Positions 1-64,000 of a stretch of 64,000 nucleotides of DNA are shown here, in pieces. The stretch is from NCBI GenBank assembly GCA_026770705.1, contig JANJGN010000034.1:11160001-11224000 (forward strand). Direction: 5' to 3'. This DNA comes from Isurus oxyrinchus. Taxonomy: Eukaryota. The notes under the pieces are model-generated. The model ran no database searches. It saw only the letters and a list, made by a program, of their open reading frames with translations, and was not told where the DNA came from. The first letter of the stretch is position 1. Each line of letters opens with the position of its first letter. The translations under genes were made by a program, and so were the position numbers.

Positions 1-3000
1 GCGCTGGGACTGTTTAAGTATCGGTGCAGTGACTGCATAGTTTATGTACTGGCAATTTGAGAGTTACTGTGCTGGGGCTGAGTGAGTTTCTGCGCTGGGA
101 CTTTGCGGATTCCTGTGCTGCGAATCTGTGAGGTTCTGTGCTGGGACTGTGTGCGTTTATGTACTGGGGCCGGATGAGTTCTGTGCTGGCAATTTGTGAG
201 TTTCTGTGCTTGACTGCGTGAGTTTCTGTGCTGGGATTTTGTGTATTTCTGTGCTGGGAATCTCTAACTTTCTGTAGTGGGACTGTGTGAGTTTCTGTGC
301 TGGGACTGGGTGAGTTTCACTGCTGGGACTGTGTGAGTTTCTGTGCTGGGACTGTGTGAGTTTCTGTGCTTGGACGGGGTGGGTCTATGTGCTGGGACTC
401 TTTGAGTTTCTGAGCTGTGACTTTCTGGATATCTGTGCTGGGAATCTGTGAGTTTCTGCCCTGAGGCAGTGTGACTTTCCGTTCTGGGGCTATGTGAGTT
501 TCTCTGCTGGGACTCTGTCAGTTTCTGTTCTAGGACAATGCTATTTTCTGTTCAGGGACTGTGTGATTTTCTGTGATGGGACTGCATCGTTTCTGTTCTG
601 ACAATGTATGAGTTACTGTGCAGGATCTATGTGAGTTACTGTCCTGGGACTGCGTGAGTTTCTGAGCTGTGACTTTCCGGATCTCTGTGCTGGGAATCTC
701 TGAGTTTCTGTAGTGGGACTTTGTGAGTTTCTGTGCTGGGACTGCATATATTATTGTCTGAGATTGTGTGAGTTTCTGTGCTGGAACTCGTTGTGTTTCT
801 GAGCTGGGACTTTCTGGATTTCTGTGCTGGGAATCTGCCCTGAGACGGTGTGACTTTCTGTTCTGGGTCTGTGTGAGTTTCTGTGCTGGGTCTGTGTGAG
901 TTTCTGTGATGGGACTGTGTGAGGTTATGTGCTAGGATTCTGTCAGGTTCTGTTCTAACACAATGCGAGTTTCTGTTCTGGGGCTTTGTGAATTTCTGTG
1001 CTGGGACTATGTCAGTTTCTGTGCTGGAACTGTGTGAGTTTCTCTGCTGTAACTGCTTAGTTTATGTACTGGAAATTTGAGAGCTACTGTGCTGGGGCTG
1101 TGTGAGATTCTGTGCTGGGACATTTTGGATTCCTGTGCTGGGAATCTGTGAAGTTCTGTGCTGGGACAATGTCAGGTTCTGTTCTAGTGTTATGCGAATT
1201 TCTCTTCTCGGGCTGTGTGAATTTCCATGCTGGGATTATTTGAGTTTCTGTGCTGGGACTGTTTGAGATGCTGAGATGGGACTTTGTGGATTTCTGTACT
1301 GGGAATCTGTGAGTTTCTGTGCGGTGACTGTGTTAGTTTCTGTGCTGGGACTCTGTCAGTTTCTGTACTGGAAATGTGTGAGTTACTGTGATGTGACTAT
1401 ATGAGTTCCTGTGCTGGGACTGCATAGTTTCTGTACTGGCAATTTGAGAGTTTCTGTGCTGGGACTGTGTGAGTTTCTGTGCTGGGACTATGTCAGGTTG
1501 TGTTTTACCACTATGCGAGTTTCTCTTCTGAGGCTGTTTGAATTTCTGTGCAGGGACTGTGTGAGTTTCAGCGCTGGGACAGCTGGAGTTTCTGAGCTGG
1601 GACTTTGTGGATTTCTGTGCTGGGAATCTGTGAGTTTCTGGTCTGGGGCTATGTGAATTTCTGTGGTGGAACTATATGAGTTTCTATGCTGGAACTGCGT
1701 GAGTTTCTGTGCTGGAATTGTGTGAGAATCTGTGCTGGGACTGTTTGAGTTCCTGTGCTGGGATTCTGTCAGAGTCTGTTCTAGAACTATGCGAGTTTCT
1801 TTTCTGGGGCTGTGTGCAATTTTGTGCTGGGACTATGTCGGTTTCTGTGCTGAGGCTGTTGGAGTTTCTCTGCTGTGTCTGCATATTTTCTGTACTGGCA
1901 ATTTGACAGCTTCTGTGCTGGGACTGTTTGAGCTTTAGTGCTGGGACAGCTTGAGTTTCTGAGCTGGGACTTTGTGGATATCTGTGCTGGGAATCTGTGA
2001 GTTTCTGTTCTGGGGCTGGGTGAATTTCTGTGCAGGGGCTATGTGCGTTTCTGTGCTGGAACTGCGTGAGTTTCAATGCTGGAACTGTGTGAGATTCTGT
2101 GCTAGGACTGTTTGAGTTCCTGTGCTGGGACTGCAGAGTTTCGGTACTGGCAATTTGCTGTTACGGTCCTGAGACTGTGTGAGTTTCTGTGCTGGGGCTG
2201 GGAGTGCTAATGTGCTGGGACTGTCTGTGTCTCTGCGCTGGGACTGTGTGGATTTCTGTACTGGGACAGTGTATTTTTGTGCTGGGACTGTGTAAGTTAT
2301 TGTGTTTTGACTTTGTTAAATGCTGTGTTGGGAATGTGTGAGTCTCTGTGTAGGGAATGTGTGAGTTTCTGTGTTAATGCTGCATGGTTCTCTGTGCTTG
2401 GAATGGGTGAGTTTAACTTTTTGGACTATGGGAGTTTCTGTCCTGAGACTGCGTGAGTTTCTGTGCTGGAACTGTGTGAGCTTCTGTGCTGGGACTGTGT
2501 GAGTTTCTGCGCTGGGAGTCTGTCAGGTTCTGTTCTAGCACTATGCGAGTTCCTGTTCAGGGGCTGTATGAATTGCTGTCCTGGGATTGCAAGAGTTTCT
2601 ATCTTAGACTGTGCGTTTCTGTGCTCAGACTGTGTTGGTTTTTTGTGCTGGGACTGTCTAAGTTTCTGAGCTGGGACTATGTGGATTTCTGTGCTGGGAA
2701 ACTGTTAGTTACTATGCTAGGACTGTGTGAGTTTCTGTGCTGGGTCTGTGTGAGGTTTTGTGCAGGGACTGTCTAAGGTTCAGTGCAGTGACTACATAGT
2801 TTCTGTAATGGAAATGTGACAGTTACTGAGCTGGGGCTGGGTGAGTTTCTGTGCTGGGACTTAATGGATTCTTCTGCTGGGAAACTATGAATTTCTGTGA
2901 TGGGACTGTGTGAGTTTCTCTGCTGGGGCTGTGAGAGTTTCTGTGCTGGGACTGTACGACATATTGTGTTGTGACTTTCTGTGCTGGGACTGCCTGAGGT

Positions 3001-5620
3001 TCTATTTTGGGACTGTGAGTGTTTCTGTGCTGGGACTCTGTCAGATTCTGTTCTAGCACTATGTGATATTCTCTTTGGGGCTGTGTGAGTTTCTGTGCTG
3101 GGATCGGGTGAGTTCTATGCTGGGACTGCGTGAGTTTCTGTGCTGGGGCTGCATAAGGTTCTGTCTGAGACTGTTTGATTTTCTGAGCTGGGACTTTTTG
3201 TATCTCTGTGCAGGAAATCTGTGAGTTTCTGTGCGGGAACTGTTTGAGTTTCTGTGCTGGGACTGTGTAAATTATTATGTTCTGACTTTGTTAATTGCTG
3301 TGCTGTGAATGTGCGAATTTGTGTTGGGAATGTGTGAGTTTCTGTATTAAGGCTGTATGGTTCTCTCATATTGGAACGTGTGAGTTTAACTCCAGGGTCT
3401 GTGGGAGTTTATGTGAGGAGGCTGTGTGAGTTGCGCTGCTGGGGCAGAATGAGCCTTTGTGCTGGGAATGTGTAGGTTTCTGTACTGGAACAGTGTGAGT
3501 TTCTGTGCTGGGACTAATTGAGTTTCTGTGCTGTGACTGCATTGTTTCTGTATTGGCAATGTGAGAGCTACTGTGCTGGGACAGTGTGAATTTCTGTGCT
3601 GGAACTGTTTGAGTTTCTGTGCTGGGATTGCATCGTTTCTGTACTGGCAATATTTGAATTACTGTGCTGGGACTGTGTGAGTTACTTCTGATGGGACTGT
3701 GTGAGTTTCTCAGGTGGGACTTTGTAGATTTCTGTGCTGGGTCTCTGTCAGGTTCTATTCTAGTACTATGCGATTTTCTCTTCTGGGCCTGTGTGTGAAT
3801 TTCTGTGCTGGGACTGTGTGAGTTTCTGGGCTGGCATTGCATGAGTTTCTGTCTGAGACTGTGTGAGTTTCTGTGCTGGGGCTGCGTGAGTTTCTGTGCT
3901 AGGACTGTGTGAGTTTCTATGCTGGGACTGCATGAGTTTCTGTGCTGGGACTGTGTACGTTATTAAAGTGTGACTTTGGGAATTGCTGTGGTGGGACTGC
4001 ATGAGTCTCTGTGTTGGGAATGTCTGAGTTTCTGTCTGAAGACTGCACGAATCACTGTGCTGGGAATGACTGAGTTTACATTCCAGTGCAGCGTCAGTTT
4101 CTGTGTTGGGACTGTGTGAGTTTCTATGCTAAGACTGTATGAGCCCCTGTGCTTGGATGGTGTGAGTTTAACTTCTAGGCCTGTGTGAGTTTCTGTGAGG
4201 AGACTCTGCGAGTTTCAGTACTGGGTCAGTGCTAGTCTCTGTGCTGAAACTGCGTGTGTTTCTGCATTGGAACTGTATGAGTTTCTGTGCTGGGGCTGCA
4301 CGAGACCCTGCGCTGGGACTTTGTGAGCTTCAGTGCTGTGTAGGTTTCTGTGCGGGGCAGCGGGGCTTCTGTACTGGCAACGTGTGAGTCCCTGTGCTGG
4401 GCCTGTCTGAGTAACTGCCTTGCAACAGTGTCAATTTCTGTGTTGGGACTATGTGCGTTTCTGTGTTGGGACTGTGTGCTGAGCATGTGTGATTTTGTGT
4501 GCTGCTACAGCTTCAGTTTCTGTGTTGGGACTATGTGAGTTCATGTGTTGGGGCCCGTGAGTTTCTAAACTGGCACTGCACTTGGGCGTTGTAAGTTTCT
4601 TTGCTGGAACTGTGTGAGTTTCTATGCTGGGACTGTATGAGTTTCTATGCTGGGACTGTGGGAGTTTCTGTCCTCGAACTGTGTCAGTCTCTGTGCTGGG
4701 ACTGTGTGAGTTTCTGTGTTGGGACTGTACGAGTTTCCGTGCTGGGATTGTGTGCGCTTCAGTGCTGGGGCTGTGTGAGCACCTGTACTGGAAATATGTT
4801 AATTTATTTCCTGGGACTGTGAGAGTCCTTTCATTGGGGCAGCGTGAGTGTATGTTCTGGGGCTGTGTGAGTTTCTGTGCTGGGACTGTATGAGTCCTTG
4901 TGTTGTGATTGTGTGAGTTCATGTTCTGGCACTGTGCGAGTCTCTGTGATAGGACTGTGTGAATTCTTGTACTGGAAATGTATGAGTTTTTGTGCTGGGT
5001 CTGCACCCGTCTCTGTGCTGCCACTGTGTAAGTTACTGTAATGGAACTGTGTGCGTTTCTGTGCTGGGAGTGGTTAAGCTGCTGTGCTGGGTCTGGATGA
5101 GATTCTGTGCTGGGACTGTATATCCCTGAACCTGGATTTTGTGAGTTCCTGTCCTGGGAATGTGGTAGGCTCTGTGCTGGGGCTTTGTGCTTTCGTGTGC
5201 TGCAACAGTGTCAGTTTCTGTGTTGGGACTGTATGAGGTTCTGTGTTGGGACTGTGTGAGCTTCCGAGTTAACAACGCATGCGTCTCAGTTCTGGAATGG
5301 TATGAGATTATCTTCTAAATATATGTGTGCTTCAGTGCTGTGACTGTGAGAATTTCTTTGCCGGGACTGTTTGACCTCCTGTTCTGGAAATGTGTGAGTT
5401 CATGTGCTGGAACTGTGTGAGTTTATTTTATGGGACTGTAAGTTTCCGTGCTGGGCTTGTGTGAGTCTCTGTGGTGGGACTGTGTGAGTTTCTGTGCAGG
5501 GATAGTGTTATTTTCTGTGCTGGTCATGTGTGAGTTTCTTTGCTGGGACTGTGAGAGTCTTTGCGCTGCAGCTATATGGATTGCTGTGTTTGTACCTTGT
5601 GCTTTGAGACTATGAAGCAG
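1..5620. repeat. Degenerate satellite/minisatellite array, ~23-bp monomer (consensus TTTCTGTGCTGGGACTGTGTGAG)
   Basis: Near-perfect adjacent monomers at 315-375; the motif recurs throughout with strong G/T strand bias; the array runs off the left edge of the window. Confidence 0.95.
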
Positions 5621-5759
5621 TATCTGGTCGGTCTGTGTATACGTCAGGGTGTAGACCCTCTCTGAATGTCGAACTTGTTCAGCCCCTCCTTATTACTTAT
5701 ATCTGGCCCTTGTAGATTTACATCTCCCGGATTTGGGCATGTGCTCTGAGGGGGAAAAT

Positions 5760-6478
5760 AAAAGCTCCAAGAACTTAATCAATGGGAGAATAGAGGAATT
5801 GGATGGAATCCGAGGTGGAGAACCGCTAATAGGGAAAGCAAGTATAAATGTGGGCCTTATTTCAAAGAGAATGGGGTATACAAATAGGGAATTCTTGCTA
5901 AAATTATACAAGGCACTACTTAGACCCTTCCCAGAATGCTGTGAAAGTTTTTGCTCCCTTTATATAAGGAACGAAAAACTGTCATTGGAGGCAGTCCAGA
6001 GAAGGTTCACTAGGTTGATTCCGGGTATGGAGGGATTTTCTTATGCAGAGCGGTTGAATTGTTTCGGCCTGCATTTATTGGAGTTTAGAATAATGAGAGT
6101 CGATCTTAATGAAACACATAAGATTCTCAGGGGCTTTTACAGGGTAGATGCTGAGAGGTTTTTTCCCCTTGTGGGAGAGTCTAGGGCCATAGGGCATAAG
6201 CACAGAGAAGCGGGTCTCCCATTTAAAACAGAGATGAGGAGGACTTTCTTCTCTCAGAGGGTAGTTAATCTGTGGAATTCTTTACCACAAAGGGCTGCAG
6301 TACATTCAAGGTAGAGTTAGATTGGTTTTTATTCAGGAGAGGAATCAAGGGTTATGGAGAAAAGGCAGGAAAGTGGAGTTGAGCATTATCAGATCAGACA
6401 TGATTTCATTCAATGGCGGAGCAGACTCGATGGACTGAATGGCCTACTTATGCTCCTATGTCTTATGGTCTTATGGCC
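5760..6478 (+). mobile_element. CR1-type LINE, 3' fragment
   Basis: ORF 5733-6314 has CR1 ORF2 C-terminal motifs (LEAVQRRFTRLIPG, FFSQRVVNLWNSLP); ends in a short tandem tail (tcttatgg). Confidence 0.9.
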
Positions 6479-6484
6479 TAACTC

Positions 6485-6700
6485 GGCCTGATCCTTGAGC
6501 CTCCTTTTCTCTCTTTGTTGTTAGAATCTCAACTATTTTTCTCATGCTTCTCTCTTTTACTTTTTCTCACTTCATGTTCTCCATGTTTTTAACCTGATCA
6601 TTTCTTCTACAGCTTTTGCTCCCTCTCTGTTTCTTTTTCTAAGACCCTCTTCCTTTCTTATCCATGAATCTTTATTTCCCCTTCTCTCGACCCCTTCACA
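6485..6700. repeat. Pyrimidine-rich low-complexity tract
   Basis: CT-rich sequence with no long ORF. Confidence 0.6.
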
Positions 6701-7575
6701 GCTGAGTATGATAGTGACCTCCGGTTCATGTGAATTTCACGGGTGTTTTATTTCTTCAGCCTCCAAACTTTATTTCGTTCAACATTTACACTTCATGAAT
6801 CTGTATCCAGATGCAGGGAACTCCTGATCTGGTTACTGAATATCTCTAAGACCCTCAAACCATCGTTTGTAGTAGCTTCCATCCGCCAGCAGAGGGTGGG
6901 GTTGCATCGCCTTGATCACAAAACAAACAGGTTTCAGGCGGTGATAGGCACGGACACTTCATTAATTCGTTCATCCAGAAGACGAAAGATCCCCTATTGC
7001 AGCAGCCAGCCGAATGCAAATTGACACCAAGCGGAACATTTATTGCACTGGGCTGGGAGCGGCTCCCCATCTAATGTGCCCGCCTGGGGCGACCTTTAAA
7101 GTTTCCCGACAGAGCGATCTGCTGGCTTTTGATGTCAAAAAGCTGGGGATCAAAGATAAACGGTTCTGTTGCATTACAGAGCACAGGAAAGTCACCCAAG
7201 GAACTTGCTGAACACAGTTGCCAGTTCCCAATGCAAAAACCTTGTCAACGGTATCAATGATGTTATGTCATTAGGTGAGTAATCCATTAAACAAGGGTTC
7301 AAATCTAACCATGGCATTTTAATATTGTGAAAGCAGTTTTGACAAATTTGGAAAAAAATAAAAAAAAAACACTGATTTGCATGAAAGCGACCACGATGCT
7401 GATTTAATGTGACAAGAGGGTATGTTAATCTTGTCTTTCAAAATGTGACTCCAGCCCCACATCAAAACCTTGATGCTAAGCTGCCCTGACTGGCTTCGAA
7501 ACCCATCTCATTATATCAAACTCAGGACAGGAAAGACCGAGCAGCAGGTAAATGTGGAAGTTGCCTTTTAATCCA

Positions 7576-7677
7576 AAACAAAAACAGAATTACCTGGAAA
7601 AACTCAGCAGGTCTGGCAGCATCGGCGGAGAAGAAAAGAGTTGACGTTTCGAGTCCTCATGACCCTTCGACAGAACT
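7576..7677 (-). mobile_element. Penelope-like (PLE) terminal mini-element with hammerhead-like motif and target-site duplication
   Basis: Reverse complement matches the 3' end of the PLE copies (24811-24910, 38528-38628); flanked by direct repeat CTTTTAATCCA (7565-7575, 7676-7686). Confidence 0.9.
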
Positions 7678-8200
7678 TTTAATCCACCGTCGACAAAACC
7701 GACTTAGAAGATCTAAGCATGAAGTGAGGCTTGAAGGATTTAATCTAGCGAACTCTCAATCCGACCCTTTGTTAATATCTGCTGCTAGTTGGCACTGAGG
7801 TCGTCGTTCATTACACTGGACCTGGTAAGGGAATCGATGGAGAGAGTCAACACTGTCCAGTGAAGCTATTTTACAAGGCAACCGGGAATCCTGCATGAAA
7901 CAAGGTCCAATGGGGGAAACACGTTATATTATTCCAAAGAATAACCAGCCGGAAAGTCCTATTGATCTCCAGAGAGCCGTCCCTGCTCCATTTCAGCAGT
8001 GTGTTGGGAATGGAAGCAGATTTGGGACTGTAGGTCAAATCTCCCCACAGTGAGAATTTAATATGTTAGCAATTACTTTCTAATAGATCCCAATCGCAAA
8101 ACTTTCTACAATATGAACTTCTTGTTCTAAGTCATTGAATAAGTTGTGTTCAGCTATTGATGAGCTCCATTTGTGAGAATCGGGTGAATCCACCTGCATC

Positions 8201-8365
8201 TCATTTACAGTTAACAGCAGCGTATTCACTTGGCTCCTGAATCTGGAGATGAATTCCAGGTTTGTGAAAGTTTGAGAAACTGAGTGCGGCGTACAGAATC
8301 TCCTCACTTGGAGCTGATTTGGATGTAGTCTCTCGAATATTAACATTACTGTCCGGGCCATGACT
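8201..8365 (-). CDS. Siglec/MAG-like receptor exon 8 (terminal; ITIM ILYAAL and distal SEYAAV)
   Basis: Acceptor ctgttacag|AGT, phase 0; SHGPDS...EEILYAALSF...PSEYAAVNCK*. Confidence 0.88.
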   Translation of the reverse strand, partial: SHGPDSNVNIRETTSKSAPSEEILYAALSFSNFHKPGIHLQIQEPSEYAAVNCK

Positions 8366-8676
8366 CTGTAACAGAAAGCTGTGTGTTAGACATGAAGCGA
8401 GTGGAATGGATGGGATTATCATATCTGTAACACAATAATCTCTTTCATTCTATCTCTGACACAAATCTACTGTTCATACTCAATTAGAAAAAGTACTTTA
8501 AATTCTACATTTTAATTTTAACAGAAATCTGCTAGACAAGAAATTTCCATGACGTTTTGACCAGGTCCATATCCAGCGCATCACCTCCAGTCAGTGGATT
8601 AGTGTGGTTAGAAATAGATTAATAATCAGGTATATCTCGCCATTCTAAGTTGGTGAGTTTCCTTCATCTCACTAAC

Positions 8677-8764
8677 CTGCGTGGTCCAGGGGCGATGCAC
8701 CACAGCATAAGTCGCCGAATCATTGTTGGTTGTGGGGACACAAGCGATGTCACTTGACATCTTC
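8677..8764 (-). CDS. Siglec/MAG-like receptor exon 7 (cytoplasmic)
   Basis: Acceptor catcag|G and donor CAG|gttagt; 88 nt, phase 2->0, bridging the TM exon and the last exon; KMSSDIACVPTTNNDSATYAVVHRPWTTQ. Confidence 0.82.
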
Positions 8765-10246
8765 CTGATGATTAAATAAAAGCAAGAAAAATCTCATTGC
8801 TGCTTGGATTGAAGTTTCATATACCTACTAGAGTCAGTGAGTTCAATTACAGCTGCCTGCTGTACCATCAGGAACTTTGCCCTCTTTCATTTCCTGATTA
8901 AAATTGACCCAGTTTGGTTCCTGTTTACTTATTGCCCGTAAACCTACATCTTCCTATGTGAAGGTTTACCTCTATCTCAGAAAGGTTATCAATGAGTTGG
9001 ACCTGCCATCACTGGGAGAGTTTAGCAACAGATAGAATTTTTCATCGCCTGCTTAGAGAGCTTGTAACACCTGGCCAAATATCGGGCACAGTCATTCCAC
9101 ACATTAAGTTAACATTATTTAAAATATATATCAATTTTTAAAAAAATACAAAGTGTGCACACCGAACACGTGTAAGGGAGAGTTACTGCTTGTTATCATT
9201 ACGTTAGAAAGATGATTATGGGTTTCATACAGTGTCATAACAATATTTTAAGTAGCAAACAAATGTTTCATACAGCCGGTTCATAAATTGTTAAGAAGCA
9301 GGAGTTCTCGATATTGGCTTAACATGTTGTGCACAGAGCTGACTGGAGAGATTAATGTAATATCCTAAAATGAACTTCTAAACTAGCAGGCAGGACTTCC
9401 TGTTGAAATAACCGAAAACGACGAGCAAAAAAAGAAACGATTAGGGGGCCAGTCAAAGATAGACCATCATGTTTAAACTTCCATGGCAAACGGTTCCTCC
9501 AATTACAGTCTCTCACTCCCTTCCTGACACTCCCTCCCGCAGGCTCCAGGGTGAGGCAGAAAGGGTTCGAGGAATAAAGGGAAACCTGAGCCTTCAATGT
9601 TCCTCGCAGATCCCATCAGATTGTCCAAACCGGTCCCGGAGACCACCGGGAGCAGGTTTTACCTGTAGCAACACTGATGCTCACTGTGATCCACCTTTGC
9701 TCCAGTAAGGAACTCATGCAATTACCTCTTGAAGGCAAGACTAGAGTCAAGCACCCATCACACCTGAAGGAAGTGTATACCAGTATTGCACTCAAACATT
9801 AGTCACTGACATTGCCCAGGTTAAATACAGATTGGTAGAAATTGGACTTTAGCAATACATTTTACTTTTCGCGTTCAGTTTGGAAACCTGGATTGTGTTT
9901 TGTTCTCAATTCCAAATGACGTTTGTCTAATGCAATTCGCTTCCTGTTTCTTCATTCAGCTCTGGAGAACTGGGGCTAACACACAATTTCATTCCCATAT
10001 GCATGTGAGAGCTCATTCAGATCAATAGCCCAGTGCAGGATTGACCAGGGGATATGAGCCTATGTCATTCCCTTATCTTCACTGCATAAGGGCAAGGGCT
10101 TCCATTAACTGCCCCTTCACAACTCTTAGCTCACTTTCAGGGCCATGAATTTCAGGGCGAATCTTTTTAGCAATAGCTCCACTGAGGCAGAAATCCTAAT
10201 ACCCCTTTGAAATCTGTGTTTAACTATTTATGCAGCACACACATAC

Positions 10247-10331
10247 CTGCGCACCTTCACTGCGATCAGAATCAGAATGATAACTGCGGCAACTGTTCCA
10301 ACTGGGATGAAGATTATCCAGGGGAAAATTC
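10247..10331 (-). CDS. Siglec/MAG-like receptor exon 6 (transmembrane)
   Basis: tattttag|GA...CGCAG|gtatgt; IFPWIIFIPVGTVAAVIILILIAVKVRR, a hydrophobic helix followed by basic stop-transfer residues. Confidence 0.88.
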
Positions 10332-10499
10332 CTAAAATATTCAAAAATATCTTGTTGTACATTATTGGCCTACGGTACAATTTAGTTGCAAGATAGCTTA
10401 TTTCTGAATGTAAAAACACCTATGTCATTTAATAAATAGCAGTCTGAGTTATTCTATCATTTCCTCAAACTCAGGTCTTAATCTCATTAAAAATCCCGT

Positions 10500-11290
10500 T
10501 TGTGGTTTGGGTGTTGTGTTGTGGACTCTTCACCCCTCATGGCTGCTCTGATTATGATCTCAACCCCGCTTTCCTGTCTGTCCCCATAATCCCCGACTTC
10601 CTTGTCGATAAAAAATCTGTCTAACTCAGCCTTGAATACATTCAATTACCCAGTCTTCACTGCTTCCTGGAGAAGTGAATCTCACAGAGTAACGACCTTG
10701 TGAGAGAAAAAAAATCTCACCTCAGTCTTACATGCAGGACTCCTAAGTTTTAAACTGTGACCCCAGTTCTAGCACCCCAACATCATCTCAGAATCGACTC
10801 GTTCAAGTCACCTCAGGATCTTATATGATTCATTGAGATTGGCTTTTATTCTGTAAAACTGCAATGGGTATAGGCCCAACCTGTTAACATTTCCCCATGA
10901 GATAACCCCTTCGCGCAAGGAATCAGTTGAATGGACCCTTTTCTGAACTGCCTCTAATGCAATTGTATCTTTTACTAGATAAGGAGACCAAAACTGTACG
11001 AAATATTCCAGATGTGGTCTCACTAGGGTCTTGTACAGCTGTAACAGCACCTCTCTACTTTTATGCCCGAATCCCGCTTACAATAAAGGCCAACATTCCA
11101 TGTGTCTGCCCAATCGCTAGCTGCACCTACGTCCTAATGTTTTTGTAATTCATGTACCAGGAAACCTAAATCCCTCTGTACCATGAAGTTCTGCAGTCTT
11201 TCTCCATTTAAATAACAAACTGTTTTTCTTTCCTGCCAATTTGGACAAGTTCACATTTCTCCACGTTACACTTCAGCTGCATCTTTTCCC
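10500..11290 (-). mobile_element. CR1-type LINE, decayed 3' fragment
   Basis: ORF 10808-11050: LLQLYKTLVRPHLEYFVQFWSPY...LEAVQKR. Confidence 0.85.
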
Positions 11291-11436
11291 CACTCACGTA
11301 AACATGGTGACTCTGGTTAATTGCATTATGAATTTCTAAACGCCCTGTTACAGCCCCCTTCACAATGAATTTTAGCGTTTTCCATCTGACTCAAACTAAG
11401 CTAATTGGCTGATTGTTAACTGATTTCTGTCCCCCT

Positions 11437-11795
11437 CATAGTGGTATTATCACTGGACTGGTATTCCAGACAGCTAGAGTAATGCTCTTGGGATCCAGGT
11501 TCAAATCCCATCGTGCCAGATGATGAAATTTGAGTTCAGTAAAAATCTGGGATGAAAATTCTGATGGAGACCATGAAACCATTGCCGATTGTCGTATAAA
11601 CACATTTGTTTAATCAATGACCTTTAGGGAAGGAGATCTGCTGCATTTACCTGGTCTACTCTGTGTGCGACTTTAGGCTCACAGCAATGTGCTTGACTCT
11701 TAAAAATAGCCTCTGAACAAGGGCAATTAGGGGATGGACAACAATGTTTACCTAGTCAGCGATACCCACAATTAATGAGCGAATTGAAAAAAAAA
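11437..11795 (+). mobile_element. tRNA-derived SINE (near full length)
   Basis: A/B-box-like head (tagtggt...ggttcaaatccc), conserved core (ggaaggagatctgc...acagcaatgtg) and tail caagggcaattagggg; homologous copies elsewhere in the window. Confidence 0.8.
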
Positions 11796-11804
11796 CACAG
11801 AGGG

Positions 11805-12021
11805 CATTTAAGAGTCAACCACGTAGGCCAGCAGCTTTCTTTCCCTAATGGGCATTAGTGAGCCAAACTAGATTTTACTATAACTGACAATGGTTTTATG
11901 GCCATCATTAATTCCAGGTTTTTTTATTGACTATAAATTTCACCATCTGCCATGGTGGGATTTGAGCCTAGGTTCCCATTAGCATGGGTCCCTGGTCCAG
12001 TGGCAATACCACTGTGCCACC
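11805..12021 (-). mobile_element. tRNA-derived SINE, same family, inverted relative to the adjacent copy
   Basis: Reverse complement of the head and core of 11437-11795. Confidence 0.75.
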
Positions 12022-12383
12022 ATCTTCCCTCTCCTTTTGCCCCTGAGCGAGATATAAATGGGCATCTGGGGCATGGGTTATTGGTGCGGGCTGCTGATAG
12101 GATAGGCTACGGATTCCTATCAGATTCTGAAAAGGGAACTGGACTTTCTCAATTGTTTATTTTAATTCACAAAATGTCATTTTTAAGATAATTTGGCAAG
12201 TGCAAGACGACTGAATTTTAAAATACGTGGCTCTGATTGCTGATTGGTCAATGATGGAAATACAATTAGACATAGTTTCAATATTGAACTGACAAATGGA
12301 GCTGGAATGTTGTGAAACTATTCTAATTGAGTTAGTGACTGAAATGTGACTCCAATATATTATTCAATAGATTAAACAAGTAC

Positions 12384-12671
12384 CCTCAGTGTGGAGCTGG
12401 TATTTGCTGATAGAATCATCGTATTTACTTGTTGCTTCACACGAAATCATGTTACCAGTTCCTGGTGGTAGGGACAGTCTCAGCGAGCTCTGCACCAGGG
12501 ACCTATTTACCGCCCAGGTGATGATTTCAACATCTGACATGATCCCAGGGAGGATTCCCCCATTGAGGCTCCATGTAATGTTTGCAGGTGGATTGGCTCT
12601 AATTCTGCAAGTACAATTAATCCAATATGCAGTGGTAGTGCAGATCGGGCCCACTATTATTCTAGGTTTAT
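12384..12671 (-). CDS. Siglec/MAG-like receptor exon 5 (membrane-proximal C2-set Ig, duplicate b)
   Basis: tttttag|AT...GAGG|gtactt; 288 nt, phase 1-1; KPRIIVGPIC...NCTCRIRANPPANITW...ISCEATSKY. Confidence 0.9.
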
Positions 12672-13288
12672 CTAAAAAGGGGGGGAAACAAAAGAAACTA
12701 TTATAATTAACAGTTGCAGTTGCTAATCTCCATTAATTTAGTTGTTGATAGAACCACGATACTTATGGTGGACTCTGAAAAAGAAACACATTTTAAAAAA
12801 CAAATAAAGCAGTCGACATAACACAAGTTCAACAGTATCTTATATATTTAAACAAATCAGGTTAACACTGAGCAAAAAAACACATTTAATTTCAGGAATG
12901 TTCATCACAATCAGACTTCTCCTGAGAGATGTCGTGGGAGATTGTTCAGATCAGAAGAAAGGCAACTGAAATTTATTTGCATAATGTTCCGAAAAATGTG
13001 TTTTAACTGCCAGTATTTGGGGGAAAAAGTCAAATAATTTCCCTAATTTTGCCCTTTTTAGAATCTTCCTTTGGGATGGACTGACTTGTTTCTACTTAGG
13101 TTCAGCTAACAAGGCGACAGTTCAAACGGTGAAACCTCAAAATATTAACTTGTTAATTCAACAATGATACATATTTTGGATAGGCTTGAGTTAACTGAGG
13201 ACACCCAGCTCTGATTTGTAAGAAAAACAAATAGTGCTTGAGTAGCCGATTCGATTTTTTTTCACGAAGTAACAGAAGATGCTGATAA

Positions 13289-13343
13289 GGGGGCGGTGGG
13301 GGGGGGGGGGGGGGGGGGGGGGGGGCGGGGGGGGGGGCGGTGG
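13289..13343. repeat. Poly-G tract
   Basis: Near-pure G run. Confidence 0.9.
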
Positions 13344-13369
13344 TATTTGAGGGGAGGTGACAGCAATAG

Positions 13370-13780
13370 GTGTTTCCTATATGGCCTCTAAGGAAGAGTT
13401 TGATAAAGTACCACATAAAAGTCTGGTTACCTAAATTAAAGCGTATGGAATAGGAAGGTTTGTCAGCTTGGTTAAAAAAAATGGGCTTAAAGAAAGGAAA
13501 CACCCAGTCTTGGTGAATGGTTGTTTTTAAGACTACCGGGTGGTTGACATTGGTGCTCCCCAATGGTCATCGCTCAAACTACTGATTTTCTGATATTTAT
13601 AACTCATAGTATTCTGCAATACAGAATAAAATTTCAAAATGTTCTCATCGTAGCCAACGTGGTGGACAGCGGCAAAGAGTCAAATTGTATGCTGCTACGC
13701 ATAGATTACCATCATGGGCAGCCATTTTTCAGATGGCATTGAATGCAGGGAAATGTGAGGTTACGCATTTTATCAGAAGG
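13370..13780 (+). mobile_element. CR1-type LINE RT fragment (decayed)
   Basis: tttgataaagtaccacat (FDKVPH) and downstream RT-like remnants, disrupted by stops and frameshifts. Confidence 0.65.
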
Positions 13781-14227
13781 GATAGAGAGAGGTAAGATCG
13801 ACTCTAAGCTATAATCTAGGCAGATAATTGATATTTAGTATCGATAAATGCGAGGATAATCTACTCAGATGGGACTGAACGAAATAGAAATCTAGACAAG
13901 CCGGGCAGACTGCAGGTGCTATCAGATTGTGACAGGGAATCTGACTAATAAAAGTGTTTATTTTAATTCAGAAACAAACATTTCCAATGTCATTGCCTGT
14001 AATATCTGTTCCTATAACTTTTCTTTTAATATATGCAGCAAGCTTCAGGAAGTGCTAGTGACTTTGTTCATTGGTATCGGTCATTGATAGAAAGTGCACC
14101 GAATAGTAACTAAAGGTAGATTCAGTATTGAGCTGTTGAACGCAGCTGGCATTTGCTGACACTATTATGATTGAGTTAGTGACGGAGCTATGACTCCATT
14201 ATAATATTCAACAGATTAAGCATGTAC

Positions 14228-14515
14228 CCTCAGTATGGAGCTCGTATTTGCTGACAGAATTGCCGTGTTTATTTGCGGCTTTACATGAAATCAGATTTCC
14301 AGTTCCCGTTGGTAGGCCCAGTCTCAGCGAGCTCTGCACCAGAGACTTATTCACCGCCCGGGAGATAATTTCCACATCTGAACTGATCCCAGGGAGGATG
14401 CTCCCATTGAGGCCCCATGAAATGTTTGCAGGTGGATTGGCTCTGACCCTGCAGGTGCAAATCGTCCAATTTGCAGACGTGTTGCAGATTGGGCCCACTG
14501 TTATTCTGGGTTTAT
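14228..14515 (-). CDS. Siglec/MAG-like receptor exon 4 (C2-set Ig, duplicate a)
   Basis: tcttttag|AT...GAGG|gtacat; 288 nt, phase 1-1; KPRITVGPIC...ICTCRVRANPPANISW...ISCKAANKHG. Confidence 0.9.
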
Positions 14516-15169
14516 CTAAAAGAAATACAGAAATGGTTATGTTTAAGAGTTGTTGCTATAAAGAATGAATTTGTGTTCTTAAGTAAATGCAATGGATTTG
14601 GTATATTTTTTTCCAAATTAAGAAATATTACCAGTTATATATATCACCCGTTTAATAGTGTGTTATATTTTTTCTTACTTTTTTTGCTTATTTTTTCCTG
14701 AGGGGCAAGTTTACATTTAATCTAACGAATGTTCATGCCAAACATACTTGTCTTGAGAGATGCACTGGGAGATTCCTCAAACGGAGCAAATGCAGAATGA
14801 TAATTATCTTTCATGTTGCCAAAATGTGTTTCCACCGTCAGAGTTTGGAGAAAACATCAACTTATTTCAAAGTATTCCCCAGTACTCCCCTTTAAAACAT
14901 ATCCCTTGGTTGAGGGCTGCCGTGTTTCTTCAGATGTTCAGCTAACGAGACAACTGGACAATGATACGTGAACAAGACTGCGCAGACATGCATCGAATGG
15001 AATTGGATAAGAAGGACTGAGAGGTGATGGATTTTGGGAATATAAATTAAATGGCACCGCTCTAAAGAGAATACAGGGACGTGGAGCTGCAAATGAACAG
15101 ACCCTTAAAAGTGACATTTTGAGAGGGTAGATGGCAAAGCTTATGGGATCTTCAGTGTCATAAACAGGG

Positions 15170-15730
15170 ATAATTATTACAAACACTGGGAAGTTATGCT
15201 GGATCCCTATGCGGCTCCAGTTAGGCCACAGTAAGAAGATTGGGTCCAGCTCCAGTTGTCACACTTTATGAAGGATGTAAGTATCTTGGAGAGGGTGCAG
15301 AGGAATTTTACCAGAATGGCTGCAGCGATTGGGGATTTTCGTTGCAATGTTAGGTCGCATAAGCTGGTGTCGTTCTACATTAGGCAAAGCTGGTGAAGAT
15401 TTGATAGGGATGTACCAAGGTTATGGCAGGAAGCAAAGAAAATATGTTCCCATGAGCTAATGATGGGACAAAGAGCAGGAGACATGATTTAAGATTTTTG
15501 TCAGGTGATACGGCAGGATTATGAGGAAGAGATCATTTGTGTACCGAATGTTATCGAGCTGGACCTCCATATATACAAAATGGACGAAGTGAAAGCAATG
15601 AATGATTCCAAAAGGAAATTGAGTGGATTCTTGTAGGAGATAAATGTGCTGGGTTGCCAGGATGGAGCAACGGGATGGTTATATTTGGATTCCCTTACAG
15701 AAAGATAGCATGGACTCGATTGGTTGAACG
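15170..15730 (+). mobile_element. CR1-type LINE, decayed 3' fragment
   Basis: ttggagagggtgcagaggaattttaccagaatg (LERVQR.FTRM) and a CR1-like 3' UTR. Confidence 0.7.
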
Positions 15731-16216
15731 CCATCTTTCTACAGCATGAGTGATGTATAACTGATGTATGACATGCCAGTAGGAGGGCTGCCATTACCAA
15801 TCCGAGGGTTTTGGAGGATATATGCTCCTCAAAATGCGAAATTTTCATTCTGTGGAAAGGAAAAATAATTCCCTCAGATTACCAGCATTACCTGTGAACA
15901 ATCGGATGCAGAATAATGTTTGCAGCAAGTGTGATTGTGGGCCAAACTCATAAAGATACCATCCGGTGAATTAATGCCACAGTGAGCCATATTCCAATCC
16001 TGCCAACCTGAGCCGGATCGCTAGGTTAATTTCTACTATTCAATCCATCGAGGCTATGCCTAGCCCTGCCTCCACAAAAAGGCCCCGGAATTCCCTCTAT
16101 CACAGCCTCATTCAATTTGCAGCCTTCCAGCAAGGGTGCAAGGGAAAGTTGGAATTTAACGCAGAGTTCGTGATATGAACGACAAATATCAATTTGAGAA
16201 GATCATACACACTTAC

Positions 16217-16474
16217 ATTGCACAGAAATCTGCGTGGAACTGTTTACGGTGCCCAGGTTATATTCAGCCACACACCAATATTCACCATCATCTTCAGAAG
16301 TCATGTTGTGAAACATCTGCTTCAATTCACCAGTCAAAGAGCTGTTGATTTCTTCACCATTTTTCACCCATCTTAAACTGATGGGCGGTGCTCCCCTGAC
16401 GGTGCAGTATAATAATGAGGAGTTGCCTTCCACCACCACGACTGAGGAATTGACTGTTGGTTTTATCAATCCAC
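16217..16474 (-). CDS. Siglec/MAG-like receptor exon 3 (C2/I-set Ig)
   Basis: gctttag|GT...CAAT|gtaagt; 258 nt, phase 1-1; VNSSVVVVEGNSSLLYC...LRWVKNG...DDGEYWCVAE. Confidence 0.9.
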
Positions 16475-17125
16475 CTAAAGCAGACATAAATGCCAAACAT
16501 CAATGATGAGTCACCATGATTCGCCTCCCAGATAAATCATTATGTTGGGTTCAGTACTCCTGTCTAATTTGGGAACCGTCGAATTTAAATGTCTGAAACA
16601 ACAAGAAGAATGTATTTTCCTCCAGCATTTTCCCCTCTTCTCATTTTGGCTGCTTGCTGGTGCAAAATGTGAGCATTCCTCGCTCTTTCAGGCCAGTTCT
16701 GAAGTCCAACCAGCGGTGACATCTGACTTCATTGAAGAGAGGAGCTGTTGATGATGTTTCGCTGTCCTCATTTTAATAATACACTTAATACTGACTAAAC
16801 TCAGAGCATCACTGGAACCCCCTAGAATCACAAACACCAAACACGTGGAGTCCAAAACATTGATAAGTGAACTGGACAGTTACATATGATTCGGAACATT
16901 CCTCAAACGGAGGATAAACAACATCACGAGTGGTCAGTTTTACTAGAGTAATTTCCATATGGCACTCCCTTTAGTGTAGGAACAATTGCGTTCAATATCA
17001 TTAACTCTCGAACCTATGTTTCAACTATCCTGAATACTCAGCCAAAAAATGGCAACATTTGCCCACTTGAGCCTTGGTTTACTCACTGGTATGACAGTGT
17101 ATAAATGAACAAAATAACTACTTAC

Positions 17126-17491
17126 TTAAAACGGAAAAGCGGACTTCAGAACTCTCAGTGCGAAATTTAGAAAAAGGCCACTTGGAGGTGATTTTCGCGA
17201 TGAATTGATATGTCCCCTCATCACTCATTCTAATGTCCTTCATCAGGAGGGAGCATTGCCCTCTTTGAAGGTTTCCACTGAGTTCAACTCTCCCACGAAA
17301 GTTATTGTGCTGCCTGTCTGGATTTTTCGAATCATAGATAGTGAAATCATCGAGGTTACCAGGAACAGAGTTCCCCCGTATCCACTTTCCCTCTAATTGG
17401 CTGCTGTACTCAATAATATCAATCCTGCACGGGAGCACTGCAGTTGAACCCACCGTGGCCGACACATTTTCAGGCATCACGCTACGAATGA
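17126..17491 (-). CDS. Siglec/MAG-like receptor exon 2 (V-set Ig, Siglec-type B-E cysteine pattern)
   Basis: tctctctcag|TC...TTAA|gtaagt; 366 nt, phase 1-1; VLPC...W...FRGRVELSGNLQRGQCSLLMKDIRMSDEGTYQF. Confidence 0.9.
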
Positions 17492-17861
17492 CTGAGAGAG
17501 AAAAAAAAACTAACATTATATATCCTAATGTGAGGTTATCTATTCAAAGTCCATTGCATCATCTTTAATACCAATTAAAACTTTTGCTGATTGACAAATA
17601 CTCGCCCATTAGGATCCCAATTTACATACCATTTAATGTGTTTTCAGATCAAGTGAAGTACTAATCAAATGCCAATCACAACTTTTAAAATGATTATTGG
17701 AACATCTGTTTGATTGCTGGTAATGAAGTTCGCAGAAATATATTCAGTCCTCAGCTAAAAGCGTACACGTGTTCCCTAAGCAGCAAATGAATCGTAAATG
17801 ACAACATTTATGAAATATACATTCAAATACAAATAATTGAGATGAACATTAAATAGCTATT

Positions 17862-17991
17862 ACAAAAACAGAATAACCTGGAAAAACTCATCAGGTCTGG
17901 CAGCATCGGCGGAGAAGAAAAGAGTTGACGTTTCGAGTCCTCATGACCCTTTGACAGAACTTGATTTCGAGTCCAAGAAAGAGTTGAAATA
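17862..17991 (-). mobile_element. PLE terminal mini-element with degenerate hammerhead motif, in Siglec intron 1
   Basis: Reverse complement matches 38500-38628; flanking repeat AGCTATT (17855-17861, 17992-17998). Confidence 0.85.
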
Positions 17992-18134
17992 AGCTATTGT
18001 TTGTCACTCAAAATACTTAATAAACATGAGTCAGCATTCCGTAACAGTGCATTGAAATACTCGTCAAATGTAATTTGAGAAGTCCCACGTTTAAATATTA
18101 AATGGATAGGCAGCAAAAGACGATAAGGAAAAAG

Positions 18135-20310
18135 AACGAAGGAAAGTACAGCACAGGAACAGACCCTTTGTTCCTCCGAGCCTGCGCGTATCATATACCC
18201 GGTCAACTAAAACATTTTGCACTTCCCGGGTCCGTATCCCTCTATTCCCATCCTATTCATGTATTTGTCAAGCTGCCTCTTAAACACCACTATCGTACTT
18301 GCTCCCACCAGCTCCTCTGGCAGCGAATTCCAGACATTCACCACCCTCTGCATAAAAAACTTGCCCCGCACATCTCCTCTATATATTTCTCCTCTAAACT
18401 TAAATCTATGTACCCTAGTAATTGACTCTTCCACCCTGGGAAAAAAACTACTCTGTCCATGCCACTCATAATTTTGTAAACTTCTATCAAGTCGCCCCTC
18501 AATCTCCGTCGCTCTAGTGAGAACAATCTGAGTTTCCTCAACCTCTCCTCATAGCTAATAACCTCCAGACCAGGCAGCATCCTGGAAAACCTCCTCTGCA
18601 CCGTCTTCAACGCCTCCATATCCTCCTGGTAATGTGGCGACTAGAATTGCACGCAATATTACAAATGTGGCCTAACCAATGTTTTAAAAACTGCAGCATG
18701 ACTTCCCAGCTTTTCTACTCAATACGCCTGCCAATGAAGGCAAGCATGCCATGTGCCTTCCTGACTACCTTATCCACCTGCGTTGCCACTTTCAGTGACC
18801 TGTGGACCTCTACACCCAGATCCCTCAGCCCATCAATGCATTTAAGGGTTCTGCCATTTACTGTATAATTCCTGCCTGTATTAGACCTTCCAAAATGCAT
18901 TAACTAGCATTTGTCTGGATTAAACTCCATCTGCCATTTCTCCGCCGAAGTCTCCAACCAATCTATATCCCGATGTATCCTTTGACAATCCTCTTCACTA
19001 TCTGAAACTCCTCCAACTTTAATGTCGTCTGCAAACTTACTAATTAGCCCAGTTACATTTTCCTCCAAATCATTTATGTATAGTACAAACAGCAAAAGTC
19101 CCTGTACTGATCCCTGCGGCACTCCGCTAGTCAAAGTTCTCCATTCAGAAAGGCACTCTTCCACTGCTACCCTCTGTCTTCTATGACCAAGCCAATTCTG
19201 TATCCATCATGCCAGCTCACATCTGCTCCCATGCAACTTTACCTTCTTTACTAGTCTGCCATGAGGGACCTTGTCAAAGGCCTTACTGAAATCCATTTAT
19301 ATAACATCCACTGCCCTTCCATCATCGATCATCTTTGTCACTTCCTCGAAAAACTTGATCAAATTAGTGAGACACGACCACCCCTTAACAAAACCATGCT
19401 GCCTCTCACTAATACACCCATTTGCTTCCAAATGATAGTAAATCCTGTCACGAAGAATCTTCTCCAATAATTTCCCTACCACTGACGTAAGGCCCATCGG
19501 CCTGTAATTTCCTGGATTATCCCTGCTACCCTTCTTAAACAATGGAACAACATTGGCCATTCTCCAGTCCTCCGGGACCTCACCCGTAGCCACTGAGGAT
19601 GCAAAGATTTCTGTCAAGGCCTCAGCAATCTCCTCCCTTGACTCCCTCAGTATTCTGGAGTAGATCCCATCTGGCCCTGGGGTCTTATCCACCATAATAT
19701 TCTTCAAAACACCTAACACCTCTTTTTTGATTTCAACATGATCCAGGCTATGTGCACACTCTTCCCTAGACAAATCGACCACTAAGTCCTTCTCTTTGGT
19801 GAACACTGATGAGAAGTATTCATTTAGTTTCTCTCCCATTTCTTCTGGCTTCACACACAAATTCCCACCTCTGTCCCTGAATGGGCCTACCCTTTCCCGG
19901 GCTACCCTGTTGCTTTTTACATATGTATAAAAGGCCTTCGGATTTTCCTTAATCCTGGTTGCCAGTGACTTTTCATGACTCCTTTTAGCCCTCCTGACTC
20001 CTTGCTTAAGTTTCTTCCTACTTTCTTTGTATTCTCCATGGGCTTCATCTGTTCCCAGCCTTCTAGCCCTTACAAATGCTTCCCTTTTCTTTTTGACTAA
20101 TCTCAAAATATCCTTCTTAATCCAAGGTTCCTGAAACTTGCCATGCTTATCTTTCATCCTAACAGGAACATGCTAGTCCTGAATTCTTATCAATTGACGT
20201 TGAAAGCCCCCCACATGTCAGTTGTTGATTTGCCCTCAAACATCCTCCTCCAGTCTAGATTCCTCGGTTCCAGCCTAATATTGTTATAATTAGTCTTCAC
20301 CCAATTAAGC
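18135..20310 (-). mobile_element. CR1-type LINE, ~2.2 kb 5'-truncated, frameshifted ORF2 (RT)
   Basis: ORFs 19297-20157, 18904-19164, 18715-18900, 18338-18619 and 18207-18434 with PGNYRP, GVPQGS, KFADD and RVVNVWNSLP motifs. Confidence 0.95.
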
Positions 20311-20482
20311 ACCTTAACCCTTAATTAAAACACCTGAAAATCACAAGCTAAACATGTTTTCGCTTCTCGCAGGTTTTCGAATGAACCACGAAAATCAAAT
20401 CCATTTTGCGCTGTCCCGTTCACATTCCACGCTGTATAAATCGCCTGATACAGAAATTAAGAAAATAAGATAAAAGATTTAC

Positions 20483-20525
20483 CCGCTGCCAATGTCAGGA
20501 AGTAAACAACGGGACAAATCCACAT
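20483..20525 (-). CDS. Siglec/MAG-like receptor exon 1 (signal peptide)
   Basis: cagccATG TGG ATT...GCG G|gtaaat; MWICPVVYFLTLAA, phase 1, in frame with the V exon; eight exons total 1581 nt = 526 aa + stop. Confidence 0.72.
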
Positions 20526-21564
20526 GGCTGGAGGCAATTGTTGCTTTCACTTTTTGAATGATGACCCAGTTTCACTTTGAACACCATTCAATTTCTGCAT
20601 TCTGTTTGTGAATATGTTGTTACGGTATATCCAAGAGTTACACAATAACGTTCAATACAGTCTCAACATACATCTCTCTGTCTAAAGCAGCTGCATACCC
20701 AAACAACAGTCATTTATGAACAAAATAAATTGAAATTAGCCTCAGAATAGAACAGCCCACGTTTTTCTGCCGCCTCTAAACCGCATTTCACACAAATGAG
20801 TTCTCTGGTAGCTAGTACGATGTGAAGATATCAAGACCTGTAGCTGCAGTTAATTTTTTGCAGTGGGCATACGCGTGGGTTTGGCATCTCGGTTAACGTG
20901 TGCACAAATGCCCATTTGTGACGTCGGTCATAGGAGTTGTTTGACATTAAGCTCTTGTCTTTGTGGTAAGCGGGTGTTTTGCTCACTAACTTGACTTTTT
21001 GCATCTATCATTGAGCTAATTAAATTCCGAGAAATTAATCAATTTTCGACCATGTTATATACGGCACTGTCTTTTCTCAACATTCGTTTAGAGGTATCGC
21101 ATGGGTGAAATGGACTTGAGATTTTTTGCAGTTTACACAACAGTTTCTGAAAAATGCACGCCCAAATTTGCTTCAAATACCGAGTACTGACAAAGTGGAA
21201 GGGGTGATAAATGTGTGGATAAATTACACTTCTCAATAAATATTCCTTCGGTAGCTTCAACTAAGATTACGGTAAATTATGTGGATGTGGGCCCCAACCC
21301 GAAACTTTCATTTTAATGGGTCATAAAAAACAAAGATTGGATCTTTAATCCAATTAGCCAGAATTGGGATGTTTTATCCTCGGTCGACCCTCTCGCCTAC
21401 TTGCCACGCGGCTGTCGGTGTCGAAGCTTCCCACTGCTTCAGTAATGTAAAAGTGGAAGGTGACCAAACATTGGTACGCTTTTATGCTGAATTGTCTGGA
21501 ATGGAAAGTGGTGGGAGTGGGATTGCGGGGTTCTTAGAGGTGTACAACAGAACATCTATCCAGT

Positions 21565-21665
21565 TGAAAAACAGTAAATGCTGGTAAAACTCAGCAGATC
21601 TGGCAACATCGGGAGAGAGAGAAACAAAGTTAACGTTTCGAGTCCCTCTGGCACTTCTTCAGAGC
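21565..21665 (-). mobile_element. PLE terminal fragment (older subfamily) with hammerhead motif
   Basis: Minus strand reads CTCTGAAGAAGTGCCAGAGGGACTCGAAACGTTAAC followed by the PLE-type tail. Confidence 0.7.
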
Positions 21666-22384
21666 TGAAGAGAAGTAGAAATACGATGTGATGGGGTTTA
21701 TGCTGTTTAAATGGTGGTGGAGATGTGGAGCAAAATAGAAGATCAGGGATAGGTGACAGCTAAAGAGTGATTGACAAAGATGTCATGGACACAAGACAAA
21801 GGGAGTGTTAATGATAGTGATAAAGAGGAAGGAAGGTGCTGATACTGGCAGAATGTGTTAATAGCAGAGCAAGTGGCAGCACTCTGTGAAAGCACAACAT
21901 AGAAACGAGTGACAGATGGGCCTACTGGGGCAGGAGTTTGGACAAAATAATAAAGAAATGACTAACCAAAAATAATAATAAAAATAAATAAAAGATTGGT
22001 TTCAACTATCCAGCATCCTGCATCTTACATTATTGACAAAAGTCTATTGTTTGGATGATTTGCCACAGACTATGTTCACGATTAGCCTTGATTTTCCCCT
22101 GAGAATATAGCGAGCTTTACTTCAAATTTTGACAGGAATATATCAGGTTTTTCTGAACATTGGACAGCCTAGTAGATAACAAGTACAATTATCCGTCCAC
22201 GCCGTTAGTCCAGGTGTCTTGTAGATAACACCAGATACTTATACCCGCTCAATAGGTGACCAGGTGATGCACTCCTCTCGGTCATCATTGCATATTGATT
22301 TCCCTGATTCTCTCAGCATTCAGCAGTGGATACGATCGATTTTATGATGCTGACATTTCTCTTCATATAATCTCCTGGTCTGGA

Positions 22385-23220
22385 CATCACAGAATTGTTC
22401 CAGCGGTGAAGGAGGCCATTCGGCCCATCATATTGGATGCGCCATCTCTCCTAATAACCAATTCACCTTGTCCCACTACCTCCGTCTTCTCACCGGAAAC
22501 CTGTACGATCCTCCTTTTCGGATAACAGTCTATATCCCCTTTGAATATCTCTATTGAATCTCCCTACATCACACTCTCAGGCAGCATAATCCAAACCTTA
22601 ACAACTCGCTGCATGGAAAACTTCTCCTTATCTTGCTTTTCCTTCTTTTCCCATTTACTTTCAATCTGTGCCCTCTCGTTCTCCACCCTTTCACGAGTGG
22701 AAACAGTTTCTTTCTGTCTACACTGTCCAGACCCCTCATTATTTGGAATACCATTATCAAATCTCCTCTCAGCCTTCTCCTCCAAGAAAATCAGTTCCAA
22801 CTTCTCCAGGCTGTTATCAAAACTGAAGTTCCTCATCTCTGGAACCATTTTCGTGAATCTTTTCTGCACTTTCTCCCAAGCATTCACATCCTTCCTAAAG
22901 TAAAGATGAGTGTCTAATATAATTTCAACATATCCTCTTTGCTCCTGCATTCTGTGCCCCTATTAATAAAGCCTTGAATTCTTTATGTTTCATGAACCGC
23001 CCTCTCAACCTGCCTTGGATTGTACCCATGTGCACCCAGGTCCCTCTGCTCCTGCTCGCACTTTAGAATTGTATCCTTTGTTTTATTTTGTTTCTCCATG
23101 TTCCTTCAACCAAAATGAATCACTTCACATTTCTCCGCATTGAATTTCATCTGCCACTTGTCTACCTATTGCCTCAAATTGTCTATACACTTTTAAATTT
23201 CTACACTATCCTCCTCACAG
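22385..23220 (-). mobile_element. CR1-type LINE 3' fragment
   Basis: ORF 22564-22950: KDVNAWEKVQKRFTKMVP...FSMQRVVKVW. Confidence 0.85.
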
Positions 23221-23937
23221 TTCACAATGCAAAGGATATTTTTAAAAAGTAGGTACTAAACGTAGGCGAACAATGCAATTGCAAAAGGATTTATCTTTGG
23301 CTTCTGCTTTACGAGATAAGAAGATAATGGTTATTTGCCATGAAACTAAGACAGTATGAAATGTGCACAATTCAGTAGGAAGGGTTGGAGGAAAAATGGA
23401 ATTCCAAGCTGAAAATGCAGGTGGGACTGAGTCTCAAATACACATTAAAATCCATTTCAGTTTAAAGATAATAAAGGCTTGGATAGAAACCATTCGCGCA
23501 ATGGAAAACTGGCAATCAATCTGCATTTTATACATTAATTGGCAGAATGGAACATTTCAGGCTTGCTTAGTTCCATTCCCAGACGTTCACATCACATTGC
23601 ATTGATCATCTTTCTCAATTTAATCGAGAGGATAAATCTGAAAGGCAATCAATGTACTTCACCACGTGATCAGTACCAGCAGGGTTACATGGGATACGAA
23701 TGTTCCCCCCTTACCAAATCAGCAATTTCATTGGCTGCCCATGTGATTCATACAATTCCATTTCATACAGAGGGCGGACAGTGCATGTTACTAGTGAGTG
23801 TATTACAGTGGGAAGGTTCCCTCTGTGTGTCAGTGGCAGTTAGAATTAGATAGAATTTGCAATATTGAAACAGGTCATTCCGTCCAACTGGGCTTTACCA
23901 GTGTTAATGCTCTGAGCAGCCTCCCTATTTCCATAGG

Positions 23938-24950
23938 GATCGTTCCCTCCAGGACACCCTGGTCCACTCCTCCATCACCCCCTACTCCCCAACCCCCACC
24001 CATGGCACCACCCATGCCCACGCAAAAGATGTAACACCTGCCCCTTCACTTCCTCTCTCCTCACCGTCCAAGAGCACAAACACTCCTTTCAAGTGAAGCA
24101 ACATTTCACTTGCACTTCCCCCAACTTAGTCTACTGCATTCGTTGCTCCCAATGCGGTCTTCTCTACTTTGGAGAGACCAAACGTAAACTGGGTGACCGC
24201 TTTGCAGAACACCTGCGGTCTGTATGCAAGAATGACCCAAACCTCCCTGTCGCTTGCCATTTTAACACTCCACACTGCTCTCTTGCCCACATGTCTGTCC
24301 TTGGCTTTCTGCATTATTCCAGTGAAGCCCAGCGCAAACTGGAGGAGCAACACCTCATCTTCTGACTAGGCACTTTACAGCCTTCCGGACTGAATATTGA
24401 ATTCAACAACTTTAGGTCTTGACCTCCCCCCTCCATCCCCACCCCCTTTTTGTTTCTTCCCCCTTCCTTTTGTTTTTTTTCCAATAAATTATATAGATTT
24501 TTCTTTTTCCCACCTACTTCCATTATTTTAAAATATTTTTAAATCTTTTATGCTCCCCCCCACCCCCACTAGAGCTATACCTTGAGTGCCCTACCATCCA
24601 TTCTTAATTAGCACATTCGTTTAGATAATATCACCAACTTCGACACCTATGTGTTCTTTTGTTCTGCTGTCTGTGACATCTTTTGATGATCTGCTTCTAT
24701 CATTGCTTTCGCCTACAACCACACCACCCCCTCCACTTCTCTCCCCCCACCCAACCCCACCCCCCACCACCTTAAACCAGCTTATATTTCACCCCTTCCT
24801 GGGATTCGCCTAGTTCTGTCGAAGGGTCATGAGGACTCGAAACGTCAAGTCTTTTCTTCTCCGCCGATGCTGCCAGACCTGCTGAGTTTTTCCAGGTAAT
24901 TCTGTTTTTGTTTTGTATTTCCAGCATCCGCAGTTTTTTGTTTTTATCCC
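23938..24950 (+). mobile_element. Penelope-like element, 5'-truncated (GIY-YIG end plus terminal region)
   Basis: ORF 24093-24365 (NLVYCIRCSQCGLLYFGETKRKLGDRFAEH); highly similar to 37660-38628. Confidence 0.92.
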
Positions 24951-25889
24951 TATTAATCTCACCCTATTAGCATAACATTATATCTCTTTACCCCTCCCCC
25001 CACCCTCTCCCAGCTCATGTGATTTTTTTGGGTTGCCATTTAACACATCTCTGCAATTCGCTTCCATTCGTCCTTTTGGGAATGTGCCCCACACTGGCAG
25101 CACTCCCTGCATTAGAAAGGTTCACCCAGTGCAGGTTTACCATGAAGGTTGCGTTTGCCTGAACATTTCGATATTTATTTTAAGCCGCTATCGCTTCTTG
25201 TATGTACTCTGCTCTTGTTTGCTGCCTAGTCAATTTACAGGAAATTTCACAAATGTTTTCAACCGGAATTTGGTTGGGGAACGTGCGGTGAATAAACCTA
25301 CAGAGTGGCTGGAGTAGAGCAAAGGAATGGGCAGGCCGGATTGCTCTTCAGTGAGCTGACATAGATTCGACAAGGCGAATGGCCTCCTCTATTTCCGAAT
25401 GGCTCAATGAAATTATGATTCAATCCAATATAAGCAGCCTTGGCTGAATATATTTCTATATAGTGTTGGCATTTACCGCCCACCAATCATCATTTGAAAG
25501 TGAACAGAGAGCTTTTGAACCATTCATTTCAAATGTATTGATGCCATGTTTTAAATGGCGCAGAGTGGGACTTTGCGATTAAACTCTTGAACGGTGATCC
25601 ATTCACAAATAACAATATTCACGTGGAGAAAAGGAATTGATAGAGTGCATTTTCTAATTGTTTCGCGGCCTCAGGACGTCCAATCGTTCATAACGGCTAG
25701 TTGTGTGAAAACCGTCAGCATTTGCTGTGCACTTTCCCGTCAACAATCTGTCTCTCGCTGTATTTCCCCGTGCCTGTCGCTGGAAATGGCGAGTTAAGAG
25801 CAGGTTGAAAATGTGTTCAGATGAGATTTAATCAAGTACTTAAAAGTACATTTAAAACAAGCCCAAAGACCGACTTTTTTTTTCAAATA

Positions 25890-26023
25890 AAAGCCAAAAC
25901 TGCGGCTGCAGGAAATCTGAAACAAAAACATAAATAGCTTGAAAAACCCAGCAGGTCTGACAGCATCTGCGGAAAGGGATACAGTTAACGTTTCGAGTCC
26001 GTATGACACTTCATCAGAACTGT
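25890..26023 (-). mobile_element. PLE terminal mini-element
   Basis: Reverse complement is the hammerhead followed by a tail homologous to the other PLE ends in the window. Confidence 0.8.
25981..26023 (-). ncRNA. Minimal type-I hammerhead ribozyme motif with canonical core
   Basis: Minus strand: ACAGUU-CUGAUGA-A-GUGUCauacgGACUC-GAAAC-GUU^AACUGU; 6-bp stem I, CUGANGA and GAAA core, palindromic ACGU stem III, NUH cleavage triplet. Confidence 0.78.
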
Positions 26024-26178
26024 TTACGATCCTCGTAGAGGCTCTGATTTTAAAAGTGCCTTCGTTCGATCTCGTGTGCATAATAGAAGTGACTTCTAGC
26101 AGTAACGGAATTTCTGGCCCCTCCGCGTCTCTAAATTTCCACAAATCCTGATTCTTCAAGTGGGGAACCTTGCTTAAT

Positions 26179-26318
26179 NNNNNNNNNNNNNNNNNNNNNN
26201 NNNNNNNNNNNNNNNNNNNNNNNNNNNNNNNNNNNNNNNNNNNNNNNNNNNNNNNNNNNNNNNNNNNNNNNNNNNNNNNNNNNNNNNNNNNNNNNNNNNN
26301 NNNNNNNNNNNNNNNNNN
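26179..26318. other. Assembly gap (140 N)
   Basis: Run of N. Confidence 0.99.
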
Positions 26319-27684
26319 TTGACACAGCAGCAACTGTTCTTGGCCTTTCTCCCCAGATCTCTTCAGCCGATGTCCGAGAAGTCTGTTCAACAGGATCAGT
26401 TGACCCTCTTTTGTGTGAAAACGTGCATTGAATTTAATTCTGTCCTGGCCATCTCCATGACAACCAAATCTCATGAGTCTGTCTCTGGGCAGATCTCATT
26501 CGTCACATGGGCTTGTCTCTGGGTAGATTTAGTATTAGGTCACATTGGCTTGTCTCCAGGCAAACTTCATTTCTCGTCACCGAACTACCCCATTTCACCT
26601 TGAATTCAAAGAGGCTATTTCACACATAACTGCTTTTTAAACTCCAGCGTTCCAGTGTTCACATTCGTGTATGAGATGTGGCATTGCTGGTCCTTGAGAA
26701 GGTTATGCTGAGTTGCTGTCTAGAATCACTAAATTTCCGCAATGTTGTTCAGAAGAAAGATCCAGCTGTTTGATCCAGCCTCAGTGAAAAAACAGCCACA
26801 TAGTTCCTAGTCAGGATAGTGTTATGATGTGGCAGATAACATGTGTCAGGCAGATCAAATCCACGAGGGAAATTTGATCACGCTATCACAGCGGTTTTGC
26901 GGTTTGTATTTATTTCGAGGTGCATGCCATGAATTCAGAAGGAATAATCCACCAAGATTTCAGAGATTTTTTTTAAAAAACTAAATTAAACACTTATTAA
27001 TAAAAAAAGATTTCAAGCACATACATAGATCTACAAACTACTGCTATCATAATTCCTAAAACTCCAAATTAATCTGACTTCCCATTACACCCCCATTAAG
27101 GCAACAGTAAAACAACATAAACTTGAAACAGCTGCAGAAAGCTAAACATAATACCCTGGGCACTGAAATTTAAAGTGTTTTTTCCCTCAGCTTCGGTTTC
27201 TGTAGACAGCAGGCTTAATGAACAAATACTGGAGGCTTCTCACACTTTTGTTAACTCTTACAATGTCTTCCTCCTTAATAAACGTTTCGCCCATTTTAAC
27301 GTGAATTCCATTGTTTGCACATGCCTTTGCAACTTTACCTTTCACATAATATAAATATTTCATGTTCTTATTGTAAAGTGTCAATAACCCTTGAGAAAAA
27401 TACACATGCTGCATCTTCCTTTTCTAGCGATTTGTAAATAGGCTGAGTTCCCTTTAAAAACCAAATCCCCCATTTTATCTAAAAATGCAAATTCCCTTCA
27501 CTCCTTACATCCTAAGACCCCAACCATGCTTACTCATTAACAGACTGACGACATTTCTACAGCTTACCTCTTTTGATAACTTCAAAACTGCAGTTTGCTT
27601 GGCTACAAGACAGTCAAATCACACACACAGCAACTACCCAAACCCCGCTATTAAACTGCTTTTGCAATAAACCACAGTAATGTT

Positions 27685-27895
27685 ATGAGAATACTTTCGT
27701 GACAATAGTGTGTGGTTTGGAGGTGAACTTGCAAGCTGTGTTGATCCCATACGTTTGCTGTTCTTGTCCTTCCAGGTGGTAGACATCGCAAGTTTGGGAG
27801 GCGCTGTTGAAGGAGGCTTTTTGTCTTATCCCGTGAATCTTGAACATGGTATATATTGCTGCCTTTGCAAGCCGGTGGTGGTGGTCCTTCCTCTC
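27685..27895 (-). mobile_element. CR1/L2-clade LINE fragment, same family as 59050-60185
   Basis: Reverse complement aligns with ~59800-59985. Confidence 0.6.
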
Positions 27896-28659
27896 CACTC
27901 GAGACGCATCATAATTTTATAATCTCAATTACATCTTCCTTCAGCCTCCAAATAATACATGCATAGTGCGTATATAACCTCAGCACAGCTTTACAGCCAA
28001 TGAATTATTTTTGAATTGCTGTACTGTAGGAATTGGAGCACATACTGGTCGTGGAAGCAGACATGTGACATTGATCAGATCATCAGGTTTTGGGAATGCT
28101 GTTTGACTGATGAGCATTGGCTTAGGACATTGGCAGAACACACCGGCTTTTCTTCAATCACTTAAATCACCCGAGAGGACATGCCTGATCCCAGTTCAAC
28201 CTCTCATCCACATGATGACATGCTGACATTCCAGCAGTCCCACAGGAGTGCTCTGTGTGTCTGAGCCTGGATTTATACATTCACGGATTTGGCATGGTAT
28301 GTCAAAGTTGCTGCAATGCAGACTCAGAGACCATTCTGCTACCAATTGTGTCACGGATGTGTCCTTAACAGTAAGACACGTATTGGCTGGGTATCATAAT
28401 TCCGCAGTTATTTGGTAGTATACATGATATGTGCTCTCGTTCTGCTTTACAGTTTTAACATTGATCTTCAAAACAACATGCACTATGGGTAGATGTTGCC
28501 TCACCACAGATCAGCTCAGTTTGGTTCAGTTGTCAGAGTGATTCACAGCAAAGAGCGTCCCATACAGCAGGGCCCTTTGGGGTGCAATAACAACACCATG
28601 TGAACTCTCAATGTAACCCAGAGATTAAAAACGCTGCCCCGTAATGCTAAATTGGAACT

Positions 28660-28984
28660 TTTTTTTTACTTGTTCATAGGCCAGCATTTACTCCCAGCTT
28701 TAATTGCCCTTCTTTAGAGGGCATTTTTTAAAGTCAAAAGCATTGTCTGTCTGGAGCCACATGTAGGCCAGACCAGGTAAGGACGGCAGATTTCCTTCCC
28801 TAAAGGACTTTAGTGAACCACATGGGTTTTAATAACAATCTGCAATAGTTGCATGGTCATCACCAGACTTTTACTGAATTCACATCTCATCATCTGCCCT
28901 AGTAGGATTCGAACCAGGAGCCCCAGAGTATTGCCCTGAGCCCCTGGATTACCAGGCCAATGGTAATACCACCATGCGACCACC
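28660..28984 (-). mobile_element. tRNA-derived SINE
   Basis: Reverse complement of head, core (cacatgtaggccagaccaggtaaggacggcagatttccttccc) and tail. Confidence 0.85.
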
Positions 28985-29149
28985 TCCCTGCGTAACATCG
29001 TGCAAATAATCTCCTCTTGGTGCAGCCACACCGAATGAGACACTGAATATTTATTTTAAACAATGTTTAAAACCGACCTGAGACTGGACACTGACTCCAC
29101 TTAACTTCACCTGTCAGTCTTAGCGAAAAGTGGAACTTGTCTGGGTCAT

Positions 29150-30180
29150 TTTTGAACACAATGTTTTGCATCAACCTCCACATTGGGATTGAACACGTGC
29201 AATGCCAACAGCTATTGTTAAAACAGTCTTGGCCCCGGATCTGAACACATGTCCCCAGGTGAGTCCGGAAGGTCAAAATGGGGGCTGAATCTGAACATAT
29301 TTCCATGAACTGGAAGGCAGATGAACCTAGAGCCTGGGCCTGAACAGGTACCCCTAAGTGAATCAATAAAATCAAGCTGGAAAATAGTTTGAACACAGGC
29401 CCATACGCTAGGCAGTCAAAACAAAGTTCTGCACTGGGTTGGAACTTGCGTCATCAATGAACACAGACTGAACCTTAGATGAAAGCATATATTCTTAAAC
29501 TTGTTAGTCAAAATAAACTGAGGCTGACATCTGAACACATATTTCTGAACCAGTCATTGAAAGGGAGCTGGGTCTTGTACCAGAACACATGCCCAGGAGT
29601 ATTTAGTAACACCAAATTGGTCCGTCATTCTGAACACACATCAATCATATAAGCATGAAAATGAATGTGAAGTCGGGATCAAAATGAAAATAGGTAAGCT
29701 ATATGGATCCTGGGACTGAAAACGGACCCATAAGCTGACTGATAAAACAAAATTATTTTTAAAATGGTCACCATTCTGGAAATCACATCTCCAAGTTAGT
29801 CAGGAAATTCCAAAAAAAAGGCCCTCAGATTGAACACATGACCCTAAACTAATCAATAAATACAATGTTGTCCTCGAGATGCATGAGGGGAACAGAAAAT
29901 GACAAAAGTCAAGGAGACACGAAGGTAGACCTTATACCCGAACAGTAAAATATTAAAAATTAAATATTTGGACTCTGGAACATGGAATATCTCTGGAGAG
30001 TAAGCAGGGCCAATAACAGTGATCTCACTCTGACCGCTGAACACTATATTAGGACATTAAATCAAACTGGCAATTCAGACTGAACACATATCTGAAGTAA
30101 GTCAATGAAAACAGCCTGGGCCTTTGATCATAACGCATGCCTTAGCGAGACAATAAAACTAAGATGGATTGAAAATACAG
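29150..30180 (+). repeat. Highly degenerate ~50-bp tandem repeat with conserved (C)TGAACAC(A) core
   Basis: Core at ~29241, 29291, 29340, 29390, 29531, 29581, 29630, 29830 and 30080; weak shared second motif (a/gtcaat.aaa). Confidence 0.65.
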
Positions 30181-30534
30181 CCCTTACCCAGGCAATTAGG
30201 TCTAATCAGGCCCTCAATCTGATCAGCCATCACTGAACTATCAGTCACATCTAACTGTATGTTTTCCCCACATTGTAAGTTTATGCATTCAGGCCTCACA
30301 GAGGTAGCTGTATCTATGCGATGCTCCAGGATGGTGAGCTTTGGACAACTTATATCTTCCATTAACTGTTACGGCTTAAATTAAGACTGAAGTCGAGGAG
30401 CTAAAAGCAGCATTGGCTTCCAACACCACTCGATGTTCCAAACGAATGTATGGACTGATCTCATCTGAGCTGACACCCCTCCCCCGCTACCAGCCACACA
30501 CCACCACCCCCCACAAACACCCGCACCCCCCCTC

Positions 30535-30536
<2 letters not shown>

Positions 30537-30570
<34 letters not shown>
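30537..30570. repeat. (CA)n microsatellite
   Basis: Pure CA run. Confidence 0.95.
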
Positions 30571-30572
<2 letters not shown>

Positions 30573-31349
30573 ACCCCCCCACCCCCCAATTCAGGCGGGA
30601 TTCCTCATAGGTGCCAGGCCCCGAATCCTCCTTGGAGAGATAACCTCACAGCTTAATCCCTCTCTGGGGAATCCGCTCTGCATCAATGACCCCTGCTCTC
30701 CGTCTGCACACCCCCGGCAAAATCACTCAAGATAGCTAAATTAAGCTTAGGACCTGAACACAGATCACTGAGCTGAGCAGTAAAACACAACGGAGGCATT
30801 TGTTTGGTTTGATTGAGGTGTTTAGGATTTTGAAGGAAATTCATTGGGAAGATAATGATCCATGTATATTTCCGCTAGTGAGGGGGAGTCAAGGACATGG
30901 ATACATGTTTAATGTGCGAGCCAAGTAATTCACGGAATAACATAATCTGAGGAGTCAATTCTTCACACTGATGGCGATAGAAGTGAGCAGCTCTCTCCCA
31001 CTAAAACAGCAGGCGTTATCTCAATTCATATTCTTAAAACTTAATCTTAAAATCTTAAAAGATTTTCTTTTGCTAATCTGAGATCTGCTGGGTGGAGTTA
31101 GGATAAATATTAAACATCATCTCCTGGAATGCTTTAAGGCTTCAAGGGCTAGTTTTTTGGCGAGTTTCGAAAGATGGTCATTCGATAATTTGAGCCTCTT
31201 TTCACATCAAGGCTTTTCTTCTCTCTCTCTCACCTGACCAAACAGTTTTGCTGACCTTTCCTTTTCACTTCTGATGGGGAAAAGTCACAGAATAAATTTA
31301 TTTTTCCGTGTTTATAATACCCCGAAAAATATGAAAATAAGCTATTTTA

Positions 31350-31703
31350 TCTTATTCTTTCATAGGGTGTGGACGGCGCTGACTAGGCCAACATTTATTG
31401 CCCATCCATAATTGCCCTTGTTCAGAGGGAATTTAAGTGACACCAGAATACTGTGAGTCTGGAGTTGCATGTAGGCCAGACCACGTAAGGGCGGCAGATT
31501 GCCTTCCCTAAAGGGCATTCGGGAAGCAATTGTTTTTTTTTGTCCCAATTATAACAATCGGCGATGGTTTCGCAAGTAACATCATCGGGCTTTTAACTAC
31601 ATGAATTTTATTGAATTCAAATGTCACCATTTCCCTCGGTGGTATTCGAACTCTGGGTCTCTGCAGTGCTAGCTGGGTGAGAACACGACGATGTCACCGC
31701 GTC
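31350..31703 (-). mobile_element. tRNA-derived SINE
   Basis: Reverse complement of tail (atttattgcccatcc...aattgcccttg), core and head. Confidence 0.8.
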
Positions 31704-33464
31704 CGCAAAATGGCACCCCGAGAGCGCGCTTAAAACTGAGCATTTTTCTCAGGAAATTGGCCGACTTTCAGGCTAAGAAGTGTGAATCAGAAAGCGGAAA
31801 GTTACATTTTACAAGCTACCAGGAGGCTCATCCGACCTATTATACTGTGACCTACAAGGTAAGGAATCGATTGTTCACTCACCCACAATCCATGGCAGCA
31901 GCGTTAGGGACTTGTCACTCTCTAGAACTGGTTTGAGACCATTCTGCTTCTTCAGCTAATCTTAAATTTGCCCAGTATGCAAGTGGACAGCTTTTAATTC
32001 AGATCTCCGTTTTAAACCAGGATTTGACACGAATCATTGCAAATGATTTTGCTGCTGTCGATAAAAGAGCAACGCAATACGTTATTTTTTCTCCCTGCAG
32101 TTTTCACGCTGGGATGCAAAAACACACGTCCGTGCCTACAGATCTAGCACTGAAATCACTGGGGGTTGACGGGGTGTTGAACTAAACGGCTTCTTGTAGC
32201 AGTTGGAATCTCATATCGCTAAAGCGTGACTGTAAACACAAAGAAAAAGCTGACTAGCGCTGCGGAATTGCTTGCTGATGAAAATGCTTACGTGCCACTG
32301 ACATTTAAACTGCACATTTCGGTCTGAACTACTGAAGGTGTCAAAGCCTCCTGTCTGCAGGCAGGAGTTACAGAAGTAACAACAACATCACATTCAGCAG
32401 CGCCCTGACAGGCAAATAGAGACAGATGTGTGAAACAGCAAGCTAAAGCTTGCGTGTCTGGCTATTTTTGCAATGCGGATCTAAAATGGTTGTTCCTGTC
32501 CTGCGTAGCTGAATACAGTGTGGAGGTAATTCTCTCTTCCAGAATCATTGGCATCGCTTTGCAATGAACATATTCAGGAACGGGGGGCTCACACGTTACG
32601 TCCAAGCTTCATGCCGGAATTGGTTGAGCGTGCTCGCTGTTAAAAATTGTGCTCTTCATGAAGAAATCGATGGACACATCTTGGGTCGAATCACGCGCAG
32701 GTCTCCATATCATGAAGGCAGATAAGTGTTACATTTATAGAGCGCCTTTCCCTACCCCGGGACGCCCCAGAACATTGCACTGCTATAGAACGGGCACTGC
32801 CGTAATATGAACATCGATACCTCAGGAGTTAGATTTGAACTCAAAATATTCTGTCCCACCGGGTTACAAGATTTATTATAAACAGCTATCGCTCAGAAGG
32901 TGCGTATGGATTGACACTGCTGGTAATTTAACCAGGTCACCTGACCTAACAAAATTCCTTACAGTGCGCACAGTTTTTCTAATCGGTTCTGACGGTTAAG
33001 TGCGACCTTCTGAATGGGGAATTATATAGGGTCGATAGCACACATAAAGGCCATTCGGCCTAAGTGTTATCCGTCGACCTGTTCGCTTCATCCGAACTTC
33101 CTCCTAACATTAATTTGGAGATTTCACTGCCGCAGCACCAGCATGATAATTATTTTGAAGACTAGATGAATCTTCAGGGAAAGCCAATGCTTTTCGGCTC
33201 CTCCTATAAGACTGTATCAGAATGCGCTTTCACTGCTGGGCCTCTCTTCAGCGTCTGTTCTTTTGCACCCAGCCATTCAGCAACCGAATCTACAAAGAAG
33301 AAACTTATTCTCTGATCATGGAATGGAAGTGGGGAATGACTGAATCAGAATCGACAGATAGAACTCGTGTGCATTGCGCGTTTGCCCAAGTTTTTGCTGT
33401 TCCTCCCGAGAGGCTGTGACACTCGCTGATTTATTCTTTCGCCGATTCAAGACACTTGAGTAAT

Positions 33465-33650
33465 ACAAATAGAAAATGCTGTAAAAAAAATCAGCAGGCC
33501 TAGTAACATCTGTAGAGAGAGAATCAGGGTTAATGTTTCGCGGCCATATTGCCCTTCTTGAGAGCTGTCGCTGCTAGATCTGCTGAGGTTTTCCAGCATT
33601 TTCGGTTCTTATTTCAGGTTAACAACATCCGCAGTATTTTGATTTCATTT
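33465..33650. mobile_element. Palindromic PLE-terminus element (degenerate)
   Basis: Minus-oriented tail plus hammerhead remnant, followed by a plus-oriented tail. Confidence 0.6.
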
Positions 33651-34689
33651 CACTGTTCAACAAACTTGAATCTGGGCAGACAAGAAAAGTGACCCAATGA
33701 TGTGTTTTATTCGGCAATTCATTGTTACTGATACCTAACCTGCTCATTGGGAGCAATGTAATGGTTGGGAGATTAATTATTCTTCGCTTAATAATGTGAA
33801 TAATTCCTTTGATAAAGAGGTTGAACGTTAACAGAACGTCCTCATAAATGCTCGGATTGATTGTCCAACACTGTGAAATTCAGCAGTCTTTCGCCCGAGC
33901 AGCCAAGAGGAGGAGAGTAAGAGAATTAGTTTGCTCTGGTAGCATTTTCTCGCAATCTGAGCTGTATTGTCCTGTTCACATCATCTACTTTGTGAATTGG
34001 AATTTACACAACACAATTTTATTCTCTCCTCTGGTTAACTCACGGATATGAATCCCTGGTGAATTCATTGCTGGAGAAGCAGCGCCTCTGACTGGCTTAG
34101 TCACCTACAGTTGCCCATTGACCAATGTTCAACTGATGCATATTCCCGAGAGAGAAAAAAAAATCTCTCCTTTTCTGCCGGTCAAACAAACTTCAGGCCC
34201 CAAAAATTAACAGTTTACATACTTCATGGACCTTCAGCAACCTTCACCTTCACCCCATCATTGGGTGGTCACTGGATAAGACTTAGAAAATGTTGGTGTG
34301 CCAACAACTGCAGAAAGACTCTTACACTGGACATTCTTTGTACCAGATGCGCTATGAGTTAGTCAATCAGCCTGCTCAGAAACATTTCAGCATGTGTCTT
34401 TATGCTCAGTGGAGGGATAGCTCGTTTGTAGAACTGAACATTTTAAAGCTGCTTGGGAGATTTTTTTTTAGCAAGTGTATTGAGTGCTGTGTTAAGTTCA
34501 TAGCAGATAGATGCAATTAAAGTGCAGATCAGTCGTATCCTATTTGAATGGTGGAACGATGTTCTCAGTGCTAAATGGCCCAATTTTCCATATTCTACCA
34601 AACACATGTTGAACTGATAAACATTCCTGAGAGAGAGTGAAATAATTTCTCCTTTCCTGACAGATTTTGAACTTTAGACCTAAATATTA

Positions 34690-35095
34690 GCAGTTAGCGC
34701 ACAATGAGGCACTCTAGCAATGACGCTAGATCGGGAGGACTGTTTTCCTTTGAGAAAAGAAGGCTGAGAGGTGGTCTGATAGAGGTATTAAAGATACTGA
34801 GGGGTATATACAGGGTACTCAAGAGAATATCAAGAACTAGAGGGCACAGAGTCAAAATAATTGGCACCAGGAGTAAGTGTGATGTGAGGCAATTTTTTTT
34901 ATTCACCCAGAGGGTAATTGGAGTCTGGAACAAAAGGGCAGTGGAAGCAGCTTCGATTGACGTATTCAAAGGGGAATTGGATAGTTACCTGAAAAGACAG
35001 AATGTGCATGGTTACGGGGATAAAGCAGAGCAATTGGATTAGGTGGAATGGTCTTTCAGAGAGCCAGTGCAGTCTCGATGGGCTTCCTCTGCACA
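34690..35095 (+). mobile_element. CR1-type LINE 3' fragment
   Basis: ORF 34704-35042: LFSFEKRRLRGGLIEVLKILRG...FTQRVIGVWN. Confidence 0.85.
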
Positions 35096-35699
35096 GTAAA
35101 AATACTGTAATAATGTGATAAATTATCAGTTGTCTCGGTGTGGCATGTCTCATATTGTCTGTGCACGTGTGTCTCTGTGTGTTGTGTCTCTCTAGTCTGT
35201 TCATTCAGAAATTAAGTTAGGAAATACTTTATACCTTCATACACACACAGTATGCAACCACATGCATACACATACACACAGAGACATACACACACTCTTT
35301 CCCTTTCCTTCCTCTTTTTCCTCCCCAAAATCTTGTGCAGACACGGTGCCAGGCGAGGAGGAAAACCTAGGTTGAAAGGCAACCCACTTACGATCTCCAC
35401 TTTTGTGTGAATTCTGGTGAAGCTAGCTCAAGAGTGTATGCGCCCCCAAAGATGAATGCACGTCTGTGGTAGTTCAACCCATCTCTTTAGCTAAGCCCAG
35501 GGAGCCTTCGCCATATCAGGTTTGATACTAATTTGGAACTCTCTTTATACTGTCAGTCATGTACAATGTCTAATTTCAAGCAAAACTCTGATGTGTACGA
35601 CAACTTTCAACATTGACTGCTTCGTTGTTTAAATACAATTTCCGGTTCATTATCTTTGAGATTTACCTAAACCTGTAAACCTGTTTCACAATTTGTGTA

Positions 35700-36280
35700 A
35701 TCGTGGTTGTTCACACTTGGTGATGGATCCATGGTGGCACCTTTCTCCATAAGCCCTCGCGGTTGGGAAACACCTCTATCAATGACAACGGTCGCACTGC
35801 ACTCTGGGGGAGTCTTACGCCCATGCGCAGCTTGGGCGCAGGCAACATCTTATTTCTTTTTTATTTAACTTCCGTCGATCAGATTTTCAGTTCCTTCTCG
35901 ATTTTGAAGAGTAATTTCTTCTTCCTATGAAGATTTTAAACGAAAAACGGAGGCGACAGCACACATCACGGCAAAATAGCGGCCTCCCTTTTCGGGAGGG
36001 GCGTGGCCGGCGTTTGTCATAGAGCAGCGGCCGTCCCCTGGGAAGACAGGAGGTGACCTACGGAGGGCCCGGGAGGCGGGTGGGGTTTAGAGGAGGGCAT
36101 GAGGAAGCTGAATGCGTCCTTTTGCGGAGTGGAGGGGAAACGGCAGCAGCCAGTCTCTTCCCAAAGGCCAATTCAGTGGCGAGAGGCACTGAGAGCCTCT
36201 TCAATATAAATTTATATTTCTAAATTCACTAACAACGAGAAACATTCGCTCGGCACAGCAGTTACTCGCGATCCTCAGTC
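35700..36280. promoter_or_regulatory. Candidate CpG-island-like promoter
   Basis: Locally GC/CpG-rich in an AT-rich background; GC-box-like GGGGCGTGGC near 35997. Confidence 0.4.
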
Positions 36281-36484
36281 TTTGGTCCACCATTTTAATA
36301 TCAACTATAGTGTGAAATAATTACATTTCTATATATTACAATATAATATTAAATAATATTACAGTAGTGAAATAACATTAGTTTTGGGGTCAGGCAGGAG
36401 TTAAATCATCAGGGTGGCAAATGTACTCGACTATTTAAATAAGGAGGGAGAAAAGAAAAGCAAAGCATTACAGACACGTTAGCC

Positions 36485-39400
36485 TAACATCAGCAGTGGG
36501 GAAAATGTTGGAGTCTATTATAAAAGATGTGGTAAAAGAACACTTAGAACACATTAACGGGATTAAACAAAGTCAGGAAAGGTTTATGAGAGGGAAATCA
36601 AGCTTAACTAATCTACTGGAATTTTTTGAGGATGTACTTAGTAGAATTGATAAGGGAGAGCCAGTGGATATGGAGCATTTGGATTTCACGAAGGCTTATA
36701 CAAGGTCCCACATAAGAGGCTAGTGGGTAAACATTAAAGCACATGGGTAAAAACAACAGCTTCCGCTTCCTCTTCACCATGGACGTCCAATCCCTCTACA
36801 CCTCCATCCCCCACCAGGATGGTCTGAGGGCCCTTAGCTTCTTCCTCGAACAGAGGCCCGAACAATTCCCATCCACCACTACTCTCCTCCGTCTGGTTGA
36901 ACTTGTTCTCACGTTGAACAATTTCTCCTTCAACTCCTCTCACTTTCTCCAAATAAAAGGTGTGGCTATGGGTACCCGCATGGACCCCAGCTATGCCTGT
37001 CTCTTTATGGGGTATGTGGAACATTCCTTGTTGCAGTCCTACTCCGGACCCCTTCCACAACTTTTTCTCCGGTACATCGATGATTACTTCGGTGCTGCTT
37101 CATGCTCTCGTCGGGACTTGGAAAAATTTATTAATTTTGCTTCCAATCTCCACCCCTCCATCATTTTCACGTGGTCCATCTCTGACACTTCCCTTCCCTT
37201 CCTTGACCTCTCTGTCTCAATCTCTGGTGATAGACTGTCCACCAATATCCATTACAAACCCACCGACTCCCACAGCTACCTCGACTACAGCTCCTCACAC
37301 CCCGCTTCCTGTAAGGACTCCATCCCATTCTCCCAGTTCCTTCGCCTTCGTCGCATCTGTTCCGATGATGCTACCTTCAAAAACGGTTCCTCTGACATGT
37401 CCTCCTTCTTCCTTAACCGAGGTTTTCCACCCACGGTCGTTGACAGGGCCCTCAACCGTGTCCGGCCCATCTCCCGCACATCCGCCCTCACGCCTTCTCC
37501 TCCCTCCCAGAAACATGATAGGGTCCCCCTTGTCCTCACTTATCACCCCACCAGCCTCCGCATTCAAAGGATCATCCTCCGCCATTTCCGCCAACTCCAG
37601 CATGATGCCACCACCAAACACATCTTCCCTTCACCCCCCTTATCGGCATTCCGTAGGGATCGCTCCCTCTGGGACCCTGGTCCACTCCTCCATCACCCCC
37701 TACTCCTCAACCCCCTCCTATGGCACCACCCCATGCCCACGCAAAAGATGTAACACCTGCCCCTTCACTTCCTCTCTCCTCACCGTCCAAGGGCCCAAAC
37801 ATTCCTTTCAAGTAAAGCAGCATTTCACTTGCATTTCCCCCAACTTAGTCTACTGCATTCGTTGCTCCCAATGTGGTCTCCTCTACATTGGAGAGACCAA
37901 ACGTAAACTGGGCGACCGCTTTGCAGAACACCTGCGTTCTGTCCGCAAGAATGACCCAAACCTCCCTGTCGCTTGCCATTTTAACACTCCACCCTGCTCT
38001 CTTGCCCACATGTCTGTCCTTGGCTTGCTGCATTGTTCCAGTGAAGCCCAACGCAAACTGGACGAACAACACCTCATCTTCCAACTAGGCACCTTACAGC
38101 CTTCCGATCTGAATATTGAGTTCAACAACTTTAGGTCGTGAGCTCCCTCCCCCATCCCCACCCCCTTTCTGTTTCCCCCTTTTTCCTTTTTTTTCCCTAT
38201 AAATTATATAGATTTTTCTTTTCCCACCTATTTCCATTATTTTTAAACATTTTAAAATCTTTTATGCTCCCCCCACCCCCACTTGAGCTGTACCTTGAGT
38301 GCCCTACCATCCATTCTTAATTAGCACATTCGTTTAGATAATATCACCAACTTTAACTTTAACACCTATGTGTTCTTTTGTACCATTGTCGCTGACATCT
38401 TTTGATGATCTGCTTCTATCACTGCTTGTTTGTCTACACAACCACCTCTCTCTCTCTCTATCTCTCTGCCCCCCACACACACACCTTAAACCACCTTATA
38501 TTTCAACTCTTTCTTGGACTCGAAATCAAGTTCTGTCGAAGGGTCATGAGGACTCGAAACGTCAACTCTTTTCTTCTCCGCCGATGCTGCCAGACCTGCT
38601 GAGTTTTTCCAGGTAATTCTGTTTTTGTATTGTTATTAAAGCACATGGGATTGGGGTAATATGCTTGCATGGACTGAGAATTGGTTGACAGACCAGAAAC
38701 AGGGAGTGGGAATAAGTGGGTCTCTTTTCAGGTGGCAGGTCGTGACTGGTGGTGTACCACAGGGTTTAGTGCTTGGGCCCCAGCTATTCATGACATTTTT
38801 AAATGACTTGGATGAGGGAACAAATGCAATATTCCCAAGATTGCTGATGACACAAAACTGGGCGAGATTGTGAGTAGTGAGAAGGATGCAAGGGAGCTTC
38901 AGGGTGATTTAGGCGAGCTGTGTGTGTGAGCAAACACATGGCAGTTGCAGCATAACATGGATGAATGTGAAGTTATACGCTTTGGTGTGAAGAACAGAAA
39001 GGCAGAGTAGTATTTCAATAGCGATGTATTGGAAAATGAGGGTGCACAAAGAGACCTGGGTGTCCTTGTACACCAGTAAATAGGCAGGTACAGCAAGCAA
39101 TTAGGAAGGCAAATGTAATGCTGGCCTTCATTGCAAAAGGCATTGAGTTCAGAAGTAGAGATATTTTACTGCAGTCATACAGGGCTTTGGTGAGACCACA
39201 CCTGGAGTATTGCGTGCAGCTTTGGTCTCCCTACACAGGAAAGGATATACTTGCTAGAGAGGGAGTGCATCAAATGTTCATGAGGCTAATACCACGGATG
39301 GCAGGATTGACGTATGAGGACAGATTTGTTTGACTGGGCCTGTATTCACCAGAGTTTAGAAGAATGAAAGGGGGTCTGATTGAAGAGTATAAAATTCTAG

Positions 39401-39760
39401 CAATGCTAGACATACTAATGCAGGGAGGATGTTTCCCCTGGTTGGGGTGTCTAGAACCCGGGGCCACAGTCTCAAGGTACGGGGCAGGCCATTTAAGACT
39501 GAGATGAGGAAAAAATTCTTCACTCAGAGGCTGGTCAACCTATGGAATTCTGTACCACAGAAGGCTGTGGCGACCGGGTCACAGAGTGAAGAAAGAAATT
39601 AATATTTTTATGGATATTGGGGGCATCAAGGGTTATGGAGAGAAAGCGTGGCTATGGCATTGGGATAGAGGGTCAGTCATGATCCAATCAATGGCGGAGC
39701 AGCCTCGAAGGGCCGAATGGCCTATTCCTGCTCCTAATTTCTATGTTTCTATGTTGATGT
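36485..39760 (+). mobile_element. CR1-type LINE (36485-36747 and 38635-39760) split by a PLE insertion
   Basis: GKMLESIIKD...LTNLLEFFE before the insertion, and GVPQGLVLGP, LVRPHLEYCVQLWSPY and the 3' UTR after it. Confidence 0.9.
36748..38634 (+). mobile_element. Penelope-like retroelement (RT + GIY-YIG endonuclease + terminal hammerhead-like motif), 5'-truncated, one frameshift
   Basis: RT frame: QIKGVAMGT..., LRYIDD; second frame: VYCIRCSQCGLLYIGETKRKLGDRFAEH; 15-bp TSD ATTAAAGCACATGGG (36733-36747, 38635-38649). Confidence 0.95.
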
Positions 39761-40904
39761 CAATTGCACTTAGACCTTGTGCTACCCTGATGCATCTGCA
39801 TTAGGTAATTTTAAAATAACATCTTAATATTTAATAAAACTCACAAAGACTTTCAGCTTCACTTTTGTTATTCTTTGAATGCACTCCTTGTTCAATATAC
39901 TGAGATTTACATTATAAAGCAAGAAAGATGTTTCCTTCTGAACAGAATGCTTTTAACCATCTGCGTCCTTTGGTTGTTAGGAGTTCCAAAGTAATTGAGT
40001 GCAAACGTCTGATCAATCTTTCATTTCCTTTCATCAGAGTGACTTGGTAGGTCATTTTAAAAGGCGGTTATGGCATTGCTGTGGGCCTGGAGTCACCTGT
40101 ATGCCAGACTAGGAAAAAGCCGCAGGCCTCCTTCCATAAAGTGAGCAAACAATCGATGAAAGTTATGATGAGCAGCACCACTAACTTAGAACTCCAGAAT
40201 TTACTCGTTGAATTCCACTTGCCAGTGTTAGCATATGAACCCATCTCCTGAGGCCTGGGTTAGTTTGACAGTGACGATACCACTATACCACCGTCTCCTT
40301 ATAAAGATCCTGAAGCCCTTTTGACATCAGTTAGTGGAGATGGGGTCCGGATGGTAATGGCAATGACACGGAGTAAAGAAGCTGGACAATAAACTGTGAA
40401 TGTAACAGAAGCAGAAACTGAGAAAATACGCTCAAAAAATGAGAATTTAAACAGAATGGAACATCCTCAAGCTCAACCTCCTGTCTCTCAGCATTGAATC
40501 GGAAACACAGGGAGCAAAATATACGCAAGCTCTCACCTGCAATCACTTCTTGCTTCAGCTGTTGGGGGAGGGGGTGGCCATCTGAATGCCGGGTTCTTCC
40601 TCTCCAGTGACATGAACTCAATCTGCACTCCCCATTACTTTCCTGATTGAACAATCCTTTGGAGAAATGCGGCAACGCCTTCATCCTGACTGCTGCCCAT
40701 ATGTCGGTAAAGAAACATCTTTTGCAACGGAGGAAGCATCTGTGGAGCCTGAGATGTGAAAATCAAGAAGTTGCCAATCCCCAACGCATTTCAAGTTCCC
40801 TGCAAGTTGGGGAGCAGCTGTCCTGAGTTTTGGGTGTTATTATCACTCGTTCATAGATACCTGGAGGGAGACTTTGATTAGAAAGGTTTCATTGCATCTG
40901 TTTC

Positions 40905-40971
40905 ATGGCTGTGACTATGGCAGGAAGAAACATCGCTTTGATTGGCCTCTTGCTCCTGGTCCGTTTTTCAT
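40905..40971 (+). CDS. Single-Ig VSIG10-like receptor exon 1 (signal peptide)
   Basis: MAVTMAGRNIALIGLLLLVRFS, donor T|gtaaga, phase 1 (alternative ATG at 40917). Confidence 0.7.
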
Positions 40972-42765
40972 GTAAGAACATTCAGAATTTACCTGATCAT
41001 TTTTGCTGATGTGAATTTCTATGCTTGTAGCTCAGACTATGACAGGCTGTTAACTGATCTTCCTGCAGTTCGGTCAGTGAGGCAGCAATCACTTGTTTAG
41101 CTGGCGATTATCTCTATAGTTGGCAGGGACCTCTGTATTGCCTCGAATTGAATACTTAACCACTGCTCACAAGCAACCAGCAAACTCATACGTTACTGGG
41201 CCACAGCAAGCAAAACTATTGCCCATAAGGAATCTGAAATTAAAATATAAAACACTGGAAATGGTCCAGCCTGTCAGGCTTAACACGTGGAGGGAGAAGC
41301 AGCATTAATCTTTCAGACCGATGAGCTTTGTTCAGAGCTGGAATGTATTACTGGTCTGACGATTTGAAGCTAATAGGGAGACAGTGAAAAGGGAAAAGTG
41401 GGAAAGGTTAAAAATAAATTTCTGTGATAGGATGGAAGGAGGAAGATGATAAAAGGCAAAAGGCTTGATGGTGCCAGCCGAAAAGGGTTGGCCATGGGAG
41501 ATGTGAAGATGCAAAGGTGCGTCAGAAATTGTTATGGGAGGTCTGTTATTTTGGCCCATTTTACCAAATTCGGAATAACTTCAAAAAGTGGGGGTTAGCG
41601 ATTTTAAGATGAAGATTCCTCCTTAAGGGTCTCCATTTGAGCTCTAAACACCTGATACCCCCTGAAATAGAACCCCCCAGTGAACTTGTCTGGGAGACAT
41701 TCATTATTTCAGTAGAACAATATTTGTGGGAGAACTTAAAGTTGTTCAGCAGGGGTTGCCTTACCTAACGTTTTAACCAATTGAATTGGGTAATGATCAG
41801 AGGACTGATCAGAATATTTTAATGTTAGTTTTGGAAGGCTCACGAGTTAAATGTTGTCACTATGGGTAAGACCAGCTTCTCTTTTCTTTTATACAGCATT
41901 TATTTCAGGAAACCCCACCAGGGAAACAGCACTTCCCAATTATTTGCGGCTCCCTAGCGGAACTTCAGTGTATAACTGGTAATTGATGGTTCTCTATTGC
42001 ACATTCCCATCGCCTCTGCTGCACAAGGGGCAGAATTGTATGGATGGCCCAGTTTGCTCCCAACGTCATTTCCACTCACTGCAATCGCCACTCATTCAAT
42101 GAGGTTTTAATTATTGTTAAAGACTTTTAAATGTTTATTTTATCATTCTCTCTCCCTCAACCCCATCTTTCTTTCTTAAGTAATTCGCGTCTGTATATGT
42201 TTTCATGCTAAATTACGTTTTCGCATTAACAATGAAGAGTTCATGTCATTTGGGTTAACAATTCGATTCGGGTGCTGTTGTACAAGGGGCAGGATTGCAT
42301 CGGGGGCCCATTTGGCTCTTCACCTCATATTCATTTCCACTTACTGCAAGGAACTCAATATTAGGTGTTACATGGAAGTGGTGGCCGCTCTGATGCCACT
42401 CCGCTCGAGGGCAATTTTTGGCCCTGGGTCCGATAGTAAGGGTTCTTCATTGTGATTGACCGAGAAGATGCACGATTTCTTTCCTCTGTCCAAGCGAGTC
42501 CCAATTTTTGAAAGAGAGCGCTGTTCCATGTTTGTGGATTTCCACTAATGCCCAAGTCACAGAGCAGAAACTCTCATAGAGTCTGTGGTCATTTATAAAT
42601 ATAATGAACATAAGGTTTGTGGTCACTTCCAAACGAAATGAACATAAAAACAGTGGTCACTTGTATGTGTAATGAACCTGCTTGCACATTCCACTCACTA
42701 CTGACTACAAACTCCTGGCCAAGTAATGAACTTAAAGCCACATAACATGTGTCTCTTTATTTCAG

Positions 42766-43032
42766 CATGCAGTCCAGCCAAACGGAAAACATATTTATCA
42801 TGTCTATCCGCCCGTGATGGGGATTTCGTTATCTTGGATTGCTACTATCGGGGTGGTCTCCCATTTCCTACTCTCACCTGGACTGGGCCTAACAATCTAT
42901 ACAGGGAAACGACCAACACTCCACGTTTCACTATAAACCTCACAAAGGACGAGTTTGTGGATGAATGGAATACCATTTACAAGTGCATAGCCGGCCATCG
43001 CTATTTGAGTAGCTACTGCTATGTTGGACGGG
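42766..43032 (+). CDS. Single-Ig VSIG10-like receptor exon 2 (Ig domain)
   Basis: tttatttcag|CA...CGGG|gtgagt; 267 nt, phase 1-1; LSC...VILDCYYRGGLPFPTLTW...YKCIAGH...YC. Confidence 0.82.
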
Positions 43033-43902
43033 GTGAGTGCAAGGGCCTGCAGCCTTACACAAAGATGGAATGGTTCCACTTTCAGCTGCATTTTTCCCAG
43101 CTGGTGGGAAACATTCAGAATTAGGGGGCCAGAGTAGAGAACGTGGAATCATAGAATGGTCAAAGCACAGAAATACCCATTTGAACCATCTTGTCTGTGC
43201 TGGTTCTCTGCAAGAGCAACTCATCTAAACCTCAGTCCCAGCCTTCCCCAGTGGCTTAATCTGACTGACTGAATTTTATACCTTCCTATATCCTGATTGT
43301 TAGAGCAACGTGTCCTGTTGTTTGTTAAACTAGTTCATCACAAGAAGAGGCTCAGCTGACACTGTTTACACATCCTCCCAGTCTTCACTGACCTACGTTG
43401 CCTTCGGGTCGTGCAATACTTCGACTTTAACTTATTCTTCCTGACCTATGATCCTGGATGACCCTAGTCCTCCCTACCTAAGCGCCCTCCCCCATCCCGT
43501 GAACCCTTAAAGATTCCCCTGTCCATCCATTACTGGCTTCCTGCACAGTTCTGATCATTTTGGCCCCAGCATTTATGGCTGTGCCTTCAAGTGGTTATGG
43601 AACAAATTCAACATTGACATCACGAAACCTGGCACTTCTCCATCTGCCCCTATAGCTCAAGAATCTGCTTCCAACCTGCCTCTTCAACGATGATTTTACT
43701 CATCAGAGTGTCAGTTTGTGTCGGACATGACTCCTCTGAAGCACCCTGTGAAGTTTTCCTGATTAAAGGTGCTCTATAAATGCAATGTTTATCTGTTTCT
43801 TGCACATTCAGAGAAAAGGATGAATGTTTTATTTTCCATCGAAGTTGACGGCTAATATTGGTCTGATGATGACCGTGTTCCTATTATTATATCGCTTTGC
43901 AG

Positions 43903-43998
43903 GATATGGAAGTTATTTTGGAATAGCCTTCGGAGTTCTGGCACTACTGATTGTTCTGTGCATCCTTCTAATATATATTTGCACAAAATGCGATCAAC
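43903..43998 (+). CDS. Single-Ig VSIG10-like receptor exon 3 (transmembrane)
   Basis: ctttgcag|GA...CAAC|gtaagt; YGSYFGIAFGVLALLIVLCILLIYICTKCDQ. Confidence 0.85.
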
Positions 43999-44269
43999 GT
44001 AAGTTCCTAACCTTAACTGCTTTTCAGTTTTAATGTTATTTGTTAACATTCTTTTTATTAATGTTCTTAGGTTATTGTTGCTATTTTAATTAGTATATTC
44101 TTTTGAAGCTCAATTTTTTTCAATCGAATTTATTTCTAGCCTCTTAGTGATCTATTGTTACTTCCTGATACACCTACATATATACCTATATTCACACAGA
44201 GTGCCCTGCCTTCTGCAGGCAACTGTAACATATACACACATTGCACCTTTCCAACTCCACAAAATATGT

Positions 44270-44490
44270 ACAGAACATTCTGAAAAAAACTCAGCAGGAC
44301 TGACAGCATATGTGGAGAGAGGACCAGAGTTAACACTTCGAGCCCGAGTGACTCTTCTTCAAAGCTCTGACGAAGGGTCATATGGACTCTGTTTTTCACT
44401 CCACAAATGCTGTGAGACCTGCTGAGTATTTCCAGCGTTTTCTGTTTTTATTTCAGATCTCCAGCATCTGCTGTATTTTGCCTTTATCAA
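44270..44490. mobile_element. Palindromic PLE-terminus element with two back-to-back hammerhead remnants
   Basis: Minus-oriented tail plus motif joined at gctctga to plus-oriented CTGACGAAGGGTCATATGGACTC plus tail. Confidence 0.7.
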
Positions 44491-44504
44491 CAAAATAGGT
44501 GACA

Positions 44505-44680
44505 GCCATTCACTGAAACATTCCCACAGGCAATGTCTTGACCAATCAGAGTCAAGCTGCCTCTTTTGAGCTCAAACAAAGCTTGGAAGTTAATTGTAAT
44601 TTGTCAGTTCATTGGTGCATTCTCCACAACATTGCCTCTACCATTCAGAGTTCTCTTGCCAACAAATCAGCACTCTCTTC
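44505..44680 (+). repeat. Unclassified CCAAT-containing interspersed repeat (inverted copy at ~58620-58795)
   Basis: ttgaccaatcagagtcaagctgc matches the reverse complement of gcagcttaactctgattggtcaa, with extended flanking similarity. Confidence 0.6.
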
Positions 44681-45446
44681 TCAAGCGGTATAAATTGTTC
44701 CATTTACAATTTGGTGTTCTTGCAAAATGTCCTGACGCGTACATGACAAAAAGCATTGACAGAATATTCGCCTTTCCAGCAACACTTAGGTTCTGCACTA
44801 CCAAATGACTATTAATATATTTTTGCTGCGCTTTTGCAATTGAATCCTTGCTGGACCATTTCAGAGGGCATTTACATCTCCGTGTGTCAAGAGACACATG
44901 CCACATTCACATGAAACATTGCTTACCTAAAGGGCATTAATGAACCAGTTAGTTTTTTGCAACTGTCCAGTAATTTCACTTTCACCACTAGTACTACATG
45001 TATTTTTCACTCCTGCTTTACTTTATGAAGTGATTTTAAGTTCCCAGCTGCCAGTGGTGGGATAAATGAACTCATGTTGCTGGATCATTAGCAGAGGCCC
45101 TCTGATGAGTCCTGCAGTGATATCACAATTATAATACCGTACCGCATCAAAAATTCAAGCTGTTGCTTTGCTGGGGAATATTTGTTCTTCCATGTCTTTA
45201 GTGAATATGTTGATTTGGATGAATTGTGTAATTTGGCTTTAACTGATAAACATGGGAAAAGTTCTAAAGTGATTTATGCTTCGATTGTAAATGTGAAAGA
45301 GATGGAAATTTACCTCATTAGTAGCTACCTTCCTATCCCAGAGTTGGGCTGGTCAGTGCTTGTGTGCAACTTTACAGAAGTATACGGTATGTCGAGAACA
45401 GAGGGGGAACCCTACTCACCCAGTTTATCTCCTTTACTTTTAAAAG

Positions 45447-45571
45447 TTTGTGAAAAGATTGCAAGACATCGAGGTAAATGTAGCACATCTCCTGCTGCCA
45501 CGACTGCTACAGGCTATGAGAACCCAACTTATGCCGGTGAACCCGCCGAGGAAGGGAAGACACCAGAATGA
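45447..45571 (+). CDS. Single-Ig VSIG10-like receptor exon 4 (cytoplasmic tail with GYENPTY)
   Basis: Pyrimidine tract ctcctttacttttaaaag|TT, phase 1; CEKIARHRGKCSTSPAATTATGYENPTYAGEPAEEGKTPE*; four exons total 555 nt = 184 aa + stop. Confidence 0.75.
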
Positions 45572-47399
45572 AATGAAAAAAAAAACACAGGTTTCCTAAC
45601 CTCAGAATTGAAGTGAATCACCAAGCAGCATTAGAGCAACGGCCTATTAATCCTAGTATTGCCGCTACTGGAAAAAAATACAGAAGGGAACATTCCGAAT
45701 GATTGAGGGGATGGAGGGACTTGGTTAATGAGGAGCAATTGTGCAAGGTGGGTCGATTCTCAGTGGAACAGATAAGTGTGGGGTGGGGGTGGAGGGGGGA
45801 GGTGTGTGTGTTTAGGAATTTAGATTTTCGGTTTGCTATGGAATGAACACATATAACCCCCGACAAGCTCTCCCACGTCATCCAGAGCAGCAGAGCCTGT
45901 GGCCACGTGCTGGAAAAAGTTCATTTCAAACCTTTTTTTGCAGAAGCAATACTTCAGTGAGTGTGTGATCAGTGAAAGGATCAAGCTCCCCAGAGAGACA
46001 CTGTAAGCGTGTAGTACTGGTTAATTCAAATGAAAATTAAACAGATAGAAAATGACCTTTTGGAAAAGAGCATGTGGATCATTTGAGGTATGATATCTGG
46101 AAATGCAGCATAGCTTGGTAACATTGGGTCTTTGTTTACTGAAGCTCTTAAACACAAAGGTTTCGCTGCACTGGTTAATGTGTTCTGCTGTGGAACAATT
46201 GACTGTGATAGTTAGTTAACAACCCCAGCATTTTTGTTTCAGGACGATAGTAGATGCATGACATGGATCTAGGTCTTTTTTCTCTAGCATTTCCAAAGTT
46301 CCTATCGTCATTGGCAGGGAGGCAGGCAGCTCAGCAAGCGGGCCATTGTAGGCCATGTCGCCACTAGGCACCATTCCATAATTGGACTAAAACTAAGAAA
46401 ATTCAACTCTTCGAGAGGCTTCCAATTTCATGTTTCAAATTTTCCAAAAGTACAGCCTTGTCAATATTGGTTGGTGATTCACTTTGAGATGGAGATATTA
46501 TGCTTCATGTGATTTCCTTTTTGTTTTTAGTCTTTGGTTCTTTCCTGCATCAGATTTAAATTTATCCCTTGAGTTAACTAATGCTGCAATCGGGCCTCAT
46601 TTGGAGGGCAGAAAAATGCATTTATTACATTGAACTTGTGATTCTATTTATCAGCCTTGCTGTTCATGATGAAATATCTAATTAGCTTGTTTATATTGTT
46701 CCATAGATTAACATCCAGTCATGTAGCAATGACTTCCTGAAGTATGGGTTCAGAAGCTGCAATCTGCTTGCTTGCAGCTATCAGCTTCTCGGGCTCTGGC
46801 TGCTGAAAGCTTCCGCCCAAGCACCCCTCCACACACCGCTCCCCCCTCCCCTTTCCCCCTCCCCGTATCCTCCCTGAAATTCAAAGAGCAAAGTCACAGT
46901 GGCTCCAATATTGGTATCACTGAGCACCTCTTTCCTTTGACTCCCAATTCACGTATTTCCTCGGCTTCTGTGCTTTATTGATGAACACCAACATGTGGAA
47001 GGTAATAGCAGAGTTAGGATGAATGATCCGGAGTGCTGTGGCACTGATTTCACAACTGTAACTCTCTATGCAAATAGTCTGCACCATTTCTTACTGAACA
47101 GTTTGCATCTAAGTATTCTACAGAACCATTGTGTTGTTTAGTTGGGAGTGTTTTAGACCCTACTGCAAACCTTTGAGTTTGTAATCAAAATAAAAATCAT
47201 CTTTGGACCATTGATGCATGTTTGTGACTGTTAATTTACAGAAGTGATCAATACTTAAAAATCCTTCTCTTACCAAACTCTCAGAGATAAGCGCTCTATT
47301 CTTTTGCACTTAAATTCTATCTCTCTTTGCTTAACGACATATGTGATACCTCTCGACAAAAGTATAATCCAATGATGAAGAAAGACTCTATGAGAAGGG

Positions 47400-48620
47400 T
47401 GCACCATCCGTGCCTCATTAGGGAAGTTACGGATGGTGACATATTGGAAGAAAATGTCTCCAATGCTGGAAATGTTAGTGGTGGGTTAAAAAATTTAGAG
47501 CATTTTTTTTAAAAAATCGTAAAGGTGTGACTAAAAGCAATGAAAGGAGGAGGAGAAATTAAATGATCAGTAAAAAAGTAGGGACAAATATAAAGACAGC
47601 AGGGGCTTGTGTAATATAAAAAAAGGAAATGAGAGGCTAAAGTGAGCGTTGGAACCATGGGGGGGGGCGAGGCTGGGAAATTAAAATGGGGAGAAAGAAA
47701 TGGAAGTGGCTTTGAACAAATGCTTATCTGCCCTCATTATGGAACAACAAAACAGGCCATTAAGAGTAAAATATATCTAGGGCAAACGGGAGGGAAGGAA
47801 CTGAGAGCAATTACAATCACTAGGGAAAAAGTACTGGGAAATCTAATGAGATGAGAGGCTGACATGTGCCTTGAACCTGACGAGGATTTTGAAAGAAGTA
47901 GCTGCAGACAAAGTGGATTCATTTTTTTGCAATCTTTCAATATTTCCTAGATTCTAGATAGGTCGCAGCAGAGTGGAAAGCCGCAAATGTAAGATGTCCA
48001 TTCAAGAAATGTGAGAGACAGAGAGCAGGAAACTGAAGGCCAGTTAGCCTAACAGCTGTTTTGCAAAATGCCACAATGCATTGTTAAAGAGTTTTCCCAA
48101 CATATTGGGAAACTCACATGCAGTCATGCCTAGTCAACATGGTATTTTGGAAGGGAAGTCGTGTTTGATTTGACAAACTAATTAGAGCCCTTTGACGGTG
48201 TAGCAAGCAGGGTGGTTAAATAAGAACCAGTCGGTGCAGTGTTTTCGGATTTCTAAAATGTCTTCGATACAGTGCTAAGTGAAAGCTTACTGCACATGGT
48301 AAGATCTTGGGGGTGAGACAGGAGCAGCGGTAGAGGGCTGGCGAACTAACTGGCAAAAGAGCCAAGATAATTTTTTAACAGGGCCATTTTTAACTTGGGA
48401 AACTGTAATTAGTGGGATGCCAGGGGTTTCAGTGCCGGGGCCTCAACTGTTTACAGTCTATGTTAATGACTTGGATGAAGGGTTGGAATATACTGTAACG
48501 AGATTTGTTGACGACAGAAAGATAGGGAGGGGAGTTAGCTGTGAGCAGGAGAAAATAAGATTGTGCAAAGGGATATAGGCAGTTTAAATGAGCCGGCAAA
48601 AACTTGGCAGGTGTGCTATA
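47400..48620 (+). mobile_element. Old CR1-type LINE fragment
   Basis: Decayed RT motifs (ccagttagcctaaca, ggatttctaaaatgtcttcgatacagtgc, gttaatgacttggatga). Confidence 0.65.
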
Positions 48621-49589
48621 ATGTGGGAACATGTGAACTGAAAAGTGCGGCTGGCACTTACATATTTTGCAACGTCCTCCCAGACCAACACACTGACTGT
48701 TCGTGTTGTCCTATCTACTTGTTGCCATTAATTTGCAGGCGCTTCACCTCCAACTCATTGAGGGTTCGCATTGAAGTCTTCAAAAATGAAGTAACAACAT
48801 CTCCTCGTTTCAGCTATCTATTGAGCTGCCATCTTATTCTGAAAGAGCTGGAAGAGCAGAGTTTTTTTAAAAAAAATAAAGGGTTAACGACTTTGCAGAT
48901 CTTTATTTATTTGCAGATTTTTACATGCACTTTTCCACAATTGATGAGTTGATGAACGCTTTCAGGAGTCTCTAAAATAGTTTGAAACTTTATCAAGGTC
49001 TTTACAAATCTTCCACAGAGATCCTTGAAACCCTGCTCAACTATATAATCCCCACACTGAACTTGTGCCTGCACTGATCTCCTGCCCTTTTTGATTGAGG
49101 CTGTGTGATACTCTGAAGATTTCCCCAGCGCTTGTGTAGTAGCGCCCAACCGCCCGGAGAGGGGGTTGCTGTATCACTTTAATCACAAGGCTTGTGGAGG
49201 AGACAGGATCACATGAATGAGCAAGTTTTAGCTAGTCCCGGCAGCAATGGAAAGTAAACCTGAGATTAACCATATTTTAACCAAAGGAATCTTGAAACTC
49301 AATCCCTGCATCGCCTTCAAAAGCATGAAGCTGTGTCTAAAGTATCTGAAGAGTTGGAGAACAGGGAAGATGTGGCTTCCACAAGGCATGTATTTACATC
49401 CCTCTTGTTCCTGTTGACAGGAACATCAAATAGAAAATTTCACTGCTACGCTAACAGGTTTATTGCCTAGGCAAGCAAGGAGAAATACGCATCAGCAATT
49501 TTCAACTAGTCATGTTTTAGCTAGGAATACCATTCCGTTTTTAGAGATAATAGCTGGTTGTACTCGTGTTTAATATAGAGTGAAGTGCT

Positions 49590-49940
49590 CTATGAAAGGA
49601 GGTGACAATCGATTCGGGTAATGGTCTGGGAACCTGCGTTCGAATCCCACCACGGCGGATGGTGAAATTGAATTCAGTGTTTAAATTAAAAAAAAAACCA
49701 ACTGGAATTAAAAGACTGACCATGACCACGAAACCATTGCCGTGAAGTAACCGTGTTCTCTGCTAATGTCCTTCAGGGAAGGAAGTCTGCCGTCCTCACC
49801 TGGTCTTGTCTACATGTGACTCCAGGCTCACAGCAATGTGGCTGACTCTTGGAGATGCCCTTTGAACAAGGGCAATTAGGGTTGGGCAATAAATTCTGGC
49901 CTCATCAGTGATGCCCACATGTGTCATGAACGAACAAAAT
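49590..49940 (+). mobile_element. tRNA-derived SINE
   Basis: B-box gttcgaatcccacc, core ggaaggaagtctgccgtcctcacctgg, tail caagggcaattagggttgggcaataaa. Confidence 0.85.
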
Positions 49941-51052
49941 TAAATTGGATGGGGGGTGTTATTAAAGAGGACAAATGAGACGCTGCTTAAACAAATTGAA
50001 TTTGCCGCCTAAAGACTAGGGTTTATGGAAAGATTCTGACAGCCTTTCGCCTGCATGTTCACAATCGAACTTGACTGCTCCCTCAAAGCGTTGCTTTCAC
50101 TTTATACTTCACATAATTTTCACGCAGTGCTTGATGACTTGTGTTTTCTTTTGTTCCGTCACCCTATTTTCTCAGGCTGTAGTACATCGATTGATCTTCC
50201 AGCTTTAATTGCTGTGAAAAGGGAGGAGATGAGTATAAAATCTGCAAATGATGCTCAGCTTGTGTGAAATTCAATTAAACTGGAGTGACCTGGGGTGGTT
50301 GGAAAGCGCTCTAATATAAGCGATTATCATGGTCATGTTCCAATATGGGTAACCCAGAGGCAATGAGTTCAAACCACACAATAGGGGGTTTCCATATTTA
50401 ATTCAAGGACTTGGTAGTTTGCCGGCACCAGACAAAATGGAAGTTCTGGAAATTCGATCAAAGTGTTGGAAATGTCCTCGTGATTGAGGACGTTGCCTCA
50501 TTGGACCTTGGCCATAGCTTCCAGGGCTGTGGGTCAAGCGCTGGGAAATGGGATTGGTGTTGTCAGGTGTTTGTTGGCCAGGGCGGACAAGAAGGGCCGA
50601 ATGGCTTCCCTCTGTGCTGTAAACGTCTATGAGCCTACATTGAGGAATATCATCAACATCAAGTTGACCATTCAAACTTCTTTAAGATAAATTCGACTAA
50701 CCATTAATGGCTGCTTTTGTCCCCGTCTAATTGTTTTAGTAATTTGTTACTCGAAAGCTGAAATTTACCTCTCGAACCACATTACCTTGCATATTATCAT
50801 TATTTAAAAAAATCATGGTTAATCTTTGTTACATCCGTTGCTCACATTAAACATAATCGACTGAAGTTTGCCCACTTTTGCAACTTCTAACTCCCATCTG
50901 ATCTATTCACTGTCTCTCCTAGCCTGGTGCCAACCTGGACATTTAAGTCACCCCACCTTCATTTATAAATATAGCAAATGTTGAGATCCAAGAACAGATG
51001 ACTGCAAACGTAATCCCTTGCATCCCGGCATTCAGCACACCCATCCCCTACA

Positions 51053-51270
51053 GGGGGACGCAATGGCGTAGAGGTATCGTCACTGGACTAGTAATTCAGG
51101 CACCCAGCGTTAATGCTCTGAGGGACACGGGCGATTAAATAATTAAAATTCTGGTGGTGTACCAGCTAATGCGGCTGGCTGACTAATGCACCTTAAGGTA
51201 GGGGACCTGCTATACTGGTCTGACCAACATGTGGCTCCAGGCCTATATAGCTATAAATGCAAATTTAAAA
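51053..51270 (+). mobile_element. tRNA-derived SINE, partial
   Basis: Head gcaatggcgtagaggtatcgtcactggactagtaatt and core remnant. Confidence 0.6.
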
Positions 51271-51974
51271 AAAAACTTGTCTCTCTCCCATCTAGTTCCC
51301 AAACAGTTGTTTACTATTCAAGTCAGCAGCCAGTCACCAATCTTGTGCAACATGTCCGTTGCTCATATGTAGCTGTGTAATTGCCATCAGGTTCTCGGAA
51401 GAAGTGGCAATAACTGAAACTTTTCCAGTAACATTAGAAGAAAATCACATCATTACCATATATGAGTCTCGATCCGGCGACTTCCCAACTGCTTTCTGTA
51501 ATTGTAGTTATATGAGAAACACATGAATATATAAACACTTCACCATTACACACGACACCAAGAATGTACTTGAATGTGAAATTTTGATATAAAAGTCTGA
51601 CCAAAAATGAAAAACAAATCGACAGACCGAGCCTGCCTGCAGAATATTTGTCGTAATATTTCCCCATATCTCAGAACTTTCACAATTCTCTTGATGCTGC
51701 TGCTTTCATTTATTTCGCAATGTTTTTTGTGAGGAAAATAACAGACTCTAAATGCTGCATCTCAAAATGTAGACGGAGAAAATTCTCTTGGGAGATAGGA
51801 CAATACAAGTTGTATCTCATGGGCTGTCTCTTATATATTCTGTCTGAGAATCAGTTCCTTTGACTTCCATAACCTTAGCGTACCCTTCAGGCGAGTTCCT
51901 ATCCTAGTATACAAGACTGATTTCTGTTGCCTAGCTCACAATTGAATTATATTATTGACCGTTTGCTTTATTAT

Positions 51975-52370
51975 TCCAATTTTTTGCAAAAAAGCTTTAT
52001 TCATAAAAAACCGGAAATAACATTACATAACATTTCAACTTAGCCACTAAGGAACGTGCAATGGTTTTCGAATTTTCTACATAGGTCATGTTGCACTCTG
52101 AGGTGGTTCAATCCAATTGTGATACATGTAACATTCACAGCTTACATTCAATGTTAGTCACACAGCCCGAGGAGGCCTATATAATTCCCAACCCCTCTAG
52201 GCACTGTGTCTGAAAGGTATTAAACAGCGGCCTTTCCCCATTACGCCTCTGCGACTGTTGCCCCAATCTTCAGTGCGCCCCTCAGCCCGTAGTCCTGGAC
52301 TCTGGAATGTGCCAGTCTGCAACACTCGGTCCAGTGCAACTCTTTGCACTGGAAGACCAACAAGTCTCGG
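51975..52370 (-). mobile_element. L1/Tx1-like LINE extreme 3' end
   Basis: Minus frame reads RDLLVFQCKELHWTECCRLAHSRVQDYGLRGALKIG, recalled as resembling fish Tx1-clade ORF2 C-termini; ends in AATAAA plus an A-rich tail. Confidence 0.55.
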
Positions 52371-52414
52371 CCTCCATATACCCAAAAATGAAAAAAACAA
52401 AAGCAATCCGCGAT

Positions 52415-52572
52415 TCAGTCTATCTGAAAGCTCTTAACTACTACTGGTGTACAGGAGGCAGATAGAATCATGTACTCCATAAGAAGTGTACCAACCGCAG
52501 CGTTATCTGGGCTCTGAACGTTTTCGTACGTCGGTCCGGCGGACCTGGCCCCATGGGCTGTCCAAAAGGTTT
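52415..52572 (-). CDS. CEACAM-like receptor terminal cytoplasmic exon (TYENV)
   Basis: ttctctccag|AA, phase 1; TFWTAHGARSAGPTYENVQSPDNAAVGTLLMEYMILS...QID*. Confidence 0.55.
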
Positions 52573-53016
52573 CTGGAGAGAATTTCGAAATAGGCGGTTA
52601 ATTTCCCATGATATGTTCTGTCTGCGATTCAGTTACTTTGACTTCCATAAGCTTAGCATGCCGGTTAACTTCATTTCCGGAATGTGAGCGTGGCTGTCTG
52701 GCTAGGCCGGCATCTTGTGCCAGTCCCTAGTTGGCTCGCGAGGCCACGTCAGAGAGCAGATTTATAAGTGATTGGGACTGCAGACACATCTAGGCCTGAA
52801 TAGGCAATAAATGCAGGCTTCATCCCGTAATGGGCATTTGTAAACCTCGAGGGCTTTTACCCAACAGTTTCAGTAATTATTTTTACTGATGTCAGTGCTT
52901 TATTTTCAGATTTAAGAGCGGAGATATGAATCAAAAGCAGCAGATCACGACTTTATAGAATATTAAAAGCAGAGTTATTAAAGCAGAGAGAGTTGTAAAT
53001 GAACTACTTTACATAC

Positions 53017-53069
53017 CGTTTCCTGGTGAAGCCACTCTTATATTATTTTGTTGTGATCCACCTTTTGCC
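53017..53069 (-). CDS. CEACAM-like receptor short cytoplasmic exon
   Basis: ttcatttag|G...AACG|gtatgt; 53 nt, phase 2->1, bridging the TM exon and the terminal exon; AKGGSQQNNIRVASPGN. Confidence 0.6.
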
Positions 53070-55488
53070 CTAAATGAACATTACACAACAGTCTTGTAGA
53101 TTACTCAGCAAAATGTTTTATCTTGTAACTTACATTCACTGAATACGATTCATAACCAAGGCAAGCACTCGATTTATCAATGCCCTCAGAATATTACTGA
53201 ATTATTAATGAAAAACCCCTAGATTTTGGTGACTGGAAATAAAGGTCGTGAATACAGAAACAGGTGTTTCTAAAAAAAAATGATATTCGCAAACCAGAGT
53301 TCAAACATATTGCTGAGGCTGAATGCATTAAGTAATGTTGACAAGTGGCTTAGAACTGTATATACATTATGCACAATTCACTGCTAGTACTGCGGATGTT
53401 TCTGTTTATTTAGTGATGACAAACATGCCCGCTACCATTTCAGGTTATTACTTTACAGAGTCAAAGTCAGGCAATTACTGTTAACCTATTAATGCAGAAT
53501 AAAATTTCATATTATAGGTTTATATGTATACACCTATTATATACAGTTACAATACTGTACCACTTATCTATTGAACCGTCTTAAAGCTAACACAACATAA
53601 TGTAAAGCCAGGCATTTTAAAATAGCACAAAGAGAAAAATCGTGAGGTGCTCATAATTGATAACCATGTTAGAATATTAATCATGTTAAATCCTGCACCC
53701 AATAGAAGTGCGTTGGAACAATGGTAATGACATTTCAAATATATCCTATCTTAAACTGGCTGCATGCAAGATAAAAGTGCTTCTGTTCACTTAATGCTTA
53801 AATCTTAAGCCTAATGCATTAGTTTGTTCCAATCACTTTTCTAAAATTTAGAGTACCACTACTATATTTTGGTTGGAATAACTTCAATACAAAACTTCAG
53901 CTTGAAAGAAAGGTGCTTCGAATTAGTAAATAGGTAACATAAATGAATGTCAAGAAGGAGAAAGCACTTAAAAATAATGAAAACTCAATTTCAAAGAAAT
54001 ATAAGCAAGTGGAAAGTGGAAACAAAGGGAGACGGAACCTCTGATTTCCAGCACTTCACCATTTTTCTGTTTGTGCTATTTTCAAATGCCTCACTTTACA
54101 TTATGTTTGCGCCAGCTTCAAGGTTGTTTAATAGAAAAGTGACACAGTATTGTAACTACCGACACAATTAGGCAAATAAGATATAAGATCTGAAAAACTG
54201 ACACAATGTTAAAATGCTAAATCAAATGTTAGCTGTTGCCTATGAACGACTTTAGTGACCATAATGACGCAAACGGGTGATTTTCTTGGTGATGGGAATG
54301 AATGAGTAAGGCAAACAGATATGACACCCAATAAAATTGTACACAATGCTATTATTTTCTCCTGTTATTCACTGTTGCTCAGTCAACCTGTCAGAGCAGA
54401 CCAACGTTTTAGCAATTTACAATCTTAAGCACAGTGCTGGCATTGATCTGCACGACTATCTGCTCCCACTGGTTCCACATTGTCTATATGAAATGCCTCA
54501 AGGACCCCTGTGAGAACAGAACATGTCTGTTCCTCTCCTCGTGTACTAAGACCACCAACACTGCATCAGAGGACCTTCGTGCCTGCTGTCTGGCATGTTG
54601 TGCCATCCTTGTATCTTTGACAGTCAAAGTCACTTCTGCAATTAATTCGAGTACGTGCTGTCATTAAACTGCACCTCTACTTTAAGGGGTACAGTCTGCA
54701 CTTAATTAGCACTTTAATTAACACAAGCTGGCTTGAATTAGTGCATGCACTTGGGCCCCATGTTGGACATGTAACCACTCAAAAGCAAGTTCAGTGGTGG
54801 GCTGCATGCTGTAATCATGTAAATTAAAAGGCAGCTCAAGGCTTGCATTGGAAGAAGCTGGTGTCGGTTGATTGCGCATTGTGATCTCTCTGTACATTGC
54901 TGCACTTATCCAGTTTCTAGGTCACTCTGCTTAAAAGACCTTTGTTATCATCCTATTAAGTGCATGTTCCTAGCCTTAACAGGGACATAGGAACAGGATC
55001 ATTCATTCACTGTTCAGTTAATCAGTTAGAGCACAACTGTTATATTAAGTGTGGGGTTGACCGGCCATCGGCAACACGCTGACGGCCCCGTTATCTGCCC
55101 TTGAATTGCACCTTTTTTTTCTGGAAATTGTCTGTGTGGCTGTTTGGGATGGGCAGCCAGGTTAATTTGAGCCCCGCTTTCGGTTAAGTTACCCAATGGT
55201 GGTACATGGTTGGGGAGACTCCACCCACCCCGCCCGCCCCACCCCCTCCCCGCTCCCCACCACCGCCCCCCCCCACCAACCCCATCACCCCGACCCCCAT
55301 CTCTACATAACCCCCCCCCCCACCCGCCTCCTGGGGAGCAGTAAAATTCATCCCATATTGTACAAATTGTGACATTTAGAACATGAAATAGAAATTAATT
55401 CTGCAAATAATCTGTTTAATTTCAGGGTGCCACTTCTATAGGCTATTATTAACAAGTTGTTCATAAAATTTGATGATAGTAGACTTAC

Positions 55489-55603
55489 CTGCTTATTTTC
55501 TTCCTGATACCCCATGTAGTTATCCCAATGATTACAGCAAAAATTATGATCACTATGCCTATTATAATTCCGACAGAGGAGATGTTTTCTTTGTTAGTTA
55601 TTT
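55489..55603 (-). CDS. CEACAM-like receptor transmembrane exon
   Basis: attttcttacag|AA...AGCAG|gtaagt; ITNKENISSVGIIIGIVIIIFAVIIGITTWGIRKKISR. Confidence 0.82.
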
Positions 55604-55754
55604 CTGTAAGAAAATAATGAACACTATGAACTTATATTAGAATAACATGAAATAAGGAATACATATTGATCTTGCTCTAGAATTTTATTCCTTTAGTTTT
55701 AAGAATTAGAAAGGGTGAATAACTCCCACATAGACAAATGATGTGATCAACTCA

Positions 55755-55980
55755 TTCACAGAATTATACAGTGCAGAAGAGGACCTTTGGCCCATCGAAT
55801 CCCCACCGACAGGTGAGCAACACCTGACCTACCTATCTAATCCCATTTACCAGCACTTGGCCCATAGCCTTGAATGTTATGAAGTGCCAAGTGCTCATCC
55901 AGGGACTATTTATAGGATGTGAGGCAATCCGTCTCCAGTACCCTCCCATTCCAGACTGTCACCATCATCTGGGTAAATTA
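55755..55980 (-). mobile_element. CR1-type LINE 3' end fragment
   Basis: Reverse complement of a CR1-like 3' UTR. Confidence 0.6.
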
Positions 55981-56859
55981 GATTTTCTAATTAAAATTAA
56001 TAAGTAGGCTCAGCAGGTTTTACATATACCAATAAAATATCAGCACCACCAAGTTTGACATACATGACCCTTATAGCAGAAAGCACATTTAACTGAGTTA
56101 GGGGTTCATGTAATGCATCACAATTTAAGACACCTAAAGGGGATATTGTAAGGAATAACGTGAAATAATATGGGGAAATGGGGAGGAACTACACGGCAAT
56201 TAATCTGCAGCACTTCTGCAGTAAAAATGCTAATAATGGCTAGCTAACGCTTTGCCTTTTCCTTGTCCGGAATTCATGACTGAAGAACAATGAGTGAAAT
56301 TTTTGTTCTTCAAATAAGACCCATCCCTATACGAGGATCTCCATTGCCGAGGTTGTGGTAGGAAAGACGTTTGACTGTCCAGCGCAAATAACGGAATGAT
56401 TGTCTTTCAAATCTCGCCTAGGAAAACTTGATGCATGTAAAGAAATTTGCAATTTTGCCTGTGGCATTGAGATTCTTGTTCCCTTGTCTCTGGTTTGATA
56501 TTTTGAAATTGAGGATGAAGACCCTTCCAAATAATTGCCTGTAGAACACGCTTCAATGGACATGAAAATTGAATGACTTTGTATAGCTCTCGCTGAACTG
56601 CTTTGTCACTTATATCCCTAGGCAGCCAGTTGAATAACTACCCTCTTGTCTTGGTTAATTATACAGAGGAAAGAATGGGCTATGTCGATGGGATTAGATG
56701 AAGGCAGATGGGAGGTTGTAAGTGCATGAGCATGTTCGGCCAAATGTTATAATGTTACACTGCAAAAGTGTTGTAAATACTTTGTCACATACTTCAGGTG
56801 ATTACGCTATGATGGAAAGCTGTTATCCATCTGTATAGTGCATTGTATTAAGTAATATA

Positions 56860-57520
56860 TAGTGTGCCATGTTCATGCATTCATGGGAAAATGCACTAAT
56901 GTGAAGCTGGCAGGAGCAGTTGAGAGGGCAATTAATTTAACACAGGACATCCTAGGCCTTGTCAATAGGGGCATAGAGTACAAATAAAATGATGCTTACT
57001 TAAAGTTGTACAGGACAATGGGTCGGCATCACCTATAGTATTGTTTTGAAGAGAATGCAGAAAACGAATTCTGAAAATGACTACAGGGATGAGGAATATC
57101 AGTTACATACATAGGTTGGATAGGTTGGGGCAGTTTTGCTTAAGAAGAGAAGATTGAGAAATTTGATAAAGGTACTCAAAAACATGATGGGCCTGGACAG
57201 AGTAGATGGAGAATAAAACACTTTCAATAGTTGAAGGGTCGAGAAAAAAATGCATAGATTTGAGCTAATTGGCAATAAAAGCAATGAACCTATGAGGAGG
57301 AAAGTTTTCACACTGCAAGCGGTTAAGGTCTGGAATTCACTCCCTGAGAGTATGGTTGTAGCATGTTCTAGAGGTAATTGCATTATTATCTGAAAAGGAA
57401 GAATGCACATGGCTACAGGCAGGCGGCCAGGGAGTGGTATTAGGTAATTGGCAACTTTGGAGAGGCCCCGCAGACACCTGAAAGACCCCTTTCTGTGCTG
57501 TAACCATTATAGTGTGGATC
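56860..57520 (+). mobile_element. CR1-type LINE 3' fragment (decayed)
   Basis: tggaattcactccctgag (WNSLP) and related remnants. Confidence 0.7.
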
Positions 57521-59049
57521 TAGGATTCCCAGCAGATTTGATGCTCCAACCACTGAAGAGAAGCAATGACAATATTAAGAGAATGCTGGTCCAGCTTTAT
57601 AGCCAAAACAATATCGGACAAGATGAATAAATAGTTCTCTAAATGGCAAAATGCTCTAGTCAGACCATTCTTTGAGCACTTCTGCAGTTCTGAAAACTTG
57701 ATACACAGGGGAATTTTAAAGTGTGAAAGACAGAGTAGGGATAATCCACGATTATTATGAGGCTGACCCATAATAAAGACAAAGAAAAAAACTCGCCTTC
57801 AGGTTTAAAATGGATCTAAGAGGCGAGCTTACTGGATTATAAAAATAGTGCATTGTATTGGAAAAAAGTCCAGAAAATGTAGTCGCAGATGAAATCTAGT
57901 AAAAGGCAACAGGAGGAAGGGTTAAATTATAAAAAAAGCACATTGAGAAGGAACATCAGGGATGTATTTCCTACATAAATTGAACAACGTGCAGCAGTCC
58001 CACAAAGAGCAGTAAAGGACAAATTTTAGATGTGACATCGCACATAACCAGTGATTAGTTCTGAGGCCAAGAAGTTAAGGGGAGAAAGAGAGCGAGGGAG
58101 AAAAAAAGATACAGTGGAGATGTGTGGAGAGGGGAATAGGTAAGTAGTGCACATTTTAACGGAGAGACATTGTTCATTAATGGCATTAAAAATCTGTAAT
58201 TTAGCTGTGTCATTTGAAACAAAATCGGTAAAAGACGCGCGCGTTTTGTTGTTCTTTTACATTTTCTACCTGCTCTCACTTGGTGATATGCTAAGTCAAA
58301 AATATTGAAACCAAGAGCAATGTGCTACTGAATACAATGCATTATTCAATACGACGAATAATGTTACATTCTTGAGAGGTTTCTACTGTGTGCTTCTAAT
58401 GAAGTAGTTAGCTTGATCTGTCCCCATCAGACAAAAGATAGAGTTGGGAAGTGGATTAAACAAGAACTTAATGAGATCAATTTCTCGTTTGGTAGTAAAG
58501 AACTTGATTTTTGCCGAATAATAATATTTTTTTTCGAAGCTTTTGCTCCTACATTTAGGAAAATTTACAAGAAAACATCAACTTCAGGGGAAGAGACATA
58601 TTTATAATGTATGAGAAGGGAGTGCAGATTGGTTGGCAAGTGGACTTTGATTGGTAGGGGCGTTGCAATGGAGAATGCAAGGGTTGATTGTGACTGGAAG
58701 ATAACTGCCAAGCATTGTTTGAAATTTAAACCAAGCAGCTTAACTCTGATTGGTCAAGATATTCCCCTGAGGAATGAGTCAGCGAATGGCTGTCACTTAA
58801 TTTGATTAATTGGAACAGGTGCATTATGTGTGCACGTTTTTTATGCCTGCAAAGTGCAGGACCCTGTGTGTTAGAATATGTAGCTTCCAGTACACGTAAA
58901 TGCACCAGACACTGAGCTCGACTGACAGTCTTAAATTGGTCGCCAGTGTAATTCTTAGCACATTGAAGATTGTTTATCTAGTGATGTACAATCACGGAAT
59001 GACATCCAATACTGTGTACTGGGTTTTGCAAGCGTGGCCTGCTTGGATA

Positions 59050-60185
59050 CATCTGTATCTTGCCCAGTGACTGAGTGTGGCAACAAGAGGGCCGAGCGAA
59101 TCTGGAATCGGGGGGAATCTCCCCGGGTGTTGGAGTCATACCTAGCAGAAAGGAAGATGGTTGTGGTTGTTGGAGGTCAGTCATCTCAGTTCCAGGACAT
59201 CACTACAAGTGTTCCTTAGGGTAGTGTCCTAGGCCCAACCATTTTTCGGCTGCTTCATCAATGACCTTCCTTCCATCATAAGTGGGGATGTTCAATGATT
59301 ATTGCACAACGTTTAGCATCATTTATGACTCCTCAGAAACTGAATCAGCCCATGTCCAAATGAACATGTCCTGGACATTATTCAGGCCTGGGCTGAGAGT
59401 AGCAAGTAAAATTCGCACCATACAAGTGTCGGACAAGGACCATCTCCAACAAGACCGAAGGTAGCCATTGCCCTTGACATTCAATGGCAATATCATCGCT
59501 GAATACCCCACTGTCAACATCCTGGGGTTACCAGTGACCAGAAACTGAATTGAACTAGCCACATAAATACTGTGGCTGCAAGAGCAGGTCAGAGACTAGG
59601 AATCCTGCTGTGATTAACTCACCTTCTCATTCCACAAAGCCTACCCACCATCTATAAGGCCAGGAGTGTGATGGTGTATTCTCCGCTAGCTTGGATGAGT
59701 GCAGCTCCACCAGCACTCAAGAGACTTGACAATATCCAGGGCAAAGCAACCCGCTTGATTGGCACCCCTTCCACAAACATTCACTCCCTCCTCTGCTGAC
59801 GAACAGTGGTTGCAGTGTGTTTCATCTACAAGGTGCACTTCAGCAACTCAGCAAGCCTTCTTACACGACACCTTCCAAACACCTGACTGCTGCCATCTCG
59901 AAGGGCAAGGGCAGCAGACACTTGGTAACCCCACCACATGGAAGTTCCCATCCAAGTCACTCACCATCCTGACTTGGAAATATATCGACAGTTGCTTCAC
60001 TGTCGCTGGGTCAAAATCCTGGAACTCCCTCCCTAACATCACTCGGAGGATACCTACACCACAGGAACTGCAGTGGTTCAGGAAGGCAGCTCGCCACGAC
60101 CTTCTGAAAGGCAATTAGGGATGGGCAATAAATGCTGGCCCAGCCAGCGAAGCCATCATTCCGTAAATGATTTTTTAAAAAAATG
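59050..60185 (+). mobile_element. CR1/L2-clade LINE, 3' ~1.1 kb, sharing its 3' tail with the SINE family
   Basis: VP.GSVLGPTIF..FINDLP-like RT region at ~59210; tail ggcaattagggatgggcaataaatgctggcc. Confidence 0.8.
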
Positions 60186-61144
60186 GCTAATGAAACTGAA
60201 TGGTTTTTTTTGAACAATGAAGGGTATAAAAGGGGATGATGTTACAGAGCTTCGTGGCACTCCCAGTTTCTTGGTTTTCGCTGCTTCAGCACAGTTCTCT
60301 GTTCTTTCTACTCCGATCTTATGGCCCCATCACTATTCTGAACACTTGCCCTGTTCCACAGTCTTTGTCCCTGTGCTCTAACCGACTGCAATCTCCACAC
60401 TGAACCCTATCCCCCATCGCACCGGTGTCATCAGAGGCGTGCCCCACTCCCATCAGCAGTTCCATCCCTCACATCCCTCCTTGTCCACTCCCAGGGCCTT
60501 TCACTTATACGCCCCCTCGCTCCTATCATGATTCCCCTCCCCCACTCCTATCACCTGCTTCCTCCCCAATACCAGTCACCATTGCATCCCCCACTCCCAG
60601 GTCACTCCCCCACTGCTACCACCCGTCCACTCCCCAATGCTATCACCTGTTTCCTCTCTCCACCCCATAACCATTTCCATTCCCAGTCCGATTACCTGTC
60701 CTTTCGCCACTCCGATCCTTCGAGCTTCCTGCCAGCAGGAAACCGATGGAAAACTGCTGAAAACAGGGAAGAATCCTGATTCAAGATGGAGACTCAATCT
60801 AGAGGGCGCATGTGTCGCAACAACATCGGTTGCAGAGAATTGGATTGGCGTGGTTCAGGGAGATGTTTAGGCCCGGCCCACAGCCAGCTCCGTGCACTCA
60901 CAGTGACCAGTTCATAAACAAGCTTCCTCCCATTAAAGGGAGTTCGTCTTGTCAACTCAGCCAAGTACACTCAGCCCAAGCTCAGGGAGACTGCTAATGT
61001 AATCAGACTGCATCGACAAATTTTCCAGGGCTGAGATTGACAAGCTCATTGATACACAAGCTCCTAGCCGCATCCACATGCATTGATGTCAATACGTATT
61101 CGAGGTCCTCGGGCTCACGCGGTGAGAAATGACAGGCCACTTAC

Positions 61145-61462
61145 CAAGGACATGCAGAGTGATGGTTGCTGTTGTTTCTCCGCCCACATCTGGAGTCAGG
61201 CTAACAGTGTAGTCTCCACTGTCCGAAACTGCCACTGACTGCAGCAGGAGTGATCCATTAGGGAGGACTATGTTGGCCCGCCATCTGTAGTCATCATTTC
61301 TATCAACAGTTGTAGCAATCCACCAGGCGATCATCTTTCCTGCGAAGTTCCAGCTCCCGCTCTTCACCCGGGCTGAAGGATTCACTAAGAATAGAGCATT
61401 TCCTCCGACGGTCACATTAATCCATTTGTTTTCTATTAGGAGAGTAAAATCCCTGGGCTCAG
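61145..61462 (-). CDS. CEACAM-like cysteine-free V-type Ig exon (V1)
   Basis: tttcctcag|CT...CTTG|gtaagt; 318 nt, phase 1-1; INVTVGGNALF...W...YRWRA...PNGSLLLQSVAVSDSGDYTV. Confidence 0.85.
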
Positions 61463-61794
61463 CTGAGGAAAGAAACCCACACTGAGAAAAGTGGTCAAAC
61501 TCGACACAATACATACTTTCCTGAAGTAACAACGACGTAATCTCCTCATCTTTCTCTGACAAACTCTTGCTTTCTTACTTGTCCAGTCACTGAAGAAAAT
61601 GAAACGAGAAAGAGGTCCTCAACCACAGATGTCTATGAAGAAGCAGCCACCGAGGTAAGCGCCAGTCTCCCATCCCAAGAAAACCGCGCCACCTCCCCAC
61701 CTCTCTCTGTGTTCAATACGCTACAAAAAACCTCCATCTTCGTCCAAGGTTTAGTCACGTGACCTAATATGCTCGGGGTCAAATTTTCTTCAAT

Positions 61795-62560
61795 CACAGG
61801 ACATGAAGTGACTGTTCGTTAGGTTAAAGTAGCTCTAAAGAAAAGCGCAGCACAGAGGAATCTGGGTTTCTTGTGCATGAAACACAGAAAGTTAGCGTGT
61901 AGGTGCAGCAAGTAATTAAGAAGGCTAGTGGAATTTTGGCCTGTATCGCTAGGGGGGTTGAAGTTTAAAAGTAGCAAAGCCTTGCTACAACTGCAACGGG
62001 TGTTGGTGAGGCCGCATGTGGAGTACGGTGTACAGTTTTGGTCTCCGTATTTAAGGAAGGACATATTGGCATGGGAGGCTGTTCAAAAAAGATACTAGAC
62101 TGATTCCTGGGATGAAGGGGTTGATTTATCAAGAACAGCTAAACAGTTTAGGCCTTTATTCATTAGAGTTTAGAAGAATGAGGGGTCGTCTTTTTGAAAC
62201 AAGATTTCAAGGTGGCTTGACAGGGTAGATGTTGAGAAGATAATTCCACTAGTGGGGGAATCTCAGGTTAGGGGGCATAGTGACAAAATAATGGGACACT
62301 CATTTAAAACTGAGATGCGCAGGAATTTCTGCTCTCAGAGGGTAGTGAATGCTTGGAATTCTCACCCCAGAGAGTTGAAGAGGCAAGATCGCTGAAAGTA
62401 TTTAAAGAGGAGTTAGATCGATTGTTGAAAAACCGTGGAGCTGAGGGCTACGAGGAGCTGGCATGAAGAAGGAATTGACACCTGGGTTGGATCATCTATT
62501 GTTTTATTGAAAGGGGGGGAGGCGGTTTCGGGGCACTAATGCACTCCTTCTATTTATTTT
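61795..62560 (+). mobile_element. CR1-type LINE 3' fragment
   Basis: LVRPHVEYGVQFWSPYLRKD; ctcagagggtagtgaatgcttggaattc. Confidence 0.85.
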
Positions 62561-62961
62561 TCTTCTGTTTATACATGAATGTAAGTTGCTGTTGCTCTGT
62601 TAAATGGCTCTTTGTAAATGAAAGAATGACTGTAAAACACGGGGCGCGGGGCGGGGGGTGCTGGGAGAGGGGTGTGGAAATTCATCCTGACTCAGCACCA
62701 CAAACACTCTGCGATTACATTGCTCACTCTCCACTGCCACCACCTGTCCCCCCTACCCTCACTCTGACCACACGCTTCCCCAACCGCACCGACCACTTAT
62801 TTCTCCCACTCCGACCGCTTAACCTCTCCGCCACTCCGATCACCTGTCCTTCCCCCACTCCGAGAACTTATCTGCTCCCCGTTTGGATCATTTGATGCCC
62901 TTGAAAGGAGGAAACTGATGGAAAACGGGTGACAGCGGGGAGAGGAGACGATTCAAGATGC

Positions 62962-63155
62962 AGAGGTAAAAGCAAAGAACTGCGGATGCTGGAAATCCAA
63001 ATCAAAAACAGAAACAGAAATACCTGGAAAAACCCAGCAGGTCTGGCAGCAGACCCGTTGTTGAAGGGTCTTGAGGACTCGAAACGTCAACTGTGCTCTG
63101 CTCCGGCGATGCTGCAGACCTGCTGAGTTTTTCGAGGTATTTCTGTTTCTGTTCT
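62962..63155. mobile_element. Palindromic PLE-terminus mini-element with 12-bp TSD
   Basis: ~45-bp inverted arms (63004-63051 / 63110-63155) around a hammerhead-like loop; TSD GATTCAAGATGC (62950-62961, 63156-63167). Confidence 0.85.
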
Positions 63156-63637
63156 GATTCAAGATGCCGATTTCATTCAGAATCAGATGTGGCAGCAACA
63201 TCGGGTGCACAGATCTGGGTGGATGAGGCCCAGGCCGATGTTTATTCTCGGCTTCCGAGCTCCCACAGCGAACATTTCGTGAGCAACCCTCATCCCATCA
63301 AACCAATTTTCTCATCAGTGCAGCCAACTGTGTCCTTCGTATCTGACGTCATCACAACGTGCCATAAACATTCACACGTTGCTCCAATGACGCCACCAGA
63401 CAAACACGCACCGCGCCTTCTGCCATCACCGCGCATACATTCAAGCACAACCCACATCCCATAAGAGGTCTGTCCTGTCAATGGAGCTAAGTATACTCCG
63501 CGCATACCCCGGCTATCACCAACGTCATGAGGGTGCGCTGGCACGTTTCCCCATGCCTGGATTGATGACCTCATGCATAAACGCCATCTAGCATCTTGAC
63601 GTCCCCTCGCAAGCGCAGACCGAAAAATGTCACTTAC

Positions 63638-63955
63638 CGAGTACCTGTAGAGTGAACTGTGCTGTAGTTGAAAAACCCACATATGATTCCATTCTAACGG
63701 AGTAGTTTCCACTGTCCAAAGGTGTCACTGACTGCAGTAGGAGTGATCCGCTAGGGAGCAATAACTTAATCCTACCTTTGTAATTAGAATCTGCATCTAA
63801 TACTGGACCGATCCACTGAACTATATCTTTCATCCCGAATTGCCACTTCCCAACTATTGCCTCAACTGGCGGCTGCACTGAAAATAATGCGTTTCCTCCG
63901 ACGGTCACGTTAATATGGCTGTTTCCTGTCAGGGTACTGAAATCCTGGGGCTCAG
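63638..63955 (-). CDS. CEACAM-like cysteine-free V-type Ig exon (V2)
   Basis: tttccacag|CT...CTCG|gtaagt; 318 nt, phase 1-1; INVTVGGNALF...YKGRIKLLLPSGSLLLQSVTPLDSGNYSV. Confidence 0.85.
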
Positions 63956-64000
63956 CTGTGGAAAGAAAAAGCAGACTGTGAAAAGTGGCGAAACTCGACA

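Follow-up and report, generated by a model that had tools for sequence, protein, structure and literature searches.

A transcribed, lineage-restricted gene of sharks and rays for a single-Ig membrane protein with a predicted NPxY-type signal in its cytoplasmic tail

The question raised by this locus, in the 64-kb stretch of Isurus oxyrinchus DNA that was analyzed (the window), was whether four short exons represent a functional gene and, if so, what is meant by the features its product shares with the APP family. The first-pass annotation had joined these exons into a miniature receptor with one Ig domain, a glycine-patterned membrane helix and the tail heptad GYENPTY, and had proposed that it converged on APP. 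The window sequence supplies four GT..AG exons, with all introns in phase 1, for a product of 184 aa. The features are as follows, in window positions:

40809..40904, + strand: 5' untranslated region, minimum extent (transcript contig X1 spans 40809-40971)
40905..40971, + strand: exon 1, with the start codon and a signal peptide of hydrophobic character at residues 1-22, ending in phase 1
42766..43032, + strand: exon 2, single C2/I-type Ig domain
43903..43998, + strand: exon 3, stalk of ~6 residues, transmembrane helix and first juxtamembrane cysteines
43908..43934, + strand: G114-SYF-G118-IAF-G122 at the outer membrane boundary, glycines invariant in six species
44243..44833, no strand assigned: high-copy interspersed repeat within intron 3, outside the mRNA (contig depth in the thousands, many loose ends)
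45447..45571, + strand: exon 4, coding for residues 144-184 as the cytoplasmic tail, with the TGA stop at 45569-45571
45512..45532, + strand: GYENPTY, with conserved core [F/Y/H]xNPx[Y/F] in the six-species alignment
45560..45568, + strand: C-terminal T-P-E, with T and P invariant in sharks and ray and E as last residue in 5/6
45572..46400, + strand: 3' untranslated region, continuous with the coding sequence in transcript contigs X4 and X1, which carry ~380-430 nt more past 46400

No upstream ATG is present within 40809-40904, and a second ATG in exon 1, at 40917, corresponds to the start position used by the orthologues. The signal peptide and the topology were assigned by hydropathy only. 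No Rfam match was found over 40.5-47.5 kb, the intron 3 repeat included, and tblastn identified no second copy of the gene in the 64-kb window.

Analyses of spliced transcript contigs bore out the gene model, including the last exon and the reading frame that had been predicted. All three joints (40971>42766, 43032>43903 and 43998>45447) were found in contigs from two organisms, X1-X3 being from one sample of organism A and X4 from organism B. The first joint was present in X1, X3 and X4, and the last is the exon 3-exon 4 junction that the first-pass annotation had singled out for checking. A transcript joint that skips exon 2 (40971>43903), and with it the Ig domain, was also observed; an Ig-less protein isoform made by this route was ruled out, as this joint creates a TGA stop codon in the window, in Chiloscyllium and in Rhincodon. 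The gene is functional, transcribed and spliced as predicted, and its 184-aa product is a predicted type I Ig-superfamily membrane glycoprotein.

Orthologues were identified in Cetorhinus (basking shark), Chiloscyllium, Scyliorhinus and Rhincodon, the shark proteins being 180-184 aa in length, and in the electric ray Narcine, where the orthologue is contained in a longer gene model of 390 aa. Public annotation of these orthologues reads only "uncharacterized protein" or "hypothetical protein". The open reading frame is intact in six species, and Chiloscyllium, Rhincodon and Narcine have the same four-exon, phase-1 structure. The dN/dS was ~0.28 for the whole gene, 0.16-0.20 for the Ig exon (exon 2), 0.13-0.26 for the membrane exon (exon 3) and ~1 for the tail exon (exon 4), save for small conserved islands in the latter. 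The gene is conserved from sharks to the ray, and the ratios show that its Ig and membrane exons are under purifying selection.

An exhaustive profile search, folding and complex prediction were run with alignments of the public orthologues and with P0001, the orthologue from Cetorhinus, which shares 85% identity with the window protein. The search, of 1.84 billion representatives, identified no vertebrate match outside the elasmobranchs at E<=1e-3; significant sequence matches beyond this group were to invertebrate nephrin-/hemicentin-like Ig repeats only (E 1e-20 to 1e-4). A five-species profile recovered the known orthologues and no further relatives, and neither profile search returned a bony-vertebrate protein. 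Nothing from VSIG10, VSIG10L or VSIG10L2 was obtained in word-indexed searches, and the last 181 residues of the Narcine model, used as a query for relatives of VSIG10 length, returned only the model itself. Two divergent relatives were noted: P0010, a neighboring paralogue in Chiloscyllium whose Ig exon has been lost and whose helix has acquired a Glu, and P0009, an unplaced transcript of the transmembrane segment and tail. Based on these searches, the gene is detectable so far only in elasmobranchs. No paper on it was found in the literature, nor one linking GYENPTY with the Ig superfamily, and it stands as an unnamed, lineage-restricted Ig-superfamily gene.

Exon 2 encodes the canonical Cys48 (42840-42842), Trp61 and Cys96 (42984-42986) of an Ig domain. 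In an alignment with 24 nephrin-/hemicentin-like repeats, the invariant C48, W61 and Y94-K-C96 match the Cys/Trp/Cys of the repeats. An extra pair, Cys35/Cys107, is also invariant, so that four ectodomain cysteines are kept in 6/6 species, as is the N-glycan site N80 (42936-42944). A first AlphaFold model of the whole protein, with four sequences as input, had a poor pLDDT of 53 and was not used for fold searches; the model of the Ig domain had seven strands at pLDDT 85, and its fold matches were Ig domains without exception. The ectodomain is thus confidently modelled as a divergent C2/I-type Ig fold. The annotation had called this domain VSIG10-like. Its nearest named structural neighbors were indeed VSIG10-family C2 domains, the top three Swiss-Prot models being zebrafish VSIG10 223-310 and human and mouse VSIG10L2 335-409 (TM 0.71-0.73, 22-24% identity) and the best TM in the Atlas search, 0.75, that of the VSIG10 cluster, but these fold matches were weak (E ~3e-3, marginally ahead of basigin) and no significant sequence match accompanied them. 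In an HMM search of the domain, a check that the annotation had proposed, the best Pfam matches (Ig_3 or ig, E 0.013-0.06) reached 14-16 bits against cut-offs of 21.8-30 and were sub-threshold in every orthologue. A PDB sequence search gave chance-level VHH matches only, and the language-model look-alikes were generic type I Ig proteins (KSHV K1, basigin, TMIGD1).

The stalk between the last Ig strand and the membrane helix is only ~6 residues long, and the hydropathy of the helix peaks at 3.2 (Kyte-Doolittle) at residues 119-137. The GxxxGxxxG pattern noted earlier at the membrane proved to be longer than described, as a further glycine, G110, is coded at 43026-43028 in exon 2; G110, G114, G118 and G122 make up an i+4 zipper of four glycines, conserved in 6/6 species, where the chain enters the membrane. 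The helix of the main orthologues has no charged residue. A homodimer prediction from two copies of Cetorhinus residues 105-160 scored 0.02, on which the tool gave no verdict. The window protein has five membrane and juxtamembrane cysteines, of which C131 is invariant in 6/6 species and C145 is present in 5/5 sharks; the ray has Ala aligned at 145 and a Cys three residues earlier. The basic residues after the helix (K140, K147, R150, R152 and K154) are consistent with a cytoplasmic tail.

The annotation had proposed an endocytic or PTB-adaptor-type signal in the tail, and the NPx[Y/F] core is conserved in the way that such a putative signal predicts. N169-P170 and the aromatic residue at position 0 were found in 6/6 species, and position -5 is F or Y in 5/6 and His in Scyliorhinus, whereas the full heptad, whose conservation was also to be checked, was found in only 2/6 orthologues (window and Cetorhinus). 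The other four read SYDNPTF, GHYNPAY, SYDNPTY and GFNNPTF. Residues flanking N169-P170, the aromatic and the terminal T-P vary freely across the shark-ray split. In a 41-aa tail of like composition, NPx[YF] is expected by chance in ~1 of 100 cases and [FYH]xNPx[YF] in ~8 of 10,000, and the occurrence of the latter in all six orthologues exceeds chance. Neither divergent relative has NPxY, P0009 having YDYPTF instead and P0010 nothing of the kind. Two species have Phe in place of the motif Tyr, which makes tyrosine-phosphorylation-dependent signalling via the motif unlikely.

The likeness to APP itself reflects convergence rather than homology, as the annotation had suggested: the Pfam APP_amyloid match covers the 7 residues of GYENPTY only, at E 0.51. 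The alignment suggests that the identity with APP arose within lamniforms from an ancestral [GS][YF][DEN]NPT[YF], a coincidence limited to this shark group. The tail would then carry a predicted sorting or adaptor signal of the LDLR/APP type, with the APP spelling reached by convergence, not kinship. The further claim that no Ig receptor has this combination was too broad, since the Ig-domain receptors TrkA and MuSK carry NPxY, and is fair only at this size.

We consider a single-Ig glycoprotein with an NPx[Y/F] sorting signal read by PTB/FERM adaptors to be the best explanation as a whole, with a probability of roughly 0.55. The single Ig domain would sit almost on the membrane and serve in recognition or adhesion, the glycine zipper would pack the helix against that of another copy or of a partner, and the membrane-proximal cysteines would be palmitoylated. 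Dab-like PTB or FERM sorting adaptors would recognize the NPx[Y/F] turn with no need of phosphorylation, which the Phe for Tyr in two species fits. Candidate adaptors are of the Dab2, ARH or Numb type, the SNX17 type and possibly the Fe65 or X11 type; they would set clathrin-mediated uptake and recycling, and hence the surface level of the protein. The APP-identical spelling would reflect convergence on adaptor preference. Counted against this explanation were the tail-exon dN/dS of ~1, the His at -5 in Scyliorhinus, the two relatives without NPxY, the sub-threshold Pfam Ig matches and a signal peptide and topology known from hydropathy only.

The same tail observations lend some weight to an alternative in which the Ig domain and helix alone are functional, the tail motifs are tolerated without an adaptor role and the APP likeness is pure chance. 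A tail dN/dS of ~1, the loss of NPxY from two divergent relatives and a heptad in just 2/6 orthologues speak for it. However, N169-P170, the +3 aromatic and the terminal T-P are invariant from sharks to the ray amid neighbors that change freely, and the motif would seldom arise by chance (~8e-4). We regard a functionless tail as unlikely, while granting it a real minority chance.

A second alternative is based on the genomic surroundings. A Siglec/CD22-like gene lies at 8.2-17.5 kb of the window and CEACAM-N-like V exons at 61-64 kb, both on the minus strand, with this very small gene between them. The protein could be an accessory or signalling subunit whose zipper packs on such a Siglec-like or CEACAM-like neighbor and lends it an NPxY sorting tail; the strong conservation of the zipper would suit this role, as would the neighboring Chiloscyllium paralogue without an Ig exon, whose helix Glu is as in adaptor chains. 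However, the main orthologues lack a charged helix residue, and constraint is strongest on the Ig domain, which argues for a ligand-binding role of its own. The close flanks also differ between species, a comparison giving one weak V-exon match only, and the partner is only putative. We think a subunit role distinctly unlikely.

Two further proposals take the APP likeness more literally. In the first, an elasmobranch-specific miniature Ig receptor converged on the APP/LDLR design, such that the zipper governs intramembrane processing or obligate dimerization and a phosphorylation-independent YxNPxY recruits Fe65/X11/Dab-type adaptors. If true, an APP-like signalling module would have arisen independently on an Ig scaffold, which we think improbable. 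In the second, the ectodomain would be shed, gamma-secretase would cut the glycine-rich helix and the tail would signal via Fe65/X11-type adaptors, as in the regulated intramembrane proteolysis of APP. The type I topology deduced from hydropathy, the exact GYENPTY in the window and Cetorhinus, and the way G110/114/118/122 mirror the i+4 glycine run at the membrane entry of APP (PMC4588712, PMC7961089) speak for this proposal. However, GxxxG is very common in single-pass helices, and the heptad is not kept outside the lamniforms. The stalk of ~6 residues between Ig domain and helix would leave a sheddase scant room, and the Ig-less transcript, the would-be stub, runs into TGA where exon 1 is joined to exon 3 in 3/3 sharks checked; this short stalk and non-productive transcript disfavor the gamma-secretase reading. 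By the substrate rules of gamma-secretase, moreover, the mature ectodomain of ~93 aa exceeds the length for direct entry. We consider such processing very improbable. Finally, chance exons or a pseudogene, for which the lack of a Pfam Ig hit above threshold might speak, can be dismissed, being already refuted by the spliced transcripts, the intact reading frame in six species and the purifying selection seen in dN/dS.

Under the preferred reading, that of an adaptor-sorted single-Ig glycoprotein, the protein would be among the smallest Ig-superfamily receptors with a conserved, predicted sorting signal. For cell biology it offers a compact natural test case, with a four-glycine helix and an NPxY signal in ~160 mature residues; in comparative immunology, its value is as a lineage-restricted addition to a region of the shark genome with many Siglec-like and CEACAM-like immune genes. 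The exact APP heptad is best taken to illustrate how adaptor preferences drive short motifs to one spelling, and raises no new question on APP or gamma-secretase.

Among known systems, VSIG10 and VSIG10L2 gave the best, if weak, structural matches to the shark Ig domain, in two libraries. The VSIG10 family comprises type I membrane proteins with C2 domains only (PMC9520664). VSIG10 has four C2 domains in >500 aa, whereas the shark protein has one domain in 184 aa, and in its transcript contigs the signal-peptide exon is followed at once by the single Ig exon and this by the transmembrane exon, with no VSIG10-like tandem C2. The best solved-structure neighbors were C2 domains of basigin/EMMPRIN (CD147) (3i85, 3b5h and 5x0t; TM 0.56-0.67), but basigin, only 10-14% identical to the shark domain, lacks NPxY, comprises two or three Ig domains and carries a Glu in its helix. 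Invertebrate nephrin-/hemicentin-like repeats share the pattern G-G-x-P-x-x-T-L-T-W plus Y-K-C with the shark domain; these proteins are long, multi-repeat and adhesive, and the likeness is one of domain type only. Human IGSF23, a small single-C2 Ig membrane protein of the CEACAM/PVR region at 19q13, is similar in size, architecture and CEACAM-type neighborhood; kinship with it, suggested by architecture and neighborhood, is a lead only.

The APP family (APP, APLP1 and APLP2) has in common with the shark protein an i+4 run of glycines on the outer side of the helix and, in lamniforms, GYENPTY. The APP tail also includes a T-P-E triplet, which the shark tail shares. The shark protein differs in having no E1, E2 or other APP domain, its ectodomain being a single Ig domain, and the APP heptad is missing in 4/6 of its orthologues. 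The FxNPxY signal of the LDL receptor is similar in having an aromatic at -5 (aromatic or His in the shark proteins), N-P and an aromatic at 0, although the ectodomain is unrelated and the likeness, known here from sequence, is one of motif, not family. In the shark proteins Phe can replace Tyr, as the phosphorylation-independent reading of such signals by Dab2-/ARH-type adaptors would lead one to expect. PTB domains fall into classes (PMC4985636, PMC3938774); some of these domains recognize NPxY that is not phosphorylated, and that of X11 binds an APP peptide containing GYENPTY (PMC4985636), the same seven residues that end up in the tail of this lamniform protein.

The gene under study encodes a 184-residue membrane protein with one Ig domain on the plus strand at 40905-45571. 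Its model was assembled from the proposed exons after reading window positions 40700-45800, and the coordinates and translation of the first-pass annotation (four phase-compatible exons, 184 aa) proved correct on reassembly. The coding sequence of 555 nt is interrupted by three introns, each in phase 1, and has the following components.

40905-40971, plus strand: exon 1, then a phase-1 GT..AG intron
42766-43032, plus strand: exon 2 (Ig exon), polypyrimidine acceptor, then a phase-1 GT..AG intron
43903-43998, plus strand: exon 3 (transmembrane exon), polypyrimidine acceptor, then a phase-1 GT..AG intron
43908-43934, plus strand: G-SYF-G-IAF-G, by sequence reading
45447-45571, plus strand: exon 4 (tail exon), polypyrimidine acceptor
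45512-45532, plus strand: GYENPTY heptad, by sequence reading

Transcript support came from four public runs mapped to 40500-46400, three of them (X1-X3) from one sample of organism A and one (X4) from a related organism B. That these libraries are RNA was only a guess, but contigs with introns removed were present. The 40971>42766 joint was found in contigs of X1, X3 and X4, the 43032>43903 joint in X1, X2 and X4, and the 43998>45447 joint in X1, X2 and X3, with the same junction in X4 carrying a synonymous TTC for TTT. Since these contigs were spliced at the predicted joints, the condition named beforehand as refuting the model, use of another last exon or frame, does not apply. The 5' UTR is at least 96 nt long (40809-40904) with no upstream ATG within it, and the 3' UTR is contiguous with the last exon and extends past 46400. 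Within intron 3 there is an interspersed high-copy repeat (44243-44833; contig depth in the thousands, many diverging flanks), for which no Rfam family match was found.

An abundant form in the organism A sample only had a 40971>43903 joint that bypasses the Ig exon. The frame is kept across this junction and its codon is T|GA, so the window transcript stops after 22 codons; the junction codon is also TGA in Chiloscyllium and Rhincodon, and the ray would give CGA. An Ig-less protein was rejected because of this shared TGA. We read the transcript as a non-productive splice form, which may represent regulated unproductive splicing.

A word-indexed protein search identified full-length orthologues in the sharks Cetorhinus maximus (184 aa, 85% identity), Chiloscyllium punctatum (180 aa, 66%), Scyliorhinus torazame (181 aa, 67%) and Rhincodon typus (183 aa, 60%), all annotated merely as "uncharacterized" or "hypothetical". 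When 1.84 billion representatives were searched exhaustively with a profile, three more relatives emerged: a model from the electric ray Narcine bancroftii, with the orthologue as its C-terminal 181 residues, and two short products, P0010 (83 aa, a neighbouring gene in Chiloscyllium) and P0009 (94 aa, from an unplaced transcript contig, L004). Apart from these, that search matched only Ig repeats of nephrin-like or hemicentin-like type from invertebrates (E 1e-20 to 1e-4), and two further searches aimed at longer or more distant proteins returned no new relatives. Among annotated proteins, the family is restricted to elasmobranchs. Chiloscyllium, Narcine and Rhincodon share the exon structure and intron phases of the window gene. 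In the whale-shark reference the intron 3 donor is GA, not GT (L001:15612-15613), and NCBI isoform X3 still uses it. The NCBI isoforms X1 and X2 of Rhincodon splice exons 1-2 to a V-set exon (L001:32786-33139) about 15 kb beyond the gene end, and we read these as read-through models.

Pfam Ig models gave only sub-threshold scores for the ectodomain. Its assignment as an Ig fold is supported by an alignment with 24 invertebrate Ig repeats, in which the Cys of strand B, the Trp of strand C and the Cys of strand F are invariant, by an AlphaFold model on that alignment (seven-strand sandwich, pLDDT 85, pTM 0.75), and by fold searches, whose matches were Ig domains without exception. Among Swiss-Prot models, the third domain of zebrafish VSIG10 and VSIG10L2 of human and mouse ranked as the top three (TM 0.71-0.73, identity 22-24%, E about 3e-3); a VSIG10 cluster had the highest TM (0.75) in an ESM Atlas shape search, and a search of solved structures gave basigin C2 domains as neighbours. 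"VSIG10-like", as the domain had been called, is therefore the best available label of domain type, not one of demonstrated kinship, as no sequence search connected the ectodomain with VSIG10. The ectodomain keeps four cysteines (35, 48, 96 and 107) and a single N-glycan site, N80, without variation, and we infer that the extra Cys pair would form a second disulfide.

About six residues separate the last Ig strand from the helix, whose hydropathy maximum is at residues 119-137. G110, G114, G118 and G122, in i+4 register, are invariant in all six species (five sharks and the ray), making the glycine repeat one turn longer than first described. Of the Cys-rich juxtamembrane region, C131 (6/6 species) and C145 (5/5 sharks; Narcine has an aligned Ala, and a Cys three residues earlier) are kept and the other cysteines vary. 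Basic residues after the helix fit a cytoplasmic tail.

Conserved islands in the tail are a membrane-adjacent C-E-K-x-A, an NPxY-type signal and a C-terminal T-P(-E). The window and Cetorhinus both have GYENPTY as the signal; Chiloscyllium has SYDNPTF, Rhincodon SYDNPTY, Scyliorhinus GHYNPAY and Narcine GFNNPTF. Thus, the six sequences directly show a conserved [F/Y/H]xNPx[Y/F] core of the LDL-receptor/APP type, for which the chance in a random tail of the same composition is about 8 in 10,000, but the APP heptad is confined to the first two. Phe replaces Tyr in two species, which argues for readers independent of phosphotyrosine; one PTB-domain subfamily recognises NPxY in its unphosphorylated form, and an APP peptide with GYENPTY is a ligand of the PTB domain of X11 (PMC4985636).

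Nei-Gojobori dN/dS for the window against two orectolobiform sharks (Chiloscyllium and Rhincodon) was 0.28 for the whole CDS, 0.16-0.20 for the Ig exon and about 1.0 for the tail exon. The transmembrane exon gave 0.13 against Chiloscyllium and 0.21-0.26 against the ray, synonymous sites being saturated in its Rhincodon pair and most ray comparisons. Purifying selection acts on the gene, with a tail free to vary outside its short islands.

P0010 (chiPu_0011376, L002:10001-21864) lies head to head with the Chiloscyllium orthologue at about 33 kb. Of its Ig exon only a decayed half remains, containing a stop (L002:15937-16068), a Glu occupies the helix position expected for G118 and the tail is without NPxY. 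P0010 resembles a small adaptor chain, or is decaying. The P0009 transcript retains the end of intron 2, followed by spliced exons 3 and 4; its tail has YDYPTF and no terminal TPE. The family therefore includes divergent members, one a neighbouring paralogue and one unplaced, that have lost the signal kept in the main orthologue line.

The surroundings of the gene include the following.

3-5558: 5.5-kb satellite built of a 23-bp unit, its copies matching one another at about 65%, with GC and AT both strongly skewed
8200-17543, minus strand: Siglec/CD22-like gene
17121-17543, minus strand: its V-set exon (Pfam V-set 6.5e-13, Ig_CD22 2e-4)
16206-16499, 14211-14555 and 12367-12732, minus strand: its C2 exons, the last two near-duplicates of one another
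18-40 kb: retroelement ORFs, those at 18100-20200 and 36400-38200 reverse-transcriptase-like and occupying much of the gap between the two genes
61092-61574 and 63633-63998, minus strand: two V-type exons that resemble each other and, like CEACAM N domains, lack the canonical Cys pair

In Cetorhinus, a multi-Ig gene for 764 aa, about 4.6 kb away on the downstream side, is convergent with the orthologue, and the V-type exons at 61-64 kb probably belong to its counterpart. Given these neighbours, the gene belongs to a cluster of Ig-superfamily receptors.

The gene is best described as encoding an unnamed, lineage-restricted protein of a kind already known, a predicted type I member of the Ig superfamily with an NPxY-type sorting signal in its tail. 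On the best reading, this small protein would serve in recognition or adhesion at the cell surface; its helix may pack via a glycine zipper, and its surface level would be set by a phosphorylation-independent NPxY signal, with Dab-like sorting adaptors of the PTB or FERM type as the probable readers. The first-pass observation was confirmed, and its interpretation is supported in part, for the Ig-superfamily protein with an NPxY-type signal; the full APP heptad is not conserved. APP-like proteolysis, which would make the protein a processed substrate, is disfavored: the stalk is almost absent, the ectodomain has roughly 93 aa, the Ig-less transcript is non-productive, and the GxxxG motifs that recall APP occur widely in helices of single-pass proteins. 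One split-luciferase study of APP itself (PMC4588712) found that GxxxG mutations altered amyloid-beta production and left dimerisation unchanged. Convergence, as had been proposed, accounts for the match to the APP spelling, which is specific to the lamniform lineage, and the likeness to VSIG10 is one of domain type, VSIG10 having four C2 domains (PMC9520664) whereas this protein has a single Ig domain.
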